Assembly (NCBI GenBank): GCA_021613535.1
Contig: CP075492.1
Location: forward strand, 868,001-932,000
Length of the DNA stretch: 64,000 bases
Source of the DNA: Adineta vaga
Taxonomy: Eukaryota > Animalia > Rotifera
Direction: 5' to 3'
The translations under genes were made by a program, and so were the position numbers. The notes under the pieces were generated by a model. The model saw only the letters and a program-made list of their open reading frames with translations, did not search any database and had not been told where the DNA came from. Position 1 is the stretch's first letter. Each line of letters begins with the position of its first letter. This document shows positions 1 to 64,000 of this stretch, piece after piece.

Positions 1-1236
1 CATCAGAACCACTTTCTTCAAGAAGAATTTTGAGTTCGTCCGGATACGGTAACAGTGAAGGAAGTTCAACGGATCCAAAATGGCAACACTGTCTATATTC
101 ATTTTTTTCTTCCCGATGTCTCATTTCCGAAGAATAAAACACCACAATGTCGACATGGATTATCCATTTTTCCAAAATGACTCTTGAGAATGAGTTCACT
201 CGTAGTTGCATGACCTTCCAAAGAAACTTTATATTGTCAATGTTTCCGTTGACGTTGCTTATCTTTTGCTCGTCGAACCTCCTTTTCCTCCTGAGTCTCT
301 TGCTGTCGACGTGACTGATGTCTTTGAGCATCAGTACGTAGTCTTTTCAATCGGATTTCAACGGCTTCAGTAGCGCGACGTTCTCGTAGCCGTTTCGATC
401 TTCGAAATAATTGGCTTCGTCGTGATTTCTTTGTTTGACTATCGGAGGAATTTTGTTCAGCGTTCTCGTTAGAAACTGCAACAATTGCTACTGAATTAAC
501 ACCGTTGGCTGTATTTGTTAGATTTACAGACATTTCCACGCCGTAGTAACCTAACAGACGATGGTTTAGATCCCGACGTTCCCGAATAATCAAAACTTGT
601 TTTGCTTTTTTTGCAGATTTTTTCGAAATATGCGAATACTTCTTAAAGTTTAGATCTCCACACAGTCGTCCGAGCGTCGGTGTACCCCTTTTTCAATGTT
701 CCTTCGTAGAACTTCTGGCAAAAAAACCAACTATCTTCTAGAAAGTAACTGAAGAAGTGAAGCTTTTTTGCAGTCAGCACCTATATTTATACTTTTTCAG
801 TGCCTATTTCTGATGGAGAAGTATTTCAATTTAAAAATTTATCTGCGACCCACAGGTTATGCTGTCTTTTCGTGTCTCTTTATAATACAATCGGCTTTGT
901 TTTCTATACATGAAATCCATCTTAAAGCTGTAGGTATTCTTTTTCACTTGAGTAAATTGACATTCATACAATAAATATTATGTTATTGTGAGTCTAGATG
1001 AGGTTAGGAACTATGATTAAATCATATCTACACTGATGAGAGAATCTTTCCAACGGCCAAATCACTTTTTATGTGAAACCTACTGTTTTCTGTGTTACCG
1101 AATTTGCTGATTCTGAATATGCCGATGAGAAGTGCCCTTAGGCTTTTATACTTTGATTTTCCAGAAAAACCAGACTCACAGAGTATCAATTTAAAGTTAA
1201 TTTTTTGTTTTTGACAAGCGTATATTATAGAGTAGA
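1..1236 (-). mobile_element. Helitron 5' part with degenerate RepHel N-terminus; continues off the window
   Basis: Minus-strand 5' end A|TCTACTCTATAATATA at 1236. ORF 593..237 is R/Q/E-rich. Past the TGA it reads HFGKMDNPCRHCGVLFFGNE, then after a frameshift YRQCCHFGSVELPSLLPYPDELKILL, which is the Helitron CxxC...CCxxG.V.LP zinc-finger region. Confidence 0.8.
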
Positions 1237-1445
1237 TCAAATTGTCTATGAATCAATATTAATTTTCAATGAAAATTATTCAGTTAAATTCATATACTTA
1301 CTACATATGGTTAGTATATTACTGTCAAAATAGGAAATTTTGAAGCTGTTTATTCAGCTCTATATTTGTAAAACACAAAAATCAATTTATTTATGGACAA
1401 CTCAACCTGTTCTATAATATGCACTTATCAAAAACTAAAATTTGA

Positions 1446-1524
1446 TCTTGAGGGTGAAGATGAAGGTATAGATATTGTTCTAAACTCATCCACATAGCCA
1501 CCCACGCCCTCATCCTCACCCTCA
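1446..1524. repeat. telomere-repeat hairpin element (copy 1)
   Basis: TCTTGAGGGTGAAGATGA...TCATCCTCACCCTCA inverted ends. Confidence 0.65.
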
Positions 1525-3653
1525 GCTGTATCCAACATTCATTACTTTGTATATATTCATCTTCACGTAATTTCAGTTATTTGTTTTCTCTTTACTTTCT
1601 GATCAGTTAATTGAATACAGATACAACAAAGGTCGACAACTCAAATAAACTTCATGAAAACTTTTTTTTATAGAAATCAGTTTTCATATATAGTCTCAAC
1701 ATGAATGCGGCAAAAGGAAAAAAAATAATATCTTAATGAAGTAATATTTGATCAAAATATAAAACAAAATTCTTGATTCAGAGTATTATGACATCATGAA
1801 CATCTACAGAAATCATGAAGAGACAAGAAAAATCATCAATCTCTGATAGTCATAGCTTCAGCCATTCACAATATTTATAACAACTAACTTGAATAGTCTT
1901 TTACTTCTTCACATATTTCTTGCAATTAAATGAATTAGTTTTATGATGTATTTTCTTCTAACATCTTTCCAACTGTCTTCCTATAGTTGAATATTTAATC
2001 ATATGAATAGAAGAGTGTCTTGACGTTGATTAATAACAATATTTTGTAATGAAGAAAAAACTTTTCTTCTAAATTACATTTCCGAGAAATAAAAATCTTT
2101 TATTAGAAGAATCTGTTCTGATTTAGGAACTTGAATGAGTGTCTACAACCACTGCCATTTCTTTTGTTAACAAATCACAATTATATCTAAAAAGAATAAT
2201 AATAAGATTAAATGTATTCTTTCCGTAAAATACTTAGTAAAAATTTCATAATATTCATATACTTATATAGTTAATTAACTTAGTTAATATTATAAGAAGA
2301 AAAACAGAAATGAAAAGATATATATTTCGCTTATTCTTTTTCTTCTCAAACATTTTTAGAATACTGTTAACTTTGTTAAATAAGAACTCAACGAGAAAAA
2401 GTTATTCGAAAATATTCTGATTTGTTTCCACGCAAACAAAAATTTATTCGCAAAAGTATGTTCATGCGTTCAAACCATTCCTCAGTTATAATAATAATAA
2501 TCGTAATGACAACCGTTTTTTTATGATATTGTATTTTTTAATATTTTTAGTATGCCAGAAACTGCAACAAAAAGAGAAATTCTCTCTCACTCTTTCATAG
2601 ATTAAAACGGTACTTTTTTTCCAACTTAAAACAATATGTCCTTATACTGCATCATTCTTCTTTATTTTCTCTAGTTTTAGTAAAAATATGTTTCAGTGAA
2701 TTCATCAAATATACAAAAAAATTGATAATTCGAAGTTGCATTCAATTCACAATTATCTTTTCTCAATTTGACATCATGTCTATTGTTTACTCAAACTTGT
2801 CATTATCAATTCTAAGCAAATTATATGAAGTAAAAAGATGACAGATGACAATGAGACATAAGTTTCTAGGAATATCTGCATAAAGTATATAGAACTTCAA
2901 TAAGTAAATTCGAATTTAGTAATCGATGAAACAATCATTTTCATAACTGAGCCGTCGAGAAAGAAATTGAAAGAAAATGAATAATTATCGTAGTTCTTGT
3001 TTTACAATCGCACAAATATCAATAGTGCGATTCAAAATAATGTTGACAACATAGAGTTGACGAAAACGATGATAATAATCAATTTAACAAAATACTGATT
3101 ACTAAAGAATTATCATTATCTAGCATAGTTGTGCTTGTGCATCTGACAAACAAAATACTCATCTTATAATAAGAGATACTATTTTGTATTTATCTATATG
3201 GATGAGTATTTCTTTGTATTCAACTTAATCTTCTAAATGTGCACTAGTTTTCTATTGTTTCACTCTCCTTTTGTGTAGTCAATCGGCAATAACAAGATGT
3301 GCGACTTCACCGACATTGTTCATCATTCGCGGAAAAAGAATTTATCTTCACAGTTCGATTGTGTCAGAATATTTAAAAGCTAGTAGAATACTTTTCACAA
3401 AACACATTGCTATTTGTTAACGAAAAACATCAGAAAAAGCATGACGACAATTTTTTCAATTCATTGACGAAGCGAATAAAAGACTATATCAAGAGAAAGA
3501 GAGAGAGAGAAAGAAAGAAAGAAAGAAAGAAAAAAGGAGAGACAAAGAAAAAAAGAGAAAGAAAAGTACTTTCATCACTAGAAGATGCTTTTATTTTCAT
3601 TTTCAACAGTATACTATTCATCTGATCAAACAAGTGGAAGTCTGACTACAAAT

Positions 3654-4932
3654 ATGATTTGGATAAGAATATTTGTATTATTTTCGATGGTTATTTTTGA
3701 CCAAGCAGTTGCACAAAATGTAAGGTCATGTATGATGTCCACTATGGATGGATGGCAATTTCAATGTGCTACAACAACTTGTTTACCCTATGTTACTATT
3801 GTTGCATTCGATATTCTTCAGTGTCAAAGTACTTGTTTAGGACAAACTCAATGCGAAGCTGCTAGTTTTCATCAATCAACTTCTAGCTGTCAATTGTTTG
3901 ATCACATCGTCACTCAAAACAATAATATGGAAGCAATGGTGGGCACTGTTACTATGACAGTCATATCTGGAACACGAACACCATCTGGTAAGTATCAATT
4001 CAATATATCATGAGATTTGTGAGGTAGCGTCTTGTGCTATACTCTTGTTACAGCGACTTCCTCAGGTGGTGGAATTGAGTCAAACTTGTTGTCTTAATAT
4101 ACTACTAGTGATTCCCACATAAAATATGATTGATGTCGCTTTATTATTCTTCAAAAGACAGTGACTAGAGTGGAGAATAGTCACTCAACTGTATCATTGT
4201 TTTTCAATAGAATCTTTATGTGAGCAGGGATATCTTACTCTGAAAGTCATTCGAATAGATAAACGATCGAACTGTTCGACTTTTCGTCAGAGTGCATTCT
4301 TTTCGAGATTCTAAACAATGTACACAGAAATTATTTACATTCACACTTCAGGTAAAATTAGCAGACAAGAAATAGGAACAGTTCAACAAACATTTTTGAT
4401 ACTATCAACATTTGTTAAGAGTTGGAAATATCTCTGGTTGATAGAGTAAACAAGTTCTATACATAACTCTTCATTTGATTTATTTTTGTTTTTCACAAAA
4501 CAGAAACAACCACAACTGAATCATCAACAACCTCAGCCTCAATATTAACAATCTCATCATCATTGTCATCAACAACAGTATTAGCAGCCTCATCATCGTC
4601 AACACCAGGCTCATCATCATCAACAACATTAACATCATCATCATTATCATCAACGTCATCATCCACATCATCATCATCAACAACATCAACATCAACATCA
4701 TCATCAACCTCAACATCAACATCAACATCATCATCAACATCATCATCATCATCAACAACGTCAACATCAACATCAACATCAACATCAACGTCAACAACAT
4801 TATCATCAACGTCATCATCCACATCATCATCATCAACAACATCAACATCAACATCATCATCAACCTCAACATCAACATCAACATCATCATCAACCTCATC
4901 ATCATCATCAACAACATCAACGTCATCATCCA

Positions 4933-4964
<32 letters not shown>

Positions 4965-7900
4965 ACATCAACATCATCATCAACATCAGCAACACTTACT
5001 ACCGGTATGTAGCTGACTAAATCGAGAATTGTTTGCTACACATGGTAATGAATATTATTATATTAGTTTCAAAATAATTTCTGCACAAAATAGTTACTTA
5101 TCGGCTAAGGTAAAAAACTAGTCTCAAGTTTTCACAATGACTGCGAAGTTTTAGATGAAATTTGTAGAAAATTTACAAGATTAGTGAAACAAGAATCCGA
5201 TCACACTCACAACTTTCTTTGAGGTTTTTTACAAGAGAAACATTTGAACTTGATTATTTGTCACTTCGAACTCACCACATCAAATAGATCATATGCAGAC
5301 ATTAGAAATCCCAAAAACAATAGCCGCTAATCAATAGCTCTTTTCAATACAGTTACAAATATTCCCCTAAAATATTTACACTACACTAACACATGCATCC
5401 GAAAATTAAGTGATTGTATTTGAAAAGTGAATTTTATCCAGTAATATTTTTAGTCATCATCTAAATGTAATCTGAGTTATGAGGACTTGTGAGGTTCTCG
5501 TTATGGGGAATAGAAAACATAGGCTCCGACCTCCAATATAATCGTAGGCTGGCAGGTATCTCGAGGATATGGACAGGCCAGTATCGAGAAATCTCAGTAG
5601 TATAAATCAAGCCTACCGTATCCTAGTAAATAATGGAAAGAGATAAATGAAGATGAACGTGTTTATTTCGGGGTGAAAAGACAAGGACAAAATCAGATGA
5701 AGATGAGACGAGAGACACTGACTGGAAAATACAAAACCATCACTATATGTATATCAAAGACATAGAGAAATACAATAACAAAGTGGAAATAATAACACGG
5801 TATAACAGAGAGAAATATGAGAAAGATATAATAGAAGATCGTCGTGAGAGCACTATGATCATGAGAAAATACACATTTCACAGGAAGGAAAGAAAGTATG
5901 TACGTAGTGAAGAAGAAAGAAGGAAAGAAAGAAAACACACGTATCTATGTGTACACGATAGCGTCATAAAGTAACAACCGTTGACGCTAACAGGACTAAA
6001 GTTATATTGAAACCAGTTCTCATTATAGATGTCTCAGATTGAATTTCGTTCCAGATCTGAAAAAAGTGTTGGTGAGACTATTTTGTTTCTGGTTATATCT
6101 CCTTCTTTTATACAAATGTAGTTATATAAAAAGTCATTGAGTTCTAAGTGCCATTTCTTCGCAGATACATGAACACACTCATATTCGAATTTTTGACATT
6201 AATCATAAATAGAAGTGACGTAGGTAAAATTCGTACCAAAATAAATTTTAGACCATCGATCGTTAATTACTTCTAGAATGACCATATGTCTTCATTTTGC
6301 TCTATCTTTTCAACAGCAGGACGATCTTATTTGAAGAAGTGTTTCTTTTACGAGATATTGATTTGAGAAGAAAATATTATAGTCAATCGATGATTTAATT
6401 CCATTAAGTTATTTTTTGTTTAAAAATTCGATATCGTAGGCCTTGACAATATTATGATTACCAATAATAGTATCTCTCGACAAAATTCACGTCCATGAAA
6501 CATGTACAGTTATAGGAAAAAAAGACTCATGGCAACTTATTTTTGGTAGATTTGTGTATGTTCATAAGGTTTATCGAAAGAAGAGGATTCAAATACAAAA
6601 ATAATTAATCACTTCTAAATGAGATCTTTTTTTTCGGTAAATATAAACATCATATAGTTTTCTCTAATGAAGTTATTATCACTGTCAATTCATTGCAGGT
6701 GATTTTTCTGACGTACAATTAAACTGTGTCTAGTACCAGCTATAGTGATGGAAAGCACGAGTTAGATTTTCGAAAAAAAGTGTCAAAGATTTCTCTTCTG
6801 TCTGTTTTGATATATTTTTGTATTATTTCTCTTTCTTTTCTCCTCATATTATATGAATATCACTTGTCTTTAAGTATTGCAAAGTATAAGTTAAATCGAG
6901 GGGGAAAAGGCAGACTTGAAGTGTCATAAACAAAACGAACCAACATCTAGTCGTTCCTCAGTCTCCTTCCAGTCGGCCACTTACGACTAGCTGCTGTTCC
7001 TTTTAGGCAAACTATACACGTAACGCTTGTTGAAATCGTGTTCTACAGTACTGATGAGCTTTTTATTTATAAAATTTTCAAAAGCTCAACTCAGATTAGT
7101 GTTTCTCGAACCTGACTATACTCTTTGGTCTTCGCTCACAAAAAAATTTCAATTTAATGACGGTCCTTTCTCTCCAAAAACATATTGTTTAAAATTAAAT
7201 TTAGAAAATTCAGACTAAATACACATTGTCGTCGCTCCAATCTTTCAACAGTAAAAAATTTGATACTATATCTAAGTCTTCAATTTCTTCTCTTACCGAG
7301 ATGTTAGTCATTCAGTTTAACAGTTCCATTGTCATTACTGATGGAAAAAAGTTTCTTAAAAATCGGTGATAATAGTGGTGCTTCTGAATGAAACTACGAT
7401 ATCCCATATATTTATATAGTCATTATAGATACTTCTTAAGCAATAGCATCAATAATATCAATCTTCGTTTTCGATACAAAATGATCCTTAGTACTTTTAT
7501 AGATCGTGGTCTACTAGGTTATAAACGCAAAGAATCAAATAAAAGCTGAATGCGCAACAATGAACCAGTCATTGCATTCTTTTAGCTCAAAAACTATCAG
7601 CGCATGTTTTCTTCAGCTACTTTGTCCCTGTAAAATGGCCTACGAGTCCATTGAAGATTTTAAACAGTTCTATATAGATGTTCGGAAGGTAACGTCTACC
7701 ATCGATATAATGCGCAAAGAACCAGCAAGTCTTGAAGAAATCCCTTTGATTCTCTGAAAATCACTGGTATTTTTCACTGCGCATCTTTTATTCAGAATAT
7801 CAATCAAAATAAATTCATTGCAAAATTTAGTCATCCATACATGAAAACTTTTCTCAATGAATCTAAGCTAAGAAGTAGTTGAGCGAGGCTCTAATGACAG

Positions 7901-9270
7901 AACTTTTTTGGCTGCATTCTATTTCCTGAAATGAGGCAGCATAATTACGAAAAATCCTGTTACTTAACATGATTTCTAATCGACGGCCAACAAAGTCCTA
8001 TGACATATTGCTGTTTCTCACGAAAGTACAGAACGATGGAAGTAGCAGCTTGAGATTAATTACTAAACCCAATGAGTATAGCAATAACCATTCCGTGTAC
8101 AAATCTATTCGATGTAAGCAGCATTTAGATAAGTTTTTTCGAGTAATTTACGAGAAATTCACAATACCACAAATTCAAGAATGCTCGTACACTCATCACC
8201 TTTACACCGTTGTTCCTATTATTGTATATATCCTAGGATGCAATAGCATGTACTTGGGATCGCTCTCTTTTCCAACTGGCAGTAATCCAGTCTCAGTTGC
8301 GGTGATTGATGTTAACAATGATTCAAAACCTGATATAATTACGGCAGATTATTATGGAAACACAGTTACTGTCTTTCTTAATACAGGCAATGGCACATTT
8401 TCTTCTCCAACTAACTATACAACAGGCACTTATCCACAATCAGTTGCGGTCATTGATGTTAACAATGATACGAAACCTGATATAATTACGGCAAATAATA
8501 ATGGAAACACAGTTAGTGTTCTTCTCAATGCAGGCAATGGCACATTTTCTTCTCAAACTATTTATCGAACTGGCTCTAATCCACAATCAGTTGCGGTCAT
8601 TGATGTTAACAATGATGCGAAACCTGATATAGTTACGGCAAATAATAATGGAAACACAGTTAGTGTTCTTCTCAATGCAGGCAATGGCACATTTTCTTCT
8701 CCAACTAACTATACAACCGGCACTAATCCACAATCAGTTGCGGTCATTGATGTTAACAATGATTCAAAACCTGATATAATTACGGCAAATAATGGTTCAA
8801 ACACAGTTAGTGTTCTTCTCAATACAGGCAATGGCACATTTTCTTCTCCAACTAACTATACAACTGACACTAATCCACAATCAGTTGCGGTCATTGATGT
8901 TAACAATGATGCGAAACCTGATATAGTTACGGCAAATTATGGTTCAAACACAGTTAGTGTTCTTCTCAATACAGGCAATGGCACATTTTCTTCTCAAACT
9001 ACTTATACAACTGGCACTAGTCCACGATCAGTTGCGATCGGTGATGTTAACAATGACTCGAAACCTGATATAATTACGGCAAATTATGGTTCAAGCACCG
9101 TTAGTGTTCTTCCCAATACAGGCAATGGCACATTTTCTTCTCAAACTACCTATGCAACTGGCTCAGCTCCACGATCAGTTGCGATCGGTGATGTTAACAA
9201 TGACTTGAAACCTGATATAATTACGGCAAATTATGGTACAAGTGTTGTTGGGATTTTATTTCATTGTTAA
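3654..9270 (+). CDS. Secreted protein: signal peptide + PAN/apple-like domain + Ser/Thr mucin stalk + 7 FG-GAP/VCBS repeats. Exons 3654-3987, 4504-5004, 8237-9270.
   Basis: ATG at 3654 with a hydrophobic leader. CQSTCLGQTQCEAASFHQSTSSCQLF is PAN-like. Both introns are phase-1 GT..AG (3988-4503, 5005-8236) and join the exons in frame. The 49-aa repeats carry DVNNDxKPDIITAN Ca-binding loops. Confidence 0.85.
4560..4990 (+). repeat. TCA/ACA trinucleotide-derived coding repeat with an internal ~156-bp duplication
   Basis: TTATCATCAACGTCATCATCCACATC occurs at ~4643 and ~4800, with a partial third copy near 4917. Confidence 0.85.
5488..5992 (-). mobile_element. solo LTR (505 bp) in intron 2
   Basis: TGT...ACA termini; perfect 5-bp TSD GGACT at 5483-5487 and 5993-5997; AATAAA on the minus strand near 5665. 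Confidence 0.85.
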
Positions 9271-9630
9271 ATCCTTTCGAGGAATTACGCATTTCTTCGT
9301 CAGTGAAACCTGCTCTATCTTTATTTAATAGACTCATATTGCGCATCATTTACTTTTTCGTATTCGTTCTTCAATTGCTTTTGAGCTATTCAGCTTATAA
9401 CTAAAACTCTCGTCTGAATAAAATAATGAAAAAAATGATGATATCAGTGCTTTTCACAGAAATAATAAGAATACGTAGTGTATCACATTTTGAAAGGTCT
9501 CTGTAATTCAAGTTGGTTTTGGCTTTGCATTAGATATAAAGAAAATGCAGTGGTTTCAGGTTAGTGTAATTGATGCTTGATGCTGGTAATAAGAATTCCA
9601 TACACAACCATTTTTCTAGGATGATAAGGA

Positions 9631-10236
9631 TAGTAACGGGTGGAATAGAATAAAATGTGCCTTTGTATTTTGTCTATTCCTACTCTTTACTTGATCACGA
9701 AAAGAAAATTCTTTAAGTAAAAGATTGCTCGTGAAACTCTCTATAGGAGTGGATATTTATATCGTCCTCAATTGTCTCGGACATAATGCATTATCTGATA
9801 TAAAATGCCTTACAAAACGCGCAGTTTTCAAAATCCGTACTTTCCTTCATTGCTTTGGGACATGCTTCAATTATTCCATCACTGTTATATTAGTGCAAAT
9901 GTACTCTGTTCCAGGAAAATCTTCGAATTTTGTAACAAGCTCGTAGAAATCAACGCAGAGAACAAGTGCATATCGACATTTATAGCGATTGAATGTTTGG
10001 AACATGTCTCAAAGCAATGAAGGGAAGTATGCATTTTGAAAGTTGCGCGTTTTGCTGCGCATTTCATATCAAACATAGTATTATATCCGAGAGAACTGAA
10101 GACGATATAAATATCCACTTTTGTAGAGAGTGTCACAAGCAATCTTTTACTTAAAAACGTTTCTTCTTGTGATGAAGTAAAGAGCAGGAATAGACAAAAT
10201 ACAAAAGTACATTTTTATTCTGGTCCACCCGTTATT
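9631..10236. mobile_element. long inverted repeat, MITE-like (~280-bp arms)
   Basis: 9631-~9910 is the diverged reverse complement of ~9960-10236. The two mirror ORFs 9725+ and 10142- translate to similar peptides. Confidence 0.85.
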
Positions 10237-10911
10237 ACTTCTAAAGCTTTTAGTAGCAGATGCTCAAAACTAATTATTTCAATAGAAATATTTACGAGAA
10301 CATGTATTTTTCATTCAAATTTTCTTTTCAATAAAATAATCGAATTAGCCCCAGAAACATGGACGATAAACATAAAGGAAAAGAAAGACGATAAAAAGCG
10401 AACGAATTCTACTAAATTTAGCTGTTTCATCCAATCAACACAAAGTAGAAAAAATATCAAATTATATATCCTATAAAATCTTTGAATCTTTATAGATCAT
10501 CATGAATGTTCAAAGCTCGTAGGATTTATCAGGATCCGCTTTTCCACCCTTGATTTTTGTGATTTAGATATTAGTTGAGTGCAATCCTTCTCAATATCGA
10601 GTTCAAGTAAAATGTGGTGAAAAAGATTTTCCTTATGCCAATAATGTGCTTGTTCATGGGACTACGTTGAAACTTGATGGAATACAATGTATCACGAAAG
10701 AAATGATTTTAAGTGTCATTTCATACTATATAGATTTTTCTTTATATCATAGAGTTACTTCTATCGGGAATGCTTTTCGAGAATCAGATGAAATTGGTTA
10801 GTCAGTTCTACATTTGATCAGAATCAACCGTTGTTATGAATAATTAGCAAATGATCCAGTCTGAACGAAAGGTACAAGACCCATAAAGCGATACTGAAAA
10901 TATATTATTAA

Positions 10912-13108
10912 CCCTTTCGCTCCCGGCGACACATATGTGTGTGCAAATGTATTTATGCAGTAAAAGCCGTATTAGTATTTGTTTGAACCGTTTAGAAAAG
11001 CTTCTTATCGGTTGTTAGAAAGTGCCATAGTGATACATTTCTTCTTTCTTGCCTTTCTGTTGATATCTTTACTTATATACATTTCATCCATATTTTCTAT
11101 CGTTCTAGTACAATCACTTTTTTCGTTTTTTTCTTGGTATTTAGTATGCATTGTTTTTTGAAGCTGTGGCTGGTGTGTTTTTATCTTCCTGTTAACTTTT
11201 ACTTGGCTCTCTCTCTTCTACTAAATCTGAAACATTCTTTCCGTTTCTAATCAGTGCTGTATATATATATATATATATATCGCTCGAATAAATAAAAGAT
11301 GCAAGTAAGAACGAATAATAGACACTCTTTGCTGCGTAACTATTTCATACGCCTTCATCATGGCCGCGTCGAAAAAACGACATTTGGCTGAGAAAGAAGC
11401 TGAGAAAACTATGAATAATTTTCAATCCGACTTATCGTCAGAAGATGAGCTCTTGGGAGGTCTCAGTTCCATCACCATTGACTCCAGTGATGAAGAACTT
11501 CCAGCCGAACGTCATTGGCAGTCTGGAAGATTTACGCCGGTGACAACAGAGTTTCGTGGTGAGCCAGGTATCCGAAGTACAATTCTACGTGGTAGAAAAA
11601 CACCTTTTGATTATTTCCAACTATTTTTCGATGAGAATGCGATGCAGCATATAGTGGACGAAACAAATCGCTACTATTCTCAGAATCCAGCAGGCGAACG
11701 TCAACATATATCTAACTGGTACGACGTAACCTCGATGGAAATACATACATTTCTTGCAATTACAATGCTCACTGGGCTAATTAATAAAAATAGGATTCAA
11801 GACTACTGGAGCACCGATCCTTTATTATCTACGCCCATTTTCAGTCAGCATTTTACAAGGAATCGATACCAAGACATTCTACATTACTTGCACTTTAGCA
11901 ATAACGAAGATATTTCCGACAACAATCCTCTCGAGAAAATAAAACCAATCATAGATGCCTTGAAGAAAAAATTTTCAAATTGTGTCAATCCAACACAAAA
12001 TCTTTGCATTGTTCAAAGTCTTATATTATGGAAAGGAAGACTTGCATTCAAGCAATATATTCCATCGAAGCGTCACCGATTTGGAATCAAATCATTTGAG
12101 CTTGTCGATTGTGAAACTAAATTTATCCTCGACTTCATCGTTTACACCGGCTCAAATACAGAGTGTCAAATTACATCTGAACTTGGATTGAGTGGATCAA
12201 TTGTATTGGAAATGATGCGGCGTTATTTGAATAAAGGTCACCATCTATACGTCGACAATTGGTATACAAGTCCAACACTTTTCGAGCTCTTACATCGAAA
12301 TAAGACTGGTGCATGTGGTACCGTTCGTAAAAATAGAAAAGGATTACCACCTCTTACAACTAAATTGAAGAGAGGCGAGAATCAATACTCTCATACAAAT
12401 ATTTTATTGGCGCTAAAATGGTCGGATAAGCGAGAAGTACACATGCTTTCAACCATTCATTCAACAGCATATGCGAATTCAGACAAGGTAGATCATCAAA
12501 CTGGAGAAGAGATTGAGAAATCTGTCTGTATTCTGGACTACATCCAAAACATGGGTGGAATCGATCATGTTGATATGCAAATGTTATTTTCAGAGTGTAT
12601 AAGAAAATCGGTAAAATGGTATAAGAAAGTTTTTTTTCCACCTATTAGATATGGCGGTATACAATGCATTCGTAGTTTATAAACTGCAAAATGATTCGTC
12701 ACCTCACTTATCTGATTTTCGACTCGATCTGATCAGGAAAATTTTGACAAAATTCGGATCACAAAGATCAATTACTATCGGAAGACCACCGGCAAGGCCA
12801 CCTTCTCTCCGTTTAACTGCTCGGCATTTCCCTGCGCTCATTCCACAAACAACTCAACTAGAACAGCCTCGAAGACGATGCGTGGTGTGCTCATCTCATG
12901 ATCTTCGACGCGTTACACAATACATGTGTCCTGACTGCGATGTGCCATTATGTATTGTTGACTGCTTCAAAGACTATCATACAAAGACAAACTATTGATG
13001 TTTTCCGAACCAAGATTGAGTTTTCTTTCCGAAAAAAAATTAAAATCGTATTTAAAAATGACCTTTAAAACACCTAGTTTTCTCAAAAAAAAGCCGGGAG
13101 CCAAAAGG
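10912..13108 (+). mobile_element. piggyBac transposon, full length
   Basis: TTAA at 10908-10911 and 13109-13112; TIR CCCTTTCGCTCCCGGC / GCCGGGAGCCAAAAGG. Confidence 0.95.
11360..12998 (+). pseudogene. piggyBac (PGBD4-like) transposase, frameshifted
   Basis: KQYIPSKRHRFGIK, YVDNWYTS and MGGIDHVD motifs plus a C-terminal Cys-rich domain. The first catalytic motif reads IVQS instead of IDES. Frameshift in the T-run at ~12630-12637. Confidence 0.92.
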
Positions 13109-14223
13109 TTAATACGCTAAGAAAACAAGTTTTGCCATGATATCATCTGACTTTACCGAATGAGTTCTATCTCGCATCCACATTTGACTTCTTCATAATA
13201 CATTTACTTCAAAATTTGTAATACTCGTTACGAAATATTATATGCAAATTATCTCAAGTCTATCATTGATGACACTTTGTCCAAAAGATGTCGCACAGAG
13301 ACAGTTCATTTTTCGATGTTTTGTCTTTTGTTACTTCTCGTCTACATACTACTCACAAAAAAAAGAATTATACGCTTCTGCGCAAAATAACATAATCAAT
13401 ATTCACAAAATATTAAAACACACTAAACAACTGTTGAGTCCACTGTGAGAAGGCCGACCATTCATAATAATCATCCAATCCTGTACAGATGCGTATACAT
13501 ATATGTACAAGAACAGAAAGAAAATACAGCAAAGCAAATAAAATATGCTTAATCAAGCGTAACTCAAACTTTTTCAGCGAGTCGAAGCATGAAATGTCCT
13601 TGTCTTCATTTGCTCGATTAGCAACAAGGTAACTAGTAACTATATTTCTTTCATACTTTTGCGTACATTTATCAAACGATTATCAATGCAACACAAATGC
13701 TTATTCAATCATTGGCACATATTCTTCACCATGAACATAATTTTAAGTTTTTATTAACCCTAATAAATACTTTACTAACATTAGGATCATGCGCATAATT
13801 CAAACATCGATCGATGATGTCTCCCTGACTTTATCCAATTCATAAACTTCATATATAATACAGGGCAATTGAACAACACATCATATATGAATCATAAAGA
13901 CAGTACAATATTAAAACAATATATTAGCAAGTCTTTTATACATCATTGTTTTATCTATATAATACATTCAACTAAAACTTCTACTACCCATTTCACCAGC
14001 AATTTATCCGTCTCTTTATAGTACGTGTCGCTGTGTCACTCTTTGATGTCGGACATATCTCAATCGGACCTTCTTGTTTTTTCATAGAAGATCTCACGTT
14101 GTTGTGTCCCAGATCATCGAGCAACCTTCATTTGACATATGAAACTCCGAAGGATTTTGCATTAAATGTACTGAGCTTTTAAGGATTCGTGAAGTTATTA
14201 CTGGTTCTGGTCAACTCAGACGA

Positions 14224-14501
14224 AGGGTGTGGGTGTGGGTGTGGGCGGGTGTGGGTGCGGGTTTGGGGTGGATAAATGTAGGTGAGTGTGAGTGTGGGTG
14301 GTGGATAATGTAATTATCGTCCATTCAACCACAGCCAAACCCATCCATATAAAGTTGTAAAACAAAGTTTTGAAATATCACTAATAAGATTTATGTGAGT
14401 GTGTGTGGTTTGCGTGAGGATCTGGATGTGAAAGAATTTATTACACAGCTACACTCACATCATAACCACTCTCCCTCCTACAACGAAACCCACACCCACA
14501 A
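14224..14501. repeat. interstitial (TGTGGG)n-like tract and degenerate hairpin copy
   Basis: AGGGTGTGGGTGTGGGTGTGGGCGGGTGTGGG at 14224; C-rich CCCACACCCACAAG near 14490. Confidence 0.65.
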
Positions 14502-15789
14502 GAGAGGGTATACAATGGATTTTGATCATATTTTTATTATTTTTAAACAAAAAACTAAAACCAAGAGAGGACGCGTCACACCGTGCCGGTCACCTTGATA
14601 CACCTCTGAATACTCTACTTTGATCAACAGATCCCCTAGAATTCAATCATCAGTGCCGCTAACTAATATACTATGAGCAATATTCTTATTGGCGAAAATC
14701 TGACAGTATCCTCCCTCCCTCGGTACTTATTCGTTAGTCATTAGGAAAAGAAAACTTTCATACATCAGTAGAAGAATCATACCTGGATCAGTACGTTTTT
14801 CTAATAAATCATTATCTTCGTTTGACTCTTCAACGACACTCCGTGATAAATATTTAATTAGCATATGCTTAGGGTGGTTCCGATCAAAGTGTCGACGTGA
14901 TGCTTGAGAATAAGAGGGAGCTCTTGCATTCAACGGATGCACAGTGATGTCATGCCTGTTGCGGGGTCAGAAGAACATGTGTCGGTCACGTCTGTAGGGA
15001 CAGTGGGGGGTAGTGAGTGCAAATTTCTGTCCGTAAACGCTTCAACACTCCTTTTAGATCGTGTTTCACAAAAGAATGTCTTGATTCAACCAACGATTAG
15101 CACAATCGTATATCCATACAATCAATAATGGATACTTTAACGTAAGTTCTATGTAATATCAATTAATAGAAGAAAATTCTTGTGTTTCTCTGCAAGTTAT
15201 GTTGGTGCTTTGTTTTCAACATCTTCATTATCTTCATCACCAATATGATGGTTAGTTGTTCTACTGACGGCGAAGACTTTATTTCAACGAGTGTTGGTAG
15301 TACAGAAGATACATGTATACCATTGTAATCCAACGAACAATAAGAAGATATTGATAATACATTAACTTCGAAAGAGATTGCTGTTTTACTTATTGAGTTG
15401 CATTATGTTTATTCTTTGACAAGATCGTATATTAAACATAACTGTGAGCTGGTGCAACTAAAGAGAGTAGAAAATGCTTCATTTGGTTTTAACAATATTG
15501 GATCGTTAGTGCTTTGTGCGTATCGTTTAACCACGTTTCCTATCAAAATAGTGATATATCCTATTTGCTATAAACGATCATTAAGTCTCAAAATGTGTAC
15601 TAGTATAAGGTCGATTGCAATTCTCAATCTTCATTTGTTCCAGTACCAACACTAAATTATAATTTTGCACTTGATTCTCAAATTATATCAATAATTGAAT
15701 GAAACCCAATAGTGAAAAGAAAATCCAATCAACATCCTATTGCAGATATTACTCATAGTCTAATATATACGAACAAATATTTAAAACAG

Positions 15790-17330
15790 GATCTCAACCA
15801 TTTTAAACTTTATTGATGAATTCTGATGGTGGTTTAGCCAAAACAAGTTCAACATCTGTTTGGTTGACCACTTTCATTATTAGTGAGTTGTTATGGAGAT
15901 TAAGATTTCTTCTTGAAAATGTGATAATTGCTGTGGTCTCATCCAAGTGGAATGAAACCGAAAAAAAGAAGAGATTTCTGTACTTTTGTTTGATATAGTA
16001 AAAGAACTTTGTCGGCTCGAAGAAGTTATATCTGTATCCTTTAGTCATGTTAATGAAATTAATATAGAACAATTCATTAACATATTTTTACTGGCTTGTG
16101 CCAATGACAAATCAGCAAAATCACTTCTATTAAATCATAAAGAATCGACTGGATATTTTAGTTGTTCATGTTGCACTACGAAAGATAATTTTTCGATACA
16201 TAAATCAATAAATAACAATTATTTAACTTGTCTCTGAACTTGTCGTTCGATCTGTTTTTATTTTCAGTCATTTCAATTTCAAGCTGTTTTCATTTAAACT
16301 TCGATCATTGTAGGTAAATCAATACAAGCAGGAAGAACAACTGTTCGTTCGTTTGTTTATGATTGAAAAGAAAAAGTCATCTTAAGATGAGATTAAAACT
16401 TATAACGAAGCATATGCTTTTTGAAAATGTGAGTTTTATTTTATTTGCAAAACCTCATACAAAGCCATTTATATAGGGTAATAGATTGGCAAATTCTGAA
16501 TGAGTTTTCTCAAAAGAAGCGAGTATTGAATATTAAAAAGGATTCAAAGGACGCTGTGTATTGCAGTAATTCGCATATTTTGATGTTTAGGATCTTTCCT
16601 ATGCGATACCCTACATAATCTGTATCTTGGCATAACGGTAAAATCCTTTGTGATATTTTAGAAGATTATCTTACATTTCATGTAAGCTAAAATATTAAAA
16701 CTCCTTTTGTCAAAACCATCTCCTAAAGGTGATATTACTAATTCAATGACTACTGATGATCAAATAGATTTTGTTCGTGAAGCATTTGTTACAATTTCAT
16801 ATCCAGCAACAACTCACCGACAACCAAGAAATATTCGCCTGTTTCAACAATTCAAAGGAAACGAATTTAGAATGTTCTTCTTTTGGTTATTTGTAAGTTT
16901 ACTACTTTATAATCTCATTATACTATTTATCTTTATAAAGGATATTTGAAAATGTATTTACCAAATAACATTATGATCATTTAAAAGTATTGGGTTTTCT
17001 AGCTCATTTGGTAGAAGGTGAATACTTATTCATCAATGCACATGAAGATATTAGGGTTCTGGCTGCATACTCAGATGAAAAATTTGCATCTCCACATATT
17101 GTAAATCAAATTATTCATACGTTTTTTCTTCAATTGTTTATATTAATCTAGAAAAGACATGCAGTGTCAGCGATTCATTCTATAAGATATTTTCATTCTT
17201 GTGGACGTCATTATGGATCTATGTGTAATTATTCCACATCTTTATTCGAGTTGTCAATGGGTTGGTTAAGAATTTTCTTTTATAAAATATATCTATATAT
17301 TTCTCCGAACAGCTCACGAAAAATCAACTA
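15790..17330 (+). pseudogene. highly degenerate CACTA/CMC-EnSpm-like transposase
   Basis: Colinear fragments LMNSDGG..SVW, ANDKSAKSLLLNHKESTGYFSCSCC, DTLHNLYLG, FKGNEFR, HYGSMCNYSTSLFE; many stops and frameshifts. Confidence 0.7.
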
Positions 17331-20239
17331 CAATTTCAGAGTTGACAAATAATATTGATTTATATCGGGAAGCTTCACTTCATACATCTTCTTCAACGCT
17401 TTCAAGAAAAGGCAAAGTGTGTATACGCCGTATATCATCATCGAATTTCATTTCTTTAGGGCTTCATTTAATCATTTCTTACATTGCACTTAGCAAAACT
17501 TTATTTCTAAATGAATTTAGACTAAATACTGACGATTTTAATGCAGTTCGTCATTCAAATGACTCTTGGATCCTGTAAAAGTCAAGCAATATTCAATACT
17601 CGATTGGATTTACAATCTGTATTGGTCATTTGGTGGATAAAAGTGAATTATATCTACCTCTGAACGAAATAAAAATTTGAGGGAAAACCTTTAGATGCAT
17701 CAATATTACGCAAGGTACTGCTCTTCTTAATTCAAAAAACCATCATCAATACATCTCACGCTGTTCAATAGCTCGCTTTTCGACCAGTTTATGAGAACAA
17801 CGACAGAAAATCAAATTCATTTCATTTTTCTCAATAACCTAACTTAACAAAATGTTCTTGGCTAATCTATTACTAAAATAAATATTTAACTACCAGATGC
17901 TTCATGTCAGAGAATATCCTGAAGCTTTTAAAACTAGCTTCCAAGCTTGATATGAAATCAGATTTTAACATCTTTTAAGATAAGTACATTTACTTTCGAT
18001 TATGGAACATAATAGATCTCTTTCCACTACAATCCTTCACATCGCATAAGACGACAAAGAAATATATTTAATGGATTACTAATGAACAAAATAGTTGATC
18101 TATGATCAGAATTCGTTTCAGTGCCTCTATTCCATTATTTATCTTACTCGGACGCATTTTAATATAGGAAAAGGTACATTTACAAAAAACAATTCATTTT
18201 AATTCCCCTTTTTCCGTCATGAACTTGATCGGGGACTAGATCTGGTCATTTTCCATCGATTTCGAGTAGTGAATCGGACACAAATCCAACAGATCTGCCG
18301 GTCGGAATGAACCAACAAGGACTACTCACAATACAAAGCCTAAACGAAATCTTTTCCCCACCATCAAAGCTTGTCTTTCATTAACAACAGTACCGACAAA
18401 CAGACATCAATAGGCATACTATAAATTCAAATTCCCACTCTCAAAATGAAACACAAGTACCATTGAGATTTCTCCGCCAGTGATGGAAATCAATAGCGTA
18501 TGGATAGTTTACGAGATAATAAAGCTCCAACCGAACAAGAGCGTCTGTTGAAGCCAATGTCAACGTCGAAATGAATGCTTCACTATAGATCAAGATCCTA
18601 AAGAGGATTTATTCCACTTAAAAGTAAAGCAACACACGAACGAGACCGTCTGTCGAAGGTGATGACCACACCGAGGTGCATCTCACATCAATGACGAAGA
18701 TGGAGCCACATCTACACCCATCCACAAGATGGAATGATGGAGATGGTTAGTAAAATATTTATTTGGATTAGTACACAATTATATAAAGTGTTCACAGATG
18801 TTAATCTCGTGTGAATAATCTAAGAGTCATCTGTAATTGATTGTACGCGGTTTGCTCAACACCTATAATGAGATGAAAAAATAGTTATAGCTACTACTCA
18901 CTTCCATGTTCGTCGAGCAAATGAAAAAGAGCGTGTTTGTTGCTTCTATTACTCGAAACGATACTAAGTTATGGTTGAATGAGCCCGTTTTAATACGATT
19001 GTATGATCAAATATCTTCGCTCGTCTAGGTTAATGTATATTGATGCGTTTGTATTTCACCATTACATGAGTCATTGATTTCGTTTAAATGTAACAGCGTA
19101 GTAATGCTCAATTTAATTATAGGTTGTAAATATTGATCTGCCGCTCTGGCGAAAAGATTAAATGTTTTTCACATTAAGTAACATTTTTATTGTACAAGGA
19201 ATAGAATTAGTTTTGATTCAATTATAGCGATTTATAATCGAAAATTTTAATTCAGATTTTGTTACAAAATAATTTTGATTAAGTCAATAAAATTGTCCAC
19301 TAGGTGGTGCAAGATAACTTATCATCAATTGAAATCTATAAGTGTGAAAAAAACGTTCATAAAAATATTCTCTATGAAAAACTGCAGAAAACGTTTGGAT
19401 TATTATCAGTAACGGATGAGTAAAAATATCGAATGTGAAGTGAAAATTGTCGGTTAACACTACGTGTGACTGAGGCCAAAGTTTGTTTTCTCATCATACT
19501 TTGTCGTATGATATTTTTATAAAACTCCAATTCAAGAAAGAAAGTTGAAGATATTAAAGTTATTGAACATAAACTTCAGTTACAAATAGGAGTGCAACAA
19601 ATCCTAGGGACGATTTCGGTTTGGATTTTACATTTGAGTCTAAAATGGTGATGAACCGGTAGTTGATGCGGAAGTACTTTACCTCCCTCCGCAAACACTT
19701 TAGTCTCTCCGAGGGGATGCTATAATTGCTGTAAATTTATGTGAGCTCTTTCCAAGAAAATCTTATTAGAGCTGAAGCCCGTTTGAACTCGTTTTAGTTC
19801 TGTTACTAGTCTGACGTAACGATTCTAGTGCTCCTATCGGCAATCGTTACATATGTTTAAAATATAGATTAGTAAATTTGCTTATCGAAAGTCAAGCAAT
19901 CCACATCTTACAGTATACAGTTATAAGAGATTACTTTCATGTATTGGTTAAAAATTGAACATGAAAATTTCTTCGTATGTACACTTATTGATATTAATGG
20001 TAGTCTGAGAAAAAGATTGAGCCATAGAATAAGTCGGAGTCTATGTGATAGAAATTTCCGAATTCTAAGTAGTATCATCATTTTTGTGAAAAACAGCCAC
20101 TTTCCACTTCCATGACATTTCATATATCAAAAGAATCTGTGCAAATAATGCAATGTGTATTTACCTGACATATGATCATCTTTTTCGTATTTTTCCTGAT
20201 GACACTTTCATCTAAAAGTCGATAGAAAAGTTTTCGGAT

Positions 20240-21060
20240 AAAATGTTAAGAGCTTCGACGGATACATATAAGCCACTAGAACAACATAATAATTCGAAAA
20301 GCAAGGATATAATGAAGCATTTTTTACTGGAAGGTTTCTAAAGATCAACAATTTATGATGCCATAATACGTTATGAAATTGGTTTATGAATTCAAGATCG
20401 TCCAAGAAAAGGTCGCCCATCAACATTCAATAAGAAAAAACTGAACTGTTTACAAAAAGCAGCTGAAAATCGTGTTGGCATAACTCAAAGAAATGTATTC
20501 ATACAATATTCGAAATCATGTTCGTCTTCTTGAATAAATATTTATTATATGGCTTTATTCTGCACAAAACACAAAATTTACATGTATAAAAAATAAACAG
20601 TCAAAGTATTGAAAATGGTCCGTTTTTTCCTATGCTTCGTAGTTTTGTTTGTACTTTGTTCATCATTTTTTGAACGACTTTCATATCCATTTGCTTTATT
20701 TTATTAGTAATTCTTCTTTTCAATTGTAATTCAATTTGTGCTTCCCAACCTCCTTCATATACTTTGTCAGCCAGCATCGACCAGAAATTTTTTGTTGGTC
20801 GAACTTTTGGAACTTTTAGTGGATTGTCTTGTTTTATGATCAATTTCATACCATTTTGATGAAGCCATTTTGTTGTTTCCTTAGCATGATATGAAGATGC
20901 TCAGTCTGACCAAAATACATAATCATTATGAGTATGATGTTCATCAATGAATGTTAGAAGTTTACTCAAACAGTTGTGAATGTAAACATTGCTCGTAATA
21001 GCTTGACGTTTCGTAGTTCCAATGAATGGTTTTGAAAAACCTTTAGTTGATAATGCTAAC
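20240..21060. mobile_element. Tc1/mariner transposase relic with halves in opposite orientation
   Basis: Plus strand ~20310-20490 reads RSTIYDAIIRYEIG*IQDRPRKGRP (HTH and GRP motif). Minus strand 21060-20601 reads YVFWSD*ASSYHAKET...NFWSMLADKVY (catalytic half). Confidence 0.8.
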
Positions 21061-21345
21061 TGTAACGAAAAAGAGATGTAATAAAAGCTTATTTCGTTAT
21101 TGCTGCAGCATATTATTTTATTTCTTTTCTTAATTGTGATCACAATGACAAACTAGAAGAATAACGTTAACGCTATTCTTTATGTAGAAGATATTTACTA
21201 CATTATACCACACACTAGTTGTATGCGATACTCCAGTTGTGTCTCATACAATACAGAACATAATCTTTTATACAGAACAGAAAAGAGAAGAGAACAAACA
21301 GTGACAGTACAAGGCAATACAGATAATCCGAACATTAGCATGACA
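21061..21345 (-). mobile_element. probable solo LTR without matching TSD
   Basis: TGTCATG...GTTACA on the minus strand, with TATAAAA followed by AATAAA. It abuts the truncation point of the mariner relic. Flanks CTAAC and AGAAT differ. Confidence 0.5.
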
Positions 21346-21423
21346 AGAATATTACGCAAGGACGATATCTTATATAATTGACATCTTCAAATGTTAGAAT
21401 ATAAGTTATAATATCTTGATAGG

Positions 21424-21492
21424 TCTTGAGGATGTGGGTGTGGGTGGGTTCTTTTATCTTGTTTCAGCTACACCCACACCCACACCCCTCAA
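21424..21492. repeat. telomere-repeat hairpin element
   Basis: TCTTGAGGATGTGGGTGTGGGTG...CACCCACACCCACACCCCTCAA. Confidence 0.75.
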
Positions 21493-21515
21493 TGTCATGT
21501 GTATTTTATACTCAT

Positions 21516-22394
21516 TTATAGATCATGAAATCGAAGTTCTTGTGAAGATAAATCGTCATTCATGACTTGTAAAATAAGACATCGATTATTTAGTAAAGTA
21601 GCATACATTATACTTTTACAATCGTAATCAATTGTTTGTTTAAGTTTACCGTTGTTGTCAATCAAAAATAGTTTTTTGTTATCCCATGGTACAAGAAGAA
21701 ATTCTCCTACCGGTAAAGAAAGTAGATTATGAGAATATTTATCAGTAAATGGAACAGTTTTTAATAATTTCATATTTTCTGCGCGACGTAGTTCAAACCA
21801 ACAATTGTTACGATATTCAGTTAAAATCAGACCTACACGTGTTCCATCACTGTTAAAACGAATCTTGCAAATTTCTTGATGTGATTGACAAGAAATAGGT
21901 GGACGAAATGTTGACATTAAATTCCAATCTGATAGATTGTAGAGTTTTATAACAGATCCAATACCATCATGACTTATCATAAATTTTTCGTTGGAAACTG
22001 TAAATGTTATTGACGAATATTTAAATGTTTTTATTTGTAATAATTGGGATTGTGTAGAATCAGTCATATCTAATCCATAAAGTATTCCTTCACTAAGAAT
22101 AAGAAATTTATTTAAATATAATGACCAACACATATCATTTATTTCATCTAATTCATGGTCAATTTTTCTTACAATAATTCCTTCTGCATTAATAAGACAA
22201 AAACTTTTGGAAGGACATATAATGATAAAATCATTATTAGCTGCCATTGCCCAATTTTGTACATCAATATTCATACTAAGTCTTGCTTTTTGTTTCACAT
22301 GATTGATATATAATAGTGCAGCAGATCCCATTATCGTTGATGTGTTATTATCAGTATGTGTTGTTACCATTACTTCAAAAACAATAATTTTCAA
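21516..22394 (-). CDS. intronless hypothetical beta-propeller (WD40/NHL-like) protein; start uncertain
   Basis: 292-aa ORF with beta-strand-rich repeats (INDMCWS, ICKIRFNSDGTRVG, LFLIDNNGKLKQTI). Confidence 0.55.
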   Translation of the reverse strand: MKIIVFEVMVTTHTDNNTSTIMGSAALLYINHVKQKARLSMNIDVQNWAMAANNDFIIICPSKSFCLINAEGIIVRKIDHELDEINDMCWSLYLNKFLILSEGILYGLDMTDSTQSQLLQIKTFKYSSITFTVSNEKFMISHDGIGSVIKLYNLSDWNLMSTFRPPISCQSHQEICKIRFNSDGTRVGLILTEYRNNCWFELRRAENMKLLKTVPFTDKYSHNLLSLPVGEFLLVPWDNKKLFLIDNNGKLKQTIDYDCKSIMYATLLNNRCLILQVMNDDLSSQELRFHDL

Positions 22395-23559
22395 CTTTAT
22401 TTTTTCGTTATTTCTCTTTTTTCTTGTGAAATATTAAGTAATTTCATCAATTCAACAATTCATAATGTCATTTTTCTTTTCTTTCTGCAAAAAAGAATGA
22501 TTTTTTATTTTTTTTATTTTTAACTAAAGCCATCATGAAGATGAGGGTGCAGCATAAAAATCACATTCATCTTCACGCTGACAAAATGGCTCTGTTGGTA
22601 AACATTGATCTATATAAAATGAGCATTTCTCATTTCGACGTTATTTTACCGCTTTATTGAGAGTAAAGTATCGGTAAAAAGCATAGGCGCTCATCCTCAT
22701 TTGTTTTTGTTCATACATCTTGTAGATAAGCCCGAATGATTTAAAATTGTGGATATCTCTATGATATGTGCAATAGTCGTTTTACTATCAACCATAAAAA
22801 ATAGATGTAAGTAGGAACAGATGTCAAAAAGGAATTTTATAGGCGTACATTTACGTCAAATACTTTGTAGTACGAAACTTTAGCATTTTAAATAAATTTT
22901 GAGAGAATTAAACGCATGAACCAACTCCTATACAAATAATTTGATGTAACGAATCGGAAATTGTAAGATTAAATGATTAATGAATACTATCTTCAGTCTG
23001 TTTTCATTTTCACTCGAATCTTCATGTTATATATACATTCCAATGCCCACTTTAAAGTTATTCTTACTCCAATTTCATCATCTACCTTACTAGCGAGTTA
23101 ATTACCTTTAATATAGAACACTAATGAGTGTGAGTTCATGCTGCTATTTTGTTTCTGATACATCAGCATCAGTTTGTAATCCACCTAGCTCTAGTGTATG
23201 TTCAACAAGCAACCTGAGTTATCAGACAACTGTGCCTTCTTTATCAGATTAGGGCAATTCTTTCAGTGAACTTACTTTTCAAATAAACCAAGTTCATTCT
23301 TTGTTACTGTGATTCATCCACGCTGAAAGTTTTTCAATCGTCGAACAGATCACATTCTCATTTGGCTGACTCACACAGATCTATTTATCCGAATCTAAAT
23401 TTTATCCAGCTTACTCTCGTCGAAGCACAGTTTTCGGATCCTGAATCACTGCTGAAGATGATAATGATGCACACGATTTTAAAGAATATTTTATTTAAAA
23501 TGAAACAAAATACAAAACATTGACATGAAACTGTTGGATAGTTCGTCAACTTTTCTTCT

Positions 23560-24482
23560 AATTAATGACGATTTTTATGGAAACAACGATTTATTCGTGC
23601 TTTCCAATATTAACGAACTTCATGATTATAAATAAATAAATCTACCACTTGAATGATAACAGTAAAAGTTGGTGGAATTTGCAATATATCATACAGCCAG
23701 TCTGGTGTTATAGATCTCATAGCTAAAACAATATAAAGTGATTCCCATCCAAAAATAAATACAACAAATAAGAAAACGATATATTTGAGTAGTTTTATAT
23801 CTCGACAGTGTTGTTGATGATTTGTATCTGTTCTAGATGTAACAGTCGCCGTGATCCCATGAACACGTCGAGTGGATGATCGAACACAAAACACAATAAT
23901 TCCATTAAAAATGATGTTGAAAATCACAGGAATTATGACTATGAAGGATAGAGTATAGGATCAAATCCAACTGGAGAATCCAATGCCATCGACACATGCC
24001 TACAAATACTAGAGAGATAATATTTTTTGTTTCACTAATTTTACCTTTGAATTATGAAGTAAAATTGGTATTGTCACAAGTAAACTAAAAATCCATTGTA
24101 CAATTATTGATAAATACGCCCAAGATTTACTTTAAAAAAATCGTTTCAATGGGAAACATATTGTAACACAACGACTGATAGTAATGACTACGAGAGAATG
24201 AACTACTAAACAATTGACGAGTTGTCCAACAGATAATGTAAGTGTACATAAGATGAGATTGCCATAAGGAATGTATATACTGTTTACACTGGACGTTTTC
24301 TCTATAGCCCAATATATAGCACATACGAGACAAGTTAAACAAAAACGTGCCGTCAAAATATTATTTGTAGTATGAAAACGTTCGATAAAAATGATTGTTA
24401 GAAGATAAAGTAATGGAAATGGAATGATAAGAATGAAAAGGATGGGTTGTATAATAAGAACAACGTATAGTATATCTACCAT
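23560..24482 (-). pseudogene. rhodopsin-like 7TM GPCR pseudogene with one short intron (~24000-24046)
   Basis: Hydrophobic helices and ITISRCVTICFP (DRY-like region); in-frame stops at 24132, ~23960 and 23610. Confidence 0.75.
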
Positions 24483-25541
24483 GTTTATGGAGTTTTTGAA
24501 ATAAATTGTAGATGCAAAATAATGATGTATATTAAAACAAAAGTTCTTTTCCTCAACTTTTATAGGTCAATTCAATGAGATAGAATGTACTATTGTTATA
24601 CACATTTATAGATCAAACATAAAAGATAATTTGATAAAAGCATTTTTAATCGTCTATCTTAATATAGTCATTGTAATTATTTTAATGGAAGAAATATATG
24701 AATCAAGAGAGCGATGCATTATTCATTTCTTTTTTCTCAACAATTGTATAAAAATGCATCAAGCCGTGCGGAGTAGCAAGGACATGAAAGGAATAAATCA
24801 TTAGATTTTCTTTTCCCTTCTGTTGATTGAATTATACTTCAATATTTTCCTTTATCATCTATTCGAAGAAAACAATATGTAATATTATGATATATTTCGA
24901 ATACTTGTTCAATATCTTCTCATACTATTGATATTCAATAAATGTTTTTAATTACTGATAATCAGGCATATATAATGTGGAAATGCAAAAATCTGATTGA
25001 TTGTTATATAGCCGCTTACTACGATTAAATACGCTAGTGAACATCTGTATAAAACGAAATTATGATAGTAATGGAAAAGACAACACGTGCGAAGTATAGA
25101 AATGTACATTTGATAAATAAAAAGAAAGTCAAATGTCAAGATAAAATATCTGACATAGTAATTTTACTTTTCAATTAAAATTTTTCTTCACATCCTTTGT
25201 CCTTAATTTCCTAAACACAATTCAAAATCTAAGTAGCCAATAGTTAATCACTCCGTAATTCCCTTTCAAGTTGCTTTCATAATTAAAATTTTCTTTTCAA
25301 CACAGAAAATCCTTTTTCTTTCAATATACTTATCATCAAGTCAGATTAGTACTGCGTCAATACTTAAATATATTAATATTTCTTGTTCGTTCTTTTCAAA
25401 TTCAATTAGAAAAGAAAAATCAAATTTTTAAGACTTGCAATGAAGATTATAAATTTTTGTTAATTTTTTTCTTGTTCACTTTATGATTAGAATTTCAAAG
25501 CATTATGCATTTTAACTTCTACAAACAAATCAACGTAGAAA

Positions 25542-26528
25542 ATGTCTTCATTAAGTAGTACATTACAATATATTCAAAAAACTACACTTTTTGGTTTATC
25601 TTGGTTTTATATTTCATTCGGTGTAACTGGATGTATATTAAATATTTGTCTTTTTTCTCGCAAACAATTTCGAGCAACATCATGTTGTAAATATTTCTTA
25701 GCATCATCAGTTGGAATGTTATTTAATCTATTAATTTATTCAATTCCAACTCTTTATGGTTATTATTATACAAATCCACTCACATATAATGTTCTGTTTT
25801 GTAAATTTCGTTACTATTTCAATAATAATACTTCGGTTATATATCGTTTGATATTAAGTGCAGCTTCTTTTGATCGTTCTGCATCGTCATCTTCAAATGT
25901 ACGTTTAAGAAATTTAGCAAATGTCAAGTTTGCATATCGAGTTATTGGTACAATTATTATTCTTGTATTTCTTGTGCATATTCATATGTTAATTTTTTAT
26001 AATATCAAAACTAATACATGTTATAATTCTCTCGATGCTATTGGAATAACTTTAGTAAGTATTTTTTCTTTAATAAATAATTCGGTTTTACCTACAATAT
26101 TAATGGTGATTTTCACAATATTTATTCGAAAAAATCTTGCTGCAAGACGAAAACGTCGTCAAAATAATATACTTCTACAAGAAAGAATTAATCAAAATGA
26201 GGAAATTCAATTGAAACGTGATCAACAAGTATTACGAATGTTATTTACTCAAATTATTGCATATTTTATTATAACATCACCATATATGATCTATAGTATC
26301 AATAATATTATTTCTCCTTATATACAAAATAAAAGTTCTGATCGCATAGCAATAGAAAATTTCATTGCAGGTATTTCTGGTGGATTATCTTATGTATTTC
26401 CTACAGTTTCATTTTATGTTTATACATTAACATCAAGTTTATTTCGAAATGAATTGTATGTTATGTTACGATCTACATTTTGTTGTCCAATTAAAAATTG
26501 TCGTATTGAACCAACAGCAACAAATTAA
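25542..26528 (+). CDS. intronless rhodopsin-like (class A) GPCR
   Basis: Seven TM segments; FCKFRYY, ASFDR and FYVYTLTSSLFR motifs. Confidence 0.88.
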   Translation: MSSLSSTLQYIQKTTLFGLSWFYISFGVTGCILNICLFSRKQFRATSCCKYFLASSVGMLFNLLIYSIPTLYGYYYTNPLTYNVLFCKFRYYFNNNTSVIYRLILSAASFDRSASSSSNVRLRNLANVKFAYRVIGTIIILVFLVHIHMLIFYNIKTNTCYNSLDAIGITLVSIFSLINNSVLPTILMVIFTIFIRKNLAARRKRRQNNILLQERINQNEEIQLKRDQQVLRMLFTQIIAYFIITSPYMIYSINNIISPYIQNKSSDRIAIENFIAGISGGLSYVFPTVSFYVYTLTSSLFRNELYVMLRSTFCCPIKNCRIEPTATN

Positions 26529-26845
26529 GAAGAAACTAAATCATACATTTATTTCTTTATATATATATATGTATGTTGTACTGTAATGTGTTTGATGTTC
26601 TTATAAAACTTATTGCTAAACCTTTATCAATAAATAGTTCAGTGTTACGTTATCTTCAAATTGAAGCATGATCTATGAAATATCAATCCCACTATTAGTA
26701 GACTTTTCTACAGTCGTAATTATCTCAGCAGAAGTGATAAAATCAGTATTTGATTTGGTATGGAATCAGATTGAGTCTGTTCTATTCGTCTTACTTCCGT
26801 CGAAAAGAAAACAAGTGTTTCATTGTACTTATTTCTTCACTTACC

Positions 26846-28310
26846 ATTTGACTAATGATCACATAAATACCAAATGCAATACCAAGACTGCCAAAGATGA
26901 TCAACCATATAGGTAATTGGGGTTCAGCTGGACATCAATGTATACGAGATGCACCAATAATAAGTGCCGCAAAGAAAACAGCATAAAGTAATAAAAGACA
27001 TACAATACCGACAATGGTGCTATATACTTTCCAACAACCTATTATGATTTTTAAAGAAAATTAGTAAATACTAGCTAGATCCGCGGTGCATACTGCACCG
27101 CTACCTTCTGTCTTCAATGGAGGATATCGGACGTTTCAGGTGACACTGGAAAACAGCCATAGAAACATTAAATGTTAAGTTCGTTAATTTCACAGCCTCC
27201 CACTTCTATTTCTTACATATCTTTAAAATTGAAGGGCCCTGAACCTATAGCACTATTCAGTTAATACTTGATCATCTGTTGAATTACTTCTTTCCAAGTC
27301 AATAAGTATCTTAGTATAATATCTGTTCAGGATCTACCGACACCTCTATACAATAGTCCTTCCCGATCTTTCAGTACTCAGATATAACAGTTCTTCAGGA
27401 CCTACGGATATTGTGACAGTATGTAGTGTTCAGAACCTATCTCTGCGTCTATAGAATATCTGGCGTCGAACTTTGGATACCTCCATACAACATACATTTA
27501 GGACTTATCGTCATCTCCATTATGTACTTGGTTTGGTTCCATCGATACGAATACAATACGATCCTTGAAGACCAATGGATAGCCCATATTCCTATAGCAT
27601 ACCCTTGACGATCTATGACCGTTCTCAAAATACAGTGTTTAGTGCGTATAGATACCATGCATGGGATACCGCTGAGGACCTATCACCATTTTCAGAACAA
27701 AGTACTTTGGAACGCATTGCCATTCATGTATATAATACCTTCGGGTCTATCGGCATCCCTTAATGTATTACTCGGGGACCTATACATACTCTGACAATGT
27801 AGCACCTGGGAATCGATGATCAACTTCATACTACGCTACTTGGACATCTACCAGTATGTCCGTGATATCGTACTTCGGACTCTGCGGTGATCCTCATGAT
27901 ACTGAACTGTGGGATCTATGTGAATCACTATTAAATAGCCTTTAGGTGTCGGTAACTATCCTCATGTAAAGCATCGTGCAACACTGTTCGGATAGCTTCA
28001 AAACACGTTTAACCTTTCCATGTGTTTCTTACAATAATTTCTAGAAAACTCCAGACACTTCTATGAAATTCGAGAACATTCTAGAAATCCCAGTGTAAAA
28101 TACGTAGTTCTCGGATGCTCTAGAAAATTCTAGAATCTATATTCCCTTTGACCCTTGACCTTTAACCCGGCACAGAGAAAGACACACACACAACATTATA
28201 TATAAAGATATATTGATATATCGATATGTACATATAGATATATATCCTTCTGTTCTAATCCATGCGGTTTTTGCCTTGGACTATAGAGACGATGTTCGTC
28301 TAAGTCCATA
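26846..28310 (-). pseudogene. TMEM272-like membrane protein relic with a Helitron in its intron
   Basis: Exon ~27040-26846 reads ...FAALIIGASRIH*CPAEPQLPIWLIIFGSLG and ends at GTAAGT. In-frame TGA at 26935-26937. A candidate first exon MDLDEHRLYSPRQ lies near 28310. Confidence 0.5.
27071..28208 (-). mobile_element. non-autonomous Helitron (1138 bp)
   Basis: 5' A|TCTTTATATATAATG at 28208; 3' hairpin GCGGTGCA-GTA-TGCACCGC followed by CTAG|T at 27071; no TSD; A/T insertion site. Confidence 0.92.
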
Positions 28311-28805
28311 CTCGCTTCTGTTTTTCTCTAAAATATCTTTCTATATACAATAAAGCAATATACTACTACTAATTGGTGGAAGAAGATCGTTGAGATGATC
28401 AGCATTATTCTGAAGAATCGCTTGATGAAATTCATCCCATTGCGCTTGAATATCTTGTTTCATTTCCCATTCGTCACATGATTGTGTTTCAACATCATCA
28501 TAAAAATCAGTCCATTGATTTTTTCTATGGAATGACTTATTGTTCTTTTTTCGAAACTTTGCCATACAGATTTTTCACCAAAAATACGAAAGAAAAGTGT
28601 TGTAATTATTGATACAAAAGAAGAAAAATACATTCGTTCTTTACTATGAGTCGCGAACCATGACTCATGGTGTATGGTAATAATTACACAATGGGAAGTC
28701 AAGTTTTCTATTTCAGACAACGTAGCGAATTAAAGTAAAAGAAAATAACGTACATATCAATACTTTTCTTTTTGTATCGACAACACGGTAATATAAACAT
28801 ATATT

Positions 28806-29700
28806 ATGTTGTCGACTTTCGAAACTCTGCCTGATGAAATTATTATGAAATATATTATGGTGATGTTTTCAATATATTGCAAATGTATCTTGGTTTAAAT
28901 AAAAAATGAGAAAGTTCTATTTACTTCCTCCGCTATTGTTTTGTCAAATTATGTTAATATATATATGTATTTATCATCTACTGTGATTATTGAGTATTCA
29001 TAAACTTATATAGATTAGATTCGAAATATGAAAGAGAAGGTAACTACGTAGTTATTTTGTACATCAAAATTGAATATCGTATTCAAGAAAGATAGATATT
29101 CAAACTTAGATAATCAATGTTTGAATTATGAAAAAACGATTCATATATCTTAGGTATTCTATTTTAACTTTATTTTATTCTAAAATCTCTCCTCATTACT
29201 TATGGTAGAAATATGAAAAAAGTTCAAACATATTATATCCATAGTAACAAATTTTTTATGTTCTTTTTTTACTTGATAGTACTGAGTTATTTTTATTGTA
29301 TAGTATCTGTTTTGTACGATCGATATCTTCGACTATCTGTATTAATCTGCGTTCATTAGATTAGATTGGATTTAGAATCAATAAGATTTTTTTTTAGAAA
29401 AATTATTTGAAAGTTTCATAATATAATTAATGATTGAATGATTATCAATACATGTGCTATTTACTTAAGATTTTTTAAATATCAAAGAGAATTTATTTCG
29501 TTTGATTGTAAAGAAAAAGATCGATGAATGAACAATTTCATTTATATATTAATTAATATTTTTATTATCGTTGTTTTTTTTTATACCATTAATTTGATGT
29601 AATTCAAACATTGATATATCTTCATCATTCTCGTAATACAATTAGAAATCAAATTGAAAACAAGAATATCTTAGAATTTTCAGATGAATTTTATCAACAT
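28806..29700 (+). pseudogene. F-box/LRR-like relic
   Basis: MLSTFETLPDEII F-box start, then heavily disrupted. Confidence 0.4.
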
Positions 29701-29817
29701 TAAAACATATATCATATTCGTTGCTTCACTATTTTGTGCATTCTTCAATTAATATTTATCCTATGAAACGTGAATAGAATAATAAGATTCATCTTTGTCA
29801 AAAAGGCAATAAAATAT

Positions 29818-29881
29818 TTGAGGGTGTGGGTGTCTGTATAGATATGAGTGAAGAAGATATACTCTCACCCACACCCTCGAG
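29818..29881. repeat. telomere-repeat hairpin element
   Basis: TTGAGGGTGTGGGTG...CACCCACACCCTCGAG. Confidence 0.75.
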
Positions 29882-30157
29882 AATCCTCTTACCTTCACTC
29901 ATATCCTCAACAACTGATTCCTTCGTACCTACTCAAGTTATAATCTATGATAATGAATGTTCATGTAGAATTTTTTTTTCAAATTGTAGAAGTCAAGCGA
30001 GTTTTATTGAAAGAAATTCGTCTAAAACAATATCATTTATAGGTTTAAAAGTAGGATGTACACCAAATGAATCATTTCGTGCTTCGATACTTGAATATTT
30101 TTATCAATTTTTCTCAAATAAATAATAAGAAAAAGGTATTAAAGTGAAGATTGTTAA

Positions 30158-33100
30158 CCCTTCGACGATTTTCGTAAATTTGACGAGATCCACAACACTA
30201 TTTTTTGTTGTTTTCCACTTAAAGATCTATCCTTTTCGAAACCATTTCTCTACTAATTAATCCTTAGTCATCTAACGACGAACAAAAGTCATATCTAGTT
30301 TCATCAATAGATCTTGTAGGCCCATAGGCGGCGCGCCATAGAAGCGAGGGGAAGCAATTGCTTCCCCTGAAAAAATTTGGGGAAGCAATAAAAAGTTATT
30401 GCTTCGCTTAAGTTTTGATATTCAGTTAGTTGTTGAACCGATATTAGTGTATTATAAAACTTGTTTCTGATCTCCGAAAGCGGTATTTTACTAAGTGTAT
30501 CTGACATCTATCGTGATCAAGATAATTTTAAGTCCATCCTAGTGATATGATTGGAAAACATAAAGTCCAATATCTTCTTTTTCTTTTCTGATATAGAGAG
30601 AAAATCTAAACTAACTTCCCTCATTTTCTATTTTATCTGATTCATCATTTTCGATTTGATAGTTCAGTTCGAATGTATTTTGCTAATGTCTGATAAAAGC
30701 AAAGTTTCATATTATTTTACAAAAAAAACCCAGATATTTCACTACAAGAATCAGGTAATACCTATTACGATACAAAGTACGAAGTTTCATATTTTCTGTA
30801 TAGATGAAACGATTGTGTTTGATAAAACTGACGATATACCATTGTATTCACAAACAACTTCTGATCGAAATGAATTTAATGAAGATTTTACCGATCAAAA
30901 TTTATCGGAAGAAACATCAACAAATAATAATGATAATGATAATGGTGAAGCATCACTCGGTTGTTTACAAACTGACTCATTTAAACGAGATCCAGGTCGT
31001 GGTCCAGCAGCCGCTAAAAATTTTTTATTATTAGGACCATATCAACCAAATTTAAAATTTCCAACAACTAATCATCGTCATTTTTGTTATAGTTGATATA
31101 TCAACGTTATAAATGGTTGGAATTTAGTGAAATGACTAAAAAGGCTTATTGTTTTGTTTGTCGATTTGCTTATTCAGCAGGTCGGTATGAAAATGCATTT
31201 ACTGTCGATGGTTTTAATCATTGGTCAATGGCTATTGTAAAGTTTAATAAACATCAAGCAATTCTATCACATAAATATGCTAATGATGCATGGGTTAATG
31301 CTGTTAAAAATTACAAAAATAATACTGATGTTTTAAAACAAGTGAATAAACAATATGAAAAGTAAACTTCAGAGAATCGAATGTATCTAAAAGAGATAAT
31401 ACGAACCATCATATTTCTTGCTAAACAAGGTTTAGCATTTTGTGGTCATCGAGAAGATGATGAATCTGAAAACAAAGGTAATCAATATATAGTTGAAATG
31501 TGAATTAGTATCTAAAATTAAACCACATGTCAACTAGATAATTTTATTCTCTTTTATCAAATATATTTTTGTTCTCGTGTACGTAATTTTCTTGAACTTC
31601 TTGAATTAAGAAGTATGGAAAATGAAATTATTCGAAATAAATTAAATTCTGTGAAATATACACATCATTCAATACAAAATGAAATTTTGGCTTTAATACA
31701 AGATCATGTGTTATCTCAAATTGTATCAGAAATAAAAAATGCAAAATACTTCTCGGTTATGATGGATGAAACGTCAGATATTTCCCGTCATGAACAAGTA
31801 TCTTTGGTCATACGTTACACAGATGATCAGTTTCATGTATATGAACGTTTTATTGGGTTTGAACGAGCTTCTAGCACAACTGGTGAAGGTTTATTTCTTT
31901 TATTAGTTCGATGGTTGAAACAAATTGATTTAAATATTGATAATATAGTTGGACAATGTTATGATGGTGCTAGTGCAATGCGTGGTGAATATAAAGGTGT
32001 TGCAACTCGTTTAAAACAAATTGTATCTACTGCTTTATATGTTCATTGTAATGGACATGTTCTTAATCTATGTTTAATCGATACAGCACAAGCTGTAGTA
32101 TCCATTCGAAATAACTTTTCTATTATGAAATCACTTTAAAATTTAATTGAAGCATCAGCAAAACGTCATCAAGTTTTTGAAAATATACAAAAAGAAGTAG
32201 GTTTAGTATCAATACCATTAAAACAACTGTGTAATACACGATGGACATGTCGTTTCGAATCATTAAAAGTTATTATAACACGTTATCCACAAATAATAAG
32301 AGCATTAGAAGATATTGAAACTGGTGATGCATTTATAATGTTAAAAGTTGTATGTACATTTGATTTTGTATTTCACATTCACTTGATGACTGAAGTATTT
32401 CTTGTCACAAATATTTTATCCAAATATTTGCAAAAGTCTGATGTATCTTTGACAGAAGCTTTAACCATAGTTAAAGCCACTGTTGGTTCACTCGAATCAT
32501 TGAGAAATGAAATTGATTTTGATCGAATTTGGAATGAAAGTATGAATATTTGTTCAATGCGTAATATTGATGAACCAATTGAACCTCGAAAAAGAAAAGT
32601 CAGTGCACGCTTAGGTGGTGGTGATTTTGTGCCAGCTACATTATCTGTTAAAGACAATTATCGTGCTAACTCGTTTTATGCTGTATTAGATGTAATTATA
32701 GAATCGATTAAACAAAGATTTAATGAAAATAATATCACGATGATCGTGTTAATTGAAAAATTATTTTTAACTAAAATGTGTTTACATGATGATGAACTGA
32801 AACAAATTGTTCATTTTTACTATATGAATTATGATGAATTAAGAACAGAACAACGTATGTATAAAGTAGCACTTGATGAAAAAGATCAGATGACATTAGC
32901 ATCTACAACAAAATTTTTTTTACAAAATAGTTTCCATTTATCACTTACCATGATGAATGATTTGCTTAAGATATTATGGACAATTCCAGTTAATGTATGT
33001 GAATGTGAAAGAAGTTTCTCATCCTTACGAAGACTTAAGACATACATTCGAAGTACAACAGGTCAAGAACGATTATCTAATTTATCTTTAATAAACATTG

Positions 33101-33755
33101 AACGTAGTTTTGATATTAGCTTGGATACTATTGTAAATAAATTGTTGTATTTAAGTAGTGAAATGAAAAATTTTTTTATTACTACCAAGTTTGAAAAAAT
33201 TTATTGCTTCCCCTAGAAACTTAGGCGTGCTCCGCCCATGCGAATGCAGTCAAAGAATATCATGCTACAATCTCGATCGCAAGTCCAAAAGAAACTGGCT
33301 GAGAACGTTTATTTATTTTCTAAATGCATCTATTTTGAACTCATTTATTTATTATAATTAATTAACTCAAGAAAAGATAACATATTTGAACTACATGGTT
33401 TCAATGTCAAAGGCACTAAATGCTCCGGTATAGTGAACGATTAAGCCGTGGAAGACCTCCTTCTGAAAAAACACGACTAAACTAGCTTCATCAAAAACTG
33501 TCCTTAATTTTGATCATGAAATGCATTTACCTGTAAAAGGATAAGGCAGAAAAAATGTGCTTATTATAGTTTCAAACAAGGAGATTTTCAATCTAATATC
33601 GAATGCTTCACATACAAATTGTCATTTTGTTTAAAAAGAAGAAAAAAACTGTTTTTTGATTAACATAAGGTTTTTATGTTGCCGTTTCGAGTTAAAATAA
33701 AATAAAAAGGTTCAAAAGTGCTTTTTCTCAATTAAAAAATTCCGTCCTCAAAGGG
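30158..33755. mobile_element. non-autonomous piggyBac-like element hosting a nested hAT
   Basis: TTAA|CCCTTCGACGA at 30154-30168 and TCCTCAAAGGG|TTAA at 33745-33759. Confidence 0.65.
30323..33240 (+). mobile_element. hAT transposon (ZMYM1/Tip100-like) with pseudogenised transposase ~30686-33216
   Basis: TIR CATAGGCGGCGC / GCTCCGCCCATG; subterminal TTGCTTCCCCT at both ends. TTF zinc finger (AYCFVCR), MDETSD, CYDGAS, HCNGH, TRW and CERSFS motifs. Stops at 31094, 31363 and 32137. No matching 8-bp TSD. Confidence 0.92.
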
Positions 33756-33761
33756 TTAATT

Positions 33762-34020
33762 ATATTTTCAGCATCTTCAATAATAAAAATAGCATTTTAA
33801 CATTGCATAAGAAATAGAAGAAACTGTGGTGAGGAAATTTATTTTGCTATATATGGTGGAATATAAATTAATGTTTTATCTTGAATAGGATAACGAATGT
33901 AATGTGTTTTTCCTGAACCTGGAATATTATGTGAAAGAGCGATACCTTTGGAATCTTTTATATTAAGATTTTTAAGAAAAATCATGTATTGAAACAAATT
34001 TTTCACCATAATGAAGAGCA
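33762..34020 (-). pseudogene. AAA-type ATPase fragment
   Basis: PGSGKT Walker A, then after stops IFIIEDAENII Walker B; ends at the piggyBac TTAA. Confidence 0.55.
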
Positions 34021-34173
34021 AGATCAGTAATAAATGTTTTTTTTATTATTTTAATTGAACTGAGATAATAACCACATGAATTACGACAAATCATATGCAA
34101 AGTACATGATTTTGAACATAATTATCAGAGTAGTGTAGAAATCGTTAATTCGATTCGAGTATCAAACTTCTTC

Positions 34174-35558
34174 TTCAACTTCTAAATTTATAAGTTTATA
34201 ATTCGAGTACTCGAGTTTTAAACTATTCAACTTCTAAACTTATAAAGTTATAATTCGAGTACTCGAGTTTTAAACTATTCAACTTCTAAATTTATAAGTT
34301 TATAGTTCGAGTACTCGAGTTTTAAACTATTCAACTTCTAAACTTATAAAGTTATAATTCGAGTACTCGAGTTTTAAACTATTCAACTTCTAAATTTATA
34401 AGTTTATAGTTCGAGTACTCGAGTTTTAAACTATTCAACTTCTAAACTTATAAAGTTATAATTCGAGTACTCGAGTTTTAAACTATTCAACTTCTAAATT
34501 TATAAGTTTATAGTTCGAGTACTCGAGTTTTAAACTATTCAACTTCTAAACTTATAAGTTTATAATTCGAGTACTCGAGTTTTAAACTATTCAACTTCTA
34601 AACTTATAAAGTTATAATTCGAGTACTCGAGTTTTAAACTATTCAACTTCTAAACTTATAAGTTTATAATTCGAGTACTCGAGTTTTAAACTGTTCAGCT
34701 CGAAAAAAGCTGGCTAGGTGAAACCATGATTGAGCACTTCGCTTCTACCCCTGCACACTCACTTGGGCTGTTCCCTTGCAACACCCACACCCTCACTTTG
34801 CTCGTCGCCTCACAGCACTAACTCCCGCAGCCTCACTTTGCTTGTTCCCTTGCAACACCCACCACCGCACCCACACTTTGCTCGTCGCCTTACAGCACTT
34901 ATCCCCGCACCCTCACTTTGCTTGTTCGCGTGCAACATCCACCCCCACACCCTCACTTTGCTCGTCGGGTTACAACACCTACCTCCGCACCCACACTTTG
35001 CTCGTCGCCTCACAGCACTTACCCCCGCACCCTCACTTTGCTTGTTCGCGTGCAACACCCACCCCCACACCCTCACTTTGCTCGTCGGGTTACAACACCT
35101 ACCTCCGCACCCACACTTTGCTCGTCGCCTTACAGCACTTACCCCCGCACCCTCACTTTGCTTGTTCCCGTGCAACACCCACTCTCACACCCTCACTTTG
35201 CTCGTCGGGTTACAACACCCACCTCCGCACCCACACTTTGCTCGTCGCCTCACAGCACTTACCCCCGCACCCTCACTTTGCTTGTTCCCGTGCAACACCC
35301 ACACCCACACCCACACCCACACCCTCAGTTTTCAAAGTTCAAAAGTTCAGTAGTTTAAAACTCGAGTACTCGAATTATAAACTTATAAATTTAGAAGTTG
35401 AATAGTTTAAAACTCGAGTACTCGAACTATAAACTTATAAATTTAGAAGTTGAATAGTTTAAAACTCGAGTACTCGAATTATAAACTTATAAATTTAGAA
35501 GTTGAATAGTTTAAAACTCGAGTACTCGAACTATAAACTTATAAATTTAGAAGTTGAA
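34174..35558. repeat. foldback structure: 10 x 52-bp array, GC-rich 40/120-bp core, 4 x 52-bp inverted array
   Basis: Unit TTCAACTTCTAAA..TTCGAGTACTCGAGTTTTAAACTA at 34174-34693; reverse complement at 35351-35558; core ~34765-35327. Confidence 0.95.
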
Positions 35559-36795
35559 TAGTTGAAACGTCTTTTCGACTAATACATGTATGTAAAGACC
35601 ATCATCTTCCGTTTGACATTTCATTGTTGATAGATACATGTGATATTAACCAAGAAAAAATCGAAGTACGGATATTTCACTGTTATCTCTTCTCAAAGCA
35701 AATGAAAGATAACCATCAGTACTAACATCAGGACAAGCATCAGCATATGTTGAATCATTATTGATATCATTTACCATTGTATTATTTTTTTTCAGACATT
35801 CCTCAAAACGAATAATGATGAGAGAAAAAATGCATGAATTTTTATACTGTCAGCTCTAAACGTGTTCCTTATTCATATTTTGTTGGGGGAACAAACAGAA
35901 AAATCCCATATATCATATGTTATGTAATGAATCATGCTTCATCTTTCGATAAAAAAAAGAATAAGTCATATAGTACTAAACCTTCACATATATACTTGTT
36001 ACAATTTGATGATCATATTTTTCTAGCAATCATTTCATGCTTTACTAACCAAAAGATAGTATTAATAGCAATAGGAAGATTAATAACAATTGACGAATAC
36101 ATTTGTTTTTTTTTTATTGATTTTATAATTGAATGATATAAGTTTTCATCAGTAAAGGTAATGAAAATCATTAAAAGAAATGACAAGCTAAGACAACGAC
36201 CGAATATTTCGGTTCTCTATAATTCCAACATGTATAAATTTACTTTGTTTTGTCGTCGTAGGCTTGTTGGTAACACGACAATACATTTAACAGTTGTATT
36301 GTCATTTTTTTCTTTACTTCAGAAACAAATGCATAATAATTAATTATAAAGAATCGAATATTTTATAACAAACTATTTGTAGATTTATTTTTTTCATATT
36401 AATATTAACAATATTCAAACGAAAAGGAAGAAGAATCTTTTCTTTGCATAATATTAAATAGCAAGTTGAAGATATCGCTAGAAGTGAAATAATTGATAAG
36501 GAAAACATTATTGCATATATGTATGTATCATATTGATAGAGGCTAATATTGAGAAATCAATGTAAAGGTAAATTTTTGTTCTAAACGGAGGAAGTGACGA
36601 AGATTCGTTTTGCATGAAATAGCACGTGTTTGTTATAACCTTTATTTTTGTTGGAAAATGTAAAAATGAAATATCATTTTGGTTTAATTTTACTCACATA
36701 AATCAAAAAATTTAAAATAAAAAAAACAATTTTTTTATTTCATTGTTCACTTAATCTAATTAATCGAATAAGAAGATTCGAACAAAAAGAAAATG

Positions 36796-36868
36796 AGGGA
36801 ATACCTGGAGTTGAACCGAGGGACCTCTCGATTTGCGGTCGAGTGCTCTACCACTGAGCTATATTCCC
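36796..36868 (-). tRNA. tRNA-Cys(GCA), variant or pseudo
   Basis: Cloverleaf GGGAATA...TATTCCC with D-arm GCTC/GAGC and anticodon arm CTCGA-CCGCAAA-TCGAG; T-loop TTCAACT; downstream T-run. Position 33 is C and the T-stem has an extra C. Confidence 0.88.
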
Positions 36869-36994
36869 ATTATCAATGTTTATTCTATTCATTTATTTAT
36901 TTATTTATTATTGCGAGAAATAAAATGAAAAACTGAATGGAATAATATTATTATCATCAATAATTATTGAAATTTATCAGATTATTTTATTTTT

Positions 36995-37109
36995 CTCAAT
37001 AGCTGTTAATCCATGGCGAAGATGACGGTTTGATATGTCGAAAGCTCTAGCTTTTCATTCTTTTAAAATATAAAAACTGGTAATTCGCCATGAATTAACA
37101 ACTATTGAG
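36995..37109. mobile_element. 115-bp MITE-like element
   Basis: 26-bp TIR CTCAATAGCTGTTAATCCATGGCGAA / TTCGCCATGAATTAACAACTATTGAG. Confidence 0.7.
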
Positions 37110-38254
37110 TTAATTTCAAGACATATCATCAAATTGGATTGAATTATTTTCTTTTTAGTTGTTTTTTTAATACTATAATAGATTCTTCTGATACCGTCCA
37201 AAACAATCAGAAAATTACATGCTAAATTCCACTGAATGATCTTATTCTGATGGCTAGATCCACAATATGTGTTAGTTGATATCCAATTATAAATATGTAC
37301 GGTAATTATAACTAGTAACGCAGCACAATTGCCGCTGACCCTCTACTGGAAGGAAGTGATATTGTACAACTCATGGTGTACATGTATGGGCTGTAGAAAT
37401 TCGTTGCTTTGTTTGTTTGTATGAAAACAATGCCGTTGTTAAAAATAGTTTTTGATGACTATATGAAGATCATATCAAGAAACTAATATTAATTATTGCT
37501 TAAAAGAATAATAAATTTACTTTCAAAGTTAGCGCTGGTAACAACTGTTTTGCTTATTACAGTTGATTTAAACATGCAGGCAGTTTATTCTGAAGTGAAA
37601 AAAAACACACATACACTCTCAACATGGCATAGAACATATAAGAGATGAAAAGGTGTATGAAGAATATGAGTGAATATCTGAGGGTACGCCTGAAAATCAT
37701 TCAATGGTATATGTTTCGTTAAAAAACATATGCCGCTTTCTATTACTGATGATGAATAAAATACTTATTCTTCGAAACCGGATTAAAGAACGTTCTTTCA
37801 TGGCTCCTGAATGATGAGAACACTAAGCGCTAGCCATGCCACAATATCAATACTTATGAGTGAGTTATCAAAAACGAAATATATTGATATTTAATAAGAT
37901 TGACGATATTGAAGAGCATCGGTATTAAATCGTATTCGCTATCTTAAAGATGATCATTCAATATGAAGAAGCAATACCAAGTATTATTTTTGCGTTATGC
38001 CTGTCAAAACCTACTGCACTACCTGAGAGATTTCTCCTAAAGACAAAGCTTTTAATGTAGTGCACTTTAATATCTACATTAACTTTTCGATTTGACACCG
38101 ACTCTGTTTATTAGGCGATTATAGACTAATCGTTTCGATTTTATTGTCTGAAAAAATGTTTTTGTATTTACGCGGCGAAGCTAGTACGTCGTGTCTTGTT
38201 CATAGAAAAATATAAAAAAATCTTGAATAAAATATAAAAGTGAACTGTATTTCT

Positions 38255-39211
38255 CTATTTCAAACCAAATTGATTTTTGAACAAGACATTTCCACCCAAA
38301 AATGTAAAGCTCGCAGTACCGGAGCCAGTGCCAGATTCTGATATCGTGTTTACCGCATTGCCTACTAGATTGGTGACTTGTGTTCGCGTCCAGCCTGGTT
38401 GGATGGTGAAGTATTGTTGGTATGTAATAGTATAAATTCCTGTATCGAGACCAGACTGTGATCTGCTGGAGAGCACACCACCCTCGAAGTAAAAGGTGAC
38501 AGTGGACGATTGTGAACCTGAATACCGTACAGTGGTATAGTAGAATCCAGAGCCTGGTATACCCGACTGTGAAACAATATATCATGGACCACCCAAGAGC
38601 TGAGTTACTTTTTGTTGTGTTCAACCAATCTGAATTGTCTGATACTGTTGAAAAGTAATGATGCTGGTCAGCGCAGATGCCAAGCCGTTTGCCGTTTTCA
38701 AATTAAGCTGTCCACCGATAAATGTAAAGCTTGCAGTGCTGGAGCCAGTGCCCGAACCTTTGTATTGAACGTTAAGATTCGCTGAACTAGCCGTGCCAGA
38801 TTCCGATGTCGCAATTCCTGAACTACCTGTCAGATTGGTAACTTGTGCTCGCGTCCAGCCGATTTGAATTGTTGCAAATTGCTGGTACGTGATGATATAT
38901 ACTCCCGTATCCAGACCGGACTGATATCTACTGAAGAGCTTACCACTAGTGAAAGTGAAGCTGGCGATGGCACTGGACGACTGCGATCCCAGATACTGAA
39001 TAGTGATTGAGTAGGATGTAGAACCTAGTATACCCCACTGTGAAGTAGTAGTTCCCGGTCCGTTCAAGAGCTGAGTGACTTGTTGCTGTGTCCATCCGAG
39101 CTGAATTGTCTGGTATTGCTGCAAGGTGACGGTGTAGGTAGTAGCAGCGTCCAGATGAAGTGTGATGATCGAAAGAATTACCAAGAGAAAACTAGTCGTC
39201 GTGGAAAACAT
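38255..39211 (-). CDS. secreted BLIP/DUF3862-like four-repeat protein; premature TGA stops leave a 196-aa two-domain product
   Basis: Signal peptide; repeats T.QQY.TIQ.GWT..QV..L.G...ASFTF..G.L....Q.GL; intronless; in-frame TGA at 38621 and 38582; ancestral stop at 38255. Confidence 0.8.
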
Positions 39212-39380
39212 TTTTTGTAACGAATTGATGACAAGAATACGTCAAACTTGCTTTACCGTTCTGATCAGTACTATGGTGAAAGATGTGCTCATGCCGAATA
39301 TGAGAAATGCATATGGTTTAAATACCACTTATCACTTTGGTTGATCATTACATATCCTTTCAGGCATGACATAATGATTT

Positions 39381-39438
39381 AGGGTGAGGGTGAAAAGAAG
39401 AGTATATTACCCATCCTCGCCCACACTCCACCCTCAAG
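39381..39438. repeat. telomere-repeat hairpin element
   Basis: AGGGTGAGGGTGAAAAGAAGAGTATATTACCCATCCTC...CCCTCAAG. Confidence 0.7.
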
Positions 39439-40550
39439 TCCATGACAATATATAATGGGAAACATAATTTTGTAGCAAGTTCATTTCATTTAAAAGGAAA
39501 GTAATTTGTAGCAAAATGAATATTAATATAATTTGTCACTATACATGTATAAGAATTTGTCATAGTGCTTTAGCATTATAGCGGTATACAAGTATAGGAT
39601 TCCGTTAACTAATTAAATAGACATATCTTACTCACTTCATTGACAAAGTTATATACCTCTATACTGTTATGACATATTCTTATACTTCTATAGCACTATG
39701 AGAATTTCTCATACTATATATATGTGTGTGTATCTACACCGTTTGTCATTTACTTTGTTATTTTCTTGACATTTGACTATTTGGTCGTATTTGCCAAAGA
39801 AATTTATTGTGATATATGAAATTTTCAAGAACATATAAACAATTCTGAATTTGCCGCAAAATCAAATACCCAATTGACTCCCTGTACATACGGAAGTTTC
39901 ATGGATAGTTTGGTGACGCTATAGCTATTATAGGGACTGAATGCATAACGAACAGACAGACAAATAAACAAACTTTCTTCTTTATATAGATAGATAACTG
40001 ACACGTTTTTACTTGTTTTTGTTTTTTCAACAAACACAAGTGTTGTCAGAATACAATTGCAATGAAGAATATCAGTCACAAACAAAAAGTATTTTGTGTT
40101 TGTTCTATTGACAATTTCAATGAATCTACCCACAATTTATTAACGTAATAAATCTTATCAGAAACAATAAAATATTTATGATAATTTTGTAATAATGGGA
40201 AGAAAAATTCTGAGTTAAAATGTTAAACCATGATTACCTGATCGTATTGTGAAGTTTTGAAACTAAAGAAATTCAAGAAAGCATGTTGTTAATAGTTATG
40301 AGATAACGATTTAAGGAAATACTTCTTTAATACGTTATATTCTATCATAACATTATTTTAAAGAAATAAATACATTCGTATTTACAAGACCTTCCAATAG
40401 ATTTTTTCCTTGTAATCTCATTAGCAAAATCACAATATCAAAACTACCAAAGCCAAAACTTCAAAACTTTGAGTTTTGGATATGGTACATGCCTATTCTA
40501 GACACTTGTCATTTTCTTCTTATTTTTTTCCAATGAAAAAAGTCAGACTA

Positions 40551-40860
40551 TTCAGATTATAATAGAATTTTCATGCAAAAAAATCAAGATTAAAATTTCA
40601 CAGAAAAAACGATAATTTGATTTTTAATCCAACATAATCTCCTGAAATTAGTATATTCTTCGTTAAAATCATTTATTATCGATTTACAAATCATATATAT
40701 ATATGTTTGATTTTATATGATTTTAATTTAGAATATATATTGATTTCAAGAAATTATTTTTCATTAAAATTAAATTATCGTTTTATTTTTGGAAGTTTTA
40801 ATCAATTAAAATCTTGATTTTGTTGCACAAAAACTCAGTCATAATCTGGCATAATCTGAA
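40551..40860. mobile_element. degenerate AT-rich inverted repeat, MITE-like
   Basis: TTCAGATTAT..TGCAAAAAAATCAAGATT..AAACGATAATTT is mirrored by AAATTATCGTTT..AATCTTGATTTTGTTGCA..ATAATCTGAA. Confidence 0.6.
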
Positions 40861-41273
40861 AATTTGTTTACTGTGATTCACGTGTCAAAATCATCGATCG
40901 TTTTGTATTAAAAACTAGTCTATATATACACGATCTATAATGAAAAGATTTCATTTAGTTATCTTTGAAAAAAATAGTTTTTTTCTATTTTTGATAATAG
41001 TCCCATTTCCTTCAACAGCATTTAGTTAGAAATATTCAAGTACTAATGGAATAATATTACACTATATGTCATAATGTAATCAACAACTTATTGAAAATTA
41101 ATAGAATAGAGTGAAAAGATGTTTTGGATGAGTTGTGTTTTTTTGTCATTTAATTAAGAAAAATACTTTTTCTTTGTGAACATATACTTATATATATATA
41201 TATAGTTGTTATTTATGAATAAAAGAACATTTCTTCGAAGAAACAGAAACATCATCTCATCTGATTCGATACA

Positions 41274-42221
41274 ATGAGCAATTTAACTAATGAAATCACG
41301 TCTCTCAATTTAATAGCTCGAAATATTTTAGTTTTTGGTGGAACATCACTCTTCATCCTTGGTATTATTGGTAATTCTATCAATATTGTGGTATTTTCTT
41401 CATTTTCACAATTCAATAAAGGATCAACACCAATCTTTCTACTATTTTCATTTCTTGGAAGTCAAACAACACTTCTCACTGGTTTATTACCTCAATTAAT
41501 CTATACATTGAGTGGAACTAATCCACTTGTTATTGATCTTATTATTTGTAAATTACGATGGTTTATTGGCCCTAGTAGTGCAACTATTGCATTACATTGT
41601 TTCATTTTAGCAGCTATTAATCAATATTTATTAACCTCTCGTCACATTCGATGTCATCATTGGATCACTCGAAGACGAGCTTTTATAATGTGTTTATTTG
41701 TTATCATTTATTCTCTTGGATTATTTAGCTCGAATTGTGTTTATTACACACATACACAAAATTCCATTAATATGACACAATGTGATATACCAAATATAAT
41801 AGCTGCAACATATAATATATATAATGGTTTAGTTACCTATAGTCTACTTTCCATCTTTGTTTTATCGATATTTTCATTTCTTACATGGCAAAATATTCGA
41901 AATAAAATAGTTCGACGTTCACAGATCGAAAAGGCACTAACACGTTTATTACTTGCACAAATAATAGTAGTCCTATTAACATCGCTTGGTTTTGTTATAC
42001 AACGAATGTATACACTTTATACAAGAGATCTGCCGAAGAATGCACTTCAAATTGCTCAAGAAAATATTGCTTCAAGTGTATTTGCAATAATTGGTTATAT
42101 TATTCATACATTTTCATTTCCAACATATTTTTTAAATTCAAAAATGTTTCGTAACAATATTTTATCTTCAATATTAAAAAGAAACCATCGAATTGAACCT
42201 ACTATTCCGCCAAACACATAA
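41274..42221 (+). CDS. intronless rhodopsin-like (class A) GPCR
   Basis: GIIGNSINIVVF, ICKLRWF, AAINQY and YFLNSKMFR motifs; C-terminal RIEP shared with the GPCR at 25542. Confidence 0.88.
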   Translation: MSNLTNEITSLNLIARNILVFGGTSLFILGIIGNSINIVVFSSFSQFNKGSTPIFLLFSFLGSQTTLLTGLLPQLIYTLSGTNPLVIDLIICKLRWFIGPSSATIALHCFILAAINQYLLTSRHIRCHHWITRRRAFIMCLFVIIYSLGLFSSNCVYYTHTQNSINMTQCDIPNIIAATYNIYNGLVTYSLLSIFVLSIFSFLTWQNIRNKIVRRSQIEKALTRLLLAQIIVVLLTSLGFVIQRMYTLYTRDLPKNALQIAQENIASSVFAIIGYIIHTFSFPTYFLNSKMFRNNILSSILKRNHRIEPTIPPNT

Positions 42222-42341
42222 CTAAAAAAAACAGACTCTTTATCAATTATAGTTTTCATTGTTGTTCGTAGATAATTGTAACATAACACTTCGAAATAAC
42301 ATGCAGATTATTTGAAAAATTTTACTTAAGTATTAAAAAAA

Positions 42342-42398
42342 TCTTGAGGGTGTGTGTGTGAGGGTGTATCATCTTCATTGACACTCACACCCTCAAGA
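42342..42398. repeat. telomere-repeat hairpin element
   Basis: TCTTGAGGGTGTGTGTG...CACTCACACCCTCAAGA. Confidence 0.8.
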
Positions 42399-42433
42399 GT
42401 ATATATCGATCATGTTCTTTAATAGTTTATTTT

Positions 42434-42790
42434 CTATTGACATTCCATTGGAATTTCCATGCTGGAAATTCTATCAGCCTCATTGAAGTAGAAAAGTGCT
42501 TTCGCTTTTTGATTTTGTTTATAATAGGTCCATCCTATGAATACATCCATCAAATGATTTGTATATCCAACTTTAGTCAATTGAAGAAGACTCTCCATTG
42601 CAATATGATAAGCTCCATCAGCGATAGAATGTTCAGCTAGTAAATAATAGTGCTTGATCAGATCGAATCCTGAAAAAATAGTTTTGCAATTTTGTCCAAA
42701 AGTTGACCTTATATCTTGACTTTTTTCCTCATCAGATAATTTTTCATAATAATCTAAGGTTTCTAATAGCTTATAAGCCACAAACTCAAT
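42434..42790 (-). pseudogene. TPR-like C-terminal gene fragment
   Basis: IGWTYYKQNQKAKALFYFNEA; the ORF's N-terminus is just the translated hairpin. Confidence 0.45.
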
Positions 42791-42861
42791 TGATGGGTGT
42801 GGGTGTGGATGAGGATGGGTAATATTCTTCTTTTTACCCTCACCCTCACCCACCCATACCC
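42790..42861. repeat. telomere-repeat hairpin element
   Basis: Near reverse complement of the 39381 copy, including the spacer AAGAAGAATATTACCCATCCTC. Confidence 0.75.
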
Positions 42862-42881
42862 TACACCAGATGAGATATATA

Positions 42882-42911
42882 CAGTGGTGTGAAAAATTAT
42901 AGAATCACTTC
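42882..42911 (+). mobile_element. isolated Tc1-like terminus
   Basis: TA|CAGTGGTGTGAAAAA; no partner end seen. Confidence 0.4.
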
Positions 42912-42984
42912 ACTTTTTATCTTTTTTTTATATCGAGTCGACTTTGGTTTGGATTGTAAACTATATATATATATATATATATAT

Positions 42985-45900
42985 CGGCCTTTCCAAATAT
43001 AACGCGATGACGTTTTGTCCGCAATTTCTCAAATTTTTCTTGGTTATTGTGATATGTAAGAAGGTCGTTCTTTCATTGGAAGATACATCGCTTCGGCCCT
43101 CTATGCTACTGAAAGTACGAGCTAATTTGAATAAAGTATCTGAAAACTGCAAGGAAAATAGTTGAACAAACGCGATGATGGAATAGGGACAAGAAATCGA
43201 GGGTGATCTCTTCACGCTTTATTTTTCTGCGCATGTGTACATTATTCAGGAAAATGTTTGTCAGACATTTAGTAGAGGACACTTTAAGCTACTCGATAAA
43301 ACAACCAAAATATCAAATCGAAGTACTACTAGTATTATAAACCGTTTTCATGAATGTAACGCGATGATGGTTTCGTTACGCGATGACACTAGCTTTTATT
43401 AAAAAAGATTTTTTACCTTTTTGTCTCACTAAATAACTAAAAACTTAGAGACAGGATCATATTTAATTTTCATTAGTGATAGTTAGCAGATGTGAAGTCT
43501 TCTATTTATTAACTGTTTTCAATAATAAAACAAAAAAAACAAATCATGTTGAATTATATCGTGAGTAATAAGCATAAAAAACTATAGAAGAAAGGAAAAG
43601 CTTTTCATTCTTTTAATAAACACAGCTATAATATATAATTCTTATTATCATCCATAGTAATAATGAATAAGATAAAATAGAAGAACAAAATATGGCATGA
43701 TAACAATATAGTCTTACAATATAAATAAAATATTTCATAAAAAAGGAAAAGTTTTCATCTAATATACACAAGTACCAATTGTAGTTCTCAAAATCGATGA
43801 GCTTTTGTCGTTTTACTATTTGCATAATATTGATATTCAATTGAATTATTTGTAATCACTTTAACTGAATGTATTTTTTTCGTTTCTGGTACTGGTTTCA
43901 ATGATTGAAATACTTGTTCCATTTGGGCCTTTGAATTATCAATACGATATTGTTCTACTTCAGCAAATTCGATTGTATCTGTTTTCGATCGAGCAATATT
44001 TATAAAGTCAGCAGCAGATTCACATTTTTGTCCACTTAAAGTAGCACGATATACAAGACGTTTAGCCGAACCTCCTAATCCATCTACAACCCCCTTTCCG
44101 CGGGAGGTTGCAAAATAATTCCAAGATAATCCAATCTAAAATAATCAAAGAATATTACGGTATAATATTTATTCAAAAAGTGACTTCAGCACCTACTTGA
44201 AATTGTTCAGCTAAACGACAAGTTTCTAAACAAGAATTTTTGCTTGAACTGTTGTGCAGCTCCATCAGAAAACATATGAACTTGTTTCAAGTGTTGGAAT
44301 TTGGCTTTAAGTTTGGTAAATAAAAGATCCATTGTTGCACTGATACAGTATTTATCATGTGACACATTATTTGAAATAAAAACGAATGAAGAACCACCAC
44401 CCGAATGCCATGCATAGCAGGTAAAAAGTGAAACAGCATGATTAGTATAAAAATATCCTTGTACTGCATCTTGAACATTAATCTTGAAATTCTCGCTATA
44501 ATCAACTTGAATAGTAATAGATTCATCATCTGATTGTAATTTCAATGTTTCAAAATGTGCTGCTTGTCTTCTCTTGATGAAAACATGAATCAAGAACGAT
44601 GGTAATTGTTCTTTCAATGTTCTCAAGCATTTCTGTACAGTATCTTCAAATTCTTGTTTTTTCAAATATCCGTTAGAAGATATCCATTGAAACCATTGAA
44701 TTTTTTGTGTTAGATTATTCACGTTGTTCTGAATTTTAATATTAAAATTATTATTACACAGTAAACAATGACCAAACATACAATCTTCATTTTCTTCATC
44801 ACACACAAGTGCTGTCACAAATGCTTGAATTGTACTTAAATCAATAGAATTAACATATTTGACCAGTGTTTTCAGTAATAAATTGATGTTCTCGTGATGG
44901 GAACAAACGCAGCTACGATGAGACATATGTGAATTGAATAAGACATTCAATGGACGTAAATTACCAAATGAATTTACTGATAAAGACGATCTTGTAATAT
45001 TATTATCAGATAAGAATAATTTGTATGTTTCTTGGATGGTGTTCAATAGAATTCTTTTCTGTAATGTTAATTTTTCCCCATTATCACCTTTCACTGTGAT
45101 GCAATCTCTTTTACCAGGCATCTGGTAGCTGATATCATCACGTCCATAACATTCAATGATAGATTCTCTTAATTCAATTGGAAGTTGTCGTTGTGGACGT
45201 TCATGTTGATTTCTTGTTTTAGGAATAATTTCAAGGGATTGTGCTAAATGACGAACTAAATCAATACGTTTATTTGTGTCTTTTGGTAATGGCTGTTCAA
45301 CACGCTTAATTGCTTTGCCAAACGATTGACGACTTTTATAAGTTGATGATTGTCCATTATTTAAACGTTTTGATTTTAAACTATTACGATATTTTTTTGC
45401 TGCTCGTTTTTGTCGAAGGCGAAGTTCTTCTAATGCACCACCTGGTAAGTGTTTACGTCTCGCATTATCTCGTATATGAGATTTCTGTTTTGTTTGTTCG
45501 AATTTCACTTTATCTTTTGATAGGTTTGCACGATAAAGCTTTTGCCTTTCAGCATTAGATTTGGCCATTTCTTTCAACTTTTAGAGTTCTAATGAGCAAA
45601 TACTTCGTGATAAATTTTAAATTAATAGTAATGGTTGTATGAAAACTACTTCCAGATGTTCGTTTTAGAAAGTATAGAGATTAAAATTATCTTTAGAATA
45701 AAACGTGATCCGTTTTTAAAAAAATTGAATTTTGATTGGTAGCTATAGTTGTAATCGAGCTTTATTCGCCGAAACCAATCGAAAATTTTCTGATAAGAAT
45801 TTTAATCACAAGTATTTAATTATAAAAATCACCAACTCGAAGATTACGTCGATTTTAAGTGATAAATCATCGCTTAAAACCTGTTTTTTTATTACTATGA

Positions 45901-46100
45901 AAAATTACGAAATCGATAAAAAACGTCATCGCGTTACATAAAATTATTTTATAAAGAAACTTTTTCTCATACAAATATGTGCATTAGATAGCCCATAAAA
46001 AATTAGCTTTAAACATTTTATTTTTGCGAAATATAGTCCACTAAGAAAGCTAGAAAAAAAACAATACTCAATTTTTGTTACGCGATGACGTTTACCAACA
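42985..46100 (-). mobile_element. Sola2-like DNA transposon; transposase pseudogene 45577-43788
   Basis: VDYSENF, FSDGAAQQFK and (last exon) WNYFATSRGKGVVDGLGG motifs. Frameshift at ~44218, intron ~44197-44138. ACGCGATGA subterminal motifs. Left end lies next to (TA)n; right end not identified. Confidence 0.72.
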
Positions 46101-46632
46101 TGACAGTTTCATTCTCACCCCGGTAGAAAAGTAAAAGACATACGAAATCAATCGTTTCGCTAACTGATACTCCTAATGTCACATACTTTTTTCGTCTTAG
46201 TCAGTATTGTATATATTGAGTTGCTAGGATACAACAGCCAGTTAATTATATGACTCGAATTGAGAAGTTTTCATCATCTACTAGCGACATCTCTATAGTA
46301 GTTTACCAAATGAGATTTAAATCGCATATTAATCGAACAGAATATGTTTTTGTACACTTCAAGATGTGCTCTACAAAATGAGAATAGTCAGTTGCGGAAT
46401 CGATGATATCAAACTTCCGGTCAGTCAGTTGACGCGTTACGTGGAAAAGCCGATTACCTTCAAATATTTTCATCAACGAAGGATAACGACATCTCATTTC
46501 ACTAATAACAATAATTAGTTTTCGTTTCATTCTGTTGGATATTTACTTACCTACTCACATACCTTATTATTCACGTTGGGAGGAAAACATAAATGTTAGA
46601 CTTTCCAACATAGATTCATTTCCTTGAATCTC

Positions 46633-47800
46633 ATGGACACATTACCTGTGGAATTATTATATCTTATTTTTTGATCATCTCGATGCAGAAACAATCATAT
46701 TTTCAATACGACCTTTGTCTCGATTACTTTATTCCGTAGTAAATTCATAAGAACGATTTAAGATGAATTTAACTTATGTTTCACAATCACATTTTCATTT
46801 ACTTTGTCGAATGATTTCGATGTATCGAAAAAAAATCGATTCATTTCTTCGATATGTTCATCATCGGCGACATTTTAAGCGACTTTGATCGTTAACTCTT
46901 GATTATATTGATGAAAATCAGATATACTGATCAACGACGTGTCAGAACAACGAGAAGACATCTTACATTGATCATTGCACAATCAGAACTTCGCCAATTA
47001 CAATTTTCACTAAATGGATATGGAATATCTAGAGTTGATTGGCCAAACACGTCAACGATTCGATACTTGACGATAGGTGATTATTCATTAAAATGAATGA
47101 GCTGTGTAGAATACTTCAATGCTCTCCTGATTTACACACAATTATTCTAAAAGGAGGCTTTTATAAATGGAGTCAAAATAATGTATCAACATCTGACGGT
47201 TTCCGTACTTTTGAGCAACTATAATCTCTAACTATTGAAGTATTGAACATAACTATTGATGGACTTGAATCATTTCTTTTAACAATACCTTCGTTATGGA
47301 CGAAATTCTATGGATGATGGTCATCGATGGAAGCAAGTCATTCAAAACTATTTAGCACAACTGAATAAATTTGAGTTTTATTTTAATGAAAATTCTAATG
47401 TTAGGAAAACGTTAGAAGAACTTGAGTCAATTAATTCATCATTTCAGACACCATATTTTGTCTTGAACATAAGAAATGGTTTGTTGTTTGTGAATATAAA
47501 GTTAATGACTCATCCTGTTTTTATCTATATACTGCGTACCGATATGTACAACTACATTTAGATATCAATCAGAATTCGAACGATTTCCTTCATCTGCTTT
47601 AACTTTCGTAACAATGAACAATAATGTCAGATCAATTACTTTTTTTCGCGATAAAGGTACTATCGATGGCATAGAAGAAGAAGTAGGTAACATTTAATCG
47701 AATCTAAATCATATTTATCTATTTTCATTTCTAGAAAACAAATACAAATTCTTTCTACTCTAATAAAATGACTATTCTCAGTCTTATCCTATCTTAAAAT
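46633..47800 (+). pseudogene. F-box/LRR protein pseudogene
   Basis: MDTLPVELLYLIFDHLD F-box; DGHRWKQVIQNYLAQLNKFEFYF; many stops and frameshifts. Confidence 0.7.
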
Positions 47801-47933
47801 TGTTCTTTATGATCATTTTCAACTATGTATTCAATGATTGACATTAAAAAAATAGTACAAATTACATTAGATGGTTTTTATTTTAGTACGTATGAAATAG
47901 ATATATGGGAGAATATTGGTATCTGTCTGGAAC

Positions 47934-47988
47934 TAGAGATGTAACAATACCAATAGTCCAATACCGTATTGGTATTGTTACATCCCTA
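47934..47988. mobile_element. 55-bp hAT-like mini hairpin
   Basis: TAGAGATGTAACAATACCAATA / TATTGGTATTGTTACATCCCTA; no TSD. Confidence 0.6.
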
Positions 47989-50159
47989 AATATGTTCTAG
48001 TAAAGCAATACTTTGGTTTAATAATTGTGATCAAATCACTGTTTGGCTTGGAAAGAAAAACATTCAATCAACAGAGAACATGATGCGAAATAAACGAACC
48101 AAAATTCATTTATAATCAAGATGTGTATAATAAGTACTTAATTTACATTTAATTTAATTTAATTTCTCTGATTTTTTAAAAGTTTTCTCGAAATAATAAA
48201 AGAAAAATCAGGTTCACTCTAATTTTTGTGGACGTGTGTTTAAAGACAAAATGCTCTCGTGTTCAATCACATCATCAATATATTATTTGGAGCATAAAAC
48301 TTGAAAATGTCTCTATCGTTGATGAAAAAACAATTCATTTACTTGAACCATAGTGAAGAAAATCACTATTTTTGTTGATACTAACACTTATTATTATACT
48401 TTAATTAAAAGTGCAACATTCACAACCGTGTCACATATTCCACGTTTTGAAGGTGCACTTTCATCTCTTTCAGGAGACATGAAATTGTACATTGATTGTT
48501 TAGAATTGAATGATTTTTTTCAATAAGATGAGAATATTGTTAAACATTATATTTGATTGATGAATATGACGATTGTTAATAATTGGAATAATTTTTTTGT
48601 TTTTCGACAACAAAAATGAATTTGTGATGTTAAATAAATTAGAGCTAAACTTAATTTGAAAACACATATGAATATACTTAATATAAGAATATGATAAAAA
48701 CAATTAATAGATTCATTTGTAAAAGCTAAAAATTAATAATAACAATACAGTTTGAAATACCATAGATACTTAAGATTAAAATAAGAATTAATCATATCAA
48801 AATATAACGAGATTGTTTAATTTAAAAAAAATAATTAAATTGAATATAAATCAATGTTATTAATAATCAAAGATTTAATAAAAAGAAAAAGAAACGAATA
48901 AATGAATTGAATTTTTAATTAATATGCACAAAAATTTAAAAGATATTTTTTAATAATATAAATAATACGGTAAAAACAAAAAATAATCTAAAAAAATTCA
49001 ATTTTTATTTTGTGGAAAAAAAGAAATAAAATAATAGAATTATTTGTATAAAAATGTAATTGAATATTATATAAAGAGTTTTTTGTCGTAATAAAATATA
49101 TATTAATATCATCATTTTGTTTTTATTGTATTTAATATATTTATTAGAAAAATATATATTTTCTTATTCATTGAAATAAAATAAAATGAATAATGAAGAA
49201 AATCTTACTGAATTTATATTTCTTCTGAAAGAAAAGAATCTCAATCAAAGTGACATATGAAAACTTAATCTTCTTCATAAGAAATTCAGTTTTATTTTCA
49301 TTAATCCTCTATTACCATTCTCATTTTATGATTTCAACAATGTGTTGGAATCTGCGTCGACTCATTTATTAAAATTTTACGAAATCATACTTTTTATATT
49401 ATGTAGTTTAATCATTCTTTTAATAAAATAATGTAATGATCAATATCAAATTAAAAAATTAGGTATTCATTTTATTTGTTCAGTAAACTATTACATTTAT
49501 ATCATAATATTTATTATTTTATAACATTTCTCGATTTTCGTATATATTTAGACTTATAGTTTATAATTATTAATACGTCTATTCAATACATTATCGATGT
49601 AAAAAAAACTAAGCTAAAAAACTGTTGAAATGTGTTATCTACTGTATTTTAATTGATGCCAAGTGAAAGGATTGAATAATATTAAGATTTCGGGTATATT
49701 TCATCAGAAAATGTTGCATTGAATGAAATTTTGCAGAAAAATCTATTCTAAACGAATTTTTAATAATGTTTTTCTACATAAAGATTTTTAGATTAGTATT
49801 AAAAGAAAAAAACTTTTTTTTTCGTTTCTTCTCTATAAATAATGAATTAGAGAACAGAATGATTACTCTTTTGCATTGTCAAGTTTTATAGTCGCAAATA
49901 TTCTTTGTGATAATTTGTTTTCTTTCTCTATAACATTTGAAAACTTGTTGCATAGTAAAGAATCAATAATCATATTTATATTGATGTTCTTGGTTACTTT
50001 ATTTTCTATACTAAATAAATACAGAAGAAGATTGAAGAAGACGAAAAAAAAACAATAAATGCAAAATAAAAATATCTTGTCATTAAAGTTTGTCTTTCTC
50101 TTTGAATTATATGATATTATAACAGAATTTAGTTGTATATGAAGATATTTTTGTTAGAT

Positions 50160-50390
50160 TTAAGGTGTTGGTGCGAGAAATGCTGCTACACAGACTATAC
50201 ATGGTGGTGCTGTACCAAGGGTTCCTATACAGCTAGCAACACATCCTAAACCAGGCAAACCGCCAGCCAGTATCAATGGACTACAGCAAAGGGCACAGCA
50301 AGTATTGCCAGCCACTGGACCAGCAAAATTGTTTTGAATTCGGACTGTAAAAATAAGAAAAGACAATAGAATGGATAAAGAAGCATTCAT
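50160..50390 (-). CDS. small secreted Cys-rich peptide (GP...LAPTP type), 76 aa
   Basis: MNASLSILLSFLIFTVRIQNNFA leader; mature GPVAGNTCCALCC...CIVCVAAFLAPTP with 8 Cys; GC-richer than its flanks. Confidence 0.75.
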   Translation of the reverse strand: MNASLSILLSFLIFTVRIQNNFAGPVAGNTCCALCCSPLILAGGLPGLGCVASCIGTLGTAPPCIVCVAAFLAPTP

Positions 50391-50726
50391 TGTTAATGAA
50401 GATTTGTAAATAAGAATTGCAATAATACCAATCGACATTAAAGCCAATGCAGATATAATATATATATATATATATACATACATACAGGACACGAGAGAAA
50501 AGAATTACACAATACAAAGATTAAGGGAATAAAATCTCCTAATAATACGTAAGAATAGCGTAATGAGTTTTTTCCTTTCAAAATTACTTTAAACATAAGA
50601 AAGTGTAATATAATAAAATGATATCATCGTCCATATACATTTCATATCCTGAGTATGATACAATTCAGCAAAAGTATAATAAAATTTATAATAATGATGA
50701 CATGAGATTTAATATAAATAATATAA

Positions 50727-51083
50727 ATATAACGAAGAACGAGATTTTAATGAAAATATAAAGACTTTTATTAAACAAGAATTTTCGATCTTGTTTGAAG
50801 ATCATTATCAACTATAACACAAACACAATTCAATGAAAATACAGATGTTACAAATATAAATTAGAACAAAACATGAAAATTTGATGTTGAGAAAACCATA
50901 TCGAACTAATTTGGTTATTTTCAATGAATTAAACTTCAACTTGACATCAGTAACTAATCATAACCATTGACATAGATTGACTTGTGTTTGTGTTATAGTT
51001 GATAATGATCTTCAAATAAGGTTGAATATTCCTGTTTAATAAAAGTCTTTACATTTTCATTAAAACCTCGTTCTTCGTTATAT
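50727..51083. mobile_element. MITE-like inverted repeat (~105-bp arms)
   Basis: ATATAACGAAGAACGAG...TATAACACAAACACAA is mirrored at ~50982-51083. Confidence 0.8.
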
Positions 51084-52107
51084 TATATAAACAACTACCT
51101 CATAGACCGCTAAAACCGCTATATGATCAATACTCTTGTATATAACTTAGCTAATATAATTTATGTAATTTATTATTTTGTCACAAATCAGGCATTTATT
51201 TCCAAAACTATTTTGCCACAAAATCATATTCCCCAGCTTATGCGCATGTTTTGCTGAAACACACAGTATATATATAGATACCTATTTTGTTTTTCTCATA
51301 GACTTTTCCTAGAATTGCTCCCAGGTTTTCTTCTAGAAAAAGTCTCTAAAATCCTGTGAAATCCTAGCGCTTCTATGGCAATCTGCGGATTATGACGGTC
51401 GACCTGGGAATATTAATGTAATGGATGATATCAAACCTGCAATAAAATCTTGAAGAATGTAAAGAATTACGACAATTGCAATAGTCCAAATAAGCACATT
51501 TTGTTGGAATATCATTTCAAAGAGGGAATTTTTCTCATGTACTACATTTGAGTTCGTGTTGTTTCATTAATTTATTCTTCTATAGACAAGTAATTTATTT
51601 ATTTTTCATTTTAGTCATATACTTCATATGGATTGTTGCAAATTACACATATCGTACTGCATAGAATTTAGGGCGCCACGATTTAAGTGAACCGACATCT
51701 GAGTAGATATAAAATATTGAAATTAATTCTCCTAGGTACGACATAATGGTGATTTATCGATTGGTTAAAACGATATCGACACGTCATACATAAAACACAA
51801 AGAATATTCTCGAAATTAGTGTGTAAAAGAATCATTGAAACTCATTGTTTTCTCCTGGCGAAAGACAATATTCGAATCATATTCATCCATATATTGTATC
51901 TCGATGTGCATTCGGTGTCGTAAAGTTTTGTCTGCATGTGCACAGAGATTACTTTTTTATTCGTTCTGAATTTTTTGTCCCTTCGAAGACATTGTCACTT
52001 TCTCTTTCGATTTTATATTGCTGAGCAAAAGAATTTACTAAAAGAATGTCATTTTTTAGATTTTCATTATTTCAAAGAAAATAAACACTATACTCACTTA
52101 CTCAACG

Positions 52108-53960
52108 ATGACAGAGGAACACATATCAAAAGCTCCATCTGGTATAAAAATTTACTTAAATCATCGATGGAATTTATTTCGAACTGGATATCTTATATTA
52201 ACATGGATTATATTTGTAAGTTTCACCATAGTCTAGACGATTTCATCAAACTCACATAATGCTTTGCTCATTATCAAAACAAATTTTGTTAATGTTTCAG
52301 AGCTTTCATCTGGAAATAATTGGTCCAACAATGGCAATACTTGCATCCAATATGCAAGTAACCTATAGTGGTATGGGTACGGTACTTGCCTTGAGAAATG
52401 CCGGATATTTAATTGGAAATCTTTTTGGTGCTGTTTTACAAACTATTGTTAAAAATCATTCTGAAGGTCTTCTCTTTGTTGCATTCATTTTACCTGCTAT
52501 TGGTAAAAGACAATAGAAACAAAATCTTTTTTAACTCATTTTCTATTCAGTGATGTTTGCAACTCCACATGTAACATCATTGATAATAATGTGTATTTTG
52601 TCTTTTATTCACGGACTTTCGAAAGCTTTCACAGATTTAGGTAAATTGAAGGTTTTTTTTTGTTGAAATAAGTTGCATTTGGATGAATTTATAGGTGGAA
52701 ATAATCTTTTATTACAAATGTGGGGTATACATGCGGCAGCACCATTGAATGCAGTTCATTTAGGATATGGTCTTGGTGCTATTTTTATTAATTTACTTGT
52801 TCGTCCATTTATTACAAAGAAAGCTTCCTCAAGTGATAATCCAAATATTATCATTCCATATTCAGTTGCTGCCGGTCTATGTTTTTTAATTTCACTCGGA
52901 CATTTAATATTTTATATAGTAAAAGTAACACATCGACGACAAAAAGTACAAGTACAAGAACAACAAGAGGTAAATAGATAGAATGAGAAAAAATTACTAA
53001 AAAACAATCTTAAGAAGGTTGAATCTGATCATTCTTCAAATATATCTGATATATTAAGGTTGACTATACTGCTGCAAACACTAATCCAGTCAATATTGTT
53101 AATCATTCAATAGATATAAAAAATTATTCTCCATATTCTCCTCGAACATGTGGTCGTGGAGATTTTCAATATGGATTAATTCTTTCTATGATATTCATAA
53201 TTTATACATTTTCTATCGGTGGTAGTTCTCAAACATTTTCAAAATTCTTTTTCTCTTATCTTCAATCGGACCAATTCAATCTTTCAACTGAAAATGCAAG
53301 TTGGGGAATGATTCTCTTTTGGTTTTCATTTTCGGTAAGTATCGAAACAGTCGAGTATTAAAAAAAGTCTTCACTATAGTTCTAATCGAAAGTTTGTTCG
53401 ATGAATCACTTATATGAAAACAATTTTGTTGAAAAATAGGTTGGACGATTGATATTTGCCACCGTATCTGTGTATGTGTCCGTAAATAAATGTCTGAATA
53501 TTATCTGGTTTGGAGCTTTATGTCTTTCTATCGCTTGGCTTATTTTTGTTTGGGTGATTGGTTTAACATTTGCCAGTTTATTGGTACTTGGTGCAATAAC
53601 TGGTTTAATATTTTCACCAATGTTTCCATTATCATTTGCATTTTTTAATCAAAGATTAAATGTTATTCCCATGCTTCTTGCTTTACTTCTATCTGGAACG
53701 GCATCTGGTGCAATGACGCTGAATAAAATAGCAGGTCAATTTTTGAAATGATAGATTAAACTTATTTCTTTGTCAATGTTTAAGGTTCAGTAATGGACTA
53801 CAATCCAAAACATTTTCCAACGCTTTTAGCTGTTTGTATATTAATGGCAGTTATTCTTTATATTATTTCACATCTTGTTTACTATTTTCATCAACGAAAT
53901 CGAGTGCACAATGATCAAATTCATTCTCCTCAATGCTTCAATGAAGAAGAGGAGAATTAA
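52108..53960 (+). CDS. MFS transporter (MFSD4/NaGLT1-like), 7 exons
   Basis: ATG at 52108; exons joined by GT-AG introns; IIGPT, GGNNLLLQMWG, HLGYGLGA, VGRL and FSPMFP motifs; stop TAA at 53960. Confidence 0.85.
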
Positions 53961-54193
53961 AACAAAAGTTTTCCGGACAAAACCGAATCTGTTCATTTCA
54001 AAATTGTTGAATTAATAAGACATTATAATATGACGCACTCTTAATTTTAGTTCTAAAATAAATTTCTATATACTTATATCTAAACATGCGGACCATGAGA
54101 CGTGTTATCATACATACATACATACTTTAGGAAGAGTCTCCTTCTGGAGAAAAGAAAGAATAAATACATCTCGTTCTAGATATACATACGTAT

Positions 54194-57100
54194 CAGTGAT
54201 GGGATCGGTTCGTGGTTTTGTGAAACCGAACCGAACAGAGAAAGTTGAAAATCGAACCGAATCGAAACCGAAAAACCGAAGTACATTAAAAACTTCTATG
54301 TTGAAAAATAGCTATAAATGAGTTAGTCGATTCAAACATTTAATTTTCTTTATCAGTTAATATTTTATTCATAAGATAAACAGATTAATTTACATATGTA
54401 ATGAAAAAATTCCCTGTAATGATTGACAGAATTCCTAACAAAATTACAGTTCAATAAGTTCACCACCACTTGGTTCATCAAATCTTTTCTTGTAGAAATC
54501 GTATGAATGATTAAATACTATGTCGTTGACCGTATCTGGAGATAGTCTTGAACGTTTTTGAGTAATAATATTACCAGTGAAGCTGAACTCACGCTCAACA
54601 GCTCCACTTGTAGCTGGTACAGACAAAACACGAGCTGCTAATTTTGCTAAAATAGGATACGTTGTTCCTTTTGCCTTCCAAAAAGAGAAAGGATTATATT
54701 CTTCGTGTTCTTGATCAGCATTAGATATTGTTGTTTTGTCTGAACCGTGTTTTAGAAACATATCAATTTCCATTTCATGTGAAGAAACTTTCGAAGATTC
54801 TTTTCCACCAGCATCATCTGTCTCGGTCATTGAGTAAAATTCTGACATATAAGAACTTGAAGTATTTTTGGTAAATTGATTTTGTTTTCTTTGTGATGGT
54901 GATGGTACATGTTGATCAATGTCGAAGATTAGCATTTCCTGTTTCACATATTCAATGCATTCTTCTCTTTGTTTTGTTGTTAAGAAAGTCATTTTACGAG
55001 TTTTAGAATTGACGAAAGTTGACATAAGATGTATAGGATCGAAACAAATCATTTCTTTAAGGATTTGTTTTGGCCGCTGACGAAAAAACATAATACCTAT
55101 ACATAAAATATCATTGTATGGAATATAATCAATAGAAGAGAGATCATTTACCCTTTTCTTGTTTTGAGTCAGTCGTTTTGGTTTCTAACGAAGAATTAAT
55201 CATGAAAATACTTGGAGTGACTGTGTGAATGGATGGAGTGTACGAAGATTGTACACGTTTTAAAACATATGTCCATGGTTTTAAGAATTCGATCAACTTG
55301 TCCAATATAGATGAACTAATTAAGTTAATTCTTTTTTTATCTAAAATGTTTTTCATCAAATATTTCAGTTAATGTTGTTAAAGATCTCCGAACACTCTTT
55401 AAACAATTATAAAGCGAAAGCCATCGTACAATTGTACTTTGTATAAGAATAGCAGCACCTTTATCTTCCAAATCTTGATTTAGATTAACCTATAAAAGAT
55501 TGTATTATATGTCACGTTGTTAAATTCAAATTACCTTCTTGACATATTATACCAGTTCTTCGCAATGAATTATAGTTATCAGTGTACGTTTTGCATCAGA
55601 TGATAGTTGGGAAAGAGTAGCTGTTGCATTCTTTTTGCTTGAAGCTGTAGATGTGTAAGCTATGGTTTTATTTCGTCTATCGATTAATTTCTCATCGATA
55701 TCACTATCAGATGATACATTTCCTTCAGTATCACAACCGCTCATTTCATCATCTTCATCATCATCGATTGTTGCATATAAATCACCAAATGCTATATCTT
55801 TCTTTGCTTTATTTGTTTCTGTTTGAAAAAATGTTTTTTGAAGAACGTTATTCAAACAATGACCAATGCAATGTATCACCGTAAATTTCTCTAATGCTTT
55901 TTTGAGATTGCTACCTCTGTCACACATCCATATAATATCATACATAAAGGGTTGTAAATCAAATAATGATAATCCCTCTTCGATCACCTAATCCATGTAT
56001 GAAATGTAGATGCAACAAATAGAAATGGAAGAAACTTACTAGAAGAACATTTTTCGCTGTTTTATTAGGTTTTCTAAATGGCAAACAAAATAATTCGAAT
56101 GTACACAAATTCCATGTTTCATCCACCCATTGAGCAGTGCAACCTAAATAGGATATTTTCTTGTATCCTTCTGACCAAATGTCGGGAGACAAAGTTAAAC
56201 ATCTTCTTTTTGCTGCTGTAATCAAAATATTTTTCATTTTACTTCTTCCGACATTGCCCATATGTTTTATTTCTTTCATAACTGTTCGTCGACAAGGTAA
56301 TAGCGAAGATGCAGGTGTTGGACCATACATATAGCTTTTGAAATAGAAGGAATAATACACAATTACCATCACAAAAAATTAAGACATACCTATTTGAATG
56401 CAATGATCAATCAAGTTTCTCAAACCACTATCTTCAACCAGATTTACTGGACGTGTTCCAGAACATATCCATTCGCTAATTACACTAGGAAGTAAATGTT
56501 TCTGTTTTTAAATATTCTTGGTATTAAGTGCAAGACATGCAATTCGTGTTGGTGATGATATCAGCGGTTTTTCGATTGATGATTTTAATTTCGTATGATT
56601 TTAATTTGATGTTATTGGACATTTATGATTGAAAAGGGTTGTTGTCGTTGATGAATAGGAATATGTTTGAAAACAACTCTTACATGATGCAAATTTGTTG
56701 ATGATTTCATATTTATCTGGACCTAAAATCTTTGCTGGTAATCCAAATTCAGACCAGCACGATGCGCTTGATCTTTTATCGATTATCTTGTATTGATCTT
56801 TTTTGTGTTTTAGACAAATAGCAATACTAGTTGTCGTGTAATTTTCTATAGAATCTGGTGTACTAATAGTATCATTATCCATTATTTGTATAGCTGATGA
56901 TGATGAAACCTCAGATGAAGCACATAATGAAGAAGTTTGGTCCATTAATACAAGTAATTCGATCTTGTAATGAATTTAGATATTCTTTTTAAATCACACA
57001 CTGAGAGAGGTATTTATAGGGAAGCAAAGAAGCAATAACAAGAATTAAATACTATTAACCCTTATGAAGCGAACACAAAGAGAATAAATGTTGTTAATTC

Positions 57101-57340
57101 TTCTATTATACATTGTTTGTAATTTGTTTATGTAACATACGAATCAGACGAATATCACTATTTTACATTCTCGGACGACATCTTTTCCATTTCGACTATA
57201 TATCTTTTCTTTTATTCTTTTATTTCGGTTCACGTCGACAGAAAATGTGTTCGCTTTGATTCAGAGAAATTGACATAAAAACATATCGGTTCGAACCGAA
57301 AAAATTCATATTCAAACCGGACGAACCGATCCCATCACTG
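54194..57340 (-). mobile_element. hAT transposon (Ac/Hermes-like) with spliced, disrupted transposase 56945-54444
   Basis: Perfect 20-bp TIR CAGTGATGGGATCGGTTCGT; TSD ATACGTAT/ATATGTAT; AACCGA subterminal repeats. BED-type CxxC..H.C, SPDIW, CDRGSN, CIGH, VRWLS and VEREFS motifs. Stops at 56601 and 55547. Confidence 0.95.
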
Positions 57341-57628
57341 ATATGTATATTCTAGCAGGTAAAGAGACCGCATTTATTTGCAAAGTGAAAGCTACAAATA
57401 CTCGTTTGAACTGGCCACAATGGCAACCATATGAATTAGATATTGGTACTACTGTTGAAATAACACCTAACGTTTAAACAATCATTGAATGAGGCCGGAA
57501 AATGTTACAATGCACATTCTAAACGAACTTACGATTATGATAAGAATTTCTATATTTGTGTGTATCATAATTTAATTTGCTTTATCTTAATTAATTTCTT
57601 TTCGAAAATTGTTTGTGAGCGAAAATAT

Positions 57629-57697
57629 TGTGGGTGTGGGTGGGTGCTGGGTAAGAATGTTTTTGTACCTCACTCACACTCACACCCACACCCGCAA
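57629..57697. repeat. telomere-repeat hairpin element
   Basis: TGTGGGTGTGGGTGGGTG...CACTCACACCCACACCCGCAA, ~30 bp past the sulfotransferase stop. Confidence 0.75.
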
Positions 57698-57723
57698 TCA
57701 AGCTATTAGCTCGATAGAAAATT

Positions 57724-58991
57724 TCATTTATTGCCATTACCTTCAGAGGAACCTGAAGTAGTAGACGGTGAGGAAAGAAACAAATTAATATAGTCATTGT
57801 ATTGTGCCTTGATATCATCATGTGTCACATGTATATCAGCTAGACTGTAGGTATGTCGACCTTGTTTACCTTGCGGATTATCACGAAGCCAATTATGCAT
57901 GGCGACTTCGAACTTGTTTGACCAACGAAAACCGAAATGGTCATAGATTCGACGCACGGTGACAATCGGTTGCTGTATTAACTCGTCATAGTTGATATCC
58001 AGAATTTTGTGATCTAAGTCGGATCTGCGAGTACGAAACTCTACGAGATGTTTGATCATTTTATCAATGTACTGCAGAGTACGTGAGTTGACTATGTCTC
58101 GATATTTTGCGTTATCTTCGTCGAAATAAACATGTGAAAGTGCCCACAACATGTTGCAAAATGAAGGCAGTACTTTGTCAAGTTGTCGATGAGTCATGAC
58201 CAGCGATGCATGCGGAAAATGATGAAGAAGAGTATCCAAGTACAGGCAATGTGCGACTGATTTTAGTACCCAATGCGATGGGGGTGTGTCAACAGAATTC
58301 AACATGCGCAAAAATGTCTCGTGATAATCATAGGCAAAATCTTTGTTCGTTGGGTTCCAAATCCAACTGTCGAAATCAGATTGATGAGGACTAGGGACTG
58401 CTAATAATGGTAACAAGATGCCTGCTTGATACAAAATATGTATATCTTCTTCAATTGGAAATTCTGGATGAGATTCTTTCAAGAAGCTCGCTCGGCCGAC
58501 TAATTGTTCATCTAACTTTGCGGATAGTCCTGCTGCAGCAGATCGTCGTTCGTGTTCGACAGAATTAGAGCGTGTGACTGGTGGAACAGGCTGAACACAC
58601 ATGTCAGTGAAGAGTGGAGCACGACACTCAGGATCACACGCCAGTAAATTGTATAATAGTGTTGAACCTGTACGAGGAATGCCACATATAATAAGTGGAC
58701 CAAGATTTGGGAAATCACGTCGAAGAGACTCATTGTTCGTTGTACAATAGTTTAGTACTTGTTTACTTTCTGTATGCAGTTTGTCGAGCATAGAGAGTAA
58801 CAGGTGACGACCCACAGGGGTAATTTCTGTGCTTCCAAGCACGAGTCGACGATGTAATTCAAACGCATGTAAAATGGTGCTGTGATATCCAAAACGACTT
58901 TTTGTATTCTCAGTTAGATCATCTTCATGTAAGTTCACTCCTCAAGTAGGATTGGTTGATTCACAATAACTTCATTGAGTGTTGTGTCCAT
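57724..58991 (-). CDS. bacterial-type sulfotransferase (Sulfotransfer_3-like), intronless; apparent 1-nt frameshift near 58938
   Basis: PAPS loop ICGIPRTGSTLLYNLL; WVLKS..H, MTHR and YDELIQQP motifs. Nearest ATG is 58991 (MDTTLNEV), out of frame with the 404-aa body. Confidence 0.88.
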
Positions 58992-59076
58992 ATTTTGTGC
59001 AAGTTGTAATATCACCTAAATTACTAAAGACCGTTTTATGAGCAACTTGAAAGTCAAAATCTTAAAAATATTGACT

Positions 59077-59325
59077 GAAAAGAGACAAAATAGAAAAAAA
59101 ACTGCATCTGATAATACAAGTAAGATGATATCTGCATGATTGTGCATTTCAACAAAAAGAAAGAAAAGTGACGAAGAGAAAAAACAGGCATGTAAAACCT
59201 TTTCTAACATAACCCAATTTTATCTTCGTCACTTTTTTTTCTTTTTGTTGAAATGCATGATCATGATGATATCATTTTACTTTTATTATTAGATGCAATT
59301 TTTTTCTTCTATTTTGATTCTTTTC
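59077..59325. repeat. inverted repeat (~110-bp arms) in the divergent promoter
   Basis: TGCATTTCAACAAAAAGAAAGAAAAGTGACGAAGA is mirrored by TCTTCGTCACTTTTTTTTCTTTTTGTTGAAATGCA. Confidence 0.85.
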
Positions 59326-59474
59326 GTTAGTCGTATATCAGAACAGTCATTTAGACATTATCATGAGTTTTCTATTGTTCGAATAAAATCATATATTAAT
59401 TCATCTTTCTTAAGAAAAAATATTATTGAATATTTGTTTTAGTAATATAATATCAATCAACATTGAAAATATCC

Positions 59475-60765
59475 ATGTCATTATTATCATCAAAAAAACC
59501 CTTAACAATTTTATTTGTACCTTTGGATACATTAGGTCATATCAATGCTTCTATTGGAATAGCTGAACCATTGAAACAACGTGGACATCGAATTGTTTTT
59601 GGAATATTAACAGGTTGGAAAGGAAAAATTTCACCTTATGGTTTTGAAGAAATTTTATATGGTGAAGAAACTCAACCAGCACAACTCTATGTAGATTTTA
59701 TTAAAGCTTGTGCGAATGAATTACGAAAAAATTCTTATGATCAATTAGCAATTTTTGAACATTGTGTTCAACGTAATTTAATAAATAGTGTTAAATATAA
59801 TGATCCATTTTTTCGTGATATAATTAAACAAATAAAACCTGATATAATTATTGTTGATCATTATATTTGTCAACCAGCAATTGTAACAGCAGGTGTTCCA
59901 TGGGTTTGGTTAATGTCAAGTAATCCATTGGGTATTAATGAAGATAATTGTCCACCACGTGGTTCAGGTTATTCAGCTGATAGTGATCGACAACAATGGA
60001 ATGAATTTCGACAAGAATTTAAGAAAATTTCTGATCCAAATTGGGAAGAAGTTAATCAATGGTTAATTGAACAAGGTGCACCACCATTAACTAAACAAAT
60101 GTGGCCTTTTTTTCAAAATCCATCTCCTTATTTAAATCTTTATTTATGTCCAGAAGATATTGATTATACTGACTTACGATCATATCCACCTAAATGGATT
60201 CGATGTGATTCATTAGTACGAACATCTGATGTATGTGACTTTGAAATACCTGAAAAATTGATTAATAAACCAGGAAAGTTGGTCTATATGGTCAATGGGC
60301 TCATTTGGATCGGCAGATTTATCATTAATGAAACGATTAGTTAATATTTTATCAAAATCATCTCATCGATTTATAATTTCAAAAGGTCCATTAGGTGATG
60401 AATATTCTTTATCTGATAATATGTGGGGTGAAAATTTAATTCCACAAGTTAAAATTTTACCATTAGTAGATTTAGTAATAACACATGGTGGTAATAATAC
60501 AATTACAGAAATCTTTTATTTTGGTAAACCATTAATTATTTTACCACTTTTTGGTGATCAATTTGATAATGCACAAAGAATAGAAGAAAAAGGTTTTGGT
60601 ATTCGATTAAATACTTATTCTTGTACTGAACAAGAATTATTAAATGCAATTGAAATATTATTAACTAATAAACAATTAGAAGAGAAATTACAAATTATAT
60701 CAAAAAAGATGAAAGAAAATAATAATCGAGAAAAAGTTGCAGAATTAATTGAAAATCTTCTATAA
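59475..60765 (+). CDS. soluble GT1 UDP-glycosyltransferase (MGT-like), intronless; +1 frameshift at ~60290
   Basis: GHINAS catalytic His; RGHRIVF; (Y)MSMGS split by an extra G; PQVKIL..VITHGGNNT..E...GKPLIILPLFGDQ signature; no signal peptide and no C-terminal TM anchor. Confidence 0.92.
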
Positions 60766-61165
60766 TCAGTTTCTTTTTTTTTGTCATCTTATATTTACAG
60801 TGAACACTCGAAATAAAAGTCGCATGATGAGTTAAGTCTTTTTATTCGATTGTTTAGAATGTAATGAATAGAAAGATATATGTGATAAATGATAAGAAAT
60901 AACAAAAAATGAATATTTAAATAGATGATGAAGCAAATTTATTATTTACAAACAACAATCTCAAGGATAATAATCATGATAAAGTATTACCTGTAACTTT
61001 AAAAGAAAGACAAAGTACAAAATAAATTTATTCTGATGACAAAAGATCATTTTTTGCATATAAATTAATATGAGTATGTATATATCATAGATTTAAACTT
61101 TTCAGAGTCTTAACTAAAGTGAAGATTTACATTTATCGTCAATAGTTTATTCTGTAAAAAAAAGA

Positions 61166-64000
61166 ATGTATATTCTAGGTGAACAAAGACAATCATCACG
61201 ATTAGATTGGGCTGAATCATCATGGACAAGATGGATACAAATCCCATTACAATTATGGATAACACCTATTCTATCCTTGAGTAATAAACGTATACTTGTA
61301 GAGAAGGATCTTGACGATGTTTCTATCAAAGATAAATGTTCAATTTTATTGAATAGAGTAAATCAGTATGATTCTAAATGGTCAGGTACATGGAATATTT
61401 TAAAACGAACATTTTATAAAGATTTTCTAATAAGTCTATTACTTGTTATTCCACTTATAATGGCTCAAATAGCACAACCATTGCTTATTCGTCAAATTAT
61501 TCTTTGTATTAAAGATCAATCAAGATTACCATATTACGCTGGTTATCTACTTGGTATTGCTCTTTTCACTTCTTGTATAGTACAAGCCATTGTTTCTCAA
61601 CAAATTTTCTTTCGAAATAGTCGTATAGGTATGCGAATTCGTAATAGTTTATCATCTATCATCTATAAACACTTATTAACAACTAATACTGCAACTCTCC
61701 ATAAGATTACTGCTGCTCAAATGATCAATTTAGTTTCGAATGATGTCAGTAAATTTGAAGAACTTAGTATGTTTATTCATACTCCATTACTAGGAATTGT
61801 GGAAGCTCTTGTGGCTTTTGGCCTTATTTATTGGCACATTGGTTTACCAACAATATTTGGATATGCAGTATTGATTTTATTAATACCTGTACAATTTATT
61901 TTCAGTCGACAATTCAGTCGATATCGAAACATCACAATGAAATGCACAGACAAACGTGTACAAACGATCAATGAACTTGTTAATGGTTGTCAAATTATAA
62001 AAATGTATAATTGGGAAAAAGCAATGGAACAACGAGTACGTGAAACACGTCAACGTGAAGTTTCGAACATTTACAAAGTCAGTTGCTTAAGAGCTCTCAA
62101 TGTTGCTTTTGCTTTTACATCAGTACCCTTAATTTCTCTTGCTACATTTGGTGGTAGTTGGTTATTGGATCGAACTTTACTGTCAGAAAATATATTCACA
62201 ATAATAGGCTTTTTCGTCATGGTCCGAGTTCCAGTAACAATTGGATTACCCAGTGCGATCGAAAAATTCAGTGAAGCTCGTGTTTCTGCAAGACGAATTG
62301 ATCAATTTATGCAACTTGATATATTATCGAATAAACATGTAAAAATGGAAAATAACAACAGAGATCATATTATTCTAATGGAAGATGCATCATTTTCTTG
62401 GAAAGATACTCCTTCTTTATTTTCTCTCAATCTTAAAGTCAAAAGTGGAACTTTAGTTGGAATAAAGGGTCCAATTGGTTCTGGTAAATCAACTTTATTT
62501 GCTGCTATTCTAGATGAGATCAATCTTGTTAGTGGTAAATTACAATTATATGTTAATTCAATTTCATATGCACCACAATCAGCTTGGATATTTGCTGATA
62601 CGATTCGAGCGAATATTCTTCTTGGCAAAGCAATGGATAATGAACGTTATAAGAATGTCATAAAAGCATGTTGTCTTGATATTGATCTTGAAAATTTCGG
62701 TGAAGTTGGTGATTTATTAATGATTGGTGATAAAGGAATAAATTTGAGTGGTGGACAAAGGGCTCGTATATCGCTTGCACGTGCTCTATACGCTAATGCT
62801 GACTTATATTTACTCGATGATCCACTTGCTGCCGTTGATCCAAAGGTGGCAAAGCATATTTTTGATCAATGTATTGGACCTCGTAGTCTCCTTCGTGGAA
62901 AAACTCGAATATTAATAACACATCAAACACATTTCTTAGTTGAAGCAGATCAAATCATTTCTATGATAAATGGTCATATTGAAGAATCACGGATGGAACT
63001 ATCAAATAATATATCAGAAGTAGAATCATCTGACAACAAGGAAACAGATTGGATACCTAATGCTTCTGTAAATGATATGAATTCAATTGTTAAGAATGAG
63101 ACATCAGTGGAAGGTGCAATTGAATGGCGTGTTTGGCTCAAACTATTTACTGCACCACCTTTACGATGGTTTGGTTTGTTTCTAATGATTAGTTTTATGC
63201 TCATTAATGAAGCTGCATACGACTTTTCAAATGTTTGGCTTGCTATGTGGTCTGATAAAGATAATAAAGAACAACGATTATCGTGTTATGCTTATATCTA
63301 TCTCGGAGCTATAAGTTTTACATTTATCATAGCAATCATACGTGTTGGTTTTGGCTATTATATTATGTTGCGTGGTTCGACCTATTTACACAATGGAATG
63401 CTCAAAGGTATGTTATATACTTCATTACGTTTCTTTGAAAGTAATCCAAGTGGAAGAATCTTGAATCGAGCAAGTAAAGATCAACAAGTATTAGATCAAT
63501 CATTACCATTAGCTTTAATTGATACTATGCAATATCTCTTAATGATTATTGGTTCTATTACAATCATTGGAAGGACTAATCCATGGGTACTTCTAATTCT
63601 CATTCCTTTGATTCCTTCAGTTTTATGGCTTCGTCGATTTTACTTGTGTTCAAGTCGTCAACTGAAACGACTTGAAAGTGTAACACGTAGTCCTATTTAT
63701 ACACTCTTCTCATCATCATTTGACGGACTGACTAGTATTCGTGCATTTAATGTTCAAGATGATTTTTTAAATATGTTTATGGAAAGAATTGATACTAATT
63801 CACGAGCTTACTTCATTCTTTCTACATCTGCATATTGGTTTGGTTTACGACTTGATGTTATAGTATCCTTTCTCACGTTGGTTACTGCTCTTCTTGCAGT
63901 CGCTCTTCGTCATCAAATTGAATCGTCGGCAGCAGCACTTAGTTTAACATATTGTATCAGTTTAACAGGTCTCTTTCCATGGGCTATGCGACAATCAGCC
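61166..64000 (+). CDS. ABCC/MRP4-like ABC exporter, partial (runs off the window; absent from the ORF track)
   Basis: Continuous frame with TMD1, Walker A GPIGSGKST (~62468), LSGGQRAR (62744), Walker B LYLLDD, FFESNPSGRILNR, LKRLESVTRSP, ending WAMRQSA. An upstream exon is possible (CTAG|G near 61178). Confidence 0.95.
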   Translation, partial: MYILGEQRQSSRLDWAESSWTRWIQIPLQLWITPILSLSNKRILVEKDLDDVSIKDKCSILLNRVNQYDSKWSGTWNILKRTFYKDFLISLLLVIPLIMAQIAQPLLIRQIILCIKDQSRLPYYAGYLLGIALFTSCIVQAIVSQQIFFRNSRIGMRIRNSLSSIIYKHLLTTNTATLHKITAAQMINLVSNDVSKFEELSMFIHTPLLGIVEALVAFGLIYWHIGLPTIFGYAVLILLIPVQFIFSRQFSRYRNITMKCTDKRVQTINELVNGCQIIKMYNWEKAMEQRVRETRQREVSNIYKVSCLRALNVAFAFTSVPLISLATFGGSWLLDRTLLSENIFTIIGFFVMVRVPVTIGLPSAIEKFSEARVSARRIDQFMQLDILSNKHVKMENNNRDHIILMEDASFSWKDTPSLFSLNLKVKSGTLVGIKGPIGSGKSTLFAAILDEINLVSGKLQLYVNSISYAPQSAWIFADTIRANILLGKAMDNERYKNVIKACCLDIDLENFGEVGDLLMIGDKGINLSGGQRARISLARALYANADLYLLDDPLAAVDPKVAKHIFDQCIGPRSLLRGKTRILITHQTHFLVEADQIISMINGHIEESRMELSNNISEVESSDNKETDWIPNASVNDMNSIVKNETSVEGAIEWRVWLKLFTAPPLRWFGLFLMISFMLINEAAYDFSNVWLAMWSDKDNKEQRLSCYAYIYLGAISFTFIIAIIRVGFGYYIMLRGSTYLHNGMLKGMLYTSLRFFESNPSGRILNRASKDQQVLDQSLPLALIDTMQYLLMIIGSITIIGRTNPWVLLILIPLIPSVLWLRRFYLCSSRQLKRLESVTRSPIYTLFSSSFDGLTSIRAFNVQDDFLNMFMERIDTNSRAYFILSTSAYWFGLRLDVIVSFLTLVTALLAVALRHQIESSAAALSLTYCISLTGLFPWAMRQSA

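Follow-up and report, generated by a model that had tools for sequence, protein, structure and literature searches.

Do two conjugating enzymes and an export pump that lie side by side in an animal genome work together, or do they merely share an address? This question is raised by a 64-kb stretch of Adineta vaga chromosome 3 (0.87–0.93 Mb; hereafter the window, to which coordinates refer unless marked C3), where a sulfotransferase gene (ST, minus strand) stands head-to-head with a UDP-glycosyltransferase gene (UGT, plus strand), itself followed by a gene for an ABCC4-like pump (ABCC, plus strand). Intergenic DNA inside this trio totals less than 800 bp. A preliminary description of the window had seen here an operon-like module for detoxification or secondary metabolism, assembled by an animal from unrelated, partly foreign genes; no publication on the ST-UGT-ABCC trio was found in the literature searched. 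The three-gene neighbourhood is transcribed and under purifying selection, and its linkage is genuine, expressed and restricted to the Adineta-type lineage. The trio is neither an operon nor part of an NRPS cluster, and its arrangement fits a tag-and-export unit without proving one.

Integrity of the enzyme genes

In the reference assembly both enzyme genes appear broken. ST is represented by an ORF of 404 aa (57724–58938, minus strand) in which the ATG is absent, and a surplus G at 60290 causes a frameshift that splits UGT, annotated by NCBI as a 207-aa fragment only. Such breaks would be expected of decaying pseudogenes, a possibility already named in the preliminary description, and they were judged from contigs of four public runs. 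Contigs of all four runs omit one base at 60290 and those of three of the four insert a base behind 58938, in each case at full depth, RNA-like runs included, and even in a run that keeps both alleles apart elsewhere. Because of these corrections, the UGT frameshift and the missing ATG of ST are assigned to single-base assembly errors, and both enzymes are intact. An alignment with A. ricciae, A. steineri and Rotaria likewise showed one extra G in the UGT of the window. The base missing between 58938 and 58939 conceals the ST start; once restored, the ORF reaches an ATG at 58991, yielding a coding sequence of 422 aa (57724–58991, minus strand) whose N-terminus agrees with that of A. ricciae. 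The corrected UGT (59475–60765, plus strand, 429 aa; start of the reading frame given as 59463/59475) is free of internal stops. Ratios of dN/dS were 0.14–0.20 for ST and 0.09–0.21 for UGT against Adineta-type orthologues; overall, with values of 0.09–0.21, all three genes of the trio show purifying selection or long open frames. Complete ORFs with such ratios refute decay, which retains a negligible probability.

Two enzymes of different ancestry

ST matches Pfam Sulfotransfer_3 (PF13469, 100.4 bits) and, since no hydrophobic segment was found in it, should be soluble. Its AF2 model (pLDDT 89) has STF9 (2z6v) as best fold match, with TM-scores of 0.74/0.76, and superimposes on STF1 (2zq5) with scores of 0.70/0.77. 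Both PAPS loops, GxPRTG[ST]T and THRxxDxxxPS, show no variation across the ST alignment. By sequence and model, ST is thus a cytosolic PAPS-type sulfotransferase of Stf1/Stf9 fold. As to its origin, relatives of ST are widespread in bacteria, and the enzyme had been called bacterial-type. This holds for the fold but not for the ancestry: in the ST tree, the bdelloid clade groups with protist sequences (Fonticula, Lithocolla, Rozella, Clydonella and Jenningsia), apart from a second, presumably bacterial, clade, which points to a non-animal ancestry of protist rather than bacterial affinity. The bdelloid ST family is large, its remaining members being encoded at other loci. One paralogue in A. 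steineri adjoins a P450 and a PAPS synthase, an arrangement that is not conserved.

UGT matches the Pfam models UDPGT (67.9 bits) and EryCIII-like_C (46.4 bits). It had been described as soluble and of the type acquired horizontally by mites, and both traits were borne out. No hydrophobic segment was found in UGT, and its A. ricciae orthologue gave full-length matches to Tetranychus urticae UGT203A2 (E 2e-80) and UGT202A2 (4e-75), human UGT2B being a far weaker solved match (E ~1e-13). The nearest named relatives are sequences of mites and MGT-annotated ones, and a previous study already grouped the UGTs of mites, rotifers, springtails and bacteria (PMC9113151). On these comparisons UGT is predicted to be a cytosolic GT1/MGT-type enzyme (soluble, YjiC-like), most similar to the UGTs that acariform mites gained by horizontal transfer. 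The family to which it belongs is single-copy and occurs throughout the bdelloids sampled, in Adineta as well as in Rotaria. Neither ST nor UGT nests among ordinary animal enzymes, as had been anticipated.

The compact head-to-head placement of these enzymes, the matches of UGT to EryCIII-like/macrolide glycosyltransferase models and the abundance of bacterial ST relatives could all be read as traces of a single foreign fragment that landed beside a resident ABCC gene and might, for instance, have been part of a bacterial natural-product cluster with its tailoring enzymes. Against such a joint arrival, the nearest relatives differ (protists for ST, mites and MGT-annotated sequences for UGT), UGT occurs throughout the bdelloids sampled and has neither partner beside it in Rotaria, ST comes from a large family with members elsewhere, and third-position GC is strongly different between ST and UGT (8% versus 34%). 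We therefore regard a common arrival as very improbable.

The pump and its transcript

The ABCC gene (61070–64000, plus strand, continuing to C3:932906) was delimited by a spliced contig, Pfam matches and similarity to ABCC4. Its start had been placed 400 bp after UGT, at a Met (61166) from which an uninterrupted frame runs to the end of the window, and the gene had been considered intronless there. Neither statement stands. In an RNA-like run, X13, a contig joins 61073 to 61179, revealing a first exon made of the ATG (61070–61072) and one further base, a 105-bp GT..AG intron (61074–61178) that contains the Met at 61166, and a second exon that starts at 61179 and continues to the end of the window; the spliced message stays in frame. 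Between the UGT stop and the true ATG there are 304 bp (spacer 60766–61069), and the contig, with 59 nt before the joint, extends the 5′ UTR upstream to at least ~61015. Within the window, the product matches ABC_membrane in two stretches (206.8 bits), with ABC_tran between them; NBD2 (L031:265–906) lies beyond the window, preceded by one or more further short introns. The top solved match was ABCC4 (598.7 bits, versus 494.7 for ABCC2), as previously proposed, and because that alignment begins at residue 26 of both proteins, the pump would lack a TMD0. ABCC is predicted from these data to be an animal-type ABCC4-like exporter.

Transcription and spacers

The notion of an operon-like unit is contradicted by the opposite strand of ST, the 5′ exon and intron proper to ABCC, and the fact that no RNA contigs bridging trio genes were found. 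Run X13 covers ST, UGT and ABCC, with zero coverage at 59100–59299 in the ST-UGT spacer, ST coverage ending near 59000 and UGT coverage beginning at 59441. In another RNA-like run, X17, contig depth was 39–57 for UGT, ~3 for ST and none for ABCC; contig depth is a poor measure, and these values do not suggest tight co-expression.

The ST-UGT spacer (58992–59474) measures 483 bp from ATG to ATG (58991/59475), close to the ~480 bp reported before, and is presumed to act as a bidirectional promoter. Within it, two arms of 88 nt each (59095–59182 and 59218–59305) form an inverted repeat that is unique in the A. vaga genome. This palindrome was not found in A. ricciae, L034 or L035, and in A. steineri both arms are present ~360 bp apart; comparison of the spacer across taxa revealed no conserved block. 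A telomere-like hairpin, (TGTGGG)n-loop-(CCCACA)n, lies 26–99 bp past the ST stop (57625–57698), and a similar one ~145 bp past the ABCC stop, outside the window (C3:933050–933102). Allowing at most one mismatch, the window contains 33 occurrences of GGGTGTGGGT, where 0.53 would be expected.

Extent of the conserved block

Upstream of ST, A. vaga carries a multi-exon gene on the plus strand (52108–53960) and a hAT transposon on the minus strand (54194–57340; 3147 bp). Without the latter, the former would lie ~620 bp from the ST stop, in agreement with the preliminary description, which had taken it for an MFS member of the cluster. A polytopic membrane protein is indeed encoded (six or more hydrophobic segments), but the MFS name was not upheld, as no exon, searched singly without a joined model, had a Pfam MFS match; the Atlas offers a weak MFS_1/Folate_carrier hint. 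Its membership failed altogether: searches of the relatives' contigs gave no match to the gene, which adjoins ST in A. vaga only and is outside the conserved trio. So is the transposon, inserted between this gene and ST. Its transposase is fragmented, with the Dimer_Tnp_hAT (64.5 bits) and zf-BED (20.8 bits) matches on separate ORFs; its ends are perfect 20-bp inverted repeats within an 8-bp target duplication, ATACGTAT/ATATGTAT (7/8 bases identical), and the genome holds only one other long copy, 68% identical.

Of the Adineta-type genomes sampled, only that of A. steineri lacks the complete adjacent trio; the expected synteny among bdelloids is confirmed in part. A. ricciae shows ST<>UGT>ABCC, its two spacers measuring 487 and 297 bp. 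Two further Adineta-type genomes have ST<>UGT><ABCC, the pump gene (76–81% identical to that of A. vaga) being inverted yet adjacent. A. steineri keeps UGT>ABCC and has cleanly lost ST. In Rotaria, no ST or ABCC was found within 10 kb of the UGT orthologues. On the contigs of the four Adineta-type relatives, no orthologous ORFs common to the A. vaga flanks were found.

Shared function or shared descent

In the A. vaga genome (100.8 Mb), this UGT type has a single intact locus, against ~5 loci of the ST family and ~9 ABCC4-like loci. On these numbers, in a post hoc estimate, the triple adjacency is very unlikely to arise by random placement. In the functional reading, ST and UGT would add sulfate from PAPS or sugar from a UDP-sugar, in the cytosol, to lipophilic xenobiotics or endogenous metabolites, and the MRP4-like pump would expel the resulting conjugates, anionic ones especially. 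Sulfate and glucuronide conjugates are among the organic anions that ABCC4/MRP4 exports. The genes would form three separate transcription units, gathered by rearrangement in the Adineta-type lineage and probably not transferred as a single block. As such a candidate conjugate-and-export unit the trio is plausible, although we would rate this at somewhat less than an even chance.

About as likely is that the adjacency was inherited without a common function: three genes for handling stress or xenobiotics, with unrelated substrates, would have landed together by chance at a chromosome end prone to rearrangement and rich in foreign genes, and stayed together because the block is compact; it holds so little intergenic DNA (less than 800 bp) that it could come through rearrangement whole with no selection to keep it. 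The setting suits this reading. The region is subtelomeric, lies between NRPS arrays (C3:0.24–0.31 Mb and C3:1.58–1.65 Mb) and contains transposons, FG-GAP-repeat ORFs and BLIP-like ORFs, and bdelloid subtelomeres have been described as foreign-gene-rich (PMC11258130). In line with it are also the absence of the trio from Rotaria, the dispensability of ST in A. steineri, the unequal representation of the three genes among RNA contigs, the unconserved ST-UGT promoter region, and other suggestive adjacencies that are not conserved. Chance neighbours, however, would hardly be expected to place an ST and an ABCC gene around the sole intact UGT of its type, to stay adjacent through an inversion of ABCC while the sampled flanks share no orthologous ORFs, and to be all under purifying selection or with long open frames.

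The subtelomeric position also recalls the bdelloid NRPS/PKS clusters, which are subtelomeric and flanked by transporters and P450 (PMC11258130), and the trio could tailor and export a secondary metabolite, for instance from such horizontally acquired clusters, rather than serve detoxification. We consider this improbable, since no condensation domains were found within ~600 kb of the trio, and neither the window, the 10 kb that follow it nor the relatives' contigs contain an NRPS/PKS gene.

Comparison with known systems

The mycobacterial enzymes Stf1 (2zq5) and Stf9 (2z6v) are both the top sequence matches of ST (E 4e-20 and 4e-27) and its top fold matches (TM 0.70–0.77), with the PAPS-binding loops conserved, although identity is merely 21–24%. 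Protist homologues are closer to the bdelloid clade (33–37% identity) but carry an N-terminal hydrophobic anchor that the bdelloid enzyme lacks. The closest solved relatives of UGT, T. urticae UGT202A2 and UGT203A2 (PDB 6pnt, 7lvy), are like it soluble GT1 proteins of ~430 aa without signal peptide or membrane anchor. Enzymes of this type glucosylate xenobiotics in T. urticae. They are only ~37% identical to UGT and belong to an expanded family, whereas the bdelloid enzyme forms a single-copy orthologue group and, unlike them, is flanked in A. vaga by an ST and an ABCC pump. The pump shares with human and bovine ABCC4/MRP4 the organization of a short MRP (TMD1-NBD1-TMD2-NBD2) but is one of at least nine intron-poor ABCC4-like paralogues, with 44–74% mutual identity.

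As a neighbourhood, the trio resembles the subtelomeric NRPS/PKS clusters of bdelloids, flanked by ABCB1, MFS transporters and P450 (Nowell et al. 2024, PMC11258130), in joining foreign-derived enzymes to an animal-type efflux transporter at a chromosome end; it differs in having no NRPS/PKS, conjugating instead of biosynthetic enzymes, and an ABCC rather than an ABCB pump. Metabolic gene clusters of fungi and plants are defined by co-regulation and a common pathway, whereas the trio is known as a linkage, in one bdelloid lineage only; with them it shares tightly linked non-homologous genes, divergent promoters, a transporter and, possibly, a single pathway.

Intact coding sequences behind two reference errors

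Genes for a sulfotransferase (ST, minus strand), a UDP-glycosyltransferase (UGT, plus strand) and an ABCC4-like pump (ABCC, plus strand) lie side by side on Adineta vaga chromosome 3, at 0.92–0.93 Mb (assembly of 100.8 Mb in six contigs; the window covers 868001-932000), and all three were found to be intact, transcribed and under constraint. In the reference, Pfam searches placed a Sulfotransfer_3 protein at 57724-58938 (minus), a UDPGT/EryCIII-like protein in two frames at 59463-60344 and 60295-60765 (plus), and an ABC_membrane/ABC_tran/ABC_membrane protein in an open frame running from 61166 to the window end (plus). Alignment with orthologues from A. ricciae, A. steineri and two Rotaria traced the frame break in UGT to one extra G at about 60290. 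When contigs of four public sequencing runs (Logan contigs, not raw reads) were placed on 57700-63699, this base was absent from all four at full depth (24/24, 199.8/199.8, 21/21 and 39.2/39.2), and one base was inserted behind 58938 in three of the four. One run, X3, separates alleles at other sites, yet carries the corrected form alone at both error sites; the frame breaks are thus errors of the reference consensus and not a dead allele.

The corrected UGT encodes 429 amino acids (59475-60765) and the corrected ST 422 amino acids, with its ATG at 58991 and an N-terminus that agrees with that of A. ricciae. With the breaks repaired by contigs (four runs for UGT, three for ST) and both reading frames complete, the two genes could not be regarded as pseudogenes. 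Comparison with Adineta-type orthologues gave dN/dS values of 0.09–0.21 for UGT and 0.14–0.20 for ST. Two single-base errors have hidden both enzymes from annotation, the NCBI model of UGT being a 207-aa C-terminal fragment alone (I4U23_011004), and surveys of expression or horizontal transfer based on annotation will therefore have missed or truncated them.

Transcription and gene structure

The trio spans about 7.2 kb. ST and UGT diverge from a common spacer of 483 bp, ATG to ATG, which matches the head-to-head distance of about 480 bp in the preliminary description once the ST start is restored, and 304 bp separate the UGT stop from the start of ABCC, instead of the 400 bp first given. Run X13, which behaves as RNA, covered ST, UGT and ABCC and left 59100-59299 uncovered. 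One of its contigs joined 61073 to 61179 across GT..AG ends: the ABCC ATG at 61070-61072 is followed by one more base, a 105-bp intron and an in-frame continuation, so that ABCC is not intronless within the window as had been thought. The gene extends beyond the window to 932906 of chromosome 3, with at least one further short intron ahead of the second nucleotide-binding domain (NBD2).

RNA-like contigs of UGT stopped at 60735 and restarted in a separate, spliced 5′ exon of ABCC, although rare read-through could escape such contigs. Because RNA contigs bridged no genes and ST is on the opposite strand, three transcription units are indicated, the pump with a promoter region of its own. The operon-like organization initially proposed was accordingly discarded, strand, the gap between RNA contigs and the spliced 5′ exon of ABCC itself all standing against it. 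In a second RNA-like run, X17, only UGT was well represented; the depth of contigs reflects expression poorly, and tight co-expression of the three genes is not evident from these contigs. Gene-level expression values for the trio were not found in the supplement of PMC11258130.

Identity and origin of the sulfotransferase

ST matched PF13469 with 100.4 bits against a cut-off of 27, and its sequence matched only two solved structures, 2z6v and 2zq5. Its AlphaFold model (pLDDT 89.1) superposed on the same two, with TM scores of 0.74/0.76 for 2z6v (STF9, Mycobacterium avium) and 0.70/0.77 for 2zq5 (STF1, M. tuberculosis); the next fold classes scored 0.5 or below, and tyrosylprotein and cytosolic sulfotransferases fell far short of STF9 and STF1. 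In an alignment of 25 sequences, the PAPS-binding residues of the 5′-phosphosulfate loop and the 3′-phosphate motif were invariant (G85, R88, T89 and G90; T248, H249, R250 and S258). Bdelloids have many members of this family: among the best 120 matches, every protein with a name is from Adineta or Rotaria.

The best non-rotifer representatives were 33–37% identical to ST, and those among them that have names were protists (Jenningsia, Fonticula, Lithocolla, Clydonella, Rozella and Thecamoeba). No other animal occurred among the named matches within the best 150 representatives, most of which are nameless. In a tree of 114 rows, the bdelloid clade (support 100) fell inside a group of 35 rows that includes Fonticula, Lithocolla, Rozella, Clydonella, Jenningsia and a sixth EukProt sequence without a name. 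This group was split with support 99 from the other 79 rows, of which Thecamoeba, an amoebozoan, was the sole named one. These 79 rows are presumably bacterial, since a scan of bacterial genomes found many homologues, 26–34% identical, in Planctomycetota, Pseudomonadota, Acidimicrobiia and Myxococcota. The protist homologues have an N-terminal hydrophobic anchor, whereas the bdelloid proteins have none. The bacterial origin suggested for ST in the preliminary description does not agree with a bdelloid clade nested in a protist-containing group apart from the presumed bacterial rows. Judged by this tree, ST is non-animal in type, with closest kin among eukaryotic microbes and not bacteria. It may have come from a protist donor, or it may be an old eukaryotic gene that other animals have lost.

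Identity and origin of the glycosyltransferase

UGT exceeds the Pfam cut-offs for PF00201 (67.9 against 19.5 bits) and PF06722 (46.4 against 31.7 bits). Its closest solved relatives, both matched over the full length, were two enzymes of the mite Tetranychus urticae, UGT203A2 (2e-80) and UGT202A2 (4e-75); residues 8-426 of the A. ricciae orthologue (83% identical) aligned to UGT203A2 (E 2e-80). Bacterial CalG1, YjiC and OleD came next, at about 1e-20 to 1e-14 over the C-terminal half, and human UGT2B reached about 1e-13 to 1e-11. No hydrophobic segment was detected in the 429 residues (top 19-residue Kyte-Doolittle mean 1.36, none reaching 1.6), and there is neither a signal peptide nor a C-terminal membrane anchor, unlike in ER-resident animal UGTs. 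The earlier assignment to the soluble MGT type was upheld by the Pfam domains, the full-length match to mite enzymes and the absence of a hydrophobic segment, and UGT is classed as a soluble GT1/MGT-type enzyme (YjiC- and OleD-like), predicted to transfer the sugar of a UDP-sugar to small molecules.

The nearest named non-rotifer relatives were YjiC-like proteins of oribatid and astigmatid mites (37% identity), and metagenome proteins annotated as MGT were also among the nearest. In our tree, the bdelloid sequences formed one clade (support 100) with Adineta-type and Rotaria-type branches; the gene was single-copy across the sampled bdelloids, the A. vaga genome holding one other fragment only. 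As its nearest relatives outside rotifers are either animals that acquired the gene or MGT-annotated proteins, UGT is, by sequence, non-metazoan-like. In a published tree, UGTs of mites, rotifers, springtails and bacteria fall together, and the mite and rotifer genes are treated as bacterial acquisitions, with Gladyshev et al. 2008 given as the source for the rotifer transfer (PMC9113151).

The possibility that ST and UGT arrived together on one fragment was rejected, as their nearest relatives, distribution and GC3 all differ; GC3 is 34% in ST, 8% in UGT and 19% in ABCC. The composition profile shows a GC-rich island at ST (0.41 versus about 0.30). A truncated UGT on a contig labelled Didymodactylos carnosus (CAJNOK010006227.1) was 83–84% identical to that of A. 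vaga, as close as A. ricciae and far closer than Rotaria (66–71%). Such closeness is unexpected in a bdelloid that branches deeply, and an Adineta-like contaminant may be the source of the contig.

The ABCC pump and its paralogues

The domain order of ABCC in Pfam is TMD-NBD-TMD-NBD, with NBD2 downstream of the window. Solved structures scored 598.7 bits for ABCC4, 494.7 for ABCC2, 488 for ABCC1, 448 for plant ABCC2 and 446 for Ycf1. The alignment to ABCC4 begins at residue 26 in both proteins, which indicates that ABCC lacks a TMD0. Comparison with solved structures assigns ABCC to the ABCC4-type short MRPs, ABCC4/MRP4 being the nearest characterised subfamily among them, and suggests an animal origin.

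At least nine intron-poor ABCC4-like paralogues were found in A. vaga. The closest (71–74% identical), on chromosome 5 at 2.85 Mb, was considered as part of an ohnologous copy of the trio and dismissed, there being no ST, no UGT and no collinear flanks. The region 667386-683928 of chromosome 1, likewise close to a chromosome end, holds another such paralogue (47% identical, minus strand); at a distance of 8.6 kb is an ORF of 689 aa whose N-terminal Sulfotransfer_3 domain belongs to a different subfamily. Given the distance, the intervening ORFs and the other ST subfamily, this second ABCC-ST pairing was taken as a coincidence. In one A. ricciae assembly (CAJNOJ010000446.1, 11581-16504), the ABCC orthologue is duplicated in tandem over its first ca. 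390 codons, with an annotated product of 1583 aa; the duplication is absent from the other A. ricciae assembly.

The spacer and the surrounding DNA

The alignment of the ST-UGT spacer from four taxa, inspected for conserved promoter elements, contained no conserved block. About midway in the A. vaga spacer is a near-perfect inverted repeat (59077-59325) with 88-nt arms, 89% complementary and 35 nt apart, which provides mirror copies of one upstream sequence for the two divergent genes. It is unique in the A. vaga genome and absent from A. ricciae and from the relatives' contigs L034 and L035; A. steineri has the two arms, but at a distance of about 360 bp from each other.

Upstream of the trio, a hAT element occupies 54194-57340, bounded by inverted ends of 20 bp that match perfectly and by a target duplication of 8 bp (hAT dimerisation and BED-finger fragments within 54444-56945, Pfam). 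Removing it leaves about 620 bp between ST and the membrane-protein gene at 52108-53960, in line with the distance of under 700 bp anticipated. This gene had been described as an MFS transporter; Pfam searches exon by exon, solved-structure searches and a genome-wide MFS_1 scan returned no match to that effect at this locus, a weak Atlas hint apart. Elsewhere in the window are a piggyBac-like transposase gene that looks intact (11360-12682; DDE_Tnp_1_7, 291 bits), two hAT elements, GPCR genes, an intronless FG-GAP-repeat ORF of 433 aa (7969-9270) and a BLIP-like ORF (38621-39211, weak Pfam match), contents typical of the landscape of a bdelloid chromosome end.

Telomere-like hairpins of the form (TGTGGG)n-loop-(CCCACA)n recur in this DNA, often just past the 3′ ends of ORFs, as after ST, after ABCC, after the ORF at 21516-22394 and after the GPCR gene at 41274-42221. 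They were located at 57625-57698, 14225-14497, 21430-21487, 29822-29876, 34783-35324, 42348-42392 and 42795-42861 and, beyond the window, at 933050-933102 and 933470-933521 of chromosome 3. With at most one mismatch allowed, the window contains 33 copies of the motif GGGTGTGGGT, versus 0.53 expected. Such hairpins were also seen on A. steineri and Rotaria contigs, and may be either terminator-like elements or marks left by the healing of telomeres.

Gene order in relatives

Conserved linkage among relatives, expected from the preliminary description, was found in part. Two assemblies of A. ricciae have the A. vaga order, with ST and UGT head to head and ABCC following UGT in the same direction, and spacers of 487 and 297 bp. 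Two further Adineta-type genomes, represented by one ENA metagenome contig and two Logan contigs, are sisters within the Adineta-type branch of the UGT tree; they also keep the three genes together, with ABCC (76–81% identical) inverted so that it faces UGT tail to tail. A. steineri retains UGT followed by ABCC; no ST remnant was found in the 3 kb upstream, where both palindrome arms and a telomere-like hairpin are present, and this looks like a clean loss of ST. No ST and no ABCC were found within 10 kb of the Rotaria UGT orthologues, and the nearest ST relatives in Rotaria and A. steineri (53–56% identical) adjoin unrelated genes.

ORFs flanking the trio in A. vaga had no orthologue on the relatives' contigs, where the only matches were GPCR paralogues at 26–30% identity. 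The neighbour of ST is the MFS-like gene with the hAT element in A. vaga, a PqiA-like gene in A. ricciae, GPCR genes on L034 and a beta-lactamase-like gene on L035. On an A. steineri contig (CAJNOI010000085.1, 10001-21272), an ST paralogue (56% identical) has a P450 gene at a distance of 3.4 kb and, at 6.6 kb, a gene for bifunctional PAPS synthase, the enzyme that makes the sulfate donor; this arrangement is not conserved, the A. vaga PAPS synthase gene lying on chromosome 2 at 3.648 Mb with no ST near it.

Two readings of this distribution were weighed. ST, UGT and ABCC may serve one conjugate-and-export function, a reading to which we give somewhat less than an even chance. In its favour are the coherence of the predicted activities, the improbability of such adjacency at random with one UGT, about five ST and about nine ABCC4-like loci in 100.8 Mb, and the survival of the trio through the inversion of ABCC while the sampled flanks have no orthologous ORFs in common. 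About as likely is that the genes are neighbours by descent and share no function: the cluster is missing in Rotaria, ST was lost in A. steineri, the spacer between ST and UGT has no conserved block, and with less than 800 bp of spacer in the block neutral survival would be easy. Against this second reading stand the improbability of the adjacency under random placement and its persistence through the inversion of ABCC.

Discussion

If the three genes do serve one function, family membership suggests how it would work: acting on small molecules in the cytosol, UGT would attach a sugar and ST the sulfate of PAPS, and the conjugates would be exported by a pump of the MRP4 type. The mycobacterial Stf group has been linked to the sulfation of sugars and glycolipids. 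A more specific and rather unlikely version is that UGT adds glucose, ST then sulfates that sugar and the MRP4-like pump recognises the anionic sulfo-glucoside. Were this so, the Adineta-type lineage would have built an animal pathway of sulfo-glycosylation and efflux out of one protist-like gene, one gene resembling those of bacteria or mites, and a native pump, and kept it together as a cluster.

The trio adds a new member to each of three known families, and horizontal transfer of the UGT type into bdelloids and mites has already been published. To our knowledge, no other animals carry as many foreign genes as bdelloid rotifers. With two conjugating enzymes of foreign type on a presumed common divergent promoter, next to a native pump for conjugates, the trio offers a compact test case for how foreign genes are wired into host physiology. 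Its interest hinges on co-regulation and shared substrates being found. With both, it would represent a phase II/III module built by an animal from acquired parts; otherwise, it would show, as a control, how readily suggestive neighbourhoods form at the ends of bdelloid chromosomes.

Fungi and plants often have clusters of non-homologous genes that belong to one pathway; in animals such clusters are rare. ST, UGT and ABCC correspond to such a cluster in being three non-homologous, physically adjacent genes of one plausible pathway, and none of the papers searched describes this neighbourhood. Chromosome 3 carries NRPS arrays at 0.24–0.31 Mb and 1.58–1.65 Mb; with the nearest condensation domains about 600 kb away, membership of the trio in an NRPS/PKS cluster was rejected, and a part in tailoring the product of such a cluster is considered very unlikely. 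The published bdelloid NRPS/PKS clusters are a close known parallel, foreign enzymes lying there beside ABCB1 and MFS efflux pumps at chromosome ends (PMC11258130).
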